From contig CAWEPZ010000011.1 in assembly GCA_963811105.1 (NCBI GenBank), positions 96,001 to 160,000 of the forward strand: DNA of 64,000 nt. The letters run 5' to 3'. This DNA is from Candidatus Bathyarchaeota archaeon. Lineage in GTDB: Archaea > Thermoproteota > Bathyarchaeia > Bathyarchaeales > Bathycorpusculaceae. The notes under the pieces are model-generated. The model saw only the letters and a program-made list of their open reading frames with translations. It was not told the DNA's origin and searched no databases. The position numbers and the translations under genes were made by a program. The number at the start of each line of letters is the position of its first letter. Within the stretch, counting starts at the first letter, position 1. Shown here in pieces: positions 1 to 64,000 of the stretch.

Positions 1-228
1 ATAACTGAAAGAGTTAAGCCTGATAAACTTAAGCAAACACCAAGAAGAGTGAATGAATTACTGATAGACTTCATTGTTTAGACCGTAGTTAAGTTAGGAT
101 GCCCTCTGTTTCCACTCATATCTTAAGTAATCATTCATGCGTATCATGCTTTTAAATAAAGCTTAAAGCTTTTCCATAAAAAAGAATAACAGAAGAATTT
201 TGGAGAAGTGCCAAAGTTACGGCAAGGT

Positions 229-807
229 TTAGTTCAAACCCAGCTTGTAGTAACGGTATTTCCTTACAAGCGCACCAAACGCTAAAACTTCCGCAAAAAA
301 TGCCAAAGACACCATAATTGGCGTTAATGTTATTCCCCATGGAGTATAGTTAAGCACTAGTCCTACAAGCGGCACAATCGCAAGACTCAACCCTATTGAC
401 AAAGCCAACCTTTCCAGCTCATCTAACTCTTTGCCTCTTGGATAAAGCACTGAAATAAGCATGAATCCCGGCAAAAACAAAATAAAAATTCCGCCTAAAA
501 CGTAGCGAAAATAAAGAAGCAAGGTACTATCAACAGTGAAAACAACTAGCATCGTAACAGCAACTAGAACGGTTGTACCCCAAAACCACATGCTCTCTAG
601 ATTTAAAAGATAACTTGCTAAAGATGAAGAAGGCTTAGCTTCTGAAAGATCTAAAGTTCCTTTTTTCCATTCAACGTAGACTACTCTTGTAGCTTCTTTG
701 AATTTAATGCCTTTCTTATTAACTAAATTCTCAACAAGTTCAGAGACAGTAGGCTGACCTAACGATTTAGCGGTTTCCAGAACAACTTTATCTAAATCGG
801 CAACCAA
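229..807 (-). CDS. DUF1616-family membrane protein
   Basis: LFLPGF...LYP...ELDELERLALSIGLSLAIVPLVGLVLNYTPWGI motif. Probable TTG start at 807 after GGAGG; the track ORF extends to 903. Confidence 0.75.
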   Translation of the reverse strand: MVADLDKVVLETAKSLGQPTVSELVENLVNKKGIKFKEATRVVYVEWKKGTLDLSEAKPSSSLASYLLNLESMWFWGTTVLVAVTMLVVFTVDSTLLLYFRYVLGGIFILFLPGFMLISVLYPRGKELDELERLALSIGLSLAIVPLVGLVLNYTPWGITLTPIMVSLAFFAEVLAFGALVRKYRYYKLGLN

Positions 808-912
808 GTCCCTACTTCCTCCATCAGAGCAACAACAATAGAGGTAATCCTTGTCAATTTTTATATATGTCTTATGCTTAGACATCGTTATTTCAGGGAA
901 CAAGATAGGGTA

Positions 913-1888
913 ATGAAAACTACAGCAAAACTAAGGATTATACTTCTGCTAATATTAATCACGGTTCCAGCAATAGCCCTAACCTGTGGTCAATCAGCAA
1001 TAACCAATACTGTTGCACAAAACGCAACCTACAACGCGTACAAAGCAATCGTCAAAGCCTCTATCGCAGGTGCTGACACAAATCAACTCATACAACAACT
1101 AAACCAAGCTGTAAACTTAACAGCCCAAGCCCAACAACTCATGACTACTAACTCCCAACAAGCCCAAGAACTAGCTGACCAAGCACAAACAATAGCTCAA
1201 AACGTTACACAGCAAGCAATAACAGCTCAACAATCAGCATCTAACATATTGCCAGCAATTGTTGTAATAACAGCTGTGATCTTAATAGCAGCAGGCATTC
1301 TGGTCTATGTATTTGGTCCAAAAGTTCTTTGGAGAATTTGGTTCAATCTTAGGAAGAACTATCGAGTAAAAACCAAAAATCCCTCAACAAATAATAAACC
1401 CTTAGTTATTACAGCAGAACAATTTTGCGCCGTAGTTTTAGGTATAACAATAATTATTGCGTTTTTTTCCTTTTCACAAATTATACTTCCGAAAAATCAA
1501 GGTGAACAATTCTCAGAATTAGGTGTCCTGGGGCCAAACATGAAGTTAGGTGACTATCCTTCTCAAGTGGTTGCTAGTGACACGCGTTAACCTATATGTT
1601 TATGTTGGCAACCAAATGGGAATTCCAATGTACTATACTGTTATGGTAAAACTTGGAAACAATGATACAGCTGTAAACCCAGCTTCCATAACTCCAATTC
1701 AACAGTTTAGCCAAGTATTGCCGAGCAATCAAACATGGACTTTTCCGGTAAACGTAACTTTAACTCAGCCTGGTTTAAATCAAAGAATAATATTTGAACT
1801 TTGGACGTACAATCAAACCCTAAACCAAAACCAATACGACCAAAGATGGAGCCAACTATGGCTCAACGTAACTGCACCAGCTAGTTAA
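913..1888 (+). pseudogene. DUF1616 C-terminal-domain membrane protein, frameshifted near 1585
   Basis: GEQFSELGVLGP..LGDYP in the first ORF continues as VNLYVYVGNQMG...RIIFELW...QLWLNVT in the overlapping ORF. Could be a sequencing error. Confidence 0.7.
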
Positions 1889-2040
1889 CTCTGGCGATGC
1901 AAATTTGAAAGTAAGAAAAAGATTGAAACGAACGAGTCTATTATGGCAGGCGTTCTGAAAAAGTCGGTTTATATGACTCAGGTTTTCCAACCTACTTTTT
2001 TGCACCAGAAATCCTCGGTAAAAATGTTGAAGATAATCTG

Positions 2041-2718
2041 CTATTTGGATGTGATTTTTAACCATGCTTTTCTTTTTACAAAGATAAACGAGGTAAGGCT
2101 GGTTATGAGAAAGGTACCCATCGTTAAAGAGGCGGGAAAGGCCCACTCAAAATGTTGTGTTGTCCAAAGGCCAACAGATAGAAAAGCGTAAAACGAAACT
2201 AACCCCGTAATCAATTGAAGCAAATGAATTACTTTTCGTGCACTATAAGCCTTAGACTTTAAAGCTTTCAAGGCAAACTCGATTCTTTTCGACACATCAG
2301 GAAGGTCATCTAAGAGCAGGGTAAATCCGGCTAAGACAAAGAATTTCCCTGCATTAACCGCTACGCTTTGATTGTACACCAGAAAAAGATTGGATACAGA
2401 AACTGGTGTAAACGCCATTACAAAAACTACAGAAAATAGCAAGATAAGAAAGCCATAAACGTAATGATGAAACAAGAATCGTCCAGTGTGCAAAGTTCGT
2501 CCCAAACTTGCACTGGGAAAAATGTTCACGGTCGCTGCAATAATTACTAGGAAGAAAACACTTCCGTTAATAAGATAGGGTGAATACGGCTGCCAATATG
2601 GAAAAGCACGGTAATAATTAAACATGATTTGAGCTACAGAAGCTAAAGTTACGAGTGAATTAAGAACCAGTGATAGACTGAATATTTTCTTTGTGATTAC
2701 CCGAATAGAACCAACCAT
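2041..2718 (-). CDS. Uncharacterised multi-pass membrane protein
   Basis: 225 aa, about 6 hydrophobic segments, LHTGRFLFHHYVYG motif. Confidence 0.65.
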   Translation of the reverse strand: MVGSIRVITKKIFSLSLVLNSLVTLASVAQIMFNYYRAFPYWQPYSPYLINGSVFFLVIIAATVNIFPSASLGRTLHTGRFLFHHYVYGFLILLFSVVFVMAFTPVSVSNLFLVYNQSVAVNAGKFFVLAGFTLLLDDLPDVSKRIEFALKALKSKAYSARKVIHLLQLITGLVSFYAFLSVGLWTTQHFEWAFPASLTMGTFLITSLTSFIFVKRKAWLKITSK

Positions 2719-2902
2719 GCTGAACCCTTAGAAATTACTGCTTTAGATTTTTTATGAATTTATTATATTGCTTAGGCTATTTAATTAAATCAAGGTTTTG
2801 CAACGTTTGAAAATGCGTGCAGCCCCTTCTGGATTTTGGGGTAAAACACTCAGCTGCCAATCAACAAAGCTTTTGTATTCATCCGTCCAATGAAATCTGT
2901 CT

Positions 2903-4528
2903 GTGCAGGTATTGAACGTGCGCCTTGGATGGAAACTGCTCTTAGTCCTTTTGCCCGTGCTTGTAGCTGTGGCGCTTAGGATCTATCCTTATCTTTTGAC
3001 TGGTGCGCCATGGGGAGTAGACAGCTGGACGCTTATAAGAAACTCGAACCAGCTACTTTCATATTCTCCAATTCCGCTTGTGGGCAACCCGATCTTTGAT
3101 ACCTACAACATTTGTTGGCCAGCCGTAACCATCTTTGGCTCTGTGGCGTCTCTGGTTTTCGGTGTTTTGCCTTTGAATTTGATGCCGTTCTTAATTCCTC
3201 TTGTAGGCTCGTTAACCACGTTCTTTCTTTTTGTGGTGGTCAAAAAGTTAACGGGTAATTTTCTGCTTGCGTCGGTAGCGGCGACTTTTTTTGCAGCTGC
3301 ATCGTTTGATTCAATATTCACGGCGTCTGTGACGAAGGAGACCTTTGCGCTTCCCCTCTTTATGATTGGCGTGTTGCTGCTTCTCAGAAAAGGGAAAATG
3401 CCCAACTTAATTATTTTCTCAGTTGTTTCGCTGGGTATAATTATGTCGCACTTTGCTTTAGCGTTCATTCTTTTCCTTTTGGCGGCTGAAGTTTCTGTCG
3501 TTCCTTTGTTGATGCGGCCCCGCGGTGAGAGAAATCAACCTGAAAAGCTGCTTTACCCAACAATAATGGGACTCGTTGGACTTGCTTATTATTTCATCTA
3601 CCTTAACGCAAGCCCAGTGGGTATAACTTTTACATTGGGCGATGGTTTATCTTTGTTTGCTTTCCTCAGTCTTTTGGCTGGGTTTCAGGTAGGTTTTCAA
3701 CCGCGTCCTGGAAAAAAAAATTCGTCAAAACGCTGGGCAATTCCAGTAATCGCAATAGCTATTACTTTCGCTCTTCTTGTGGTTGGAACAAGAACTGCAA
3801 TCCTTCCATTTGCCCCTACACTTACAGCGGATCTAGTGATAGATGCGGCACCATACCTTGTGGTTGGTATGATGGCAGCGGTGGGGTACCTGTTGCTTAA
3901 ACAATCAGAGAACCCATCATATGGGTTTCTGTCGCTCTGGCTTGGCGTCCCCTTGGTTTTGGTAGCTTTTTCCGTCTTCGGAGCAGGTCAAGGCATAGGA
4001 TTAGTCTACAGGCTCTTCACATTTCTTTTCATGCCACTTGGAGTGTTCGCGGCTTTCGCCTTGATAAGATTCGTCAAAGGAGGCAGCAGAATTCGTCATG
4101 CCACCAAGATTTCTGTAGCTGTTGCTTTTCTGTGTGTGATGGTTTTTGCGCTCTCTTTCCAAAGTTATTCCGCGGTTGCAGAACATAATAACTTTCTGGG
4201 CGGTGAGTGGGGGTTTAAGCAGTCGGATTTGTCTGCATCCCGCTGGGTTAATTCCACCCTTCCGTCAAACACAACCTTCTTGGGGGACTCTAAAGTTTAC
4301 GGGCTTTTCGGCTACTTCGGGCTTAAACCAAATATATACTATGGATATGCCTATCTAACTGGCGTTTCAACCTGGAATGGTGAACCACTCTTCACGTATT
4401 CCCTTATGTCTAAAAACGGTTACGACCTTGCTCTTTATGGTGAACCCTTACCCGTTGACTGGTCCACTAAACTGAGCAACAGCATGTCGCTTGTCTACTC
4501 AAACGGGAACGATAAACTTTGGGTTTAG
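2903..4528 (+). CDS. Polytopic membrane protein, GT-C/DUF2206-like
   Basis: 541 aa, more than 10 TM helices, early G-x-D-S-W luminal motif, C-terminal LVYSNG typical of archaeal glycosylation-associated membrane proteins. Confidence 0.6.
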   Translation: MQVLNVRLGWKLLLVLLPVLVAVALRIYPYLLTGAPWGVDSWTLIRNSNQLLSYSPIPLVGNPIFDTYNICWPAVTIFGSVASLVFGVLPLNLMPFLIPLVGSLTTFFLFVVVKKLTGNFLLASVAATFFAAASFDSIFTASVTKETFALPLFMIGVLLLLRKGKMPNLIIFSVVSLGIIMSHFALAFILFLLAAEVSVVPLLMRPRGERNQPEKLLYPTIMGLVGLAYYFIYLNASPVGITFTLGDGLSLFAFLSLLAGFQVGFQPRPGKKNSSKRWAIPVIAIAITFALLVVGTRTAILPFAPTLTADLVIDAAPYLVVGMMAAVGYLLLKQSENPSYGFLSLWLGVPLVLVAFSVFGAGQGIGLVYRLFTFLFMPLGVFAAFALIRFVKGGSRIRHATKISVAVAFLCVMVFALSFQSYSAVAEHNNFLGGEWGFKQSDLSASRWVNSTLPSNTTFLGDSKVYGLFGYFGLKPNIYYGYAYLTGVSTWNGEPLFTYSLMSKNGYDLALYGEPLPVDWSTKLSNSMSLVYSNGNDKLWV

Positions 4529-4628
4529 GTGCTGCCTCGAAAGTATGTCGTAGATTAATTTCCTTTTCAAGGCAACAGCTAATAAGTTAAGAACAAGAAT
4601 AATCCGTTCAGAAAAGTGAAACATAGTC

Positions 4629-5207
4629 ATGTCTTCGCTTGCATTCCGCCTTTGCATAGGTCGATCTAACGACTTCATAAAGCAGATCCTGACCCTAGCC
4701 GCTATCGTTGGCTTAATCACAAGTGGATTATCCATAAGCAACATGGCGTACAGTTTTTTTAATACCGGAACCGCATCAAGATTCGAAGTCGTAACTTCGA
4801 GCCTTCTAATTGAATTAACAACCATTTTTTGGGTTTGGCTTGTTGCAGCTTGGTCTCTTCTCGCTGTGTCTTCATACATTGTTGGTCTTCAGTCCATACG
4901 TTCCATGATTCCGACAATGAGTATCCTCTGGCAAACAGGCTCTTCAAAAAAGATGTATCGAACAATGATTTTACTCCGTTTACTGCTTCTTGCAACATTA
5001 AGCTGGCTCTTCGGCTGGACCGGCGGACTTGTCGCATCCCAAATGTCGTACAGACTTGCCGCATACGCAATAAAGGCGCCATATGCAATTCCAACTCTAC
5101 AGCTCATGGATCTGGTAAACCTTCTCGCCCTCACCTTCGCAGCTGTGTTCGCAGGCGGCTTATATTTTGTAATCAAAACAAGAAAACTCGATGAATCAGG
5201 AGAATAA
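4629..5207 (+). CDS. FtsX-like small permease subunit
   Basis: 4 TM segments; ILWQTGSSKK resembles the FtsX ILRxxG motif; adjacent to a permease. Confidence 0.5.
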   Translation: MSSLAFRLCIGRSNDFIKQILTLAAIVGLITSGLSISNMAYSFFNTGTASRFEVVTSSLLIELTTIFWVWLVAAWSLLAVSSYIVGLQSIRSMIPTMSILWQTGSSKKMYRTMILLRLLLLATLSWLFGWTGGLVASQMSYRLAAYAIKAPYAIPTLQLMDLVNLLALTFAAVFAGGLYFVIKTRKLDESGE

Positions 5208-5215
5208 ATGACGGC

Positions 5216-6397
5216 ATGATTCGTTTCTTCCTTCGGCTTCTATCAAAACGCGCTCTGATTCCCTTTGCAATCTGCGTGCTTACCGTTGCCGCCGTAACTT
5301 CGACTACAGGCCTGCTCTTAATGGGAGCTTTATCAACTGTACCATATTCAATCGGCGAGCGCAATAATGTAATCGCGCTTTATTCAAACAGCTCACAACT
5401 GCCCCAAACAAGTCTAATCCCAATCCAATTGGCTTCAAATCTGAGCAGTGTACAGGGGGTTCAAATCGTAAGCCCTGAAGCTCTCGCCACAGTTGCAGTT
5501 GACGGCCAAATTGTCTACCTCAGAGGCATGAATATGAGCCTCTTAAGGGATTTAGACAGCTCGACACTGATTACAGGTGCATGGCCTAATAATCAAGTGG
5601 GCAGTAGCGCTATGGTTGGTCAGCGGTTAGCAAACCGTCTCCATCTGACTGCGGGTGAAAACATTACAATTCAATCCTCATTCGGAAACTTTTCCAGCCC
5701 TCTGACTCTATCTGGAGTTTTCAGCACCAACGATGCGCTCAACGATGAACTTATCGCTCAGCTCCCAATAGGACAGATGATGCGTTTATCAACGAACAGC
5801 TATGTTTCCATCATAAGAATGAAAGTGGACCCCAGCATGTTCCATTTCAGCTCCGTACAGAGCCTTCTTGGAGGCAGCGAAACAAATAGCACCTCAAGCA
5901 CAAGCAGTGCTTTGCAGAATTTTCCCATAACAAGTATCACAAATATCGGTCAGTACTTGGTCGGTAATCCCCTTGAAGCCATGGGTCAAATACTTTCAAG
6001 AAGCATCGGTTTATCCGAAACCGCCCTCTGGGCTCTCTTTCTCGTAGTTTTCACAGCTTCGATTCTCTCACTTTACTACAGTTTGGCGTGGGGTGTCAAA
6101 GAGAACATATGTCTATTCTCAGTAATCTCTGAGCTCGGCATGACCAGGCGAGGAAAGGTTGGTTTATTCTCTGCCTTCGCCGCAACTCTCGCGATTATCT
6201 TCGGTGTCTTGGGGTATTCTTTGGCGAACGTGATGTTACTGATATTCACAAATATGGGTGATTTGCAGGTTCTGTTTCATACAATGGTCGTAACTTTCAA
6301 TCCGTTGGTTCTCTTATTTTCCGTTGCACTTATCGTTTCAACAGTTTTGGCTAGTATTTGGAAGATTAACTTTGCTGAGACACCTGAAGAAATATGA
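5216..6397 (+). CDS. MacB/FtsX-family ABC permease
   Basis: TM1, large extracytoplasmic domain (GAWP..AMVGQRLANRLHLTAGE..LSGVF), then 3 TM. Confidence 0.75.
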   Translation: MIRFFLRLLSKRALIPFAICVLTVAAVTSTTGLLLMGALSTVPYSIGERNNVIALYSNSSQLPQTSLIPIQLASNLSSVQGVQIVSPEALATVAVDGQIVYLRGMNMSLLRDLDSSTLITGAWPNNQVGSSAMVGQRLANRLHLTAGENITIQSSFGNFSSPLTLSGVFSTNDALNDELIAQLPIGQMMRLSTNSYVSIIRMKVDPSMFHFSSVQSLLGGSETNSTSSTSSALQNFPITSITNIGQYLVGNPLEAMGQILSRSIGLSETALWALFLVVFTASILSLYYSLAWGVKENICLFSVISELGMTRRGKVGLFSAFAATLAIIFGVLGYSLANVMLLIFTNMGDLQVLFHTMVVTFNPLVLLFSVALIVSTVLASIWKINFAETPEEI

Positions 6398-6428
6398 CGC
6401 CATAAGCCCGAGCGGATTTTTCCGAAGT

Positions 6429-7097
6429 CTATTCTTTGATTTCTAAAGTTCCATGTGAGAGATGATATTGGGTTCTAGCCACAGCCGACTCCTCAAGACT
6501 GGTCGTTGTCATTAAGATGGATGTGCCGAACTCCTTGTTTAACCGCCTAAAAAGGTCGAATAAGATCTCCGCGTTGTCCTCGTCCAGATGCGCCGTGGGT
6601 TCATCAGCTAGTATCAACGCAGGCTGATTCGCTAAAGCTCTAAGCACAGCAACTCTTTGTTGCTCTCCAAGGCTCATTTGATGAGGAAACCTATCCGCGA
6701 GGCTCTTTAGGCCAAACTTATTGAGCAGTTCCAAAGCTCTTTCCTTCCTTTTAGCAGTGTTAACCTTTTTCAGCCAAAGAGGCACTTCGATATTTTCCGT
6801 GGCAGTTATGTGGGGTATCAAATTGAGGGATTGAAAAACAAACCCAATCTTCTCAAGTCTAAGTTTTGCACGCTGCTTCTCACTTAAATCGTTTGTAGCT
6901 TGACCAAAAAGATACAGTTCTCCTCGATCCATCTTCTCTAGGAGACCTACGATCCTAAGAAGAGTGGATTTTCCTGCGCCAGAGCGTCCCTGTATTGAAA
7001 CGAAATCGGCTTCGTCGAAAGTAAGGTGCACGCTCCTGAGAACGAATTGCTCGTCAACGTAAGTCTTCCAAATGTCTTTTGCTACCAAAATCGCCAA
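6429..7097 (-). CDS. LolD/MacB-type ABC ATPase
   Basis: Walker A GRSGAGKST, GFVFQ Q-loop, ILADEPT Walker B; signature and H-loop atypical. Confidence 0.9.
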   Translation of the reverse strand: MAILVAKDIWKTYVDEQFVLRSVHLTFDEADFVSIQGRSGAGKSTLLRIVGLLEKMDRGELYLFGQATNDLSEKQRAKLRLEKIGFVFQSLNLIPHITATENIEVPLWLKKVNTAKRKERALELLNKFGLKSLADRFPHQMSLGEQQRVAVLRALANQPALILADEPTAHLDEDNAEILFDLFRRLNKEFGTSILMTTTSLEESAVARTQYHLSHGTLEIKE

Positions 7098-7577
7098 CTA
7101 AGTGCCTCCCAAAGATACATTTCCGTTTTCTCCACTGACGTCTATCAGTTCTCGAATCGCCACAGCCCTTTATAAAATTTAGGCAAGAACATCACAGTAG
7201 CGCGATTTTGAGCACAAGCCAATGACCCAGCAGTACTTTATGAGATTAACCTGCGATGAGTACTCAAAAAATGTTAGTTTATTGGGCAATTTTGGCAAAT
7301 TTGGAGGTGAAACAAAGCCTGGACGACGAAAACTTTGGCCTATTTCTATTTATACTCAGCAACCGTTTTTTTTAAAAAATTGAGAAAATGTTGATTTCTA
7401 CCTCCATTAGTAATCTAAATATAAACTGTAAAAATCCTTTTTCCTTTTTCTGTTGAATTTACTTCTTCAATCTATTGTGTCAAGATTCTTGGGTATGCCA
7501 TTGGAGTTTCAGATCAAACTTCTTTTTTGTTAAGAAGACACAAAGAAAGTTAAGTAAAACCTTAACTATATTATGTA

Positions 7578-7826
7578 TTAATCTTTAAAAGAACGCAAAA
7601 TTACATATCCGTTTTGTTCTTTCATATACAGCTGATATCTTTTCAATATTCCGTTTATGATATCTCTTGAAACGTTGTCTAATTCGCATTTCATCTTTAT
7701 CTCATAGCCACCAGTTAGTACATGAGATACCTGTGAACCGTCAATGGAAACGCAGTTCATAACCAACGATTTATTTAAGGCATCACGAATCTCGCTCAAC
7801 ACTGCTAAAGCTTCCGTCTTGTTCAT
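7578..7826 (-). CDS. Small hypothetical protein
   Basis: Globular-looking 82-aa ORF with ATG start, isolated in AT-rich DNA. Confidence 0.55.
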   Translation of the reverse strand: MNKTEALAVLSEIRDALNKSLVMNCVSIDGSQVSHVLTGGYEIKMKCELDNVSRDIINGILKRYQLYMKEQNGYVILRSFKD

Positions 7827-8587
7827 AAAGAACACACGTCATATATCTACAACAGGTTGTACTAATAATTTATGCAGGACCCTATTCACAAGATTCAAAG
7901 AATTCATTTTGTTTCAGTGTGATCGGGTTATTTTCGACACAAAATACTCTACTATTGTAAACTTTGTAAACCACACAAAAGTTAAACAAAACTCAACTCA
8001 CTTATGTTCTTTAAATATTAATCGTTTTGTGTCGTCAAGATTATGCGCGTTTTAGTTTCTCGGGAAAGTGCTCAAGTGTTTCTGCAGCTTCTTTTGAGAA
8101 CCATATAGTGGTTGTTTCGTTCATTAGTTTCCTCTAAACAGGCTCTTGTGTACATGGTGACAGAATATCTTATTTTATAAGCTTTGATAGTTCAAGATTC
8201 CCCTCAGGACCAATTGTCTAAAAAATGTGTGGATGAACCACATCAAACCTTTACGATGAAACCATCGAAACTACTCAAAAGCTTGTTCAGCCAAATCGCC
8301 ATGAACAAGAAAGTGGCACTATCACTAACCTCAATAAACTGTGCGCAAGAATAGTAAATGAATCTTTTCTATTTTTTTCGGGTTTTCTTTAATGCTTTGA
8401 TTAAAGGTTGTGAATAGTCATCTTGAACTTCAATTTCTGAAAGCGGGACCTTAGCTTTTTTTTTCATACGTAAACACTCATGATAATGATTTGTTTTTCG
8501 TAAATAAGAACGATATTTCCAACTTCAGAATATTCTAATTGTGAATGATCGATAAATTCAAAGAGAGTAAATGCAAAGTTGCTGGCG

Positions 8588-9259
8588 TTAGGAATTGCTT
8601 GAGTGCCGGTAGCGCCTTTTCGTCAACTCGGCCTCCTTGATGAATGCAATAGTTATGGATGCTATGAACAAGATCATCAGTAAGATTTGCCCAACCGATA
8701 TAGCCTCAATTTCAAGCTTGGAGAATCCATACGTCACTAGTTGCTCTAGCTCAGGTGTTTTAGCAGCAAGCCAAGTCAGAGAAGTAATCGAAACCAATGG
8801 GGCAACCATCAAGAGGTTTAACCGCTGTCCGCTTAGCATCCTGCGGAGGTCTCCGTTCCGCGACATAAGCAGAAGCGTCAACACGAAAGCGCCAGATTCC
8901 AGAATTGCATCGGCCAATGAGGGCATGCCAAATTTCAGTCCAACCGAGATGTTGCTTAGCGGCAAAATAATGGGGACGCTGCTTACTAAGAAGTCCCCGA
9001 TCAAGAGATGCGACAAAATACCAGCTACGTATGGCAGAGACTTTCTGTTCCATAATACTATAACAATGGCCACGGGAGCCCACAGAAGAAGAGAGTGAGT
9101 GTACGTGTGATGAACCAGACCTAATCCCTGAAACAAAATATCATAGTCAGGGACAACCCCGACTGTGAAGGCAAGCCATAGCGAAAGCTTTTCCTTTCTC
9201 CACTTAGCGAAACCCCACGCAACGAGGTAACCTATTGCTATGTGACCAAGAAGATACAT
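8588..9259 (-). CDS. Membrane-bound metal-dependent hydrolase (YdjM/DUF457-like)
   Basis: GH...PDYD...HHTYTHS...SHLLIGD motif set. Confidence 0.8.
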   Translation of the reverse strand: MYLLGHIAIGYLVAWGFAKWRKEKLSLWLAFTVGVVPDYDILFQGLGLVHHTYTHSLLLWAPVAIVIVLWNRKSLPYVAGILSHLLIGDFLVSSVPIILPLSNISVGLKFGMPSLADAILESGAFVLTLLLMSRNGDLRRMLSGQRLNLLMVAPLVSITSLTWLAAKTPELEQLVTYGFSKLEIEAISVGQILLMILFIASITIAFIKEAELTKRRYRHSSNS

Positions 9260-9697
9260 TGTGTCTTAGTTTGCTGCCCCGCCAAATAAACATTTAACCG
9301 AATAGAGGAAGTTGACATTCAGCTGATTTAGAAGACAGCAAAGAAAACTCTAAAACGGTTGCCTATTGCCAGAGTTTTTTTTTTTTGTGTATTTTTGCTT
9401 CTTTATTTATGAAATCAGCTTCTTAAATTGTTGGTTCGTTAAGGGCCTTATGAATAACTTGAGTGAATTGGATGAATTGTCCGTAACATCTTCAATTTTT
9501 GGTTCTGATTCAAAACGCTCTTCTATAAGCCTGACAGAAACCAAAATAAAGCTATTCTAACGTTCTATTAAGATTTTCTCCATAGAATATGACTGATTTA
9601 AGTATTGAGTCTTAATAAAATCTTAAATACTACTTCAAACTACGTTATTGGCAGTATTGGGTTTCTCCTTAAGGCAGATGAATGAAAACTGTCCGAC

Positions 9698-10516
9698 TTG
9701 GACAAGATAAATCTGTTACTGAGCCTGGGTTTGAGTCCTAATCAAGCAAAAGTATATCAATCCATCCTAAAATTAGGCAACGCTACAGCTATTCAAATGG
9801 CGGAATCTTCTTCGGTATATAGAGAAGATATCTACAAGGTTTTGCCGGCGCTTGAAAAGTTGGGTTTAGTAGAAAAGTTGCTCGGCAAACCAGCCATATT
9901 TCGGGCTACGCCTGTTGACGGTGCTTTGTCTTCTTTAATAGTTGACGAAAAAGTCAAATCTGATGAGAGAATAGCCTCAATGAAAGCGAAATTCAAAAAA
10001 ATATCTGAGGCGAAGTGGGTACTGCCTATTCATGTGGGCAACGATAAAAGTCTCTACGCTTTAATACCCGAAGGAAAACCTTTAATCGCTAAATTAGCCA
10101 GCTTAACCGCTAGCTCTAGGACTGATATTTTCTGGATGGCTACCCTGAATGAAATCTGTCACGTCATAACTCTAATTTTCGATGAAATCAAAAGAGCATC
10201 TCACAGGGGAGTGGCATTTAAGGTGATCATTGAGAATTTCGACGCTGATAAATCACAAAGAAAACAAGTGCAACATATCATAGACATCGATTCGGCCAAT
10301 ATTAGGGTTAACCATCAAACTCTAAATCGGTTCCTTGTTTTTGACAACAGAGAAGCAATGATTCCCACCACCGGAAAAAGCACATCTGAAGCTAATTCAG
10401 CATTGTGGACAACCGACACCAACCTTATCGGCGTTCTGAGAGGATACTTTGAGACCTCCTGGAGTGAATCCGAAGAACTAAAGCAAATCAATAACACCGA
10501 AGTAACTCAGCCTTAA
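9698..10516 (+). CDS. TrmB-family transcriptional regulator
   Basis: LGLSPNQAKVY...IYKVL..LEKLGLVEK..GKPAIF N-terminal wHTH plus effector domain ending YFETSW. Confidence 0.85.
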   Translation: MDKINLLLSLGLSPNQAKVYQSILKLGNATAIQMAESSSVYREDIYKVLPALEKLGLVEKLLGKPAIFRATPVDGALSSLIVDEKVKSDERIASMKAKFKKISEAKWVLPIHVGNDKSLYALIPEGKPLIAKLASLTASSRTDIFWMATLNEICHVITLIFDEIKRASHRGVAFKVIIENFDADKSQRKQVQHIIDIDSANIRVNHQTLNRFLVFDNREAMIPTTGKSTSEANSALWTTDTNLIGVLRGYFETSWSESEELKQINNTEVTQP

Positions 10517-10710
10517 CAAAACAATTCACAAACAGCAAGTGAGTATTGCAGGGTTTTGGTAGTTACCTTTTATTTCGCTTCAAACAAATTCGATTTCTTG
10601 TAAAGTTTGTCAACATCAAACCGGCAGAAAGTGTGCTTCACTTCTATCTAAGAAATACTGAGGTCTTACCAATACTTTATCATGAAATCTGTGAGAATTA
10701 GCAATATTCT

Positions 10711-11031
10711 TTATTGATTAATTATCATAGGTTCATTTTTTGTTTTGGTTGATTGGATTTTACTTTTTATTTTCGAAGTGGGAATTGCTCTATTCAGTTC
10801 TTTAAAGCACCTCACTAAGTAGATGCCTCGATCTGTAATCGCGTAGAAAATTCTATCCCGCTCAACGCATTTCTCTTCAACCGCACCTTGTTTAATCAGA
10901 AATTCAAAATAATTCTTCAATGTGTTACAGTTGACGTTAGCTTTTTGCATTACATGGGTTATCCTTAGAGGACCACTATAAAATAATGTTTCAAGTATAC
11001 CTAAACATGTTTCTAATTTGGATCGTCTCAA
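10711..11031 (-). CDS. Small winged-helix DNA-binding protein (HTH_45-like)
   Basis: MRRSKLE...GPLRITHVMQKANVN...YAITDRG pattern. Confidence 0.8.
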   Translation of the reverse strand: MRRSKLETCLGILETLFYSGPLRITHVMQKANVNCNTLKNYFEFLIKQGAVEEKCVERDRIFYAITDRGIYLVRCFKELNRAIPTSKIKSKIQSTKTKNEPMIINQ

Positions 11032-11179
11032 TTTTCAATCTCCTCTTTTCGAAGTTGAATCACTGTTTTGTTTTACAGCAGATGGTTGTTTTTCTGCCTC
11101 ATGTCGGCGGGTTGACTAGTTAGTTCTACAAGGGAAAATACACGTTAAGTCTTATCGTGCCTCTGTCAGAATTAGAAAA

Positions 11180-11584
11180 CTAAGCGCCATTTTTTTCACT
11201 CATTCTTATTAATGTAAGTTGGCTTAACAGTTGACCGATTTTGCTAGACATTTTTACGTTTTTCTGGGCGTTTCTTTCTTTTTCTCTGTGTTCGGCGACA
11301 TGAGCTTTGATTGCTCGATTCATCGCCTGTAAATCGGGTACAACTAGTATTTCGGCTCCGCATTCGCAATTAATGATTGGTAAATGTTTCTTCAAATGTG
11401 TATCTGCATCAACGTTGCTACCTTCTATAATGTTTTCAATTTTTGCTGCTTTAGTATGCAACATTTTCTGGATTCTCACATTTCTATTTCGACTCATATG
11501 AACTTGAAAATCTCCATCCACTAAATCTTGTGATAACCTATATGCAGGGGTCCTTTTTATGGTAATGTCTGTATAGCCTTCCAT
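11180..11584 (-). CDS. Hypothetical protein with putative Zn-binding motif (start uncertain)
   Basis: CECG...AIKAHVAEH motif. Confidence 0.5.
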   Translation of the reverse strand: MEGYTDITIKRTPAYRLSQDLVDGDFQVHMSRNRNVRIQKMLHTKAAKIENIIEGSNVDADTHLKKHLPIINCECGAEILVVPDLQAMNRAIKAHVAEHREKERNAQKNVKMSSKIGQLLSQLTLIRMSEKNGA

Positions 11585-11872
11585 CTACAAGGTTAAAGAT
11601 AACTTCAGCATGTATAACTAAAACTTCTGTTGATTTGCAAATGAAGGCCCTGATCTGGTAGATGTTGAATTTATAAGAATCACGTACAAATGTCCGAGTC
11701 AAAAAAACCTCCAGAAGAATAAGAGTTTTTAGCCTATTGAGGTTGCAGCTGTTTCCTTTGACTTCCTTAGTTTCATTAGCGGTGATGGCTTGACCTATAA
11801 TCAATTAATATTTATTTTTAGTTTTTAGAAGATGGCTTTACTTCAGTGGTGGAAGAAGTCGCCAAAAGTATT

Positions 11873-12766
11873 CTATTTTTTTGGCAAAAGTTCACTTAGT
11901 TCATAACTGGCTACGCAAACTACACTGTCTGCGCCGCCGTAATAGAGTAGGAGTTGGTTATCCAATATTACTTGTCCGCAGCTGAAGACTACGTTAGGAA
12001 CTTGTCCATAACGTTCATAGTCTTCAGTCGGTGTTAGAATTGGTTCTTCGGAGCGATAGAGAACTTGCTCGGGATTGTTCTTGTCAAGCAGCGCAACGCC
12101 GAGGGAATATACTTTTTCTGCACTAACTCCATGATAGATGAAAAGCCAGCCTTCATTTATTAGAATTGGCGGGCCTGCGGCGCCGACCTTCCAGGCATCC
12201 CAACTGTTTGAACTTGGACCTAAAACAAACTTTAAACTGTGCCATTGCTGAAGGTCATCCGAACGAGCTATGCAAATATCAGGGTCCATACGATGTAACA
12301 TCACGTATTCTCCTTTAACCTTTTGAGGAAATATTACTGCATCTTTATTGTGAATCCCGGGAAAGGCTAGATGCTTTTCGCTCCATTGCCATCTTCTAGC
12401 CAGAAAATCGGTCAAATTGATGGAAGTTAAACCTATTTGAAAGACTCTGTGTTTTAAATGCATTCCGAATGCAGTGTATGCCATAATCAATGAACCATCT
12501 ATCAAAGTTAAACGAGGATCCTCACACCCTTCTTTCTCACATTCGCTTAATGGACTAAAAACTGGAAAGGGTAAACGCTCATCAATATGATATCCGTCAT
12601 TAGAGGCAGCTAAGCCTATACGCGAAATATTGTCTGCACCTATTGCACGATAGAGAATGTGAACACGATTGTCTGCGGCGAACGCAGCTGCATTGAACAC
12701 TTGACGTGATTCCCACGCGTGATTCCCTATGCATTCAAGTATGGGATTATTTTTAAATCGGTTCAA
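11873..12766 (-). CDS. GH130-family glycosidase/phosphorylase (PH1107-like)
   Basis: NPIL..WES..VFNAAA, GCEDPRL, NKDAVIFP, YHGV, VPNVVFSCG, YYGGAD motifs. Confidence 0.9.
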   Translation of the reverse strand: MNRFKNNPILECIGNHAWESRQVFNAAAFAADNRVHILYRAIGADNISRIGLAASNDGYHIDERLPFPVFSPLSECEKEGCEDPRLTLIDGSLIMAYTAFGMHLKHRVFQIGLTSINLTDFLARRWQWSEKHLAFPGIHNKDAVIFPQKVKGEYVMLHRMDPDICIARSDDLQQWHSLKFVLGPSSNSWDAWKVGAAGPPILINEGWLFIYHGVSAEKVYSLGVALLDKNNPEQVLYRSEEPILTPTEDYERYGQVPNVVFSCGQVILDNQLLLYYGGADSVVCVASYELSELLPKK

Positions 12767-13375
12767 CTTCTTTGCTCAAATCCTATTGAGCAGCAAGTAA
12801 GACTCAAGACGCTTAACTGGCTTATGACTTAGCAATATGAATCCAAAATTCACGCCCAAAATAGAGAAACAGAATTAACGGCGCATCTTTAACAGCAAAG
12901 TAGGCAGGTAAACAAAAAATGCTGGTGCATGGCAATAAAACATTTCAGAATCGTTATCTCTGCAAATTTCATCTTCTTATGATTGTGAGCTATCTCTTAT
13001 TATTCAGGGTTTAAGCGGATTACGTGTTTGAATCTGTCTATAATTTGAGGTCACCCGTTTTGGTGTTGTTTTCAGTTAGACGTGATTCTTTTCCTCTTAT
13101 CTTTTCGCAGCTGAAGGAAGGTCGACAGGGCGAAGAGCGCAAACAATAGTGTTCTGAACAGTGCAACTTAGTAACCTGACATTGTTTTGACCTAATATAG
13201 TAAGAAGTTGCGATGTAATACCACTTGTCCGGTGTCCTCTTTATCAGAGCAAACAATCCTCCAGCTACATAATTCAATCAGTTTTGTTCAGGAAAGTCCA
13301 AGTCAGCCTCTTGAGCCGTTACGGCTTTATCTTTTGAATTCGCTCCCGCCGCTCTAAGTTTAGATCCTTATTCGT

Positions 13376-13570
13376 TGTTGCATTTCGAAAATAGCTTTTG
13401 AAAGTTCCTCCATGTGGTAACCCTCTAGCTGGCGAATCTTGCTTTTCGGAGAGACAGGGTTAGGGCGATCTCATTTGTTTTAGCAAGACTCGCCGATTGC
13501 CTCAAGAATAGGCCTAAATTATTTATTAGTAGTATGAATTTGATATTCATGTTTTTTAGTCAAACAATGA
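13376..13570. repeat. Dispersed ~190-bp element, copy 1 (hairpin plus palindrome)
   Basis: Similar to 22420-22617. Stem 13431-13443 pairs with 13482-13494; palindrome ATGAATTTGATATTCAT at 13534-13550. Confidence 0.8.
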
Positions 13571-13856
13571 AACCGGTGTCCCAACACCAATTGCTTAACT
13601 AATTCACAACTAGGTGCAGCCATATTGTCTTCAAAGACCAAGAAAGCCGTTTTTCAATATCGAACTTTTTTCATTTGAAATGTATTTTTTTAAAATATTG
13701 TTATTAACTAAGATATGTTTCTTTATAATAGTCCATGAGTTAATTCATCATGCGTATAAGTGTGTATCACCAAAATGGCAGTTGGAGAAGAGCGCATTAA
13801 CGCCAGCCATAATGGATTGTTGTTAATAGAAGTGCGCGCAAAAAAAAAGATCATGT

Positions 13857-14168
13857 ATGAGAAGATCTAAACTGGAAATACATGGGGATATTCTGAAAGT
13901 TTTGGCTCAACGCGGTCCGTTGAAAAAGACCCACATCATGTACAAGACTAACGTTAGTTGCAGCGTGCTGGATGGCTACCTTGCCTTCATGATTAAGCAA
14001 GGAGTGGTTGAGATGAGAATCATTAAAAGAGCAAGAAAAATATACGCGATAACGCAACGCGGGATTTCAGTGCTTAAACAGTTCAGAGAACTCGAGATAG
14101 AGTTGCCCATAGTTGAAGAAACAAGAGAGACCAAATACCCGCTCCTTCTAAAACACGTGCCGAGATGA
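13857..14168 (+). CDS. Small winged-helix DNA-binding protein (HTH_45-like), paralog of 10711-11031
   Basis: MRRSKLEI...GPLKKTHIMYKTNVS...YAITQRG. Confidence 0.85.
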   Translation: MRRSKLEIHGDILKVLAQRGPLKKTHIMYKTNVSCSVLDGYLAFMIKQGVVEMRIIKRARKIYAITQRGISVLKQFRELEIELPIVEETRETKYPLLLKHVPR

Positions 14169-15210
14169 AACTTTTTGAAAACAGGAATGAAAATAGATTC
14201 AATTCCGACGAAAATTATTGAACCCACGCTTCCTTATACTGTGGTAAGTAATAGAACCAGCAATGCGGGTTTTATATGTCGCCACTCAAAAGTGTCAATA
14301 TCTAGGCTAACAATTCTTTCAATTCTGTTTCTAATTAGGTAGTCTGAAAAGAGGCCAAGAGACGGACGGAAACGGTAGCAGGGCTTTTGGAGAAAGATGA
14401 CTCGTCTGGTGGGGCTCATATCTGTTTGTGGAAACTATAACTTTCAGTCCTGGTGCTTGGGATGAGCTATCTCCAAAATTAGAAACGTTCGCTACGAATA
14501 CTAACACTTACTTTGATGAATTGTGGGATCGCGACGAGCTAATTGCAGATTTATCCCTCCTTTCGCACTTCAATGAGCCAACACTTTGTCTTGAGGCGGC
14601 AAGAATGCCACATTTTTGAGCTCATAGTCGAAAATTTTGAGATAATTTCCAGGTCTACATTGGCGCCTTATCCAAAAACGATGGTCATACTCCCCATATC
14701 TCTAACTCTGGCGAATTTGTCAGGTGAGTAACAGCATTCGTCAAGTCAACGTAAGCTGTAAGCAACTTCGGCTGAAAATTTTTTCCGAAGTTTTTTACTA
14801 TGTCACGCAATAATGTTCAATGTGTTATCAATTGAGGCTACAGTTGCTTCAAAATAACTTTTACAATCCCTAAGTACAACAAGGAAATAGGCGTTAGAAA
14901 AGCGGGGAACTTAACCAAGGAAGATGGAGTTAATAATGCCTTATGTTATGGCAACGCGAATTAGTTTTAGAGTTCTATTGCCTTGCTGACCCTTATTCTG
15001 CACTATAATGTGTTATTTGTTAATTGGGTTTTGGACTTGTGCACTTCTTCCCTTAACTTCCATGATTTAGAAACAGCTTTTATTGTCGAAGAAAGAGAGA
15101 GTTTACCATTTTGACTAACAAATATCAAAAATGAAGCTTTAGATTAACTATGGTGTAGTCTTCTTTTTCTTTAGGTTGAGAAAGCAGACTTTTGCTTTCT
15201 ATCATTTGTA

Positions 15211-15576
15211 CTATTTTGAGGTATAATTGCTATAGATTGAGGCGTGGGGATTCTCGTTCTCTCGTCTCTCAGCAGTGTCTTTCATTTCTTCAACAGCTTG
15301 GTTAATACTTGTCACGGGTAACAAGTTCCCCAAAACGATAGAGCGTGATAATAGCTCAATTTGTTCATTAACTGCGCTGACCTTAATCTCGAGAATTGTC
15401 ATCTTTTTATCTGTCACATAAAGTTCTATGACACAGTCTTTAGGGTGCTCTTCCGGAGTCCCGCGGACAAGTATTGCGTAATAATCATGTTTTCCCCTTG
15501 AAAAGAGGCTTCCATCTGAGTCAACGGAGGTCCAATTTAGTTTCGCCAATTGCTTTCTCTCACTTGCTTTTTGCAC
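15211..15576 (-). CDS. Hypothetical protein
   Basis: 121-aa ORF with natural composition; no family recognised. Confidence 0.5.
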   Translation of the reverse strand: MQKASERKQLAKLNWTSVDSDGSLFSRGKHDYYAILVRGTPEEHPKDCVIELYVTDKKMTILEIKVSAVNEQIELLSRSIVLGNLLPVTSINQAVEEMKDTAERRENENPHASIYSNYTSK

Positions 15577-16143
15577 TCTTTAGGTGATTGTTGAAGTCTT
15601 TTCGCTTCATGCCTTCAGGTCATCTGTCCTATTTGTAATATAGGGGGTTTTCTTTTTAAGTTAAACAGAAATTAACGCATTATCAAAATCAGGATTAAAA
15701 CTTTGAGATTCAAAAAAGCATGGAAAATCCGTTGAAAGAAAAGAATTAAGGATGGTTCACCCAGCTCAAACATCGCCTAATGGATTATTACCACAAATAG
15801 TGGTGAGATTGAAGTTCTCAACTAGGAAAATTGGTTTGCAAAAGGATTTATTTCCTTAATTGTTTAACTTTTTTCCAAGGCACTTCTGTTTTTATTTCTT
15901 TACCATTTTCATCCTTGCGAGTCATAGCCGTTGTTTCTTTTCTATTTACATCACGTTTTATTTCAAAACTTGCGTTTCACAAACCAAAAAACAATAAGAG
16001 AGGCGTTATATTCGTTTCATTCGTCATGTTCAAGATGTTCGTTTCAAAATTAAAGAGGAAACAGAAAAACCTGACATTGTCCGATTGCTGAGGTATAACG
16101 GCTTATGAAAGGCACAAAACTGTGAAGGAGTTGGAAGCAATCA

Positions 16144-16971
16144 TTGGGTAAAGATAACATTATTTTAGGAACTTGCGGTTGGAGTTATAAAGAATGGGAA
16201 GGGAATTTCTACGAAAAAAGAACCGGACAAAGTAAACTCAGAGCTTACTCCAGAGTCTTCAAAACTGCTGAAATAGATTCTACTTTCTACCGCAATCCTT
16301 CTAAAGGAACAGTTATGGGGTGGCTAAAGTATTCACCAAGTAATTTTGTGTTTACTGCTAAACTACCTAAAACAATAACGCACGACAATATGCTTGGTTT
16401 AAAGAAAGACGTTAAGACTAATTTAGAAGTGTTCTTGGATTTAATGAGACCTCTTCAGCTAGGTGGAAAACTAGCGTGTTTACTCATACAGTTACCACCA
16501 AAGTACTCATATAATCCAGAGAATCTTGAAGGATTCTTCAAATTGCTTGACCCAATGTTTAGGTATGCGGTAGAATTTAGAAATGTAACATGGTTGCTTC
16601 CTTATACTTTGACTTTTAAGCTCTTGGAGCAATATCGGATAGCTTACACCATTGTTGATGAACCGCTTCTTCCGCCAGAAGTGCACGTGACTACTGATTT
16701 TGCTTATTTCAGGTGGCATGGCAAAGGAGAAGACATCTGGTTCGACTACAGGTATAATGAGAAAGAGTTAGATGCTTGGATTCCAAAAGTGCAAGAGACT
16801 TCTAACAAAGTCAAGAAAGTGTATGGTTACTTTAACAATCACTTTCATGGTTATGCACCAGAAAACTGTCTACAGCTAATCGAAAAACTAGGATTGACAA
16901 CTGAGGGACAAAAGAAAGCGAGTGCGAAAAATACTATTAAACAATCCCAACTGGGATCATTCTTTAGTTAA
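16144..16971 (+). CDS. DUF72 (YecE-like) protein
   Basis: GTCGWSY..W, EIDSTFY, LIQLPP, AVEFR, YFRWHG, YFNNH motifs. Confidence 0.92.
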   Translation: MGKDNIILGTCGWSYKEWEGNFYEKRTGQSKLRAYSRVFKTAEIDSTFYRNPSKGTVMGWLKYSPSNFVFTAKLPKTITHDNMLGLKKDVKTNLEVFLDLMRPLQLGGKLACLLIQLPPKYSYNPENLEGFFKLLDPMFRYAVEFRNVTWLLPYTLTFKLLEQYRIAYTIVDEPLLPPEVHVTTDFAYFRWHGKGEDIWFDYRYNEKELDAWIPKVQETSNKVKKVYGYFNNHFHGYAPENCLQLIEKLGLTTEGQKKASAKNTIKQSQLGSFFS

Positions 16972-17077
16972 GGCTTTCACCGAAAATAGTGCATTCAAGT
17001 GGAAGTATGTGCTGAAACTTTTTAATAGAATTATAATAGTGATTGAAGTATAATATGGATAAACGGATGATGAAAGC

Positions 17078-17251
17078 ATGAATAAAAAAGAATCTTGTAT
17101 TAATACTGACTACACTAGTGGTTTTAAAATTACTGTGGATAGTGATGGGAATTTCGTTGCGGTTAGAGGCAAAAATAAGCTTAAAGCTCAATCTGCGCAG
17201 GAAATAAACGAATTGATAAAGAACTTTAACAAAGAACATAAGGCAACATAA
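17078..17251 (+). CDS. 57-aa hypothetical protein (below track cutoff)
   Basis: Manually translated MNKKESCINTDYTSGFKITVDSDGNFVAVRGK... Confidence 0.4.
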   Translation: MNKKESCINTDYTSGFKITVDSDGNFVAVRGKNKLKAQSAQEINELIKNFNKEHKAT

Positions 17252-17274
17252 GAAAACAGGAATATTTTGTTTAG

Positions 17275-17620
17275 CGTCAAAATGCTATGTCAATGCGACT
17301 TCACCCGAAAACTTAACCATACAAAAATGCTTATCCTAACCTTAGAGTTTACCCGAACAAAGCAGAAACTATCGAGAAACTATGTGGTTCGAGAAGCAAT
17401 CAACAGAAAAGAAACCTTATGACAACTTCTTTAGTAACTGACGTCGCAAAAAAACGCAGAGCTTCAAAACTTGAAGTCTCAAATGGAAGAATTACAAAAT
17501 GATGCTTTCAGCGCCGAGGATAAAGAACAATTAAAGTTGCTGCTATTAGGATTAAAAGCTGAGAAACTGCACCTCAAAAATCAAATATTCATGTCTAAAT
17601 TCAAAATACTATTAGATTGT
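17275..17620 (+). pseudogene. Probable C-terminal remnant of a tyrosine integrase
   Basis: Across frameshifts reads CYVNATSPENL / YKNAYPNLRVY / NAELQNLKSQMEELQ, like the post-catalytic-Tyr segment and coiled-coil tail of archaeal integrases. Confidence 0.4.
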
Positions 17621-17710
17621 GTATAACGTGAAATTAACTAAAAAAGAACTAAAGAAACTACGAGAACAAGCTAAAGACCGGGCCTTACTTATAGACTTAT
17701 AGACTATTTC

Positions 17711-17869
17711 TTAAATCAAAATCTCTCTGCTCTCTGTAATGAAAGAGAGACAAGTTTGAGGCGTATATTTCTCAACGAAATTATTACATTTCCCAGACTC
17801 TGGCCAATGATCACAATAGTAGTCTCCGAGGTGAAATTTAGCACAGGATTTAAAGCTTCTACATGTCAT
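17711..17869 (-). CDS. 52-aa Cys-rich microprotein
   Basis: MTCRSFKSCAKFHLGDYYCDHWPESGKCNNF...; manually translated. Confidence 0.4.
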   Translation of the reverse strand: MTCRSFKSCAKFHLGDYYCDHWPESGKCNNFVEKYTPQTCLSFITESREILI

Positions 17870-18001
17870 TCTAACCACTGCTCCTCAACATTTGGTATTG
17901 AGTGCGTCATTTAAGCGATGTTTCAATCTTGAAATATATCAGGAAGAATTAGGGTTGATGAATTTTGGATAAGCATTAAATCTTATATTTAGTTTGAGGT
18001 T

Positions 18002-18127
18002 TTAGCTGTCGACTAGATGAGCTGTGCCATCAGGGCAAAAGACTTTTTCGCCTATAGTTACTTTTCCAAAACGTTGTTTGCATTCACATATCATTTTGGA
18101 GCAGCCGTCGCAATCGCGTGATAACAA
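18002..18127 (-). CDS. 41-aa Cys-rich microprotein
   Basis: TTG start; LSRDCDGCSKMICECKQRFG...FCPDGTAHLVDS. Confidence 0.4.
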   Translation of the reverse strand: MLSRDCDGCSKMICECKQRFGKVTIGEKVFCPDGTAHLVDS

Positions 18128-18430
18128 TTTGTTTTTTTCGCCTCTCTTTCAGTTTTAACATGAAATTAGAAGTTAATCAAAGAAATAAGGCTTATATATC
18201 CATAATCTGAATTGGTGATCAATAGTAAAGTAAACTTTCCAACATCTTCTTTTCGCTTAGTAATAAGTTGTCTTTCAAGTATTCATTTTCTAAAATTAAT
18301 TCGGGGTTCTTTGTTTCTATTTTTATAATAGCTTTCAGTAATGAGTTTTGTTCATCTTTCTTAATTGTTACTCTCTAAAGTAGATTGAGCCATATTCTCG
18401 ATAGAGAGTTAAGGTTTTTTTGGAGCCTCT

Positions 18431-18763
18431 TTATTCTTGGTCATCCTTAACTAGCAGCTTTGCTGCCAATTTCAATTGCTCAAATGCTTCTTTAACTTTA
18501 ATATTATGCTCTAAAGCTGGGTTCTGCTCTAAGGCCTTATCCAAAGTAGAAAGGTCCTTTTGCACTTCAATTAAAAATACTTCCCGATACAGCTTCAAAA
18601 CCCGTACAGCCGGCAAAGCATAAATCTGATCATCAGTGAATCCTTCTCGACGCAACTTTGCCAATATTTCAATTTCAATGTTGATGATAGTTGGATTATT
18701 GGTTACCTTTTCCCCTTTAATGTACTCATCAAAAGTCATGTCGTCCATTTTCTTATCTGACAT
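18431..18763 (-). CDS. Hypothetical helical protein
   Basis: 110-aa ORF with ATG start, co-oriented with neighbouring micro-ORFs. Confidence 0.55.
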   Translation of the reverse strand: MSDKKMDDMTFDEYIKGEKVTNNPTIINIEIEILAKLRREGFTDDQIYALPAVRVLKLYREVFLIEVQKDLSTLDKALEQNPALEHNIKVKEAFEQLKLAAKLLVKDDQE

Positions 18764-18833
18764 TATTAAGCGCCTTCAACCTTAGCAAAAAACTAAGCGT
18801 AACATATTTTTTAGCCAAAAGAACGTCTATTCC

Positions 18834-19010
18834 TTACTTGTCAAGTTCTTCTCTTAGAACAAGAATAGTAGGATACTCAATTGAATGACCTGATTTATCA
18901 CTCACTTTAGGATGACCCTTCTTACATCTCATCCCATATCTTGTCTTGGCTGCATTTTCCCAAACCTTTTCCGTTGGTCCACCACATACCGTGCACTTAA
19001 AATCTTTCAT
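18834..19010 (-). CDS. 58-aa zinc-ribbon microprotein
   Basis: MKDFKCTVCGG...MRCKKGH (CxxC...CxxxH); GGTGA upstream. Confidence 0.55.
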   Translation of the reverse strand: MKDFKCTVCGGPTEKVWENAAKTRYGMRCKKGHPKVSDKSGHSIEYPTILVLREELDK

Positions 19011-19207
19011 ATATTTTCACCCATACCAAAAAAAATTATTCCGATAAAGTCAAAGTTGATTATATCGTAATTATGTCTTTCCAATTCTTTTCTCTCCTTT
19101 AACGTTATGTTGACTTGTTTTTTTAAGTCTTCCTACCACAAAGAAAAAGAGTTGAGGCTTTTTCGGTTTCGGAACCATAAAATCGGGGGTTAATTTTTTT
19201 CGTTGAA

Positions 19208-19330
19208 TTAAGCGTGAAGTTGTTGAGGTTCCATGCCGAAGTAATGCTTTGTATGGCAATCTTCTTTTGGACATCCTTCACAGCTACTAAAGTTTGCTTT
19301 CTGACATGGTATTGTATAAGCGCGATCCAT
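19208..19330 (-). CDS. 40-aa Cys/His-rich microprotein
   Basis: MDRAYTIPCQKANFSSCEGCPKEDCHTKHYFG...; purine-rich sequence upstream. Confidence 0.4.
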   Translation of the reverse strand: MDRAYTIPCQKANFSSCEGCPKEDCHTKHYFGMEPQQLHA

Positions 19331-19522
19331 CTTGTCACTTCCTTTTCCTTCATTATATCATATAGTGTGTCTTGACATAGAAGAGACATGCTTAAAAGCT
19401 TTACTAAACAGGGATACTGTTAAGTCAAGTTACCTACTGATAGCTCTATTAGAGAATTAGAAACTTGCGGAACCGAATTTGAAGAGTGGGAAGTAACTTG
19501 AATTCTTCTGCTACTTGAGACC

Positions 19523-19930
19523 TCACCCGCACCCCCATTTTTTCTTACTGAATGTCAAGTTTTATTTCTCGCCGTCTTTTTTTAAGAATAACCACGGTTG
19601 CACCTATTGACGCGAAAGCAACAACTATTATGATCGCATAAACTAATGAATTTTCTGAAGATTGAGGTTTTGGCGTTGAAGTGATTTGTGACGAAGGCGA
19701 AGACAGCGGTGGTTGGCTTGGATTTGGAATTGGGGTTGGAATTAAAGTTGAGAAGGGCGTGGAAGCAGGCGTTGACGAGGGGGGTTGCGTTGGGTTTGGC
19801 GAAGGAGTTGAAGATGGACTTGGAGAAGGAGATAATGGATTAACATTAGGTCTAAGAAGATAGATTTCTCCGCTAAGAGAACAGAAGTAAAGCTCGTTTT
19901 TCTCATCTACGCGAAATCTGCAATGTCAGC
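19523..19930 (-). pseudogene. C-terminal fragment of a membrane-anchored GSDH-like beta-propeller protein
   Basis: VDEKNELYFCSLSGEIYLL, then Pro/Ser/Thr linker, TM helix and KKRRR stop-transfer; no start codon. Confidence 0.55.
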
Positions 19931-20078
19931 AATTTAGGAATACAGGCGCTCCAATATTAATTTCACAATGGAGTAGAATTAGAACACCTGGGCAAATTGA
20001 GCTCAGCATAGATTTGGTTTTCCTTCAGCACGAATTGTAACAAATAACATTAAAAACAACTAATAACAAGATGTACCT

Positions 20079-20369
20079 ATGAGCGACCAAAATAATCGCG
20101 TCTATGTGCTTGTCGAGATTCAACCTGGGAAGGAACGAGAGTTCGTCGATGAGATGTTGTCTAAGGGATTGATTGTAGACTCTAAAGTAGAACGGATGGA
20201 TCTTGTTCATGGAGCTTTCGACTTTGCCATAATGCTTCAGGGAAAAATGGAAAACATAGATCGCAGGATAATTGAACTGAGAAAATCTTCATTTGTGCGA
20301 AAGACAGAAACTCTTGTCAGTTTTGGAATGTTTCCATGGGAAGACCTATCGGGCCGATTAAACGAATAA
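20079..20369 (+). CDS. Stand-alone Lrp/AsnC ligand-binding (RAM) domain protein
   Basis: VYVLVEIQPGKE...VHGAFDF...VRKTETL pattern, no HTH. Confidence 0.75.
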   Translation: MSDQNNRVYVLVEIQPGKEREFVDEMLSKGLIVDSKVERMDLVHGAFDFAIMLQGKMENIDRRIIELRKSSFVRKTETLVSFGMFPWEDLSGRLNE

Positions 20370-21098
20370 CCCAAATCAGCACGCATACACGCATAAATAA
20401 ACTTGAAAATTAATTATCGTTAGCGCACGGTAAAGTTTGAATCAAGAATCAGTTGTGGAGCTGGGATGGGAGTTTGATTTGAGGTTCGATTTCCTTCCAG
20501 TTTAGGGTTCAAAAAAAGCTTGCTTAGGCAATTACCTTGGATCCTCCAGTTGCCAAACCGACTTATCAAAAATGAGCATCAAACATACTTATAACAAGGC
20601 ACATGTTTGCCATTGAAGGGGGGTTGGATTTGAACTCCTTCACCCGAGAGATGGAGATGTCATCCGCTTTCCCCTTTCTTACGCTTCTGTCTATCGAGTA
20701 ATGTAGGTGGTTAAGTTTGTTACCAAGTGTCAATTTGATGTTTGCCTAAAGACCGTTCTGGGAGTTTAGGAGGATAGAGCTTTGTTATTGCTCCAGAATG
20801 TTAGGTTTGGTTTGTGTGGTATTTGTGGTTGAGCCTAAGCGGCGTGCAGTCATAATCTCTTTTTTTCTCAGCATTTTTAATGCTTTCTTCATAACAATCG
20901 ATTACGCTCAAATAGAATTATCATATTTTCTTGTCAATTTTTGGTCTTACAGTTTGGGAATATGGCGTCAGACGCAATAATGACTATTATACATAAAGAC
21001 TATCGAGACTTAAGTAAAATGAAAATGGACAGTTAGAAAATGAAAAGGAAATGCTACTTCGTTTCTATGAACACTTTAAGCCAAATAGGTAACGAGAA

Positions 21099-21707
21099 GT
21101 GATTGGGTTGACTGCCTCTGAACAAAAATTGCGTTTTCTAATAGTCTTCGCTGTCATATACGGATTAGTGTTCATAAATTATATTGATATTATCTCTCCC
21201 GGAGGTTCAGAGAGTGGTTACCATTTATGGCTAACTTTAATGTATTTCTTGCCATTTATCGGTTTGTCAATATCTAATTTGAAGAACTGGAAGCTAACTG
21301 TCGCGTTGGGACTCATCGCTTCGCTCATGAATGACGTATTCTGCCTATTAGTTATGTATTTTATGGGTTTTCACGTCAATTTGGTTAGCAAATATTCCCT
21401 GTGGCTTATTCCTCAAAACACAGTGCTTTTCAATTTGAACTTAGGTTTTGCAGTTATACCCGTTGCATCCTGGATGATGGCTTTTTCTATTTACGCAAGA
21501 ATCGCAATAACATTCGTTATGCTAAAACGTTGGAACATTCCATTGACTAATCTTAAAATACCCCTGCATAGCGCAATAAGCAAGGAACCCTTCAAGAAAA
21601 TAGAGACACAATTCTTTTCTCTTTGTTATTCAATTACTCCAATGAGCCGCCGACTTTTCTTGTTTTTGCTAAGCATTCTATCAAAATATATCAACTTTAA
21701 CATTTAA
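21099..21707 (+). CDS. Uncharacterised membrane protein
   Basis: About 4 TM segments; YHLW and SLMND motifs. Confidence 0.55.
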   Translation: MIGLTASEQKLRFLIVFAVIYGLVFINYIDIISPGGSESGYHLWLTLMYFLPFIGLSISNLKNWKLTVALGLIASLMNDVFCLLVMYFMGFHVNLVSKYSLWLIPQNTVLFNLNLGFAVIPVASWMMAFSIYARIAITFVMLKRWNIPLTNLKIPLHSAISKEPFKKIETQFFSLCYSITPMSRRLFLFLLSILSKYINFNI

Positions 21708-21977
21708 TATTGTACGAGTTATGTTGGAGTCATTTTTTCTTAGAATTGAGATATTAATCCAGAAGTAGTACCAAGTGAAATGCTAAGATATCTTTCAATT
21801 GCGTACGAGGTTGTCCTAAATTAGTAAAAAAAGTCATAACTCGCCTTTTTGGATCTTTGACATGTTTTCTGTTTTCATTCAGATTCCATGCTTTGGAACA
21901 CGATTTGAACGCAAAAAGATGGCTTTTTATTTCTTTTAACCAGTTTAGGGTTAAGGCAGCGTGCAATCCTGTTTTGG

Positions 21978-22181
21978 TTAGCTTGTATATTCCTGTTCAG
22001 GTGTTGGCACAAATACGAGTAGTTCTTTCTGAATAAGTAATTTTGGTTGTGGTATTGTTGTTTTTCTTTGGGATCCTGTCCAGCAAAGGCTCCAACCAAT
22101 GTACCAGAGAAAGACAGCTATTGGAAATAACAAGATGCGTGTTCTTCTTCTCCAACGTCGAGAATGGAACGTAAATTGCAT
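21978..22181 (-). CDS. Small membrane protein
   Basis: Arg-rich N-terminus followed by hydrophobic LLFPIAVFLWYIGWSLCWTG. Confidence 0.4.
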   Translation of the reverse strand: MQFTFHSRRWRRRTRILLFPIAVFLWYIGWSLCWTGSQRKTTIPQPKLLIQKELLVFVPTPEQEYTS

Positions 22182-22419
22182 TTTTATTCATACCTCATAA
22201 GGTACAACGGTTTTTCTGCCTCTTTTCGCCATTTTTGCCGAGAAATGTACTTTGCGTTATTGATGTCCATAGCCATTCTCGATGTTTCTGGCCGTAATTC
22301 TTCTTGAAGGTTCAAGTAGAGTTCAGTGTCGTTTACGAGTTTTTCATATTTATTGGTTTGAGAACTCGTATTTTCACCTCCGGTGGAAGTAAACTGGGCT
22401 TTCCGTAGACGCTTTTCTC

Positions 22420-22617
22420 TGTTGCATTTCGGAAAGAGTTTTTGAGGCTTTTTCCATGGAAATACCTTCAAGCTGGCGAATCTTGCTTTTCCGGAGAGAT
22501 GATCAGCTAGCGAGAATGAATTGTTTTAAGCACGATTCGCCTCTTGTTATAAACATTTGAATTAGAATTAACATATTAATACTATGAATTTGAAATTCAT
22601 GTTTTCAGCTAACCATG
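22420..22617. repeat. Dispersed ~190-bp element, copy 2
   Basis: Stem 22475-22488 pairs with 22528-22541; perfect palindrome ATGAATTT-G-AAATTCAT at 22584-22600. Confidence 0.8.
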
Positions 22618-22722
22618 AGGCGCGTGGAATCTGTGGATTTTCTGGAACTTTCCGTGAAATGTTTTGTAAGAGAGTTTGTTTCTCAGATTAATATATTATC
22701 TGATTGTGGAGTCCGTGTGATT

Positions 22723-22851
22723 ATGGGTGAGCAAGTGAAGGTCGGTCTGCGTGGGCAGGTAGTTATCCCCAAAAAACTTCGGAACAAAACGAAAAAGATG
22801 AAAAATTGCAGGCAAGCCTCTCAAGGAAAGGAGCTATCTGAAGATGGTTAG
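22723..22851 (+). pseudogene. Truncated AbrB/MazE-type antitoxin fragment
   Basis: MGEQVKVGLRGQVVIPKKLRNK is an AbrB N-terminus; similarity then stops. Confidence 0.55.
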
Positions 22852-23092
22852 AAAAGACGGCGCTGAAGCGAGAAAGGAACGGATTGCAAAAATTGCAACT
22901 AATGTACAATCCGCTCTTTATCTAAACAAAGATTTGGGGTATATTTCTCTGAAGAAAACCGTCGCGAAGCAGGAACTGGAAACTGGGCTTACCAGAGAGA
23001 AAATAATGGAGTACCTTGCTCTCCTAGTAGAAGCGGATCAATTCGAAATAGACCATGAGAAAGACCAGATTAGGAAACTTTCGAGTGTATGA
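22844..23092 (+). CDS. Small winged-helix-like protein
   Basis: 82 aa; ETGLTREKIMEYLALLVEADQFEID helix-turn-helix-wing pattern. Confidence 0.6.
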   Translation: MVRKDGAEARKERIAKIATNVQSALYLNKDLGYISLKKTVAKQELETGLTREKIMEYLALLVEADQFEIDHEKDQIRKLSSV

Positions 23093-23373
23093 GTGTGTTG
23101 TTATGAGTGTAAATACTGTCGTATCAAGAAGAGATTCATTTTGCAGCAACCCAAAAAAGATGCAAATCAACAGCTCACAGACAAATACTATTATTTTGAA
23201 AAAACGAAGTTTTCTTTAGCTGAAAAGGATGAGAGTGCATATATGAGTATGAGTGTATGGAGTGAAAAGAAGAAAGAAGAAAAAAGAAAAAAGAAAACCC
23301 AGTATACATTCACACACAAACACACTCACACAAAACAGACTCCTCTCGGGTCAAGGCTCGGGTGTCAACGAAT

Positions 23374-23778
23374 TTATTTGGCCTGAAGGGTCGTGGATTT
23401 TTTTGTAAGATCCGCATACTTCTCCCTCCATTCTAACAATTCAGCCTCAAACCCACGATAATCGACGTATTGCGCTATGAGCTCCTGGTACACCTTCACG
23501 CCCTGGATGATGATGCGTAAACGCAAAACATCCGTCTTATCCAAATTCTGCGTTTCAAGCACTTTCAAGGCTGCAGCTAAAGTCTTGAGTCCTTCCTCAA
23601 TTGAAGGCAACTCAGGGGGCAAAACTAACTTATCAAAGGTAGATGATGATGGCGTGTTTTTTTCACTCCCATCATCATCTTCTAAGCCTAAGCGAGATGC
23701 TTTCATTTGTACAGAAGTGAGGCTTTTGCCCAGAAACTTTGCAATTGAACGCTTAGACTTTTTTTCTGTTAACAGTTC
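23374..23778 (-). pseudogene. HTH/helical protein truncated at its 5' end by the IS91-like element
   Basis: ELLTEKKSKRSIAKFLGKSLTSVQMKASRLGL HTH; the track's N-terminal 33 aa lie in IS end sequence. Confidence 0.5.
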
Positions 23779-23890
23779 AAATGCAACAGCCTCTCCGACT
23801 ACAATTCCTAGACAAGTATCTCCTTCTCCTCCAATTGCTGAAACGCCGACTATAACAAGAAAGCGCCTTCGGCGCAAATTAAACTAAACA

Positions 23891-24991
23891 CTACAAATCA
23901 AAATCCTCATCTTCGTCTCCATAAGGCCTGTATGCTGACACAAAATCCATGATTTGGCCGCATTTTGGGCACTTAACTACCTCTCTTTTAGTCTGAACAA
24001 CAGGTTTCTCCCTGCTCAGAGAGGTGAGCATTTTCTGGAGCTTAGCACTCGTCCGCCTAGAATACAAACCATAATACCGAATCAACTTAAGGTTCTTATC
24101 CGCAATAAGCTTAACCAAACGATCAATAAACTCCAAAGCCCCAAGCGCAACAAACCTCTTAACCCCATCCTCCACAAACCAGTACGTAACCATGTTAGTC
24201 TCAACATTAAACTCTGAAATACGCGACTCAGCAATAGCCGGATGACGCAAATAACGACCAATATACCTAGCAATATTACGTGGCTTAGTCACTCTACGCT
24301 TCGCATAAACGTAAAACCCCTCCTTATGCTCCTTAAACAAACTATCAATAAGACAGCTATTCTCCCATGTCTTAGGCAACTCCCACTTAACCATCGTAAG
24401 CAGCTGATACTGCCAAATACGCCGCAGTGCCCCATACTCCAGAAAAGACACAGACACCCACTCACCCTTCTTGGTCAACCCGCCTTCAGTAGCTAAAACA
24501 TGCACATGCGGATTCAAATCCAAATTCTTCCCATAAGGATGAAGCACACATACAACTCCAGGCACCGCACCGTGCCTCTGCTTAATCATCTGCTGAACCG
24601 TGTTACTTACAGCGTCCATAAGCACCTTCAGAAGACTATGATTCGCATCCAAGATGCTTCTTAACTCTTCAGGAACAGTGAACACTATATGCCGATGGGA
24701 CACAGCATACAATGTCTGAGCAAGCTGGTCAGCCCACTGGTCAGCGTACTTCTTTCCACACTGCGGGCAGATACGACTCTTACAAGCAAGCGGAATAGTT
24801 TTGGTGGCGCCACAATCCGGGCACTTGTAAGTTAAAAAGCCATACTTTGGGTCTCGACAATGGAGCATCTTCTCCACTTCATCAATCTTGTACTGTGACA
24901 GGTTTGGGTTCATGGCCTTATACTGTTCCCAATTCTGTTCAATCCTAAAGACACTTTTAATGTGGACTTTGGTGGCCGCTGCCCTTTCTAT
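23891..24991 (-). CDS. IS91-family (Y2 HUH) transposase
   Basis: CPDC...CKSRICPQC Zn domain, NPHVHVL HUH motif, YIGRY two-tyrosine motif, IRYYGLYS, C-terminal CPKCG. Frame open 26 codons upstream of the ATG at 24913, to ATA at 24991. Confidence 0.9.
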   Translation of the reverse strand: MERAAATKVHIKSVFRIEQNWEQYKAMNPNLSQYKIDEVEKMLHCRDPKYGFLTYKCPDCGATKTIPLACKSRICPQCGKKYADQWADQLAQTLYAVSHRHIVFTVPEELRSILDANHSLLKVLMDAVSNTVQQMIKQRHGAVPGVVCVLHPYGKNLDLNPHVHVLATEGGLTKKGEWVSVSFLEYGALRRIWQYQLLTMVKWELPKTWENSCLIDSLFKEHKEGFYVYAKRRVTKPRNIARYIGRYLRHPAIAESRISEFNVETNMVTYWFVEDGVKRFVALGALEFIDRLVKLIADKNLKLIRYYGLYSRRTSAKLQKMLTSLSREKPVVQTKREVVKCPKCGQIMDFVSAYRPYGDEDEDFDL

Positions 24992-25280
24992 AGGTCAGCG
25001 GCCCAATTATATAAATTCGTTAACGACAAGAAACTAAATATTGAAAATGGAATAATATTAGAAATCGAAGAAAACAACTGAGGGCCTACTCCTAAAGCCC
25101 TGCAACCGTGTAGCAGAGTTGAAAGGAATTGGAAAAAATGTTTTCGGGGAATGTCTAATAGAAGAAGATGGCGTGTTTTTTTGCGTTTTGTAGAGGGCTT
25201 TGTTTTGGGTTGCTTTTTTAGTTTAGCGTTTGCAGCGTTTGTTGATTGCGTCAAGATAAGTCACAGCAAGTCGCCACCCG

Positions 25281-25316
25281 GCTAGGAAAGGTTGAACAGC
25301 TAGGAAAGGTTGAACA
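25281..25316. repeat. Perfect 18-bp tandem duplication GCTAGGAAAGGTTGAACA x2
   Basis: Directly visible. Confidence 0.9.
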
Positions 25317-25474
25317 AGCCACAAGTCAGCCTAGCTGCCGTATTTGAAGGTATAGTGGGTTTGTTTGTCTTGTTTATCCTGGTGCTTGATAAATCCAGTA
25401 AAGCCTGTTTGGCTCATACAGTCCCTGAATAGTTTTTGACGCTGACTTGGCGTTAGGTCTATAAAGATAAGGCG

Positions 25475-25824
25475 TAACTTCCTCGGCAGGTGCGAGAAAA
25501 ACTGGGGTTAGTTGACGGCGACGTGTTACATATTGAGGTAGTTGAAAGGGGCGTTGCAAGATTGAGTGCTGCACCAAGGAGCGGTGCTGCCAAACGAGCG
25601 CACCCGTTGAGGTTTTCAAGTAAGCAAAAGAATTCAAATTGTCTAAGGCTGAAATTTTCGATTGTGTCTTGGCTGTGACTGCTAAGGAGAACGATATAGA
25701 GACCATCAAAGTAGTCATTCCACAAAACATACGCAAGAAATTAGGCATAGGACCAAAAACCAAACTATTCATTTACGGCTATCAAGATGCAGCTAATATG
25801 AAAAACTTGAAGCCCCAAACATAA
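25475..25824 (+). pseudogene. Collapsed toxin-antitoxin debris: AbrB fragment, PIN C-terminus, second AbrB fragment
   Basis: LPRQVREKLGLVDGDVL (AbrB), IFDCVLAVTAKEN (PIN tail), VVIPQNIRKKLGIGPKTKL (AbrB). Confidence 0.6.
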
Positions 25825-25923
25825 CTAAAGAGCTATAGAACTTGTACAAACAAAAACATCCGATACTGGAACAATCCCGCCCTCGGGTAACATTATATTT
25901 TCATTTGGATGGCACATCATTAT

Positions 25924-26207
25924 TAACCGTAACTCGCTATTTTGACCCACAGAGTTAAAGAAGTGCTTTCCGATATACTTGTGTTGAAATTATTTGGGCA
26001 TTTAGAGCTTGATTTGGGCAGTTGGAATTATGTATAGCTTACAAAGATTCAAAGTTTGTAACCCATATGTAACCCATAGGCGAAACGAAATCATTTGACA
26101 ACGCGAATTCTCCAAATCAAAGCGTTACCCTCGATTAAGCCCTTTATAGAACCTCCCAAAAACATTTTCAGCAACGCCTATGGGTTACACTTGCGGAGTT
26201 ACGGTTA
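25924..26207. repeat. Nested inverted repeats with GTAAC core
   Basis: 12-bp IR 25924-25935/26196-26207; 15-bp IR 26068-26082/26175-26189; 11-bp tandem TGTAACCCATA x2 at 26057-26078. Confidence 0.8.
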
Positions 26208-26231
26208 TTAATAGAAAAAAACCCCCTTACT

Positions 26232-27206
26232 CTAATTAAGTTCATTCAGAAGATTGCTCAAAGTCTCAGTTTCGAGATTCGGATCTGTTATTATATGAAA
26301 GCCGTATGGAATCTCTTCTAGATTTTTTAGATTTCTGATAAATTTATTTAAATTGATAAATTTAATATGTTTTTGATTACCAATTAAACAATTGTTAAAG
26401 CATCTTCTGATGTAGATAGCATTACGATACCCTGACTTTTCAAGATAAACAAGTATGTCTAAAATTGCTTGTTTACCTATCTCTTTGTGAATTTCAATAA
26501 ATATTAAAGGCTTGAAATTCTGAATTGTTTTCTGCCAACCTTTACTAATCAACAATTCAGAACCCTCAACGTCCATCCTAAGAAAATCGACTTTAGCAAG
26601 AGATAGACAAGATACTAAACTATCTAATGTTAGAGTTGGCACTTTGATTGTATTCAGACTAGCGGTATTCACTGATTGTATTTGACTAAGATTGCTTCTT
26701 TTTTTAATTTCAAAAAAGCATTCCCCATTTACATCGGAGATTGCTATATTCTTCATACAATAACTAAGGTGATTAGCTTCCAAATTCTTTCTCAAATACG
26801 GAATTGTTTTAGGGGATGGCTCGACGACTATTAATTTCCCGTCTTTTCCTATAGCCTTGCCTTCTATCAAGGCATAAAAACCAAGATTTGAACCGATATC
26901 GATACAGGTCATACTTTTTTTAATCATTTTAGTGATAATAGCTGCAGAAAGTGGTTCATGATTGCCAAACACTCGTAGTTCAGCAGATATACCATAATCT
27001 CCTGGTATAGTATGTACGCTAAAATTGTTAATACTCAATGGCTTGGCAGTACCAAAACCACGAATCGCGATTACAGACCAGAAATATATTTCAACAATTA
27101 ATCCTCTAACAGTGGAAATAACGCCATTCTTTGAACAAAAAGAAAAATAATTGCGAAAATGGGACCAAAAATCAAAGGCTGACAACTGGTATTCCTTAAT
27201 TTTCAA
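26232..27206 (-). CDS. FkbM-family SAM methyltransferase
   Basis: IDIGSNLGFYA, VEPSP, LRMDVEGSE, IFIEIH. Confidence 0.9.
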   Translation of the reverse strand: MKIKEYQLSAFDFWSHFRNYFSFCSKNGVISTVRGLIVEIYFWSVIAIRGFGTAKPLSINNFSVHTIPGDYGISAELRVFGNHEPLSAAIITKMIKKSMTCIDIGSNLGFYALIEGKAIGKDGKLIVVEPSPKTIPYLRKNLEANHLSYCMKNIAISDVNGECFFEIKKRSNLSQIQSVNTASLNTIKVPTLTLDSLVSCLSLAKVDFLRMDVEGSELLISKGWQKTIQNFKPLIFIEIHKEIGKQAILDILVYLEKSGYRNAIYIRRCFNNCLIGNQKHIKFINLNKFIRNLKNLEEIPYGFHIITDPNLETETLSNLLNELN

Positions 27207-27359
27207 TTTTTACAGGACCTTTCGAGAGATTATTTTAAGTTCGATCTCATAAAAATGTTTGGGCAATAAATAGGAATTCATTGGAGAAAAATATAGTTAA
27301 ATTATTTTGTGAGTGATTTGATGACTCAGAGCATAAAAGGTTTGACGCTTGATCATTTG

Positions 27360-29162
27360 TTACTTTACCTCGGGATAAAATACCTTGTTATTCCCATTAT
27401 TGTAGACTAGGTTCGAATTTGCATATAATTTTTCTTCTACACGTATCCAGTTATGACTGGATGGCGATATTCCAAAAAGGTTTTCCATTACCGCATACAT
27501 TCTGGGTGTCCATAAATAAACAGTTTGGCTTCCAGAAGTGAGAAAAGAGGTTGCGACATAATCGATTCTACTGAAAGCGCTACTTTCATTTGCTCCAACA
27601 TTTATGTAGGTTTCTTCCCGTTCGTTAACGTAAAAAGCATTAGGGAAATAGTATAAGTTTAGCCCATAATTATCTTGAACTGAAGAAAAAAGCGTTAAGC
27701 CATTCCCATATGGATATGAAGCAAATACAAATGAAAAAGCTTGTTGGCTTGAAGTTGGGTCAATGACTTGATCCTCTGCCTTGTGATTAATTAAGAAAGT
27801 TGGAAACGATAGTATCAAGATGACTATAATCAATATTGTTAGTGATATTTTTCGTTTCCTACCTGAAAAGGAAATGAAGACGCCAATCATCAAGGGAATT
27901 GAGAAAAATGGCACGTAAATCATTAACCTATAAATCAATTGAAAACCTCCAAGCAACCCAAATCCACCTATAATTCCTCCTAACAGAGCAGTTATTAGAC
28001 CACCTGTTAACCAAGCGTTTTCTAATGTCATCGGAAAATGAAACAGACCTTTTAGAATTTTTTTCGAAGAAACAATTAATGCAAACAGAATAGCTAACAC
28101 AACCCAGAAAAGTTGGGTGAATGTTCCCCATAAAGGAGTGGATTGCAGGCCAGTTGAAGCAATACGAATTGGGTTGAACAGAGTAGATAAAAAGGCAGAT
28201 GCTGGATTATTTAACAAGTTTTGAATTTGATTAGTAAATAAACCGATAAACACACTTAATTGTGAAAAGCTGATATAAATATTTAGCATAAGAAAAATAG
28301 TTCCAAATAATAATAAAACACGTGTTGGTCTACGCCTTAGAAGCGTGAAGACAAAAATGAACAATAAAAACAAGGCAGAAGCAGGAAAATACGTTAACGT
28401 TAAAACCGAAAATACCATTCCGATAAGTAATAACCATCTTGTTGAGGCCATTTGTTTAGAGCTAACAAAGAACAATAAGATAGCAAATAGGGGGAAACTA
28501 AACACGCCGCCCCATAATAATGAAAGATCAGCTGAAAGAGTCTGGTTTGCAGTTATTAATAATATAACGCATAACCATGCGCAACCCCAATTATTTGAGA
28601 TCTTCTTAAATGCAAGGAGCATGAATAAACCAAAAATAGAAGAGAAGAGTAGCAAAAGAAGAGTTTGCGAAACAAACAAATCGGTACCCAAGACAAGACA
28701 AATAGGACCAAGTAGAACGTTAAGAGCTGGATACCCGCGATAAAAAAAATTGTTATTTAGAAAGCCAAGGTGTCCTGTCTGCAATAAAGAGTGCGTTTCG
28801 CTAACTGTATATTGGTTATAGGTGTTCCCACCAGTAAATTTTGTCCAAAATCCCAAAAAAACTAAAGCATAAATGCAAACACTAAGGGCGTACAGCACAG
28901 GATTCGAGTATTTCTTTCCCAAAAAAGCGGTAAGGAAAATAAAGATGATCCAGCAAGCAAATAACATTAAAAATAATGTTAAGTAAGGTATTAAGGCTAA
29001 CGATGAAATTGAATTAGTATTATCTGCTATTTTGTTTACAGGAAAAAGAAAGATTGCTACTGTCAAAATAACAAGTGTAATTACCACAATGCTACTTATG
29101 AATAAACGAGTGAAACAAATATGCCCTGTTTTAGATTTTGGGGGTTCTATCTCGCCTATCAT
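27360..29162 (-). CDS. Polytopic membrane protein (polymerase/GT-C-like)
   Basis: 600 aa, more than 12 TM, YRGYP loop, C-terminal NLVYNNG; lies within the glycan cluster. Confidence 0.6.
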   Translation of the reverse strand: MIGEIEPPKSKTGHICFTRLFISSIVVITLVILTVAIFLFPVNKIADNTNSISSLALIPYLTLFLMLFACWIIFIFLTAFLGKKYSNPVLYALSVCIYALVFLGFWTKFTGGNTYNQYTVSETHSLLQTGHLGFLNNNFFYRGYPALNVLLGPICLVLGTDLFVSQTLLLLLFSSIFGLFMLLAFKKISNNWGCAWLCVILLITANQTLSADLSLLWGGVFSFPLFAILLFFVSSKQMASTRWLLLIGMVFSVLTLTYFPASALFLLFIFVFTLLRRRPTRVLLLFGTIFLMLNIYISFSQLSVFIGLFTNQIQNLLNNPASAFLSTLFNPIRIASTGLQSTPLWGTFTQLFWVVLAILFALIVSSKKILKGLFHFPMTLENAWLTGGLITALLGGIIGGFGLLGGFQLIYRLMIYVPFFSIPLMIGVFISFSGRKRKISLTILIIVILILSFPTFLINHKAEDQVIDPTSSQQAFSFVFASYPYGNGLTLFSSVQDNYGLNLYYFPNAFYVNEREETYINVGANESSAFSRIDYVATSFLTSGSQTVYLWTPRMYAVMENLFGISPSSHNWIRVEEKLYANSNLVYNNGNNKVFYPEVK

Positions 29163-29171
29163 TAAGTTATC

Positions 29172-30248
29172 CTATATAATTTCCGAAAAAAGGCTGTAAT
29201 TATTTTTCATTACAGGCAACTCTTTTAAATTGATAGCTTTTCCTTCATTTAGGCTAATCTTTGCCGCTTCTGAAACAGCAACATTTCGTAAAGCGTCAAC
29301 CAAAGTTACCGGTGGCTTCCTGTTTTCTGTTATACTTTTTATAAAGTCATGAATAAGAGGCGCGTGATTGCCATAGCCTCCCTTGAAAATAACACCCGTC
29401 CTAATATTTCTAAAATTTGTTCTAGTAATCCCAACATGTTCTTTCAATTGATGATAAGGCGTTACAGTTCCATGGCGCTCAACAAGCTGACTAAGATTTA
29501 CGTTAAGCAAGATATCACCTGCAGAACCCATTATCCCTACCTCAAATTTAGTACTTCCAGCAAGCCATGACATGCTGATTGTAGACGTTGAACCGTTTTC
29601 ATAAGCAATTATCATGTGAAGATGCGTTACACACCTAGCTTTCCCCAATGCACCACTAAAACAAAAAACGGTTTTAGGATTGCTCGACATAAACCAGTTT
29701 GTCATGTCGACTGAATGAGGACCATAGTCATCTAGAATGCCCCAGTTTTCATAAACCCAAGCTTGTGTAGGCGAAACCGGGGGGGGCTGTACATGGGAGA
29801 TTGTGTTAATACCAAGTATCTTACCTAGCTTACCATCCACCACTTGTTTTTTTGTAGCCAAACATGCAGGATAATATCTGTAATTCTGAACTAAGCATAC
29901 TTTGCGATCGACTTTTTTGCTTGCTCTAGCTATTTCAAAAGCATCGCTTAAATCAAGCGTGAATGGTTTTTCAACAAGAACGTGCTTTCTAGCTTCTAAA
30001 GCGCTTAATACCGCTTTGGTATGCATTTGGGGAGGAAGGCAAATGATAACTAAATCGATATCTTCATCAAACATTTTGTTGTAATCATTGAATAGTTTAA
30101 CTTCGAGGTGTAATTTCTTTTTAGCTTGATCGAGACTCGCTTGGTTTATGTCAGCCACAGCCACTATTTTTGCTTCTTCTATGGTTTTTATCGCGGGTAT
30201 ATGAGCATTAGTCGCGATGTGTCCAAGTCCTATAATGCCAATATTCAT
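29172..30248 (-). CDS. Gfo/Idh/MocA-family oxidoreductase
   Basis: GIIGLGHIA, KHVLVEKP, GILDDYGPHSVD. Confidence 0.9.
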   Translation of the reverse strand: MNIGIIGLGHIATNAHIPAIKTIEEAKIVAVADINQASLDQAKKKLHLEVKLFNDYNKMFDEDIDLVIICLPPQMHTKAVLSALEARKHVLVEKPFTLDLSDAFEIARASKKVDRKVCLVQNYRYYPACLATKKQVVDGKLGKILGINTISHVQPPPVSPTQAWVYENWGILDDYGPHSVDMTNWFMSSNPKTVFCFSGALGKARCVTHLHMIIAYENGSTSTISMSWLAGSTKFEVGIMGSAGDILLNVNLSQLVERHGTVTPYHQLKEHVGITRTNFRNIRTGVIFKGGYGNHAPLIHDFIKSITENRKPPVTLVDALRNVAVSEAAKISLNEGKAINLKELPVMKNNYSLFSEII

Positions 30249-30263
30249 GCAATTTACCTTTTT

Positions 30264-31147
30264 CTATGCTTTTTTCCTTGATCGACTTGCCATAACGGTG
30301 CCGAGCTGGAGGACGAAGCTTTCCATTGACCCAAAGTGTGAATCAACTTTAGGATTAAGAACGTCACCGCTTAAAGTATAGTTCATTGAGCCTATCTTTT
30401 CTTTCTGACACATCTTTATGTGCTTAACAAAAAAGGGGTGAAAACCCAATATTTTGGCACATAAACTGTCGCAAGACACAGGATCTTTTGATGAAAGTAT
30501 AATGCCAGCATTAATAGGGATTCCGTAACCAGGGCCTTGAGCGCCAGTAAGAGCGATTATACCGTCTACAATTGATAGGTTTGGTTTGAAATAATTATTA
30601 GCTTGCACAATCGCTTCATCTAGATTTTTATGATACCTTACTTTTCGCTGATACGGAATGCATCCGAACTGATTCTTTAACACACACGATATTTTAGTTA
30701 TTGAGTGAGTCTTTAATTTGGACAAAGAAATAAAGTAGCTGTCATTATAGATATCTGGAATTTTTTGCCCCTTCAGAATTCCTTTTTCTATCGTTTTTGT
30801 CGCATCAGTTGTGCTTAGGTTCACAAAGCGTGCATTCCATTTTGCAAGAATTTCCGTAAAACCGAACCACTCAATAAAAGGTCAGGTAGCGAAGCTGTCG
30901 CATTGCTTTCAACTATCGCTATTTCGCCTTTATACTCAAGATTTGTTCTAAGCCAATTCAGGAATGCGTCTAAGAAAAGCGGGTGGGTAATAGCACCTGT
31001 TTCAGGTCCTCTTAACCCACAAAGATTTATTTTAACTAAAATACGTTTGGAATCTATCTTATCAAGGTGAACGAGGCCCATTAGTCTGTCTATGCTTTGG
31101 CTCATGCCGTCATAGTCGGCTTGTTTAACAATAGCTACTTTGCTCAT
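30264..31147 (-). pseudogene. DUF362 protein, frameshifted
   Basis: LVKINLC...THP...IVES, then KLKTH...LKNQFG...IVDGIIA...DPVSCD, in two frames. Confidence 0.8.
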
Positions 31148-31240
31148 GATTTCACAATGCAGAGTATTGAGCGAAGTGTGTGTATCCTAAATACTTTTGG
31201 ATCGAACTTATTTAACATTTGATCGTTCGCCATTTGCTTC

Positions 31241-31987
31241 CTAAAGAAAGATAACGCCAATACCATATCCACCTTCGCCCCAGTCTTTAACTAAATCCCT
31301 GTGCGCATATTTTTGCTTGATCTCGCTCCAGAACCTTGGTGCCCCCCCAACGACTTCTACATTGCCGGGAACAATGTCATGAAAAGCCATAATACCATTT
31401 TCTTTCACTAATTGGCTATATATGCAGAAGTCATTTCTCAGTCCTTCATAGGTGTGATCACCGTCAACAAAAATGAAATCAAGTTTCTCATTTCCAAGAA
31501 TTCTTTTCACTTCATCTAATGCCTCTGCCAAGTGAGAGTTCTGCCTTATTAGATGTATGTTTTGTCGGTTTGTGGCAAATGATTCATACAAAGGAGCACA
31601 TGCTTGGGGATAGCCACCACCAAATTTTCCACCAGGAAGATCTATACTAATAATAGTTGCATCATCACTTGCAATCTTAGCGAATAGGGACAGGGTTCCA
31701 CCACCAGCGGTTCCAATTTCCAGAAGTCTCCTTGGTTTGCGCTTTTCCATAATCTTCAGCAACGTTGCAATTTCTTCCTTTATCTGGGATGAACGGATAA
31801 AGAAGCCACTGACCCCAAAAGTTAGTTTTAGGTAATCATCCACTGTTTTACAATTAGAGCTTTTTCTTTTAATAAGAAGCGATCCAAATGTAGTGATTAA
31901 AGTAAAACCAAGAAGAAATAGACGTAGCAATCGGACGAATTTAAATGAAAATGATTGACTATTAATCGACAAAAGTTTTTTGGTCAA
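31241..31987 (-). CDS. Class I SAM methyltransferase (Methyltransf_24-like)
   Basis: LEIGTAGGGT, DFIFVDGDHTYEG, AFHDI. Confidence 0.88.
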   Translation of the reverse strand: MTKKLLSINSQSFSFKFVRLLRLFLLGFTLITTFGSLLIKRKSSNCKTVDDYLKLTFGVSGFFIRSSQIKEEIATLLKIMEKRKPRRLLEIGTAGGGTLSLFAKIASDDATIISIDLPGGKFGGGYPQACAPLYESFATNRQNIHLIRQNSHLAEALDEVKRILGNEKLDFIFVDGDHTYEGLRNDFCIYSQLVKENGIMAFHDIVPGNVEVVGGAPRFWSEIKQKYAHRDLVKDWGEGGYGIGVIFL

Positions 31988-32001
31988 AGTTCTATTTCAG
32001 A

Positions 32002-33041
32002 TCAGACAGTAGTTTTTTTTGACGTTAATAGTCCTTGGAAATAGCCATAACTAAATGAAAACATGAAGACAAAATCAGCAATTATTCCAATTGCGCCAAG
32101 GTAAAATTGTAAGGGCAAACGTAAATTTTTTCCATGCAGGATGTAAATGGTGATCTCTGCAAATAAAACTAATAGAATCAATCCATCGATTGGCAAATAA
32201 TAAGAATGCCCCACAATTATTCCTAAAATAAAGAGAAATAAACAAGTAGATACTACGGCTAATTGTCTGATTCTGTGATCCCGTTTACTTCGACTTGCTT
32301 TATCATTAAGGTTTGCTGAAATAGCGCCAAAAGCTATAGCAAACCCCATGGTAGTCCCATAGTTTGATTCTTTCTTTAAAAAATTTGACAAGCTATCGCT
32401 TCGCACATCTTCAACACTGTATTCCAGTGCACCATCTTTTAATATTAAAAAAGAGTTTTTACTTAACTGATTTGCAGTCACTTGGTCTTCAAGCCCTAGT
32501 GACTTATTTTGTGTATACTGAAAACCGCCTATTTTTTTAAGAGCTGAGATACGAAACATATCAGCCTTCAGTAAGGAATATGAAATTTGGATTAACCCTT
32601 CTTGTTTAAAATCTAAGTCCCAATATTAGCGAATGAAGCGCGTCTGTCATTTTTTTCCAATTTTAGAACAGGTTGTCCGCACACAACTACAACATTTTCA
32701 TTTTCCAGATTCCTAATGCATTTATTCAGATAATTCTCGTTAATCAGTGCTACATCATCTTGGATAACAAAAAGGAATTCTTCATTTGGCTTAGCAAATA
32801 ACAGCGCTTTGTTCAAGTTCCCCGAAAATCCTAAATTCTGATCGTTCCGAATCACTGAGATTTTTCCATTGTAGTCTGATAACAGTTTTTTTGCGGGGTT
32901 TGGAGAGTAATCATCCATCACGAGAATTCGAAAAGGATAGCAGTCTTGCTTGAGAAGAGATTCAATACAAGCTTTCAAGTCGTCTGCTGTACCGTTATAG
33001 AATGGAATTATTGCAAGAACATCTATTTTTATGTCTCCCAA
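32002..33041 (-). pseudogene. GT2 glycosyltransferase with C-terminal TM helices, frameshifted
   Basis: IIPFYN, VMDDYS, NLGFSGNLN, IQDDV; second ORF has GLED and TM segments. Confidence 0.75.
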
Positions 33042-33106
33042 AGTAGTATTACTCAGTTATTTTAATAATTGCACTCAGTAGACTGGCTGAGTTTTTTTGA
33101 AAAGCG

Positions 33107-34320
33107 TTATATATTATCACCGATTTTACAGTATGCTTCATAATAATTCTTAGCAATAATCGCCCAATTGTATTTTTCTTCTACTATGGCTCTTGCTCTC
33201 TGACCCATTTTTTCTGTTAAAGCCTCATCTGCCATAATAGTTGAAATCTTATCTGCAAGTTCTTCAATGTCATTAACATCAACAAGGAAGCCTGTCTTTC
33301 CATCCTCAATCATTTCGCTTCCATTAGTTCTTGTTGAAACCACTGGTCTGCCACATGCCATAGCTTCCAGGACAGGTGTCGAGTAGCTTTCTGCTAACGA
33401 AGGCTGGCAGAATAATCGACACTCTTTATAGCTTTCTAAAAGTTCAACTCTTGTAAGATGACTCTTAATCAGCAAAGGGACCTGCATTTGTGCCGCCAAG
33501 TTTTTAAGGGCAACCTTTTGTGGTCCATCCCCAATTATCTCCAACTTTGTGTCAGGATATTGCTTGCGAACCTTTGAAATAGCAAGAATAAGGGCGTTGA
33601 AGTTTTTTCTTTTAATAAAGTTACCGACAGATAATACGGTTTTAGAGCCGATTAACGGTGATAGAAACGGAAACTCAACTAGTTTTACACCGCCAGGAAT
33701 TACTTTAATTTTTTTAGCGCTGACATATTGAGAGTAAAGTTTTTGCGTTCGCTCATTGTAAACAACTATTAAATCAGCTTTGTTAATAGTCTTTTCAAAA
33801 GCAGTTTTGAAGTTTACATCAAGAGATTTTCGAACCCATTTCAATATTGAATACTGAATTTTTGGAAACACAGTCGTTTTCGAGTATGCCGTGAAATCGT
33901 CCTCAAAATACGGGTGAGTAGCTTCGGCTGGACCTATAATAAAGGGATGACCGTCTGTTTTTCCTGTTACCGCAAGAAGATCAAAGGACTCAGTCCCTGA
34001 TTTACCATAAAAAAATGGTGGATTAAAGAATCCTTGTTTTTATTAAGAAAATAATTTGACCGTTTCAACATTTTAGCATAGAACAAAGGGATATTGCTAA
34101 AATTTACTTTCCCTTCAGAGAGTTTACAGACCGCAACCTTTTTTGATGGAACTCCTTGCCACTTAAAGTCATTTAATAAACCGTAGAAATCCAGGTTATA
34201 ATCATCAGCCATTGTGGTTAAAAGGTTTTGAAACACTTTGCTACCGCTAACGCTTAAACTCAAAGCTTGTCTTTGTGAAACAACAAGAATTGGAGAAGAG
34301 AGCCAAGACGCATTATTCAA
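33107..34320 (-). pseudogene. GT4 glycosyltransferase, frameshifted near 33967
   Basis: VGNFIKRKN, IIGDGP, PSLAESYSTPVLEAMACGRPVV, DGKTGFLV. Confidence 0.85.
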
Positions 34321-34486
34321 TTATAAATGCCCACCTAATTTTGCTTATTTTGAACTTGAGGGGATTCAGAGATGTTAAGGCTTTTTATAGATAGGTCTGA
34401 AGAAAATGGAAATTTACTACTACAAATGAACCGAATGGAATGGCTTGTATGAATATTACAGCATTAAATTTGGAAGCGTCGAAAGA

Positions 34487-35375
34487 TTACTCCTTGAGAG
34501 ATGCTAATAATTTGAAGGTTTCGAGGGCATGACTTTCGTTGGATATACCTACTGCGACACCGTTCATGTTTGGCAGGGTTTTAAGATAATAAGCGGCCTC
34601 TGAAGGATTAAAGTAGCCTGATGCAAGGATATTTATTGCTATTACATTAGCTGTTGGCAGTGTTGCCAGAACTCGTTCGCATTCATCTTTTGAAGGCGAC
34701 ATTTGAAAGCCCGCCTCATTAAATGGCGCTACAACAATGAGATTCCTTAAATCTATATTCCATTCTTTAAATTTCTTAACAAGAAGCGCAAAATTACGAG
34801 TTTCGAATCCAGGTTTTGATTTTGCTGAGAGGACTGCAGATATAAATAGCTCAAAAAGCCACCTTAAGTCAGAGAGTTAAACCCATATCTGTTAATAATT
34901 CATGCAATAAGACGGAGTCTAATTTTGCATGTTTTCCAGCGGTTGACCTAATTTCAGCAATTTCATATGATAAAAGGCCACTTTAACAGAGACCTAACAT
35001 CACTATTGGCCAACCCCTTGATACATGTAAGTACTGCTTTGACATTTCCTGAAAATATCATTTGCTTTGTAAATCCTTTAGCAAGACCTTCCATTCCTTT
35101 CTGACCACTTAACCGGATGAAATCAACTGCACTGGGTACTATAGATTGGAATTCAACGAACCCTCAATTTCCTTGTCTTTAATTGCTTTAAGAATAGACA
35201 ATGTGTTATCGTTAACCGTGAACATAAAACCGTCGGCACCGCTTTTCAGTGAAGTAAAGACTAGGTTAGCACAAAATTGGGGATCGGTAATTTTGTCAAC
35301 TCTTTTTAACCGAACCTTATCTTGTGATAGATGATTGACCCCTTGAAAGGCATTATCTCCTACGAGCAATAGCAT
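34487..35375 (-). pseudogene. Hypothetical protein in glycan cluster, fragmented
   Basis: LLVGDNAFQGVNHLSQ start, KPGFETRNF and APFN..GFQMSP middle, AINILASGY end, spread over several frames. Confidence 0.55.
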
Positions 35376-35382
35376 GTTCTAC

Positions 35383-36363
35383 TCACATCATTCCGTTAAC
35401 TTGATCAATAATCTGCTCAGTTTTTAGGGCAGTATTAAAATTTGGTTCCGCAACGGTATCGTTAATTATGGAACCAATAAAATTCTTACTCTCTCGATAA
35501 TATTCAGGTGCTCCAACTAAAAAGTCAACATTATCTCTTAGATTAAGTCTATAAAAAGTAGAAGCTCCTAAATTGCTTTTTAAGATTAGCTGATCGTCGT
35601 TGACCCTTAACGAACCCTTTTTACCAACAATTTCTAGTCCTATTTCAGGCAATCGATAACCAGCCTTACACCAAGAAGCATCTATAATACCGTTGACCCC
35701 GTCTTGTCCTATTACATTAAATCCTATCGACTCCTGAAATATCGGGTTATCGTTACTTCTTCTTTGTTCCTTTGAAATGACACGGAGGTCTCCGAAGAAC
35801 CATATAGATAAGTCGATTGCATGGGAGCACAAATCTCTTAGTAACCCACCTCTGGCGGTTGATGCCTTAGTTCCTTTTTCTACATCAACATTAAGAAAAT
35901 CTGATGAGTATGAATACGCTTTGAAAGAAGTTACATTGCCAATGTCACCATGCTGTATAAGGTCATATGCTTTATTGAATGTAACAGCATATCTCCGCTC
36001 ATAACCAACCATATTTTTGCCATTGGAACCATCGGCAAGTGAACAAATTTTCTTTGCTTGATCAAGGGAAAAAGCAAGAGTTTTTTCCACAAATAAATTA
36101 GGGGCAATTCGGTTTGAATAGACGTTTTCTATTACCTTAAAGTGTGAAGGAATGGAGGTTGTTATATAGACCACATCCAAACTCATATCCTTCAATTTCT
36201 CAATAGAGTCAACAATAACAAACTCTTTAGAGACTTTCTTGGCGAATTTCGAAATAATCTTGCTTTTATCGCATACTCCAACTACTTTTACACCAGTTAT
36301 TGTGCTAAGTATGCTCATATGAAGCAAACCCATTTTGCCGATACCGACTATACCTGCGAGCAT
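35383..36363 (-). CDS. Gfo/Idh/MocA-family oxidoreductase
   Basis: GIVGIGKMG, LFVEKTL, GGLLRDLCSHAID. Confidence 0.88.
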   Translation of the reverse strand: MLAGIVGIGKMGLLHMSILSTITGVKVVGVCDKSKIISKFAKKVSKEFVIVDSIEKLKDMSLDVVYITTSIPSHFKVIENVYSNRIAPNLFVEKTLAFSLDQAKKICSLADGSNGKNMVGYERRYAVTFNKAYDLIQHGDIGNVTSFKAYSYSSDFLNVDVEKGTKASTARGGLLRDLCSHAIDLSIWFFGDLRVISKEQRRSNDNPIFQESIGFNVIGQDGVNGIIDASWCKAGYRLPEIGLEIVGKKGSLRVNDDQLILKSNLGASTFYRLNLRDNVDFLVGAPEYYRESKNFIGSIINDTVAEPNFNTALKTEQIIDQVNGMM

Positions 36364-36398
36364 AGCTCAATATCCTCTAATACATGAAAATGTAAATA

Positions 36399-37095
36399 TT
36401 AACGAATAAGACGTTGGTGTAGTATTTCAATTGCAGCTTTTAATCCCTGAGTTGGCATCGGCAATTTGCTATTACCACTAATTCTTCCTTTATCTCTGCA
36501 TGGATCTTCGCCTACTCTTAAACCAGCCTTCTTGATTTTCGCACAAAGCACAGGCTCATAGTCAAATTTATTATCTGGAAGATTTACTTTTTTGAGACAT
36601 TTTGTCCAAAATGCGTTATACCCACAACAGACATCTGTGTACTTGGTTCCGTATAAAATATTGTAAAAGAACCAGCATTTTGTTGCCAACCTTTCGATGC
36701 ACTGGCATAATTGGATTATACTTAAGAAAACGGGAGCTTTTCGAAAAGTCATAACCTTTCAGAAGTAGGGATACGAATTCTGGAATCTGCGTTGGGTCGG
36801 TTGACCCGTCTGCATCAAGAGTCACTATAATCTCACCAGTAGCGTTCCTAAACCCATCTTTCATCGCGTCATCTTTTCCCCGTCCTGGCTGATAGAGTAT
36901 TCGAATCGAGGGCAACATACCTTTTGCAATAGAAACAGTGTTATCTTTTGAATAACCATCGACTAAGATTACTTCGTCAACCCAATCAGGAATCTTGTTA
37001 AGAACCTTTGGCAAATTTGCCTCTTCATCAAGTGTACAAATTACAATTGAAACCTTCGGGCAAGAAAGCAAGTCAATTTTTTCAAGCGAATTCAT
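36399..37095 (-). pseudogene. GT2 (Dol-P-mannose synthase-like) glycosyltransferase, frameshifted
   Basis: VSIVICTLDEE, LVDGYSKDNT, TLDADGS, YTDVCCGYNAF; ATG at 37095. Confidence 0.85.
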
Positions 37096-37181
37096 GTAAC
37101 TTACCTGCTTATTGTAATTGCCGATCATGAAAAGAAACTCAAACGTTATAACCAGCAATGAAGCAATCCATAAAAAAAACC

Positions 37182-38186
37182 TTATAAGGAAACAACACAG
37201 CGTCCACCCGCAGCTTTATAGACCGCACTGACAATTCGCATTGCTACTAATCCGTCGTATCCATTTGCCAAAGGCTCACGATCCTCTTTAATACAGGCAA
37301 CAAATTCCTTCCACTCTTCACACCACGACCGGTCGTCTCCACGGAATTCAACAACCTCTTCAGCAAAAGGCTTTGCGAAATCTTTTCTACCAAAAGTTAG
37401 GCACTCATTACCATAGCTACCACCTAGACCCTCAGCTACAACATATCCTTCGGATCCAAAGACTTCAAATGAAAACAAGTTCTTCCATTGCGTTAAACTG
37501 GCATGAATAGATGCTACCTGACCTGCTTTCGTTCTAAGCAAAACGAATCCGTTATCTTCTACTAAATTCAAATTTGGTAAATAGTTTGCCATGAAGGCAG
37601 AGACCTCAATAAATTCCCCTAAAAACCACCGTGAGAGATCAATCGCATGCGTTCCTTGATCCATCATCTCACCGCCTCCAGCAATCTCGGGATTCGCTCT
37701 CCATTCCTTTTCAAAACCGGGTCTGCCTCCAATGCCATACCTGCAACGAACAAAATTCGGCTCGCCAATCTCACTTAATAAGAGTTGCTTAGCTTTCTGG
37801 ATAGCAGGGTGAAAGCGGTGATTTAAGCCGCATTTTAACTTTACGTTATTTACGTTTGCCGCCTTGACCAAGGCTTCTGCCTCTTCAACGGTTCTGCTGA
37901 GTGGTTTTTCGCACAAAACATGTTTGCCACTTTCCATTGCTGCTAAGCCAATTTTAGCGTGAAGGTGAGGCGGAGTGCAAATTACAACTGCATCTAAGTC
38001 GTTTCTCTTGACTACATTTTCCCAGCCATCAGTAGATTCGCATCCGAAACTTTTAGCCAGAGCAGCAGATTGAGCAGATTCCGCGTAATCGGCACTTATT
38101 ACAACCAGTTCTGATCCGAGAGAGCTTCGGATTGCCGGAGCTCTTCGCCTGGCTTGAAGACCAGCACCTATTAACCCGACTCTCAC
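37182..38186 (-). CDS. Gfo/Idh/MocA-family oxidoreductase (LmbZ-like position)
   Basis: GLIGAG, KHVLCEKP, GLNHRFHP, GGGEMMDQGTHAID. Confidence 0.9.
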   Translation of the reverse strand: MRVGLIGAGLQARRRAPAIRSSLGSELVVISADYAESAQSAALAKSFGCESTDGWENVVKRNDLDAVVICTPPHLHAKIGLAAMESGKHVLCEKPLSRTVEEAEALVKAANVNNVKLKCGLNHRFHPAIQKAKQLLLSEIGEPNFVRCRYGIGGRPGFEKEWRANPEIAGGGEMMDQGTHAIDLSRWFLGEFIEVSAFMANYLPNLNLVEDNGFVLLRTKAGQVASIHASLTQWKNLFSFEVFGSEGYVVAEGLGGSYGNECLTFGRKDFAKPFAEEVVEFRGDDRSWCEEWKEFVACIKEDREPLANGYDGLVAMRIVSAVYKAAGGRCVVSL

Positions 38187-38202
38187 GTCTTGACCCCCAA
38201 CA

Positions 38203-39512
38203 TCAACTGAAAGTCGCGTCCTCTACCACACCAAGGTAAACAAACCCCATATTAATCAAACTCTCCGCATCTAACATGTTTTGGGCGTCAATGATGACTG
38301 GCTTTTTCATCAAAGATTTAAGGCGCGGGAAATTTAACTCTCTAATTCTGGCCAATCGGTTACGAAAATTAATGCATCACTTTCTTTAGCCGCGATCATG
38401 GGATCCGAACAAAATTCAAATTCAAGTTTTCCTTGAATTTCACTAAGGTCAGCTTTGGGATCGTAAGCCTTAATTCTCGCACCACCAGCCACTAAATCAT
38501 TAATTATCTCGATTGAAGAAGAACAACGAAGCGTGCTGGTTCCAGCTTTATAAGTCAGTCCGAAAACGCAGACTGTTAAGTTCTGAATGGAACCATATAG
38601 TTTCTGCAACTTTCCAGCAATGATCTTGTTTTGTCGCCGATTTACTTCAAAGACACCGTTAATTAGCCGAGTTTCATAACCAACCTCGGCACCAAGTCTG
38701 AAGCACTTTGACATCCCGTCCTAATGCTCCACCTGCAAAACCTAAACCCGGCTTCAGCATTGCCTTAGGTCCTATTCTGCTATCTAAACGTAATGCTTCT
38801 GCAACCTTTAATGAGTCGGCACCAACTTCGTCGCAAATATTGGCGATTTCGTTAGCAAAGCTAATTGAAGTGGCTAAGAAGGCATTAAGGGCATGCTTAG
38901 TCATTTCCGCAGACCTTAAATTCATTTTTATCTTTGGGTCTTTTATGACGCTGAAAAAAGCCTCCACTTTATTCAAGGTACTCCTGTTGTCGGCGCCAAT
39001 AACTATTCTTTAGGATTCATAAATCTGTTAATGGCTTGACCAAGCCTAAGGTTTTCAGGAACACATGCCACATCAAATTCTAAGGCGGGTCTTTTCTTCT
39101 TGATTAGAGACTTTAGCTTTTCACAAGTACCAACTGGAACTTGACTACTGATAATAACTATAGACCCACTTTCAAGAGATCCAGCTAATGCGAGGTGGCG
39201 TCATAAACTCGGACAAATCTATCTCGTCGTTATCATCCACGCGAGTGTCAAAAGTAACAACAACAAAATGTGCCCCTTTGACTGCACTTCTAATATCTAT
39301 AGTGTAACTTAATTCGTTTAGATAAATATTCTGAGGATAAGACCTCCAAGCTCAGGCTCAAACAAAGGAGGAATACCTTTGTTTAGGTTCTCAACTCTTT
39401 TGCTGTCTTTATCAAAACCAACCACTAGATACCCTAAGTCAGCAAGACACGCTGAATATACGGAGCCTAAATGCCAAGTTCCTATAATGCAAACCTTAGA
39501 AGGATTTTCCAT
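38203..39512 (-). pseudogene. UDP-glucose/GDP-mannose dehydrogenase-family protein lacking the catalytic Cys, multiply frameshifted
   Basis: IGTWHLG, PLFEP, PENLRLG, SAEMTKHALNAFLA, DSRIG, GLGFAGGALGRD, GLTYKAGTSTLR, YDP. Confidence 0.85.
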
Positions 39513-39564
39513 ACCAGACCTGCTTGAATTCGTTTGCCCAAGATGACAATATTACAGAGTGATT

Positions 39565-40410
39565 TTAGTTCTTAATAGTTGGCACAAACCTAACAAGATT
39601 TGCCAACGTTTTGTAGTGTGCTTTTGGCTGCAAGCATAGAAAATCAACAAAATTTGGAAAACTGACGAGCTTAGTTATATCAGCGGGGGTTTGGCAAGAT
39701 AATAGACCGACCCTCGAAATCAATAACATTTGATATCCCGCATTATGAAGCAGCTCAAAAATGTCATTCGGACTGAAACCAAAATCTTGCACCCAAGGCG
39801 GGAAAATCTCTAGCATCAATATTGGTGGCGATGAACCTGCCAAAATAGCCCTCATCCCTTTCAGGACTAAAATCTCCGCACCTTCAACATCGATTTTTAC
39901 GAAGTTGATTAAATAAATACCCTTGTTTCTAGCATAGCTATCAAGTGTGTCCATTGCGCAGTCGTAAGATGTGATTGATTTCGAACACCACGAAGCCACG
40001 GAATGAGTAACCAGTGAAGCCTCTGTGGAAACACCTGCTGGCATCCGAATAGTTGATCTACCTGTATTATCGCTGACCGCACATCTGTTCAGAACGATTT
40101 GGTTGCCTAACCGCGTCATTTCAACCTTTCGACAGAGTCTTTCAAAAGTTGGTGGAACTGGCTCAAACGCATGTATTTTCCCCTGAAAGCCGACAGAGTG
40201 CGCCAATAAGATCGTAAACTCTCCAACATTTGCACCGACATCGAAAACGACATCACCCTTCTCGACGGATCTCATCAGAATCGAGATCTGACTACTAGAC
40301 CTACCCAGTATTTTTAATCCAAGCTCGAAAATTCGTGGTTTAACAAACGAAGAGGGCATCGATGTTCTACCTAAAGCGCTTATTTCTTTCCAAAGTTTCT
40401 GCGGTAACAT
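39565..40410 (-). CDS. FkbM-family SAM methyltransferase
   Basis: FDVGANVGEFT, AFEPVP, VKIDVEGAE. Start 40410 preferred because the upstream gene ends at 40479. Confidence 0.88.
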   Translation of the reverse strand: MLPQKLWKEISALGRTSMPSSFVKPRIFELGLKILGRSSSQISILMRSVEKGDVVFDVGANVGEFTILLAHSVGFQGKIHAFEPVPPTFERLCRKVEMTRLGNQIVLNRCAVSDNTGRSTIRMPAGVSTEASLVTHSVASWCSKSITSYDCAMDTLDSYARNKGIYLINFVKIDVEGAEILVLKGMRAILAGSSPPILMLEIFPPWVQDFGFSPNDIFELLHNAGYQMLLISRVGLLSCQTPADITKLVSFPNFVDFLCLQPKAHYKTLANLVRFVPTIKN

Positions 40411-40478
40411 TGACAAAAAAAATTGTCGCCTTTGCGAGTTGCAATGGTTTAGGAATAAGCTTGGGCTATTGTTTGCCC

Positions 40479-41423
40479 TTACTGGTTTTCTTGGGCTATT
40501 GTCCATCGCGCAGTTCGCATAATTGCTTCTTTAGATGAAATTGTTTGCTTCCAACCAAGATTCTTTATCTTATCAATGGAAAGCACAACAGAGGATTGTC
40601 ACCAATCCAACCTCGAGATCCACCAGTGTGCTTCGCTTCACTTTGGTTTTGTCTAAGTGCATCTCTTCCATCACAAGGTCTGCAACCTCTTCTACGATTG
40701 TTTGCTCTTCTAAGACCAAGGTTAAATATGTAACTTTGCCAGAAGCCTTTCGATATCCAATTAGTATTCCTTCGACACAGTCCTTTACGTGGAGGTATTC
40801 TTTGCTTTGCTTGCCGTCCCCAAGGATTTCAATTTCAGAAGGATTTTTCAATAATTTGTGCTGAAATCCAGAATGACTCCTCTTCTACAGCGCTCTCCAA
40901 TGACATTTGCGAACCGGAACGCCCAGAACTTCAGAGACGCAAACTCAGTATGAGCTTCGACGTATGCCTCACAAGCAAGTTTGGAGGCTCCGTACAAAGA
41001 TGTTTGAGATGGGAAATAATCCTCTGGGGTTGGTTTTACAATAGCTTCACCGTAAACTGCTGACGTTGAGGCGAAAACAAAATCACGAATATTATTCTTG
41101 ATCATAGCTTCCAATATGTTAAGGGTCCCGACCAGATTGTTATCTAAATCAGATTTGTGATCGACTAAACTTTTGCGAATGTTAGCCTGAGCGGCGAAGT
41201 GAAATACAACGTCATGTCCAGCAAAGATTCGGTTGAGCGCTTCCTCTTCTCTTATGTCAACTTGTTGAACTGAAAGGCGAGGATTGTCAGAATTTTGTTC
41301 CAGGTTGTCCATTCGACCACATGACATATTATCCACAACAGTTACGGAGTGACCTTCTTTGAGAAGTCGGTCTACCAAGTGGCTTCCTATGAAGCCTGCA
41401 CCGCCTGTTACTATTGCCTTCAT
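40479..41423 (-). pseudogene. NAD-dependent nucleotide-sugar epimerase, frameshifted
   Basis: TGGAGFIGSH, STSAVYG, YGASK, GDGKQSKEY; ends EAIMRTARWTIAQENQ. Confidence 0.88.
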
Positions 41424-41491
41424 TATAGCTCAATCTCCTCGGGTGTTTTGGATGTTTCTCTAATCTTATTTTGACAATTCATAGTTCTCAC

Positions 41492-42340
41492 TTATTTAAA
41501 ATTATTATCATTCAGTTTCGTGACCCGTCTTAGCGTATAAATATCAGAGGATACAAGTTCCGAGACATTTTCTCCCATATTTTGCCAGTCATCCCAAACA
41601 GCGCTTATTAGTTTCCCAGTCAAGCCTTTCGACTCATCAGAAGCCAAAAAAACTGATAATGCAACTGGCTTATCAAGAGTCGTTACACCTTCCGCCTTAA
41701 TTCTTTTTGCTTTAGCAAGCGCTTCCACACCAGCAAGCTCACCAGCGGCTATAACTTCATCCTGCAAACGTGTTGCTATACCGCCAGGGGCAATGGCATT
41801 GACCTGAACATTGGACGCTTTGACCTCTTCGCTTATTGTCTCAGTGAAACGAACTACTGCAGCTTTTGACGTTGCGTAAGCTGAGAAGCAAGGCTGTGAA
41901 TTGGCTGCGCCTCCACCTGAAAGGTTAATGATTTTTCCAGAACCCTGCTTAATCATAAAGGGCAAAACTGCTTTGCAGCAAAGAAATGTACCTATAAGGT
42001 TGACATTTATTGTTTCTATCCACCTAGTCGTGTCGTTCTTAACTAAAGGTCCAATAGGTCCAAATATGCCAGCGCAATTCACCAAAATGTCGACCCGACC
42101 AAATTTTTGAACCATGGATTCAACCATTTTTTCAACGTCTTGCGCCTGAGACACATCAACCTTTAGAGCTAATGCAGGTGTTCCAATTGCCTTTATCTGA
42201 GATACCGTCTCATTTACATCGGGTAGAGTACGAGAAGCGACCACCATTGTGGCACCTTCACGAGCAAATGCTAAAGCAATGGCTTGACCGATGCCCCTGC
42301 CACCGCCCGTAATTAATGCAACTTTGCTCTTGAGCTTCAT
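41492..42340 (-). CDS. Short-chain dehydrogenase/reductase
   Basis: TGGGRGIG, VNCAG, NLSGGGA, YATSK, C-terminal DIYTLRR. Confidence 0.92.
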   Translation of the reverse strand: MKLKSKVALITGGGRGIGQAIALAFAREGATMVVASRTLPDVNETVSQIKAIGTPALALKVDVSQAQDVEKMVESMVQKFGRVDILVNCAGIFGPIGPLVKNDTTRWIETINVNLIGTFLCCKAVLPFMIKQGSGKIINLSGGGAANSQPCFSAYATSKAAVVRFTETISEEVKASNVQVNAIAPGGIATRLQDEVIAAGELAGVEALAKAKRIKAEGVTTLDKPVALSVFLASDESKGLTGKLISAVWDDWQNMGENVSELVSSDIYTLRRVTKLNDNNFK

Positions 42341-42350
42341 GTTACCAGAC

Positions 42351-43089
42351 TCAATTTGCTTTGGAAAAACATTCGTCGCATGCTTTGTAGGCTTCTTGGG
42401 TTCCTATGTCCCATAGGTAGTCTTTTAGCATGTAACCGTAAACTGGCTCTTGCCGATAGAGCCACTCAACGAATTTGCCCGGCTGATCCGTTGGCAATCC
42501 AAGCGCCAAATACTCTGCTAGTCGTTTGCCTACTGTTTTGGGGAAGACATACACTGCACCGCAAGTCATCGTTGATTTTGGATCTAAGGGCTTTTCGATG
42601 AAGTCTAAGATTTTCCCTTTCTTATCAGCCTTAACGATTGCACATCTCTTAGCTTCTTCGACGTTTCTAACTTCATAGAGAGCGACCAGAACAGTTTTTT
42701 TCTGGTAAAAAGCCTCCAACATTTCTGAAAGGTCATCACTAAATACGCCGTCGCCCGCAATGACAAAAACATCATCTTCGTCTGCAAAGGCAGTAATGTT
42801 AGCCATAGCTTTTATGGCACCTGGCTTTTGCATTTCGTTTTCAGAATCGTCAGGAAGCACTACGACATTCCTATAATTTCTTGAAGCCAAGTATTCTTTG
42901 AATTGCGGCTGAAAACGCTGATTAGTTGACAACACTATCTTTTTCAACGGCGGATTGAACGCTCCTAGTTTTTCCATTACATAATCAAGTATTGGTTTGC
43001 CATGCGATGGGTAACAATGCTTTTGGTGTGTTCAATGTGAGGGGCCAGAGCCGTTTTGCGTATCCTCCGGCCAGAACAATTGCGTACAG
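42351..43089 (-). pseudogene. Sugar-1-phosphate nucleotidyltransferase, frameshifted near 43005
   Basis: YAIVLAGGYAKRLWPLT..PKALLPI read manually from CTG at 43089; IAGD, FIEKP, WDIGT. Confidence 0.85.
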
Positions 43090-43152
43090 AAAATCACTCT
43101 ATTTTATATCATAAAACAGGGCATTTTTTAATATAGGATACCGTAAGTTGCT

Positions 43153-43542
43153 TTAGATCCATGTGGTTTCGATTTCTTCTATTTGTTTGAAATGAGGATC
43201 GTCTGAGATAAGGACAGCTTTGAGAATTGAGGCTGTTGCAGCAATCATGCTATCGCCCATTGAAAGCTGGTACTTATGCCTAAGTTCAGCGGAAACTTGC
43301 GCTATTTGATCATCAACAGGTATAAGCTGAAATTCTTCTTTCATTGAAATGGCTCTTAGTTTGGCAACGTCCCGCCCTTCTTGAGAAAGAGACAGGTTGT
43401 ACACTTCATGAATCACTATGGTAGAGACATACCTGTCTTTGAGTCTTTTTTTCTCTGCCATTTTTTGTCTTAAAACTCGATCTTTAGAATAATAGAATTC
43501 TACGAAAAATCTACTATCGTAAGCTACCTTATTCATTTTCAT
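43153..43542 (-). CDS. vapC: PIN-domain (VapC) toxin
   Basis: YDS, STIVIHEV, LSMGDSMIAAT, ISDDPHF. Confidence 0.88.
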   Translation of the reverse strand: MKMNKVAYDSRFFVEFYYSKDRVLRQKMAEKKRLKDRYVSTIVIHEVYNLSLSQEGRDVAKLRAISMKEEFQLIPVDDQIAQVSAELRHKYQLSMGDSMIAATASILKAVLISDDPHFKQIEEIETTWI

Positions 43543-43759
43543 GCCTGAGCTTGTCGAGCAACTTGTTTATTTCTTCAACAGTTGCAAACTCCGACCCTGA
43601 ACCTATCATGTCCCAAAACGACTTTTTAGGTTTCAATAGGATTCCTTCATCTGTTTCAACTACCGCAAGGCGTGTGCCCTCTTCGATTTTGAACTTCTTT
43701 CGAATTCTAACTGGAATGGTAGTCTGACCCTTCTTTTTTACGACTATTTCTGTTTCCAA
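43529..43759 (-). CDS. vapB: AbrB/MazE-family antitoxin
   Basis: KKKGQTTIPVRIRKKFKIEEG; overlaps vapC. Confidence 0.88.
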   Translation of the reverse strand: METEIVVKKKGQTTIPVRIRKKFKIEEGTRLAVVETDEGILLKPKKSFWDMIGSGSEFATVEEINKLLDKLRHENE

Positions 43760-43827
43760 CTTTCAGGCCTGTCTTACTTCAAAGGAAAAATCAAACATAA
43801 ATGTTTTCGTTTTTTTCAGACAACACA

Positions 43828-44502
43828 CTATGCTTTGCATGAGGCTTTAAATTCGAGCCAGGCTTGGTCGAACTCTTTTATAGTGTCCTCGGTCTTCTGG
43901 TGGAATGGCATCTGCTGAAGAACTTTAGGCGTGATAGTTATAATGTGCGCTCCTGCCGCGGCTGCTTCAGCCACATCCTCGGGTTTACGTATGCTACCAA
44001 CGATAATTTTGGTTTGCAAACCGCTCTCTTCGATTATGCGTTTAGAATCTTGAATAACTTTAACTGGGTCGCCGCCTGCATCTCGCACTCGACAGTAGAA
44101 TATGCTTGCGTAAGTTGCACCTGACAAGGCTGCTAAAACAACTTGGTTAGCGGTCATGAGACAAGTGACGTTTGTCTTGATTCTTTCTTTATGAAGCTTG
44201 CTAGCCAGCACAAGCCCGCGCCCGCTCGCCCACATTGGGATCTTTATGACAATATTTTTGGGGTTCCAACTAGAGTATTCTTTAGCTTCAGCAATCAGTG
44301 CCTCGTCGCTTTCATTGGTTTTAGTAACTTCTATGCTAAGCGGTACATCAATCGCTGAGAGGATTTCTTTCACTCGGTCTTTGAAGTTTATTCCTTTTTC
44401 ACAAGAGAATATTTTTTGGTTAGTGGTAACGCCACTTATGACGCCCCACGGCAGATAATCTTTTATTTCTTTTACACTTGCTGTGTCAATGAATATTTCC
44501 AT
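43828..44502 (-). CDS. Transaldolase (short TalC/FSA family)
   Basis: IFIDTA, GVTTN, IKIP Schiff-base Lys, GSIR, HIITI. Glu in LSIEV and Phe in SIFYCR indicate transaldolase rather than FSA type. Confidence 0.88.
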   Translation of the reverse strand: MEIFIDTASVKEIKDYLPWGVISGVTTNQKIFSCEKGINFKDRVKEILSAIDVPLSIEVTKTNESDEALIAEAKEYSSWNPKNIVIKIPMWASGRGLVLASKLHKERIKTNVTCLMTANQVVLAALSGATYASIFYCRVRDAGGDPVKVIQDSKRIIEESGLQTKIIVGSIRKPEDVAEAAAAGAHIITITPKVLQQMPFHQKTEDTIKEFDQAWLEFKASCKA

Positions 44503-45096
44503 TTTTCACTCACATCTTTTTCAATAATTTTAGACGCGTCAAACAGGCTAGGCGTAATGATATCAGGCTTAACCGCCATGGTTTCCATGAGCCTGCATAA
44601 GTCACACTTTACTGCCCCAATCAAAATTGATATGCACCCAACAGCCTTCCCAGCCTTAATATCCATAAGCCCGTCGCCAACCATATAGCATTTTGAGGTA
44701 TCCAACCCAAAATCCGCCTTCGCCTTCAAAAGCATACCAGGCTTAGGCTTGCGACAGTCACATACAACTTTGAATTGTATGCCTTTTTGCATGCGGATGG
44801 TGGAAACAGTAATACTCAGCGTCCACATGAGCCTTTTTCTTCCCAAGCAACAACTTCATTTCTAAGCGAACTTTCTCAAACAACTCCTCAGACATCTTAC
44901 CCTTGGCAATAGCGGGTTGATTAGAAACCACAATGACCTTCAAACCTAAACGATTAAACGTCTTAATCGCCTCGGATGCACCCGCTATCAACTTGAACTG
45001 TGCAGGATTTAGAGGGGAATCTATAGTCCCAAACTCGGGGAAATAGACCATCTTGTTAATTACGCCGTCACGATCCAAAAATACTGCGTCTGTTAT
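44472..45096 (-). pseudogene. gmhB: GmhB-like HAD-IIIA sugar-bisphosphate phosphatase, frameshifted near 44800
   Basis: AVFLDRDGVIN, VVSNQP, YYCFHHP...CDCRKPKPGML, MVGDGLMDI. Confidence 0.85.
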
Positions 45097-45248
45097 TTGC
45101 TATTACATCCAATATCCGAATCTATTACTTCAAGAACCTCAAAGATAGTGTACTTTAATCCAGCCTTATCTAAATACTTCTTAAGCTGGACACGAACTTG
45201 AGCTGAATCCTTATCAGCATCATCTATCCAAACAATAGTACGTTTCAT
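45093..45248 (-). CDS. 51-aa microprotein between gmhA- and gmhB-like genes
   Basis: MKRTIVWIDDADKDSAQVRVQLKKYLDKAGLKYTIFEV...; starts just after the gmhA stop and its stop overlaps the gmhB start. Confidence 0.55.
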   Translation of the reverse strand: MKRTIVWIDDADKDSAQVRVQLKKYLDKAGLKYTIFEVLEVIDSDIGCNSK

Positions 45249-45249
45249 T

Positions 45250-45852
45250 TTAAACCGTCTCCATTATTGCTTGACGAAGGCCATCGCAAAGCATATGGGT
45301 TAAACACGCATGGAACCCCTCAACCTGAGGAGTAGAATTAACTGGAGCCACAATACAGGCGTCCGCAACTTGCTTTAAAGCGCCCCCGTCAAAACCGGCT
45401 AAACCAATGAGTTTGCCGCCGTTCTCTTGAACAAACTTTCCTGCCTTCAACAGATTCTGCGACCAGACCCCAGCCTTATCAGCGCCCGAACCGCCATGAA
45501 CACTAATAACTACAAGCACATCGCCCTTATTCATCAGGTTCCGAAGCTGCTCATAATAAACACTATCCCAACCCAAATCATTAGTAAGCGCTGAAACCAA
45601 CGGAATATTATCATTCAGACAAACAGCTCTAAACCGCCGCTTACCCTCAACCGCCGTATACTTCGCCAAATCACACGTAAAATGCGTCGCTGTCGAAGCT
45701 GAACCGCCATTGCCAGCAATAAACACCTGCTTATCATTCTTCCAAGCTTCAAAAAGCAAATCCATAACTTTCACAATATCGTCTTGCGAAACCCGTTTAG
45801 CAACGGCTTCCAATTCCACAAGATAATCCATAACAAATTTTTCCTTATTCAT
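45250..45852 (-). CDS. gmhA: GmhA-like SIS-domain phosphosugar isomerase
   Basis: AGNGGSASTATHF..DL, ALTND, GDVLVVISVHGGSG, GFDGG, VEGFH. Confidence 0.85.
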   Translation of the reverse strand: MNKEKFVMDYLVELEAVAKRVSQDDIVKVMDLLFEAWKNDKQVFIAGNGGSASTATHFTCDLAKYTAVEGKRRFRAVCLNDNIPLVSALTNDLGWDSVYYEQLRNLMNKGDVLVVISVHGGSGADKAGVWSQNLLKAGKFVQENGGKLIGLAGFDGGALKQVADACIVAPVNSTPQVEGFHACLTHMLCDGLRQAIMETV

Positions 45853-45860
45853 ACAATCAC

Positions 45861-46844
45861 CTAAACATTAAGCGAAATCGTCGAACCATGAGGTTCAAAA
45901 TTAAAAGAAATTTCCCGCAAACCTTCCTTAGCCATGGCCTTGCGAATCTTGTCCTTACAGCTCTCACAATAAAACATTAAAAATCCTCCACCCCCGGCCC
46001 CCATTAATTTGCCCCCTAAAGCACCGTTCTGCAAACCTAACTCATACCAACGGTCAATCAAGCCATTAGAAATGGCACCTGAAGTCGCTTTCTTAACCTG
46101 CCAATGCTCATCCTGCAACCTGCCAAACTCCGAAATATCCCCTCCCTCCAACGCCTTCTTAACCCTAAAACCAATTTCCTTAATCGTATGCATTGCATCC
46201 AAAGCCTTAGACCTATCTATCTTGACATTAGTGCTTTGATCCTGCAAAACACCTGTTGAACTACGCTCGATACCCGTGTAGAAATAAAGTAAACTATTCT
46301 CCAAGTCACGCACCGTATCCTCAGGAATATTCAAATGCGTAACCTCCACCCGACCGTTTCTTTGGATATTTAGGCAGACAAAGCCGCCGAAAGCCGCGAT
46401 AAATGTGTCTTGATAACCGCATGGCTCCTTCAGAATATTCATCTGAACAGCACATGCCTCCTCGGCAAGGGTCTGCCTAGACAAAAACTCATCCTTATAC
46501 GTGTGAAGCGCATGCAAAAGCCCAACAGTGAAACAACTCGAAGACCCCAACCCAGTCTTCGAAGGAACCTCAGCAATAGAAATAATCTCCAAGTTACTTT
46601 TCAAACCAAGCAGCTTCAACGATTCCCTGATAACAGGATGCTTGATACTATCAACTGGAGAAGTAATCTCAGTTATCGAATAGCTTGCCCTAACAGGCTC
46701 CTCAAACCGGCTATTAACCACCAAATATATGTATTTATTAATAGCAGAAGTGACAACAAACCCGCCATACTGATCACTATAAGAAGGCAAATCTGTTCCT
46801 CCGCCGCCCAAAGTCAAACGAAGAGGAGTCTTACTAACAATCAA
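45861..46844 (-). CDS. hddA: HddA-like GHMP sugar-phosphate 1-kinase
   Basis: TPLRLTLGGGGTD, TGLGSSS, GYQD..AAFGG, GGKLMGAGGGGF. Confidence 0.9.
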   Translation of the reverse strand: MIVSKTPLRLTLGGGGTDLPSYSDQYGGFVVTSAINKYIYLVVNSRFEEPVRASYSITEITSPVDSIKHPVIRESLKLLGLKSNLEIISIAEVPSKTGLGSSSCFTVGLLHALHTYKDEFLSRQTLAEEACAVQMNILKEPCGYQDTFIAAFGGFVCLNIQRNGRVEVTHLNIPEDTVRDLENSLLYFYTGIERSSTGVLQDQSTNVKIDRSKALDAMHTIKEIGFRVKKALEGGDISEFGRLQDEHWQVKKATSGAISNGLIDRWYELGLQNGALGGKLMGAGGGGFLMFYCESCKDKIRKAMAKEGLREISFNFEPHGSTISLNV

Positions 46845-46846
46845 GC

Positions 46847-47302
46847 TTAATGTAACCGACCATTATTCAACTGAGTAACCGCCAAGTATCTAGCAAACCC
46901 GGCGTCATCAGCCCAACGAGTCGCCAAATGGTTACCCAAGCCAACTGCCATAGCGCTAACTTTTCGAGCTAAAGAGAAACCAACCGTCCTCACCAACCGA
47001 TCCACCAGACCTTCCCTCGCAAGCTTAAGCTTTTCGATTATGGCCGTCACCACATTGGCCAGCGTAGCACTCCTAATGCAATCAACGTATCTTACGGTGA
47101 GATCCAATATGCCTCTCTCAACTCTGCTTAAGGCTCTATACCAAATTCTACCTCTAAGGGCAGCCTTTTTGATAATTAAGATTCGAGCTACAGGGCACAC
47201 ATTGCTTTGCTGACTTTCAACTGCGCCTTTGGGAACCGCTCGCTTTAAAAACGAAGGCGCCACCCTTAACCTTGCCATGCCCCGTCCTTCACCGAACGCC
47301 AT
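46847..47302 (-). CDS. Basic helical hypothetical protein heading the glycan operon (start uncertain)
   Basis: ALRGRIWYRALSRVERGILDLTVRYV...WADDAGFARYLAV; stop abuts hddA. Confidence 0.6.
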   Translation of the reverse strand: MAFGEGRGMARLRVAPSFLKRAVPKGAVESQQSNVCPVARILIIKKAALRGRIWYRALSRVERGILDLTVRYVDCIRSATLANVVTAIIEKLKLAREGLVDRLVRTVGFSLARKVSAMAVGLGNHLATRWADDAGFARYLAVTQLNNGRLH

Positions 47303-47678
47303 ATTAGAGATAAAAGCTTATATGTATAATGAATTAACGAATGGAAGATAATAAATAATATTATGATTTGATAAAAGCTAATAACTATGAACATTTCAAA
47401 TGAAAAACTTAACTATTGTGAAATCAGTGAGTAAAGTGCCAAGTCTGCAGGTTAGAAGTAGTGGAATCATTCCCGCAAAACCTTAGACAAGACCTTATTC
47501 TATGTTCTAAAGAAATGCTATATCATACATAGACCAATAGAAGTTTTCCTCAATCCACGGTAAGATATAATCGTTTTCAAAATATAATGAATTACAAAAG
47601 CCTGCAAAAAGTTGCCAATAAATCAATTGCTCAAATCAACTTCACTAACCATTTTTTCTGTGCACATCGGCGATTTTC

Positions 47679-47771
47679 GGATCCGACCCCCAATTTACCA
47701 ACGAAAATAGTGAAGTAATAAATCAAAGATATTGAATAAACGTTGTAGGTTATAATCCCAGCGACCCCACT
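47679..47771 (+). repeat. Dispersed junction element A, with tRNA-3'-end-like arm
   Basis: GGATCCGACCCCCAATTTACCAACGAAAATAG, then GGTTATAATCCCAGCGACCCCAC. Confidence 0.55.
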
Positions 47772-47858
47772 TTACCCACTTCTTACTCGTTCTTGAATTG
47801 ATATAAAGACTCTCGAGCAATAGTAGCTTGAATAAAAAGGGGAAAATATTTCTTCTAT

Positions 47859-48414
47859 CTAAATTCTCGTGATGAGGTCTTTTGCCCAGTTTCGAATTGC
47901 ATTCCAGTCTCTTGTATCGTAGTTTCCGTTTGTCTCCTTGAACCCTGCCGCTTCCAGTTGCTGCTTGGCCATTGGCTTAGCTTTTCCTGCCCACCAAGGC
48001 CATTTATCGAAGTCATAGACGCCGCCAAACAAGCCTAAGGCAACGGGTTGTAGGTTGTACTTTACGGCTTTTTCCTGAAGATACTTCTTTTTGGCCTGTT
48101 TCGACTTCTTCAGGTTTTCCCTCACGCTCAGCTATTGCTTGTGCACCAGCCGAAACAAAGATGGCTATCTTCCTTGCCTTCAACTCCTTCTGGAATTTCT
48201 TCAGAAAGTCTTCCGGTTCGCCTGTCCACCTGAAAATTTGGATTCCACTACCGACAATTACAAGATCGTATTCTGAGATGTCTTTGACTTTTTCCTCTTT
48301 AGCATTGACCACTCGGACTTCAAGGCCTTCTTTTCTCAATATTGAAGCGATTTCCAGGGATGTGCTGGCTGTAGCTCCGTATCTTGTGCCGTAAACAATC
48401 AAAGCTTTGTCCAA
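47859..48414 (-). pseudogene. Flavodoxin-domain protein (Flavodoxin_5-like), frameshifted
   Basis: LIVYGTRYGAT, YDLVIVGSGI, FGGVYDF, DTRDWNAIRNWA. Confidence 0.85.
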
Positions 48415-48812
48415 TAGTCAACGCCTCCACTTTTTGCTCCCTTGAAATTGAGCACTATCGCGATTACTCCTGCTGCAATCCCGAACAATGGCGGAACTAT
48501 GCCTCCACCGACAAGAAGCATTCCGACTGTAAGCAAAATAAGAACTAAACCACCGCGTTTTCTTGAAATGAATTTGGCAGCCCAAACTGCTAGCAAAACA
48601 CCGATGATTATTGTTAATATGCCAGTTACCAGAAGGTTTGGAATAATAGTCATCGCAGGTTCACCACCTAACGCTGTCAAGCTGGGCCAAGCTTTAAACA
48701 CAATATTGCTCGGAGCCACATTACCCTGAAGCATTGCGCCAGGTCCATGAGATGCACCACTGAGTCCCGTGAAAATACCAAGAGCTGAGGCTGCAACCTT
48801 AAGTTTATTCAT
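48399..48812 (-). CDS. Small membrane protein
   Basis: HGPG...GGEPAMTIIPNLLVTG and 3-4 TM segments. Confidence 0.7.
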   Translation of the reverse strand: MNKLKVAASALGIFTGLSGASHGPGAMLQGNVAPSNIVFKAWPSLTALGGEPAMTIIPNLLVTGILTIIIGVLLAVWAAKFISRKRGGLVLILLTVGMLLVGGGIVPPLFGIAAGVIAIVLNFKGAKSGGVDYWTKL

Positions 48813-49066
48813 GCTTTCACCGCCATTTGCTTTTGTTCAGATGTTTTCTTGATATCGTCTACTCCAAGGTCAAGCCGAAGAACACCGTTTTTTCCCACAA
48901 CCTCCAAAACAACACCTTCCGCAAACGATGCTTGCAATAGTTCACCTATTGTACCCTCGATAAGGACGCTGTCGCTAGAGCCGTTGGTCAAGGTTACGTT
49001 CTTAAGACTATTTTTAGACTTGAGCTCCACAGAGAATACACGTTCTTTGTCACTTTTGCTATACAT
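48809..49066 (-). CDS. Hypothetical beta-rich small protein
   Basis: FSVELKSK...VLIEGTIGEL...LEVVGKNGVLRLDL; overlaps the next gene. Confidence 0.65.
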   Translation of the reverse strand: MYSKSDKERVFSVELKSKNSLKNVTLTNGSSDSVLIEGTIGELLQASFAEGVVLEVVGKNGVLRLDLGVDDIKKTSEQKQMAVKA

Positions 49067-49174
49067 TTTGATTTTCCTCAGCAATCTTGAAGTCGCCAAA
49101 TGTGATTAGTTTTATTTGACGAAGACGCTAAGAAGTAAGTATCAGTGTGAAAACCTTAGCACCGGTGTTAAGAA

Positions 49175-49921
49175 ATGGAGAATGATTCAGGAGTAGAAAA
49201 GTTGTTTTTTGAACTCGCAAGTGAAACCAGGCTTGACATATTGCGGGAACTAAAGAACGAAAATCTGAAAATGCAGGAAATCGCGCGCCGATTAGATGTG
49301 ACTGCAACAGAAGCTTTCAGGCAACTGGAACGTTTGAGCAATGCGCTGCTCGTTCAGAGACAGCCTAATGGTACATTTGCCCTCGCTGAGTATGGCAAAC
49401 TGGTGCTTCAACTTTCATCTTCCATAGAGTTTGCCTCCAAGCACAAAGAATACTTCTCAACGCATGACATAACTCGGCTTCCCACCCAATTTGTGAACAG
49501 GTTAGGCGAGTTGGGGCAAGCGAACTTGATCATGGATACTGTTGAGACCTTGAACAAGGCTCAGCGGGCGTTTATAGAAGCTGAGGAATATGGCTGGGGA
49601 ATAGCAGAGGGCACCATCCCCGAACAGATGGGACCAATAATGGATGAAGTTATCCGGAATGGTGTAAAACTCCGCTTTCTCATTCCCGAAACTCGGCTTC
49701 CAACCAGTTCAAGCCTGCCTCCATCAGTGAAGAACGTGGAAATGAGAGGTCTCTTAGATCTTCCCGCAATAGTTGTTCTCACTAAAAAAGAAGGAGCTGT
49801 TTGTTTTCGTCAAGTTGGAGGAAGAGTGGATTATGCGGGCTTTTTCGGAAAAGATCCAGCGTTCCTCAATTGGGTTAAAGATCTGTTCCTTTACTATTGG
49901 GATGAAGGAAAACGAGCTTAA
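49175..49921 (+). CDS. ArsR-like wHTH transcriptional regulator with C-terminal effector domain
   Basis: LFFELASETRLDIL...EAFRQLERL; divergent from the flavodoxin operon. Confidence 0.85.
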   Translation: MENDSGVEKLFFELASETRLDILRELKNENLKMQEIARRLDVTATEAFRQLERLSNALLVQRQPNGTFALAEYGKLVLQLSSSIEFASKHKEYFSTHDITRLPTQFVNRLGELGQANLIMDTVETLNKAQRAFIEAEEYGWGIAEGTIPEQMGPIMDEVIRNGVKLRFLIPETRLPTSSSLPPSVKNVEMRGLLDLPAIVVLTKKEGAVCFRQVGGRVDYAGFFGKDPAFLNWVKDLFLYYWDEGKRA

Positions 49922-50152
49922 CTCACTGAAAGTGTTTCCGGTACTTGAACTAATTCGGTCTACGACCCGCAGCCCAACTCTTTGCTCCCAACCAAAGTAA
50001 ACCTGCGGTAAACCATTTCATTTGAATTATGTGTCGTTTTTGTGCGTAAACGTCCGCCATAAAACTAGAATTTCAAACATTTAATGTTTATATCTTAAGA
50101 TACAATATACATGTGTTATAGACAAGATAATACATAAGGAATGAGTTAGCAC

Positions 50153-50416
50153 ATGGAGTTTACAAGCAGCAAACAAAAAGTGTGGGTCAGTAGAATTTCT
50201 AATGTTTTCCATAATTCTAAAACGAATCAGTCCCTTGAAGAGAAGTATGCAGTTGTAATTGATTATAATGTTGACAAACAAGCATCACCTAACAACCAGA
50301 AAACACATACTTCAAATGAGTGGAACAATCTCCAAGAAGGTTTGAAGTATCAAAACGAAGTTGAGCGAAAAAGAGGAATAGCCGAAGCCTACCGATTCTT
50401 AACACCACCAAAATAA
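50153..50416 (+). CDS. Hypothetical protein
   Basis: 87-aa ORF; no family recognised. Confidence 0.35.
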   Translation: MEFTSSKQKVWVSRISNVFHNSKTNQSLEEKYAVVIDYNVDKQASPNNQKTHTSNEWNNLQEGLKYQNEVERKRGIAEAYRFLTPPK

Positions 50417-50630
50417 AGGCTCAAAGCGTTCATTCCACTGAACAATAAAATTGTCTCTCCATTGAATGGGGCGTTGATGATCCTTTGTCTTTTCAGAATT
50501 TGGACGGCTCGGCTGGAAAAGAAGCAATCATAGCGTCATAAGGCACAATGTGTTTGATAAGCAACAATATTTAGGCAGAATAAACACAATTGAGCCCGTT
50601 ACTTATTATTGCGATGTTAAAATCGTGAAA

Positions 50631-50660
50631 ACCTTAAATCTTACATTATGTCTTACATAA
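50631..50660 (+). promoter_or_regulatory. TATA-like box and candidate antitoxin operator
   Basis: CTTAAAT about 30 bp before the ATG; TCTTACAT direct repeat and TTATGT-CTT-ACATAA palindrome. Confidence 0.4.
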
Positions 50661-50663
50661 CGT

Positions 50664-50888
50664 ATGACAATGAAGACAGTAAGCGTAAGAATATCTGAAG
50701 AAGAAAAGCGCCAACTAAAGAAGTATGGTAAACTATCAGATACACTTAGGGAAGGCATGAAACTCTACCTAAACAAAAAGAAATCCGATGAGTTGCTATG
50801 CAAACTGGAAAAACTACAATCCGAAAGCAAAATAAAAACCTCAATTGAGGAAGAAGTGAAACTGATTCGAGAGGATAGAGAACGCTGA
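50664..50888 (+). CDS. vapB: Ribbon-helix-helix antitoxin
   Basis: TVSVRISEE...LSDTLRE...LIREDRER; overlaps the PIN gene. Confidence 0.8.
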   Translation: MTMKTVSVRISEEEKRQLKKYGKLSDTLREGMKLYLNKKKSDELLCKLEKLQSESKIKTSIEEEVKLIREDRER

Positions 50889-51268
50889 TAGTTGCCGACA
50901 GCAGCTACATAGTTGAAGGCCTCCTTAAGAATAGGGAACTACTTGCGGTTGAACAGATTGTGGCTCCTGAGTTAGTTGTCTATGAAGTTGCAAACGCTAT
51001 TTGGAAGCATGAACATCTTTTGAAAGACGTAGAAAACGGTAAACAATACTTATCAATTTTCTATGGTCTAATAGAAGCTGGAAAAATAAAGATCCTAACC
51101 CCAAACGAAGAGTTGATGCAGGAATCATATTCAATCGCAAAAAGGCAAGAAATTGCGGTATACGACGCAGTTTTCGTTTCTTTGGCAAATAAATTAGGAT
51201 TAACCTTAAAAAGTTATGACAGAGTTCAAATTCGAGCTCTAAAATCTGAGAATAACCGCCGTCGATAA
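50885..51268 (+). CDS. vapC: PIN-domain (VapC) toxin
   Basis: IVADSS from CTG at 50885, APELVVYEVANAIWK, AVYDAVFVSLA, SYD. Confidence 0.85.
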   Translation: MIVADSSYIVEGLLKNRELLAVEQIVAPELVVYEVANAIWKHEHLLKDVENGKQYLSIFYGLIEAGKIKILTPNEELMQESYSIAKRQEIAVYDAVFVSLANKLGLTLKSYDRVQIRALKSENNRRR

Positions 51269-51535
51269 CTTAGCACCGTAGAGCGCTAACAGTCCAAGGC
51301 GTATTAAAAGTCTCAGAATCAGGAAACGGACTAGTCAGCGGCACTCAGAAAACGAACTAATAGTAAACAAAGAAAGACAACTGCAACCATAGCGAAAGTA
51401 AAATCAACTGAAGTAGAGCCGCTCTATCTCCGTTGAGGGAGCAAAATAAGAACAAGTCCCCAAGGGATATATGAATAAACCAGAATTATTCTAATTTAGT
51501 CATAATAACATCAAAGATAGCTCTAATTTGTAAAT

Positions 51536-51639
51536 TGGCGCCGGGAGGAGGGGCCCAGCACCTTTTTACCAGTAAAATTGTCTAAATCAAATTTTTTGTA
51601 TCCCAAAACATTATGAGTTCAAATCTCAACTGCCCCACT
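51536..51639 (+). repeat. Dispersed junction element B, with tRNA-like arms
   Basis: CCAGCACCTTTTTACCAGTAAAATTG..., then TGAGTTCAAATCTCAACTGCCCCAC; near-identical core at 62875-62920. Confidence 0.7.
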
Positions 51640-51791
51640 TTTCACACATTTTTAATAAGAAAACCCAATATTACCTTAAACTATCAAAAATTCATGAGAA
51701 GCGAACGCTCTAGAATCACCATTCAACGATACAAAAATTCTTTATTACTGATAAATTGGAGTTCGAATCGCACTCCGGCATCACAGTAATC

Positions 51792-52874
51792 TTATTTTGT
51801 GATTGATACCGACATTTCCATAAATCTGCTGTAATGTTTTGCTGCTGAAGCAATTGAACTTCTTTGTGTTGGGGTTAATGTCTTAAACAGGCTGAGCATA
51901 ATGACTATGTTGCTTTTCTTGAACGTACGCTTCCATGTTCCCACTACTTTGCCATCAATGATAATTGTGGGGTAGAAGATGCCGTTGTTGGATACTGCCT
52001 TCTTAAAATGAGGCTGTTCAATTGCAGCGGTTCGGTCGCTGTAGCCGAGGATATACTCATCGAAAGCTGGCAAAAGAAACGCCGTTGCTAACTCTTTTCC
52101 ATTTTCGGGCGTACTTTGGGGCATCCAATATCTTTTGCCTTCGATTGTTTCTGACATGAGCCGAGAAGACGCTGCTTCCAAAGCTATCTTCGCATCGGAC
52201 AGCTTCAACCCTGACCACCAAGCGAAATCCTCAAGCAACGCTGGACCCCGGCTTGAAAAGTAACAACGCGCAAGTTCACTCAACGCTTCTCCCTGTTGCA
52301 TACTCTTGCCTTTTGGTACATATTGATTTAGCAAAGCGAAAGTCTGCTCCTTGCCCTTTTGTGAACCAAAACAAATCAGCCCTTTCAGAGCTGCTCGCCA
52401 AAGAATATGGTAGCCCCGTTGGCCCTTGGGAGAAATACCTCCTTTTTCCAATACCTTAAACATTTCATCTCGAGTCAATTGCCCATTTTGCAGGGCTTCA
52501 ACAAATAGTTCCTCGGCCCGCATAAAAGTTGCCTCATCCAATTTCAGCTGACGGTGGCGTCCAGCCCTACTTGCAATAATTTGTGGCCCTAACAGCTCTA
52601 GCATCCAACGAACATCAGGGGCTGCTACGAAATGCAATGTGCCCCGTAACAGCCAAATTCGGACGATTGCCCTGTTAGTTATCGCTGATTCCACCTCTGG
52701 TAAAGTTACTTCTTTGGCGCGGAGACCAATAGCCCAGAGTGCCGCTTGATAATCTTGAGCCTGCATGGCGCCAAGCGAAGCGACAACTTCGCCGGGTTCT
52801 TCGGTAGCTGAATAAGCAATCTGGTGATTAATCAACCGAAGCTTGGCGACATCTTCGAGGTTCATGCCTATCAA
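51792..52874 (-). CDS. AlkZ/YcaQ-family (HTH_42) DNA glycosylase
   Basis: AMQAQD (QxQ motif), LLRGTLH, FAWWSG, LLPAFDEYILGY, DGKVVGTW. Confidence 0.88.
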   Translation of the reverse strand: MIGMNLEDVAKLRLINHQIAYSATEEPGEVVASLGAMQAQDYQAALWAIGLRAKEVTLPEVESAITNRAIVRIWLLRGTLHFVAAPDVRWMLELLGPQIIASRAGRHRQLKLDEATFMRAEELFVEALQNGQLTRDEMFKVLEKGGISPKGQRGYHILWRAALKGLICFGSQKGKEQTFALLNQYVPKGKSMQQGEALSELARCYFSSRGPALLEDFAWWSGLKLSDAKIALEAASSRLMSETIEGKRYWMPQSTPENGKELATAFLLPAFDEYILGYSDRTAAIEQPHFKKAVSNNGIFYPTIIIDGKVVGTWKRTFKKSNIVIMLSLFKTLTPTQRSSIASAAKHYSRFMEMSVSITK

Positions 52875-53188
52875 TAAACTATTTGTCTGCTCTTTTTAAT
52901 AAAATAGCAGCTCGTCGAATTGGGAATTGAAAAAACAAGTTACTCCAAGAAATTTTTGGCTGTAATCATCAATTGAAATGATGCACTTAATTATTTAAGC
53001 GAATCCTGAATATTTCCTTCGCGATAAGTGAGCCGGACAGATCGTACCCCAACTTGTAGGTTTGGCCGTTAAATTCATGCTGCATGATTTTTTCCTCTGT
53101 TCTTTTTCTGCCGAAAGGTAAAAACACCGAAATTTGATAGCTTCATCCAAAGATTTGTCTATTTTTCTCAACATCCACTAATTTCTCA

Positions 53189-53857
53189 TTATTTAACTTG
53201 TGTTCCTGAGCTAGAAGGTTGCCACTTTTTCAGAAAAATTTGTGCTTCCTCTCTCAGGGAAGTTCTTGAACTGTTAATGTATTTTTGGGCAAACGCGACG
53301 ATTTGCTTTTTAGCTTCGATGTGGTCGAAAATGGTGTCAAAAGTTTTGATGGTGTGTTCTGCTATGACGAGTTTGCATTCCTCGGTTAAATGCGGTGTCA
53401 CTTTGAGGTTTTGCACTTTCAGCAGTTGTGCAGTTATCCTTTGAGTAAGATGGGGTTTGGCTAACGCAATTTTTGCTGAATTGATCACGACATTAGCCAC
53501 GGTAACCATGTACTCGTTGCTTAGGAGACTGTAGTATGTATCAAATATTGCGTCAAACTTGTGTTCCTTGTCAACTCTGGTCAGGTTTGCAATTATTGCC
53601 ATAGCATTCCAAGTTAGAATTCGGTGCTTACTGCCAAGGAGCTCAATAAAGGTGTCCATGTAAGGATAGAGTTTCTCTGGGTATTTCTCGCTTAAATCCA
53701 TCAATACTTTTCCGCAGCCATATCTAACCGTTGCATTAGACGAAGAAGTACCTTCCAACAATTTAGGAAGCAAATCAAAATCCGATTCAACCTTCTGAAA
53801 CAGTTGGGTTTTTGTGATTTCTTTGCTTTCAAGTTTCTTCAATAGATCATTTTCCAC
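53189..53857 (-). CDS. HEAT/ARM-repeat-like hypothetical protein
   Basis: All-helical pattern VRYGCGKVL..LSEKYPEKLYP...WNA..IIANL. Confidence 0.65.
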   Translation of the reverse strand: MENDLLKKLESKEITKTQLFQKVESDFDLLPKLLEGTSSSNATVRYGCGKVLMDLSEKYPEKLYPYMDTFIELLGSKHRILTWNAMAIIANLTRVDKEHKFDAIFDTYYSLLSNEYMVTVANVVINSAKIALAKPHLTQRITAQLLKVQNLKVTPHLTEECKLVIAEHTIKTFDTIFDHIEAKKQIVAFAQKYINSSRTSLREEAQIFLKKWQPSSSGTQVK

Positions 53858-53933
53858 ACTTATCCCTCAAACCATAAATAACCTCAGTGATCTAAGAAGA
53901 GTTCTGTTTTTTCGACAAGATTAATAGACTTTT

Positions 53934-54411
53934 TTAGCCATTCACTATTTGCTGCAACACTGTTTTCGTCGAGCAGAAGCCATATCGATTATAGAAAGGC
54001 AAAGCCTGTTCGTTTCCAACTCCAACCTCAACTATTTTGGCTACTGCACCCTTTTTGTCCATCCAAGTCAGAGCCTTTTTCATAAGGCTATCCCCAATGC
54101 CCAACCCTCTATAATTGGATGCAACGATATGGATTCAATTTCACCTGTTCTTTCCTCATCAACGCTGCTTACACAGTATCCAACGTTTTGCCCTGTCACA
54201 ATATCCATGGCAACATCAACTCTCAACACGCCATTTGCGGTTTTTTTAGCGAAGCAGCCTTTCTTTTTCCAAAACTCATTTCAGCGTAATACTGTCTAAA
54301 ATGCAGGGATAAATCAAAATGATGCTGATTCAAGCCTTCCCAAAGCAACCTAATACTATTTAGAAGATTTTCATTTTCAGAAAAGTACTGTATTTGCGGC
54401 TTATTCTGCAT
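53934..54411 (-). pseudogene. GNAT acetyltransferase, frameshifted
   Basis: LWEGLNQHH, VGYCVSSV..GEIESI, RGLGIGDSLM, GNEQALPFYNRYGF across frames. Confidence 0.75.
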
Positions 54412-54706
54412 GTTTTCACTTACACGCCATCCATCATTTCAACGATCTTTGCATAAAAACATATAGAACTTTGTTTGGTAATTCAAAAAGCCCAAATGGC
54501 AAGATTTCACCACCACCTCCTTTTTTTACCAAAAATTCTGCAACGCGGGATTTGCAAATCTTTCATTACAGTATTTGACAGATCAGAGAAGCCACAAGTA
54601 GAACTTCTGGGAAACGGTATTTCAAGCACGCCCTCAGTCATACGTTTCAGTAGCTATCCCCAAAATCTTAAATATGTAGATAAACTAAACTTATTTTAGT
54701 GATTTT

Positions 54707-54991
54707 ATGTCAAAACCAACTGAACCTATCAAAAAGAAAGAACTCGTCGGTATTCCAGAATACTTAGTCAAATTAGGTAGTTACATTGAGATCGGTCCTC
54801 ATGGCCGGATTCCCCTTAACTACGTCATACAGATAGACTTGGCTAAAGATAGGGCTGTCATTGACCGAATCAAAGGCGACCCCCAGTTTGCAGAGAGATT
54901 TACGGTGTCAGCTATAACTCCGCTGAAGCTCGGCGACATAGAGAAGATGAAGACTGGAACCGTCGCCATAACACTGAAGACAAAGGGATAG
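54707..54991 (+). CDS. 94-aa hypothetical protein upstream of the radical SAM gene
   Basis: ATG ORF with TATA-like sequence upstream, co-oriented and 35 bp from the rSAM ORF. Confidence 0.65.
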   Translation: MSKPTEPIKKKELVGIPEYLVKLGSYIEIGPHGRIPLNYVIQIDLAKDRAVIDRIKGDPQFAERFTVSAITPLKLGDIEKMKTGTVAITLKTKG

Positions 54992-55026
54992 ACTATAGTG
55001 CGGCAACGTGCCGCTTTTTCTATTTT

Positions 55027-56169
55027 TTGTTCCTCCATCAATTAACTTTACAGGAGAGCCAGTTGTCCTCCCAACCAGGATTCCCGTTTCTTAAGAACAT
55101 CGGTTTCATGCTTACATACAAGTGCACGATTTCATGTCCGCACTGCATAGTGGAAGCTGGTCCGAAGCGGAGGAAGGAGATGGGACTTGAGGAAGCATTG
55201 AACTGGATCCGCCAGGTGAGTTCCTACCGAAACAAGTACATCTTGAGCCTCGGCCTAACAGGGGGCGAGCCCTTTTACAACCTCGACAGACTCGAGGTGA
55301 TTTCGACCCATGCAAAGCGGCTTGGCCTTTTCGTCACCACGGTGACAAACGCCTTCTGGGCACCGACAAGAGAGCGAGCCCTGGAAGTAATGCAGAGGAT
55401 AGAGGGAATTCAGCTGATCTCCCTGAGCACAGACGCCCACCACTTGAAGCTGATCCCTATGGAAAACATAAAAAATGCAGCATGGGCGGCGCGCGAGACA
55501 GGGCATCTTTACGACCTAGCCATCTGTACCGACAGCAAGGATGACCCTTCCTTCCTACGGCTAGTGGAAAACCTGCGCGCCAGTGGTGAGGGGGAACACG
55601 TGAAGGTCACAGTCACCGCACCGGTCGGGAGGGCTCGGAACCAGATGGGGCAACTTAATTTCGCGACAGAAAGCGTGCCAGCTCGGGGTGGGTGCGTCTT
55701 GGCGAGTTCGCCGCTGGTATTCCCCAACGGGAAGGTCATAGGCTGCACCGGGGCCTTCGTCGCCCTCCCTCCGAACCATCCAATGCTCCTCGGAGACCTA
55801 CGGCAAGAGAGCCTGGAGACAATCTTGGACCGCTCCGAAAGTAACCCTTACGTGCACGCCATGAGACTCTGGGGGCCTTACGGACTCTCCGTCATCCTCA
55901 GGGAACATGGCTTCGGCAATCTATTGCCTAGGGAATACATTAAGGACTGTCCTTGTGATGCCTGCTACAAGCTCTTCACAGACCAGCGGCTTGTCAAGGC
56001 GCTGGATACCATCATGTGGGACGATGAGATGTTAAAGCTAGTCGCCTGTGGAAGGGCAGCGTACCTTAATGAGCCTGCCATGGCGCAGCGCCTGGGCCTT
56101 CCGATAGAGGCTCTAACACGCCCTTCCTTCAAAGAAGACACGGCGAAGGGTAGCAACAATTTGCAGTGA
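55027..56169 (+). CDS. Radical SAM enzyme with auxiliary Fe-S motif, EpeE/YydG-like
   Basis: CTISCPHC, TGGEP, TNAFWA, STDAHH, PVGRA, C...PNGKVIGC...CPCDAC; start uncertain. Confidence 0.85.
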   Translation: MFLHQLTLQESQLSSQPGFPFLKNIGFMLTYKCTISCPHCIVEAGPKRRKEMGLEEALNWIRQVSSYRNKYILSLGLTGGEPFYNLDRLEVISTHAKRLGLFVTTVTNAFWAPTRERALEVMQRIEGIQLISLSTDAHHLKLIPMENIKNAAWAARETGHLYDLAICTDSKDDPSFLRLVENLRASGEGEHVKVTVTAPVGRARNQMGQLNFATESVPARGGCVLASSPLVFPNGKVIGCTGAFVALPPNHPMLLGDLRQESLETILDRSESNPYVHAMRLWGPYGLSVILREHGFGNLLPREYIKDCPCDACYKLFTDQRLVKALDTIMWDDEMLKLVACGRAAYLNEPAMAQRLGLPIEALTRPSFKEDTAKGSNNLQ

Positions 56170-56213
56170 TCGCTCCGAGTTGCCTCGAAGCGCGCACTGT
56201 CAAAATCAAGGGA

Positions 56214-56245
56214 GAATCCTATCCCAACTCACCAGTAAAAAAATG
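56214..56245 (+). repeat. Dispersed junction element E (partial)
   Basis: GAATCCTATCCCAACTCACCAGTAAAAAAATG resembles copies A-D. Confidence 0.4.
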
Positions 56246-56423
56246 CTGAAATTGAGAACTAAAAATCTCGCTGTTTTCGTCTGGGATTCTACAAGGAAAG
56301 AGCAAATCGAGAACTAACAACTGAGCCTTTGTGTGCTTTTAGGAAAAGCTAATATGACATTATTGCAAATGGTTTTCTAATTTACGTGCGTACATTCGGA
56401 GCTGAAAAAGCATTAACAAGTAT

Positions 56424-57185
56424 GTGGGTCTTATTCCCATTGCCGGCATAGCACTGGCATTAGTTTTCGAACTTGCATTAGGCCTGAGAGGTCAATACGT
56501 TTTTAATCCGCCCTATCTGCTCTTGGCAATCTCCCTTACACTAATAAGCACAGTAGGGTTTATCGTCGCTTATCTCTCAGCGAAAAGTTACTTAGCAACG
56601 GGCTCCCTTGCTCTTCTGCTTCTAAGCATGGCGTTTGTAGTCCAAAGCGTCGTACCAATTGGAAACGGGTGGGCATCAACATTTTCGCCAAGTGCGACCG
56701 TTGCAATGGCCGCGTTAGGACTACTTGTGGGCTCTGTAATACAGTTACTCGCCGCAGCTCAAGCTTCTTTTCGTTCAGTGCCCATTGGGTCTGAACATAG
56801 AGAAGCCAGACTAACTATCGCCGGTTTAATGGCGGTGTTGCTAAGTTTGATTGTTGTGTTTTTGCCTTTTTCACCCGGTTTTCCATCACTTTTCGTGGAT
56901 TCCACTGGTGTCACTATGATAAATCAAATGATTTACGCAGCCGCCATCGGAGTTTTTCTTGTTGGTAGTTTTCTTTTTATGAGGCTTTATTCAAGGTCTA
57001 AAGCAAGTACCCTTTACTGGTATTCATTAGCGCTGTTACTCTGGGGAATAGGTACATTTGGCGTAGCTTGGCAGCTTCGATTCAGCGATATAGTGGCGTG
57101 GACGGGGCGGTTGGGGTGGTATTTTGGAAGTCTATATTATTTGATTGCCCTTCGAAGTACCCGAGAAGAAACCAATTCTCAATGA
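56424..57185 (+). CDS. Stand-alone MASE3-like membrane sensor domain
   Basis: VFNPPYLLL...VAYLSAKSYL..GS...LYWYSLAL...AWTGR, about 8 TM. Confidence 0.65.
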   Translation: MGLIPIAGIALALVFELALGLRGQYVFNPPYLLLAISLTLISTVGFIVAYLSAKSYLATGSLALLLLSMAFVVQSVVPIGNGWASTFSPSATVAMAALGLLVGSVIQLLAAAQASFRSVPIGSEHREARLTIAGLMAVLLSLIVVFLPFSPGFPSLFVDSTGVTMINQMIYAAAIGVFLVGSFLFMRLYSRSKASTLYWYSLALLLWGIGTFGVAWQLRFSDIVAWTGRLGWYFGSLYYLIALRSTREETNSQ

Positions 57186-57413
57186 GTAACATATTTTGTT
57201 TCTTCAGGCGAATTAAAGAAGACTACTTATACAGCTCGGGATTAGTGATTCTAAAAATTGGTGTGTCTCCTAATCGGCTAGCTTTCCTACGTTACCGCAA
57301 TCTGGATTTGTATAATGTTTGGGCTTAAGTATCTTCCTTTCAGTTCTTTGTAGAAGCATCAGTTGCAGTACCTTGCCAGAAGGATACTCAGCAGATCCTC
57401 CAATCCCTTCGTG

Positions 57414-57500
57414 CTCCAATCCACCGTAACTTTTGAGAACCAAGAAGGAAAAAGAACAACATTCACTATACGTTTACCCTCCCAAGAGAGCCAAACGGTA
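57414..57500 (+). pseudogene. Histidine kinase HATPase C-terminal fragment
   Basis: TVTFENQEGKRTTFTIRLP matches the kinase terminal GxGTTF.I.LP strand. Confidence 0.5.
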
Positions 57501-57751
57501 AATAGACTTACAAATCGGCTTACTTTTCTAATTCTTGCACAGCAAAAAATAGATTCTTGAAACTTAGTTCCACATGTTCGCTTCTTGAACTTTTCTGTTT
57601 TAAGGCTACTTTGTCTTTTTTCTTTAATATACGATTTGAAAATACTGTGCTTACAGGGTGTTTGCGTGTTTAGAGTCTGAGTCATTTACAGACTCATCCC
57701 AAGCGAGTTTGAATCCCTCTACATTGTAGACTTACTTCTTCTCGGAGTTGT

Positions 57752-57850
57752 TTGGGGATTCTAGCCCCAATTTAATAGTAAAATTGTTTTTCAGCCACCA
57801 CAATAATGCCTCTACAAAACAGTCCAGAGTTCAAATCCCAAAGGCCCACA
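57752..57850 (+). repeat. Dispersed junction element C, with tRNA-like arm
   Basis: GGGATTCTAGCCCCAATTTAATAGTAAAATTG, then GAGTTCAAATCCCAAAGGCCCAC. Confidence 0.55.
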
Positions 57851-57987
57851 ACTTGTCTGGGCTCCATTTTTGCTCTCTTCTTGGAATCTAGAAGTATCGC
57901 CGACTTCTTGATGAGTCTGAGTATTGATTATGACATAAGTTTGAGAATTCACAATACTTATAGTCATTTCACTTGCCATTCTAACTC

Positions 57988-60900
57988 ATGAGCAAAAGCA
58001 ATGCTCGCCGAGAAGCAAAATCTCAAGCAATTGAGACAACTTCTCCTATAATGATCGATTCAGCAGCTGTTGACAAAGAGAATTCGTTGCATATTTTACA
58101 CGTTGATGATGACCTTTGCCTTCTGGAAGTTTCAAAACAGATACTCACAATCGAGAACAATTTTGAGATCGATAATGCTACATCCGTTGATGAAGCCTTC
58201 AAAAAAATGGAACAGCAGACTTATGATGCGGTAGTTTCCGACTATGAAATGCCTCAGAAAAATGGATTAGAATTTTTAAAAGAGCTTAGAGAGCAAAAGA
58301 GGGGCATTCCTTTTATTTTGTTTACGGGGAAAGGCAGAGAAGACGTTGCAGTAAAAGCTTTGAATTTGGGCGCTGACAGTTACATCAACAAGAACGGTTC
58401 TCCAGAAACAGTTTACTGCGAATTGGCAGATGCCATAAACAAGACTGTGGAACGCAAGAAATCAATAGAACTGCTTGCTGCGTCAGAGTCAAAGTATCGT
58501 GCACTAGTTGAGAATTCACTTCAAGGAATATCAATTCTGCAAGCAACTCCGCTTAGGCTGGTTTTTGCTAACGAAGCTATGGGAAAATTGTTGGGCTATT
58601 CTTCTCAAGAGTTAATGTCGCTTTCGCCTGAAGGAATTATGGGTTTGGTTTATCATGAGGACAGGGCAGCTTTCTTTGGGCGTATGGAAAACCGTTTGCG
58701 GGGTGAACCAGCGGGAGCGTGCTACGAGTTTCGTGGAGTGCGAAAGGACGGCTCGATAATTTGGATGAGTGCACTCGCTAATCGAGTTGATTATGAAGGG
58801 CAACCTGCAGTCCAAGGCATGTTCTTAGATATTAATGAGAGCAAGAAGACCGAAGAGATTCTGCGTGAAAGCGAGGCGAGGTACAGAGAACTGGCAAATT
58901 CTTTGCCGGATATCGTTTTTGAGACTGACAAAAATGGGGAATTGATATTTGCTAATGAGAGGGCTGCCAAACTTTCGGGTTATTCTCAGGGGGAGCTTGA
59001 AAATGGGTTGAATATCATGCAGTTCCTTCTCCCTGAAGACAGAGAAAAAGCAATGAAAAACATTCAGCGCTTACTATCCGGAGGCAACTATGCCCCTGCT
59101 GAGTACACCTTCGTGCGGAAAAACGGAACCACTTTCCCAGCACTGATCACAGTAATCTCTTGTATATCCAAAAACAAGGTGACAGGCCTCAGAGGCTTAG
59201 TCTTAGATATTACTGAACGCAAGAAAACGGAGCAGAGGCTGGAAAAAGAGCAGCAGGAACTTAACCGCATTATCGATTCTTCTCCAATCATAATTTTCTA
59301 TAAAGATGCAGAAGGAAAATTCATACGTGTCAATGAAGCATTTGCTGAAGCGCAGAAAATCCCTAAAGAAAAGTTTTTTGGGAAAACAGTTTTTGACTTT
59401 TACTCCGCTGAGATTGCGCGGGGAATGGCAAACGACGACTTAGAAGTTTTAAGATCAGGGCGTCCCAGATTTGGCATAATAGAGCAATATGAATCCGCAA
59501 GCGGCATGAGGTGGGTGCAGACAGATAAGGTTCCTACTTTTGACAACAATGGCGTTGCAACTGGTCTTGTGGGCTTTGCTCAGGACATCACTGAGCGCAA
59601 GAAAGCTGAGGAGGTTTTGCGAGTGAGTGAAGAGAACTTCCGTTCATTAATTGATTCAATGGATGATTTAGTTTTTGTTTTGGGCTTTGATGGGATCTTC
59701 AAGAACTATCACCAGCCTTCACATAAAAAAGACCTTTACATCCCGCCAGAGAAATTTGTTGGGAAGCATTTCATGAACGTGCTTCCACCACAAGTGGCTG
59801 AATTATGTCATGCTGCTATGGAAAGAATTGAAGACTCTGGAGAGATTCAAGAATTTGATTACCCTCTGGAAATGAACGGTGAGCAGTCATGGCATAATGC
59901 TAGACTTTCGCCAACAAAAGACCAGTCGGGACGGAATACTTCAGTTACGGTTGTGGTTCGCAACATAACTGAACGCAAGAAAGCTGACCTGGCTCTGCTT
60001 GAGAGCGAAGGGCGACTTAGGACGATATTTGAAGGGGCATCTGATGGCATTCTTGTTGTTGATCCTAAGACAAAGAGGTTCGTTTTTGCTAATCCCAGAA
60101 TTTGTGAAATAACGGGTTATTCATTAAAAGAATTACTGAATCTGAATGTGAATGCCCTTCACCCTAAGAAAGATTTGTCTTATGCAACTGACCAATTGAC
60201 AAAGCAAGCACAGGGAAAAATAACTCTTGCACTAGATATTCCAGTTCTAAGAAAAGATAGAAAAGTTGTTTATTGCGACATTAATTCCAGGCTTGCAAAA
60301 ATTGGGGAACAAGAATATTTGGTAGGCTTCTTTAGAGATATCACCGAACGCAAGCGAATCGAGAAGTCGTTAAAAGAGTCAGAAGAGAGATTAAAGAGTA
60401 TTATTGAAAACTCAAGCGACCAGATATTCATGTTAGATAGGGACTGCAGATTCTTATTAGCTAATAAGAGCGCGGCAGATCTTTTCGGGAAATCTCCTCA
60501 AGAGATGGTCGGCAGGTCAATACCTGAGGTATTCCCGGAAATAATTGCAGCCCAATTCTCGAAAAATATCAAGAATGTATTTGGTACCGGCAAGAGCATG
60601 TTTATAGATGAAAAAATGGTTGCCAAAGGTCGTGAATTGTACACCAGTACCAGCCTAAATCCTGTCAGAAATGATAGCGGAAGAGTGATAGCAGTCACAG
60701 GGAGTCTAAGAGACATTACTGAGCGCAAGAACGCCGAAGAAAAACTGGCAAGTTTGAAAGAATTCGATGAAAGAATAATAGATTCACTCGAGGATGCCCT
60801 ATTAGTAATTGACCCCGACGACTATAAAATAATTAGTACCAATGAAGTGGCGTTTAAACAATTAAAGCTCAGAAAAGAAGAACTAATTGGAAAAACCTGC

Positions 60901-62577
60901 TATCAAATAACTCATCACTTATCTGCACCATGCCAATCTCCAGAACATGACTGCCCAATTCGGAGGGTGCTAGAAACCAAAGAAATCATAACGGTTGAAC
61001 ATAAGCACTTTGATGAAAACAATAATGAACGAATTGTGGAAGTTTCAGCTCGCCTTGTCAAAAACCCCGAAGGAAAAACAGTGGTAATTCACGTTGCCAG
61101 AGACATTACAGAAAGAAAACAGATGGAAACCAGGATTCGCGAAGCTGAAAGAAGATACCGGGCATTGTTTGATCAGGCACCAGTTGGTATTCTAGTTTTT
61201 GACGCTGAAACTGAAGTACTTGTAGATTTCAATGAGGTAGCTCATCAAGAATTAGGCTATTCCAGAGAAGAATTCGCGAAACTACACGTCTTTGATTACA
61301 AAGCAGTTGAAACGCCAGATGAAACGAGAGCTAGAATAGAAAAGGTCCTTCAAGAAGGCAGAGATGAATTTGAAACCAAACACCGAACCAAAAACGGTGA
61401 GGTTAGAGATGTCATAGTTACTTCTCAGGCGATTGAATGGTCTGGAAAAAAACTCGTCCTCAGCATCTACCGAGACGTAACGGAAGCCAAGAAAATTGAG
61501 ATTGCATTGATGGAAAGCGAAGCGAAGTATCGACAGTTAATTGAACTCGCCCAAGAAGGTGTTTGGGCATTAAATACCGATAGTCGCACTATTTTTGTTA
61601 ATCCACGCATGGCAAACATGCTAGGATACAGTGAAAGTGAAATGATTGGAAAAAATTTGGCTTCTTTCACGGATAATCCCGACTCTAATTTTGCTGTGCA
61701 CAATTTGGAAGAATGCAAACTAGGCAACCAGGGGCAATGCGAATTTGAGTTCACTCAAAAAGACGGCGCCCACATATATGCCAATATTGCAGCTTCATCC
61801 ATCAAAGATGACACGGGAAACAGCATTGGAACACTTGCAATGGTTGCAGACACCACTGAACGCAAGAAGATAGAAATAAATTTGAAAGAAAGCCACGACC
61901 GACTCGAAATGATGAACGAGAAGCTGCGTGTGGTGGGAAGCCTCACTAGGCACGATGTACGCAATAAGCTTTCCGCTGTGACTGGTTACGCGTATATTCT
62001 CAAGAAGAAGCATGCGGACCAAGCGGACATTTTTGATGGGTTGGTCAAGATGGAGCAGGCTGTTAAGGAAATTGTGAAGATTTTTGACTTCGCTAAAATG
62101 TATGAACAACTGGGCGTTGAAACGTTAAGCTATGTTGAAGTGGAGCGGGCTGTAGCTGAGGCAGTGGTTCTTTTCTCAGGGTTGACTTTCAGAGTCATTA
62201 ATGAATGTCAGGGCCTTACTGTGTTGGCTGATTCATTTCTAAGTCAGCTATTCTTCAATTTTATCGATAACACACAAAAATACGGCAAGAAAACTACCGC
62301 AATAAGAGTATACTTTGAGAAAGCCGAGCAGAATAAGCTTAGGCTGATTTATGAAGATGATGGGGTAGGAATTTCCGCAGAGGATAAGCTGAACCTTTTC
62401 AAAGAAGGCTTCAGCACTGGGGGCAGTACTGGATTTGGCTTGTTTTTGTCAAAGAAGATGATGAATGTTTACGGCTGGGAAATCCAAGAAATTGGCGAAC
62501 CGAGCAAAGGCGCAAAATTTGCAATAACCATTCCTAGAATTAATCAAAGCGGAAAAGAGAACTTTCGAATTGCATAA
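57988..62577 (+). CDS. Hybrid histidine kinase: REC, 9 PAS/PAC, HisKA, HATPase
   Basis: ILHVDDD...VVSDYEMP receiver; nine DITERK-like PAC ends; RHDVRN H-box; NFIDN, DDGVG, GFGL boxes. Confidence 0.93.
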   Translation: MSKSNARREAKSQAIETTSPIMIDSAAVDKENSLHILHVDDDLCLLEVSKQILTIENNFEIDNATSVDEAFKKMEQQTYDAVVSDYEMPQKNGLEFLKELREQKRGIPFILFTGKGREDVAVKALNLGADSYINKNGSPETVYCELADAINKTVERKKSIELLAASESKYRALVENSLQGISILQATPLRLVFANEAMGKLLGYSSQELMSLSPEGIMGLVYHEDRAAFFGRMENRLRGEPAGACYEFRGVRKDGSIIWMSALANRVDYEGQPAVQGMFLDINESKKTEEILRESEARYRELANSLPDIVFETDKNGELIFANERAAKLSGYSQGELENGLNIMQFLLPEDREKAMKNIQRLLSGGNYAPAEYTFVRKNGTTFPALITVISCISKNKVTGLRGLVLDITERKKTEQRLEKEQQELNRIIDSSPIIIFYKDAEGKFIRVNEAFAEAQKIPKEKFFGKTVFDFYSAEIARGMANDDLEVLRSGRPRFGIIEQYESASGMRWVQTDKVPTFDNNGVATGLVGFAQDITERKKAEEVLRVSEENFRSLIDSMDDLVFVLGFDGIFKNYHQPSHKKDLYIPPEKFVGKHFMNVLPPQVAELCHAAMERIEDSGEIQEFDYPLEMNGEQSWHNARLSPTKDQSGRNTSVTVVVRNITERKKADLALLESEGRLRTIFEGASDGILVVDPKTKRFVFANPRICEITGYSLKELLNLNVNALHPKKDLSYATDQLTKQAQGKITLALDIPVLRKDRKVVYCDINSRLAKIGEQEYLVGFFRDITERKRIEKSLKESEERLKSIIENSSDQIFMLDRDCRFLLANKSAADLFGKSPQEMVGRSIPEVFPEIIAAQFSKNIKNVFGTGKSMFIDEKMVAKGRELYTSTSLNPVRNDSGRVIAVTGSLRDITERKNAEEKLASLKEFDERIIDSLEDALLVIDPDDYKIISTNEVAFKQLKLRKEELIGKTCYQITHHLSAPCQSPEHDCPIRRVLETKEIITVEHKHFDENNNERIVEVSARLVKNPEGKTVVIHVARDITERKQMETRIREAERRYRALFDQAPVGILVFDAETEVLVDFNEVAHQELGYSREEFAKLHVFDYKAVETPDETRARIEKVLQEGRDEFETKHRTKNGEVRDVIVTSQAIEWSGKKLVLSIYRDVTEAKKIEIALMESEAKYRQLIELAQEGVWALNTDSRTIFVNPRMANMLGYSESEMIGKNLASFTDNPDSNFAVHNLEECKLGNQGQCEFEFTQKDGAHIYANIAASSIKDDTGNSIGTLAMVADTTERKKIEINLKESHDRLEMMNEKLRVVGSLTRHDVRNKLSAVTGYAYILKKKHADQADIFDGLVKMEQAVKEIVKIFDFAKMYEQLGVETLSYVEVERAVAEAVVLFSGLTFRVINECQGLTVLADSFLSQLFFNFIDNTQKYGKKTTAIRVYFEKAEQNKLRLIYEDDGVGISAEDKLNLFKEGFSTGGSTGFGLFLSKKMMNVYGWEIQEIGEPSKGAKFAITIPRINQSGKENFRIA

Positions 62578-62858
62578 ATAAACCTCATGGCCATGCCATT
62601 GAGGTTCGTCCCAAACACCAACAAAACTGGTAAGTGTCCAATGCCAACCTGTCTTTTCCGCAGCATATTTACTGACTCTTTTTGAAGAGTCAAACATCGT
62701 GGTTTCAAAAAGTGAGCAACAACCTAAGTAGCCCACCAAGCGTGTTTTTTTACTAGTAAAATTTTCCATTACTTTCCGTGGGATTCAGAGGCACAGGCAA
62801 ATAAACTATAATCACGACTATTTTGCCAAAATAGCATTAATTACAGCTTTAAAAAATT

Positions 62859-62920
62859 CCGCCGAGAAAGGGATCCAGCACCTTTTTACCAATAAAATTA
62901 TGTAAATCAAATTTTTGTAT
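62859..62920 (+). repeat. Dispersed junction element D
   Basis: Matches 51555-51601 with three substitutions and one T indel. Confidence 0.75.
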
Positions 62921-63069
62921 ACTTATTGATTGCATAAAAAATCACCACAAAAACAAACGTTAACCAACTACTAAAGTTGTTTTCGTTAATGCCTCATAGA
63001 AGCTTGGTGCCTTCTGCTTGCTAATTGAGATGTTTCTCTCAAAAAGCATGCCTGTACAGTCTTTATAAA

Positions 63070-63450
63070 TTAAGAATATTTGGAACTATTTTTTCCGGTT
63101 TGGTTTTCCTTAACTCTAAACTTTACAATTTCATTTATCAAATCTAGTGGCATTGGCTTGTCCAATGGGAATTTGACGGTGCCCTGGACTTTGCTTACTT
63201 CATAGCCTGACAGTTTTTCTTTGAATTCCTCGATGGCCGACTCCCGCGGATAGAAACCGATGTGATTCTTGAATGCTCCAAACCATACCAAGTTGCCATT
63301 CAGTTTGAACGCTGGCATGTTGTAGCTAATTGCTTCTTCTGCTTTGGGTGCAGCGTCCTTAATTGCTTGCCTTATTTGTTCTAAAACAGTTTGAACATTC
63401 TTGGGAAAAGAACCGATGTAATCATCAATCGACTCAAAATTCTTTTTCAT
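63070..63450 (-). CDS. DUF1801 (YdhG-like) protein
   Basis: SIDDYI..FP, EAISYNMPAF, FGAFKNHIGFYP, GTVKFPLDKPMP. Confidence 0.9.
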   Translation of the reverse strand: MKKNFESIDDYIGSFPKNVQTVLEQIRQAIKDAAPKAEEAISYNMPAFKLNGNLVWFGAFKNHIGFYPRESAIEEFKEKLSGYEVSKVQGTVKFPLDKPMPLDLINEIVKFRVKENQTGKNSSKYS

Positions 63451-63667
63451 AGACTAAAAACACCAAGAGACTATTTGCAGAGCTTTTCCTAATAACTTTT
63501 CGCCTAGCATCTATTTCCAAATATGACTAGTTCGATTTATGCCTCACAGAAATCTATTTATCAGCAGCCATTTGCAATTGTACAATAGCGATTACCGTCG
63601 GACCCGTATTGTTCACGCTTTACAGAAGCATTTTTTCTCTTCTAATTAGCCTAGCAATCGATGACCT

Positions 63668-64000
63668 TTATTTCCACTTGGTCAGGATCTCTTCTCGTTT
63701 GAAAGTAGATTTGCTCAAGAAGAATAGAACTACGTCAGCGATCAAAACAACGCCAGAAATGATCAGAAGGTTACTGATACTGAAGGTAAAAATTCCTTCT
63801 GCTCCTGCAAAAAAGACAGCAACGAACGGAATAAACATGAGGCCAGCGATCTGGTTTGCACCCCGAACGTCGCTTACTCGCGATGATGCAATCACCGCTA
63901 CCTCAATACTAAGAACTGCTGCAAGAGGAGCGAGGATTAACAGCATAACGCCAGCGTTCCAGTTGGGAAAATAATAGTAGCCTAACCCCCCGTTGTATAA
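63668..64000 (-). CDS. ABC-2 type permease, C-terminal part (runs off window)
   Basis: SSRVSDVRGANQ...TFKREEILTKWK; open to the window edge. Confidence 0.75.
   Translation of the reverse strand, partial: LYNGGLGYYYFPNWNAGVMLLILAPLAAVLSIEVAVIASSRVSDVRGANQIAGLMFIPFVAVFFAGAEGIFTFSISNLLIISGVVLIADVVLFFLSKSTFKREEILTKWK

Follow-up and report, generated by a model that had tools for sequence, protein, structure and literature searches.

Among the described systems closest to the locus analysed here is the GDP-octose pathway of lincomycin and celesticetin, whose genes LmbR (transaldolase), LmbN (isomerase), LmbP (kinase), LmbK (phosphatase), LmbO (guanylyltransferase), LmbM (epimerase), LmbL (dehydrogenase) and LmbZ/CcbZ (oxidoreductase) are clustered, with roles tabulated in PMC4351081 (Table 2). 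PMC5854111 gives fructose-6-P or sedoheptulose-7-P as donor and ribose-5-P as acceptor of the transaldolase LmbR. The GDP-D-glycero-alpha-D-manno-heptose pathway, consisting of GmhA, HddA, GmhB and HddC, shares these four families and the predicted reaction order with our locus. In archaea, a surface glycan with a higher sugar is on record, as D-glycero-D-galacto-heptose has been reported in N-glycans of Thermoplasma acidophilum (PMC12448462, PMC11407970); to reach its galacto configuration, a 4-epimerase such as the cassette's would be required, and the available parts of both reports do not describe the biosynthetic genes.

The window, a stretch of 64,000 nucleotides from the genome of a Candidatus Bathyarchaeota archaeon (G000), holds a block at 37182-46844 for which a preliminary description had proposed an NDP-octose pathway. 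The nine enzyme families named there, their order and their common strand were confirmed by Pfam (Table 1), and the quoted motifs are present, TTNQK in the transaldolase and SVHGGSG in the isomerase. Overlooked were frame changes in four of the nine genes, a VapB/VapC pair interspersed between transaldolase and nucleotidyltransferase, and an FkbM methyltransferase between epimerase and dehydrogenase homologue. A VapB/VapC pair also follows the transaldolase in G020 (locus L017), and none was found at the corresponding place in G005, G090 and G045, the latter belonging to the same genus as G000. Homologues of the 151-aa protein (28-55% identity) adjoin the kinase in G005, G090, G045 and G020. 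The glycan island beyond the second Gfo enzyme comprises a split homologue of a 311-aa protein of G045, a GT4 without N-terminal domain, a GT2, a methyltransferase, a split DUF362, a third Gfo enzyme, an FkbM methyltransferase, a 600-aa protein without family and, at its edge, an IS91-family transposase.

Table 1. Genes of the block and its flanks, in positions of the window
Position	Strand	Product	Support
46847..47302	-	151-aa conserved protein, directly upstream of kinase	no Pfam family
45861..46844	-	GHMP kinase, 327 aa, intact	Pfam GHMP_kinases_N and _C; 75% identity to G045
45250..45852	-	SIS_2 isomerase, 200 aa, intact, extended phosphate loop	Pfam SIS_2
44472..45096	-	HAD-IIIA sugar-bisphosphate phosphatase, split by 1 frame change	Pfam; halves match GmhB models
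43828..44502	-	TalC-type transaldolase, TTNQK clade, 224 aa, intact	Pfam TAL_FSA, 140.7 bits
43529..43759	-	VapB (MazE/AbrB fold) antitoxin	Pfam MazE_antitoxin
43153..43542	-	VapC PIN-domain toxin	Pfam PIN
42351..43089	-	sugar-1-phosphate nucleotidyltransferase, 1 frame change, start CTG	Pfam NTP_transferase
41492..42340	-	classical SDR, candidate ketoreductase, 282 aa, intact	Pfam adh_short, 195.9 bits
40497..41423	-	GalE-like NAD epimerase, 2 frame changes	Pfam Epimerase on both pieces; top NCBIfam match galE
39565..40506	-	FkbM-family methyltransferase, 313 aa, intact	Pfam Methyltransf_21; 47% identity to G045 positional counterpart
38227..39512	-	Cys-less UDP-glucose-dehydrogenase homologue, 5 frame changes	three Pfam UDPG_MGDP_dh domains, separate ORFs
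37182..38186	-	Gfo/Idh/MocA oxidoreductase, 334 aa, intact	Pfam GFO_IDH_MocA and C-terminal domains; 67% identity to G045
36399..37158	-	family-2 glycosyltransferase, 1 frame change near 36660	Pfam Glycos_transf_2, first ORF
35383..36363	-	second Gfo/Idh/MocA oxidoreductase, 326 aa, intact	Pfam; 63% identity to G045 positional counterpart
23891..35372	-	remainder of glycan island	Pfam; tblastn

The frame changes were located by comparison with G045 and with contigs of related strains. In the phosphatase the change lies near 44778, inside an A5 run; the ORFs 44758-45078 and 44472-44846 match successive halves of GmhB models, the 207-aa phosphatase of G045 aligns across two frames, and one base is missing at 44778 in the contig of a related strain. 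The nucleotidyltransferase is shifted near 43003-43005, so that its NTP_transferase match starts at profile position 46 and its first 29 residues (93% identity to G045) sit in another frame; contigs of related strains have one base fewer at this site (four of four runs). Changes near 40861 and 40570 spread the match of the 313-aa epimerase of G045 over three frames, and a related strain carries one extra base after 40861. The 445-aa dehydrogenase homologue of G045 aligns in alternating frames and its 254-aa glycosyltransferase across two. Altogether at least six genes of the local copy are out of frame, and since phosphatase, nucleotidyltransferase, epimerase, dehydrogenase homologue and glycosyltransferase are among them, the window copy is disrupted and probably non-functional, unless the shifts are assembly errors.

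Elsewhere the genes are found undamaged. G045 has an uninterrupted syntenic copy in which the 12 genes recur in unchanged order, and G005 and G090 have intact cassette cores. Among 50 genome loci centred on a TTNQK transaldolase and extending 6 kb or more to either side of it, the isomerase was present in 49, the phosphatase in 43, kinase and nucleotidyltransferase in 41 each and the epimerase in 34. The hosts come from four phyla of archaea and about seven of bacteria; the 80 loci examined comprise 71 archaeal records, eight bacterial ones and one untyped. Such a grouping goes far beyond what chance would give, since dozens of unrelated genomes show the set again, with its order kept or little changed. 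Kinase, isomerase, phosphatase and transaldolase make up a unit conserved across archaea and bacteria, and dehydrogenase homologue, Gfo enzyme and epimerase a second recurrent module, usually accompanying the first. SDR orthologues occur in G045 (71%), G090 (55%) and many further cassette loci. The family-for-family parallel drawn earlier with the tabulated roles of LmbR, N, P, K, O, M, L and Z is no accident of the window, and it extends to a dedicated transaldolase upstream of a GmhA-like isomerase and to a UDP-glucose-dehydrogenase-like enzyme paired with a Gfo-type oxidoreductase. In contrast to the lincosamide clusters of Streptomyces, the cassette resides in archaea and uncultured bacteria and is devoid of thiol, NRPS or condensation genes and of an LmbS-type aminotransferase; the absence of an aminotransferase was borne out in the window and in intact G045. 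The presumed surface-glycan rather than antibiotic setting likewise agrees with the surroundings, in which glycosyltransferases and methyltransferases but no antibiotic genes were found.

The transaldolase shares fold family and length with short TalC/FSA-type enzymes (B. subtilis 3r8r, T. maritima 1vpx, T. acidophilum 3s0c). Its Schiff-base Lys and its Glu and Asp align with those of the Tal structures 3r8r and 1vpx, and the enzyme is of the Glu (transaldolase) type and not of the FSA type. Where canonical short transaldolases read TTNP(S/T), the cassette enzyme reads TTNQK, and TTNQKIF is invariant in all 14 aligned clade members. The enzyme always stands within a sugar-nucleotide cassette and remains below the TIGR00875 cut-off (178 against 246 bits). 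TTNQK transaldolases form a clan of their own, set off from the housekeeping transaldolases of these taxa (SH-aLRT 98), and fusions link cassette transaldolases to pathway partners, HAD-Tal in L035 and Tal-kinase in L093. The cassette transaldolase is integral to the pathway and does not serve the pentose-phosphate pathway. Transaldolases in such cassettes come from at least three lineages, and because some cassettes contain other classes of the enzyme, TTNQK is not required.

Judged by family and profile matches, the kinase would correspond to HddA/LmbP (an anomeric kinase), the isomerase to GmhA/LmbN, the phosphatase to GmhB/LmbK, the nucleotidyltransferase to HddC/LmbO, the epimerase to LmbM and the Gfo enzyme to LmbZ/CcbZ. 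The GDP-heptose enzymes are the top-scoring named models, yet all cassette proteins fall far under the NCBIfam cut-offs for HddA, GmhA, GmhB, HddC and TalC: the kinase reaches 181 bits with HddA NF049969 (cut-off 600), the isomerase 94 with gmhA TIGR00441 (209), the phosphatase 63 and 58 with GmhB models (178) and the nucleotidyltransferase 34 with an HddC model (300). By these scores, the cassette enzymes are not canonical heptose enzymes. Relative to the GmhA structures 1tk9 and 5i01, nine extra residues follow ISVHG in the isomerase, and the resulting loop ISVHGGSG.DKAG.WSQNLL is common to 72 of 90 cassette isomerases; in a second class the phosphate loop is longer by six residues. The obligate transaldolase neighbour further distinguishes the cassette from the GDP-heptose pathway.

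The dehydrogenase homologue has the three-domain architecture of the UDP-glucose 6-dehydrogenase family (PDB 3gg2, 4a7p; E 1e-87 to solved members) and retains its active-site Lys, Asn and Asp. In place of the catalytic Cys, however, its own family has an invariant Thr, and GxGxxG reads G.WH.G. The earlier statement that the Cys is lacking holds: GGSCFPKD in 3gg2 is matched by GGTLARD in intact G045 and by GGALGRD in the window, with Ala where the family has Thr. Thr together with G.WH.G was found in 117 of 121 close homologues, and Thr at the Cys position in 95 of the best 150 representatives; the protein belongs to a large family (G.WH.G / GGTL.RD). With the catalytic Cys replaced, a uronic acid is not expected as product. 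Of 23 metagenome loci that are well flanked, 22 have a Gfo enzyme beside the homologue. Gfo and SDR genes also occur without it (G090, L025, L035, L038, L039, L096), which weakens a pairing of the LmbL/LmbZ type and renders the previously predicted 6,8-dehydration to an 8-deoxy sugar speculative.

From the observed gene set we infer the following chemistry. The dedicated transaldolase would transfer the C3 unit of fructose-6-P to an aldose phosphate; with ribose-5-P, the most likely acceptor, octulose-8-P would result, which the SIS isomerase would convert to an aldose 8-phosphate. The GHMP kinase would then phosphorylate C1, the HAD phosphatase remove the terminal phosphate, the nucleotidyltransferase form an NDP-octose and the GalE-like epimerase invert a ring centre. 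Where present, the Cys-less homologue may oxidise the secondary C6 alcohol to a ketone and no further, and with Gfo enzyme and SDR it may remodel the side chain, with a deoxy sugar as a possible outcome. Enzyme by enzyme, such a route would parallel LmbR/N/P/K/O plus LmbM/L/Z, with the aminotransferase left out.

Host metabolism bears on the chain length. Pfam searches of MAGs 92-99% complete found no transketolase in G000, G005, G090, G020 and G099. G000 yielded no PF00923 match besides the window transaldolase, which is thus the sole transaldolase of this genome, in which dehydroquinate synthase II is present and neither a phosphoketolase, nor a type-1 DAHP synthase, nor any enzyme making or using erythrose-4-P, nor another source of this compound was found. 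Of five other host genomes, four encode a canonical transaldolase besides the cassette one, in three cases no more than 3 kb away from a transketolase gene. Since hosts either possess both transketolase and a housekeeping transaldolase or are without transketolase altogether, ribose-5-P is favoured as acceptor, and with it an octose. The same data weigh against an NDP-heptose cassette, leading for example to NDP-D-glycero-D-gluco- or -galacto-heptose, in which the transaldolase would only secure sedoheptulose-7-P and the GalE-like enzyme yield the galacto form: some hosts lack any detected route to sedoheptulose-7-P, intact cassettes stand in the transketolase-less G005 and G090, and hosts with the full transketolase and transaldolase pair keep a second, divergent enzyme. 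We consider a heptose product rather unlikely, although glycans contain heptoses far more often than octoses, heptose models are the best named matches, the isomerase has phosphoheptose isomerases as its best solved relatives, and isomerase, kinase, phosphatase, nucleotidyltransferase and 4-epimerase could yield from sedoheptulose-7-P the very D-glycero-D-galacto-heptose proven in T. acidophilum, with Thermoplasmatota contributing 13 of the 80 cassette loci. To our knowledge, characterised GDP-heptose clusters contain no transaldolase; our literature search found no report of one together with gmhA and hddA, and its fusion to pathway enzymes in two lineages likewise speaks against a heptose.

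The block could also unite two juxtaposed pathways, the core from kinase to epimerase producing a higher sugar, and dehydrogenase homologue, Gfo enzyme, SDR and FkbM modifying an ordinary UDP-hexose, for which a WbpA/WbpB-type pair is the model. In 15 of the 23 well-flanked loci the homologue is accompanied by kinase and transaldolase, the latter otherwise unusual in glycan loci, and the only member of its family found in 301 Bathyarchaeia genomes (G189) lies in a cassette again. Uronic acid formation in the UDP-glucose-dehydrogenase family needs the Cys, and a WbpA-like role is therefore unlikely. The remaining eight loci have neither kinase nor transaldolase within 10 kb, so that the module may serve other sugars too; it is present in two of the 50 well-flanked transaldolase loci and missing from G005 and most Nitrososphaerota cassettes, and archaeal UDP-GlcNAc 3-dehydrogenase is among the top NCBIfam matches for the Gfo enzyme. 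On balance, two separate pathways appear improbable. Still less probable is another acceptor (hexose-6-P, arabinose-5-P) or donor, giving a nonose or a different octose isomer: the Gln-Lys for Pro-Ser/Thr after TTN, invariant in the clade, and the isomerase loop, nine or in the second class six residues longer, are both compatible with any longer substrate, but ribose-5-P is universally available, its use as acceptor has the reported precedent of LmbR, and we know of no precedent for C9 formation by a transaldolase.

The overall reading of the preliminary description is partly supported. Its NDP-octose is sustained insofar as host metabolism, through missing transketolase or a second transaldolase, favours C8; the archaeal heptose is a real precedent for C7. 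We give an even chance to the view that a conserved sugar-nucleotide cassette, spread horizontally and feeding a cell-surface glycan by the octose mechanism proposed above, is present here as a disrupted copy. The cassette is widespread and previously undescribed, and its product would be an activated seven- or eight-carbon sugar, the latter being more likely as gene content and host metabolism favour it, to be consumed by the downstream glycosyltransferases and methyltransferases.

The genome to which the window belongs (G000; 3.49 Mb in 15 contigs, 41% G+C; assigned to Bathyarchaeia from the names of the closest protein relatives) carries at 37182-46844 a block in which all sizeable reading frames lie on the minus strand. 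The nine enzyme families and the shared orientation named in the preliminary description were confirmed by Pfam, and both motifs quoted there, TTNQK in the transaldolase and SVHGGSG in the isomerase, are present. It had missed the breaks in four of the nine genes, as well as the toxin-antitoxin pair and the methyltransferase that lie among them.

Features of the cassette and its downstream neighbours in the window
Feature	Coordinates	Strand	Assignment and remarks
GHMP kinase	45861-46844	minus	Pfam
SIS_2 isomerase	45250-45852	minus	Pfam
HAD phosphatase, two ORFs	44758-45078 and 44472-44846	minus	Pfam
TAL_FSA transaldolase	43828-44502	minus	Pfam
MazE-fold antitoxin and PIN toxin (VapB/VapC)	43153-43759	minus	Pfam; between transaldolase and nucleotidyltransferase
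NTP_transferase	42351-42977	minus	Pfam; profile matched only from position 46
Classical SDR	41492-42340	minus	Pfam
NAD epimerase, two ORFs	40848-41423 and 40573-40851	minus	Pfam
FkbM methyltransferase	39565-40506	minus	Pfam
UDP-glucose/GDP-mannose dehydrogenase, three domains on separate ORFs	39318-39512, 38674-38976 and 38334-38714	minus	Pfam
Gfo/Idh/MocA oxidoreductase	37182-38186	minus	Pfam
Split family-2 glycosyltransferase, then second Gfo enzyme			Pfam; downstream of Gfo

True orthologues of the kinase proved scarce in the genus, being detected in two of the 24 other genomes first searched (G005 and G020), and two more cassette genomes (G045 and G090) were reached via the transaldolase. 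The copy in G045 is uninterrupted and follows the gene order of the window: kinase, isomerase, phosphatase, transaldolase, nucleotidyltransferase, SDR, epimerase, FkbM, dehydrogenase homologue, Gfo, GT2 and Gfo, with more glycosyltransferases and a DUF362 protein after the second Gfo. Its proteins align to the window at 47-81% identity. That G045 might be devoid of the isomerase was considered and dropped, as the gene is intact there (L016, 14198-14806). This isomerase has no ATG, GTG or TTG start; a GAGGTG box is followed by ATA and CTG as first in-frame candidates. The window nucleotidyltransferase starts with CTG (43089), where G005 has GTG, and its start was not upheld as damage in view of the intact G045 isomerase, so that non-canonical start codons may be used in the lineage. 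The VapB/VapC pair has the same place in G020 (L017, 1898-2504; 66-78% identical) and is not at the corresponding place in G005, G090 and G045. Directly upstream of the kinase, a 151-aa protein without Pfam family (46847-47302) is kept in G005, G090, G045 and G020 (28-55% identity). An IS91-family transposase (Y2_Tnp and zinc-binding domain; 23891-24913) marks the downstream edge of the glycan island, and 57988-62577 on the plus strand is taken up by an ORF of 1529 aa.

Compared with the G045 proteins, the phosphatase of the window shows one break in an A5 stretch near 44778, the nucleotidyltransferase one near 43003-43005, the epimerase two and the dehydrogenase homologue five, with one each in GT2 and in the next gene downstream. 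The first 29 codons of the nucleotidyltransferase are present in another frame and 93% identical to G045, and the reading that it lost its N-terminus to the VapBC insertion was therefore dropped. DUF362 is split too, and one GT4 has no N-terminal domain. If VapBC is taken as a single unit, eight genes of the block are intact, the other seven being kinase, isomerase, transaldolase, SDR, FkbM and the two Gfo. Real decay and assembly indels are considered about equally probable as the source of these frame changes. Decay is favoured by the concentration of breaks in few genes, by the loss of one invariant residue and by three long aminoacyl-tRNA synthetase genes that are intact elsewhere in the genome. 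Assembly indels are favoured by the short homopolymers in which part of the breaks lie, by five broken or partial matches among 43 ABC-ATPase domain matches in the genome (four genes), and by a DUF1616 membrane-protein gene outside the glycan island, which is split as well (796-1888; two overlapping frames that cover successive segments of the Pfam profile). The contigs obtained from four public runs represent related strains and are in frame at three break sites, which is expected under either explanation, so that mutation and assembly indel are not distinguishable by them; the best public run contains at most 0.14 of the sampled words. Comparisons of dN/dS between window genes and loci L018, L026 and L017, aimed at relaxed selection in the broken genes, ran into saturated dS (0.9 to >2.9, or undefined). 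In a contig of one of the public runs (X1), 39150 is followed directly by 44170, which leaves out 5019 bases, but its shorter side has just 21 letters; this join is too weak a sign to interpret and could reflect a strain without that stretch or chance. A flavodoxin ORF (47859-48417) covers only positions 1-93 of a 145-position profile and is followed by an overlapping frame without Pfam match, which may be another frame change. Given its disruption, the copy in the window contributes little more than a pointer to the family.

A pattern scan for the transaldolase in one genome per species yielded 124 relatives. The best 80 loci were kept, all from metagenome-assembled genomes, and by record title 71 are archaeal (30 Nitrososphaerota, 13 Thermoplasmatota, 12 Bathyarchaeota, five Hadarchaeota, one Methanobacteriota, ten unclassified), eight bacterial and one untyped (Acidoferrum). 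Neighbours within 8 kb were counted at the 50 loci that extend 6 kb or more from the transaldolase in both directions: SIS isomerase was found in 49, HAD phosphatase in 43, kinase and nucleotidyltransferase in 41 each and an orthologous epimerase in 34. Two seeming absences turned out to be fusions, a phosphatase-transaldolase of 431 aa in a Chloroflexi MAG (L035, 9374-10669) and a transaldolase-GHMP kinase of 565 aa in a gammaproteobacterial MAG (L093, 9971-11668). A compact version in Nitrososphaerales (L066) comprises GT28, nucleotidyltransferase, kinase, isomerase, phosphatase, transaldolase and two epimerases. The cassette kinase of the Bathyarchaeia genome G189 (L123, 13887-16076) owes its length of 729 aa to an intein, in which Hint and LAGLIDADG homing-endonuclease domains were recognised.

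The protein collection holds more than 1,400 relatives of the transaldolase, the best 120 of which are at least 71% identical; one of these is from Acidobacteria (72%). All 14 transaldolases that were aligned share TTNQKIF, the TAL_FSA match reaches 140.7 bits, and the Schiff-base Lys as well as the Glu and Asp align with 3r8r and 1vpx. A tree of 110 sequences recovered the TTNQx group as one clan (SH-aLRT 98), apart from six housekeeping transaldolases of the same taxa (SH-aLRT 99) and from the KIFADGA...TTNPT group (SH-aLRT 100).

The core consists of the four families of the GDP-heptose route (GmhA, HddA, GmhB and HddC), and an NDP-heptose has to be weighed as its product. N-glycans of Thermoplasma acidophilum contain D-glycero-D-galacto-heptose (PMC12448462, PMC11407970), which isomerase, kinase, phosphatase, nucleotidyltransferase and 4-epimerase could build from sedoheptulose-7-P. 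Against this product, the cassette proteins remain far under the curated NCBI cut-offs (HddA 181 vs 600, GmhA 94 vs 209, GmhB 63 and 58 vs 178, HddC 34 vs 300 bits), as does the transaldolase with regard to the fsa_talC_mipB equivalog (178.1 vs 245.95 bits), and 72 of 90 cassette isomerases bear a 9-residue insertion right after the terminal-phosphate-binding loop of GmhA structures, with another insertion of six residues in eight more. The stronger argument against it is the supply of substrate. The cassette transaldolase is the sole transaldolase of G000, where single-family searches did not find transketolase domains, phosphoketolase or type-1 DAHP synthase (dehydroquinate synthase II is present) and no enzyme making or needing erythrose-4-P was found. 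Transketolase was also not found in G005, G090 and G020, which hold intact cassettes, or in G099, and in G000 and these four genomes the pentose-phosphate pathway of the host would fail as a source of sedoheptulose-7-P. Other hosts, G045, G097, G098, G100 and G101, possess transketolase and would have this source. In three Nitrososphaerota genomes and one labelled Thermoplasmatales, the cassette-type transaldolase is accompanied by a canonical one. Three of these four have the canonical gene no more than 3 kb from one for transketolase; that of G100 is interrupted by two stops and far from transketolase. G045 has both kinds as well, and 61 of the 81 searched genomes of the genus are without any transaldolase.

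A transaldolase serving solely for sedoheptulose-7-P would thus be useless in hosts without transketolase and redundant in those with the canonical enzyme. An enzyme transferring the C3 unit of fructose-6-P to ribose-5-P, which is the LmbR reaction (PMC5854111), would work in both host groups. From this host metabolism an NDP-octose is given an even chance of being the product; a heptose is regarded as unlikely, and what probability remains belongs to other products.

The dehydrogenase homologue was examined in its intact copy (P0121), which aligns end to end with solved UDP-glucose dehydrogenases (E 1e-87), shares their three-domain architecture and carries G-I-W-H-L-G in place of GxGxxG. The catalytic Cys in the GGxCxxKD motif of UDP-glucose 6-dehydrogenase is replaced by Thr in G045 and the family, and by Ala in the window, where the family residue is otherwise invariant. 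Close homologues show G.WH.G in 117 of 121 and GG(T)L.RD in at least 98; 21 diverse members, when aligned, all share Thr265, Lys208 and Asn212, and the best 150 cluster representatives have Thr at the Cys position in 95 cases and Cys in 30. Only one member was found among 301 sampled Bathyarchaeia genomes, in G189, together with GT2, SDR, epimerase, Gfo, kinase, isomerase, phosphatase and TTNQK transaldolase. A separate metagenome-contig scan built around this protein yielded at least 560 relatives. Of the loci kept from it, 23 extend 5 kb or more to each side of the gene, and among these an orthologous Gfo is adjacent in 22, the epimerase lies just upstream in 16 and SDR is found in 14. Kinase and transaldolase are both present in 15 of these loci and both missing in eight, and loci with the homologue contain at least three transaldolase lineages, TTNQK, a TTNPS group and a KIFADGA...TTNPT group. 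Epimerase, homologue and Gfo families occur together in the window, G045, G189, loci L029, L032, L092 and L095 and many metagenome loci; the full set is also present in L174, a polysaccharide locus of bacterial origin that encodes an initiating sugar transferase, a carbamoyltransferase and GT4 enzymes as well.

It is rather improbable that the dehydrogenase, Gfo, SDR and FkbM genes form a second pathway on an ordinary UDP-hexose, a reading independent of carbon number. As an optional module of an octose route, the Cys-to-Thr homologue and its neighbours would act on the C6 secondary alcohol. Gfo and SDR recur without the homologue in G090, L025, L035, L038, L039 and L096, and Gfo therefore need not be its obligate partner. 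The NDP-8-deoxy-octose predicted in the preliminary description is weakened by this.

The octose genes of lincosamide biosynthesis offer the closest comparison. According to Table 2 of PMC4351081 they encode phosphatase (lmbK), dehydrogenase (lmbL), epimerase (lmbM), isomerase (lmbN), oxidoreductase (lmbZ), kinase (lmbP), guanylyltransferase (lmbO), aminotransferase (lmbS) and transaldolase (lmbR). Conversion of GDP-octose to GDP-lincosamide is assigned to LmbM, LmbL, CcbZ and CcbS in a 2025 review (PMC12945683). The proposed family-for-family parallel holds for eight of the nine families, aminotransferase excepted, and the likeness would be one of gene content and of presumed logic. In the cassette, too, a dedicated transaldolase shares a cluster with GHMP kinase, HAD phosphatase, nucleotidyltransferase and an isomerase of the GmhA-like kind, and the presence of epimerase, UDP-glucose-dehydrogenase-like and Gfo families makes side-chain remodelling a putative further step. 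For the lincosamide, the order is reportedly 6-epimerisation, 6,8-dehydration, 4-epimerisation and transamination (a 2020 PNAS study). The last step marks the difference, as the ORFs scanned in the window island, the intact G045 copy and L174 yielded no aminotransferase family, the LmbS/CcbS type included, and a classical SDR is present in this lineage, in agreement with the suggestion that an SDR takes the place of the aminotransferase. No Streptomyces member was found among the matches listed in the protein searches or the exhaustive profile search, nor did the cluster names of 10 high-GC representatives, picked from 150, point to one.

Overall, the observation was partly confirmed and its interpretation partly supported. 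The cassette appears to be undescribed in the literature searched: nothing there joins transaldolase with gmhA and hddA, octose with transaldolase led to lincosamides, aminoglycosides and plant or photosynthetic metabolism only, and octose with archaea and glycan to one listed paper, on E. coli. Eight-carbon aldoses built by transaldolase chain extension are not known outside lincosamide antibiotics. It is tentatively proposed, at slightly less than an even chance, that an unrecognised transaldolase-dependent NDP-octose route for surface glycans exists in Bathyarchaeia, Nitrososphaerota, Thermoplasmatota, Hadarchaeota and several bacterial phyla, with an optional C6-acting module and with the lincosamide octose as a specialised offshoot; what is new would be a known lincosamide-type logic serving glycans in other domains of life. 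If NDP-octose is made, such sugars would be ordinary building blocks of surface glycans in archaea and bacteria, including soil ammonia-oxidising archaea, and the large family of the dehydrogenase homologue, now annotated as UDP-glucose 6-dehydrogenase yet without the catalytic cysteine, would gain a function. If the product is a heptose instead, the cassette would still explain heptose supply in archaea without transketolase, and might be the missing route to heptose of the Thermoplasma type.
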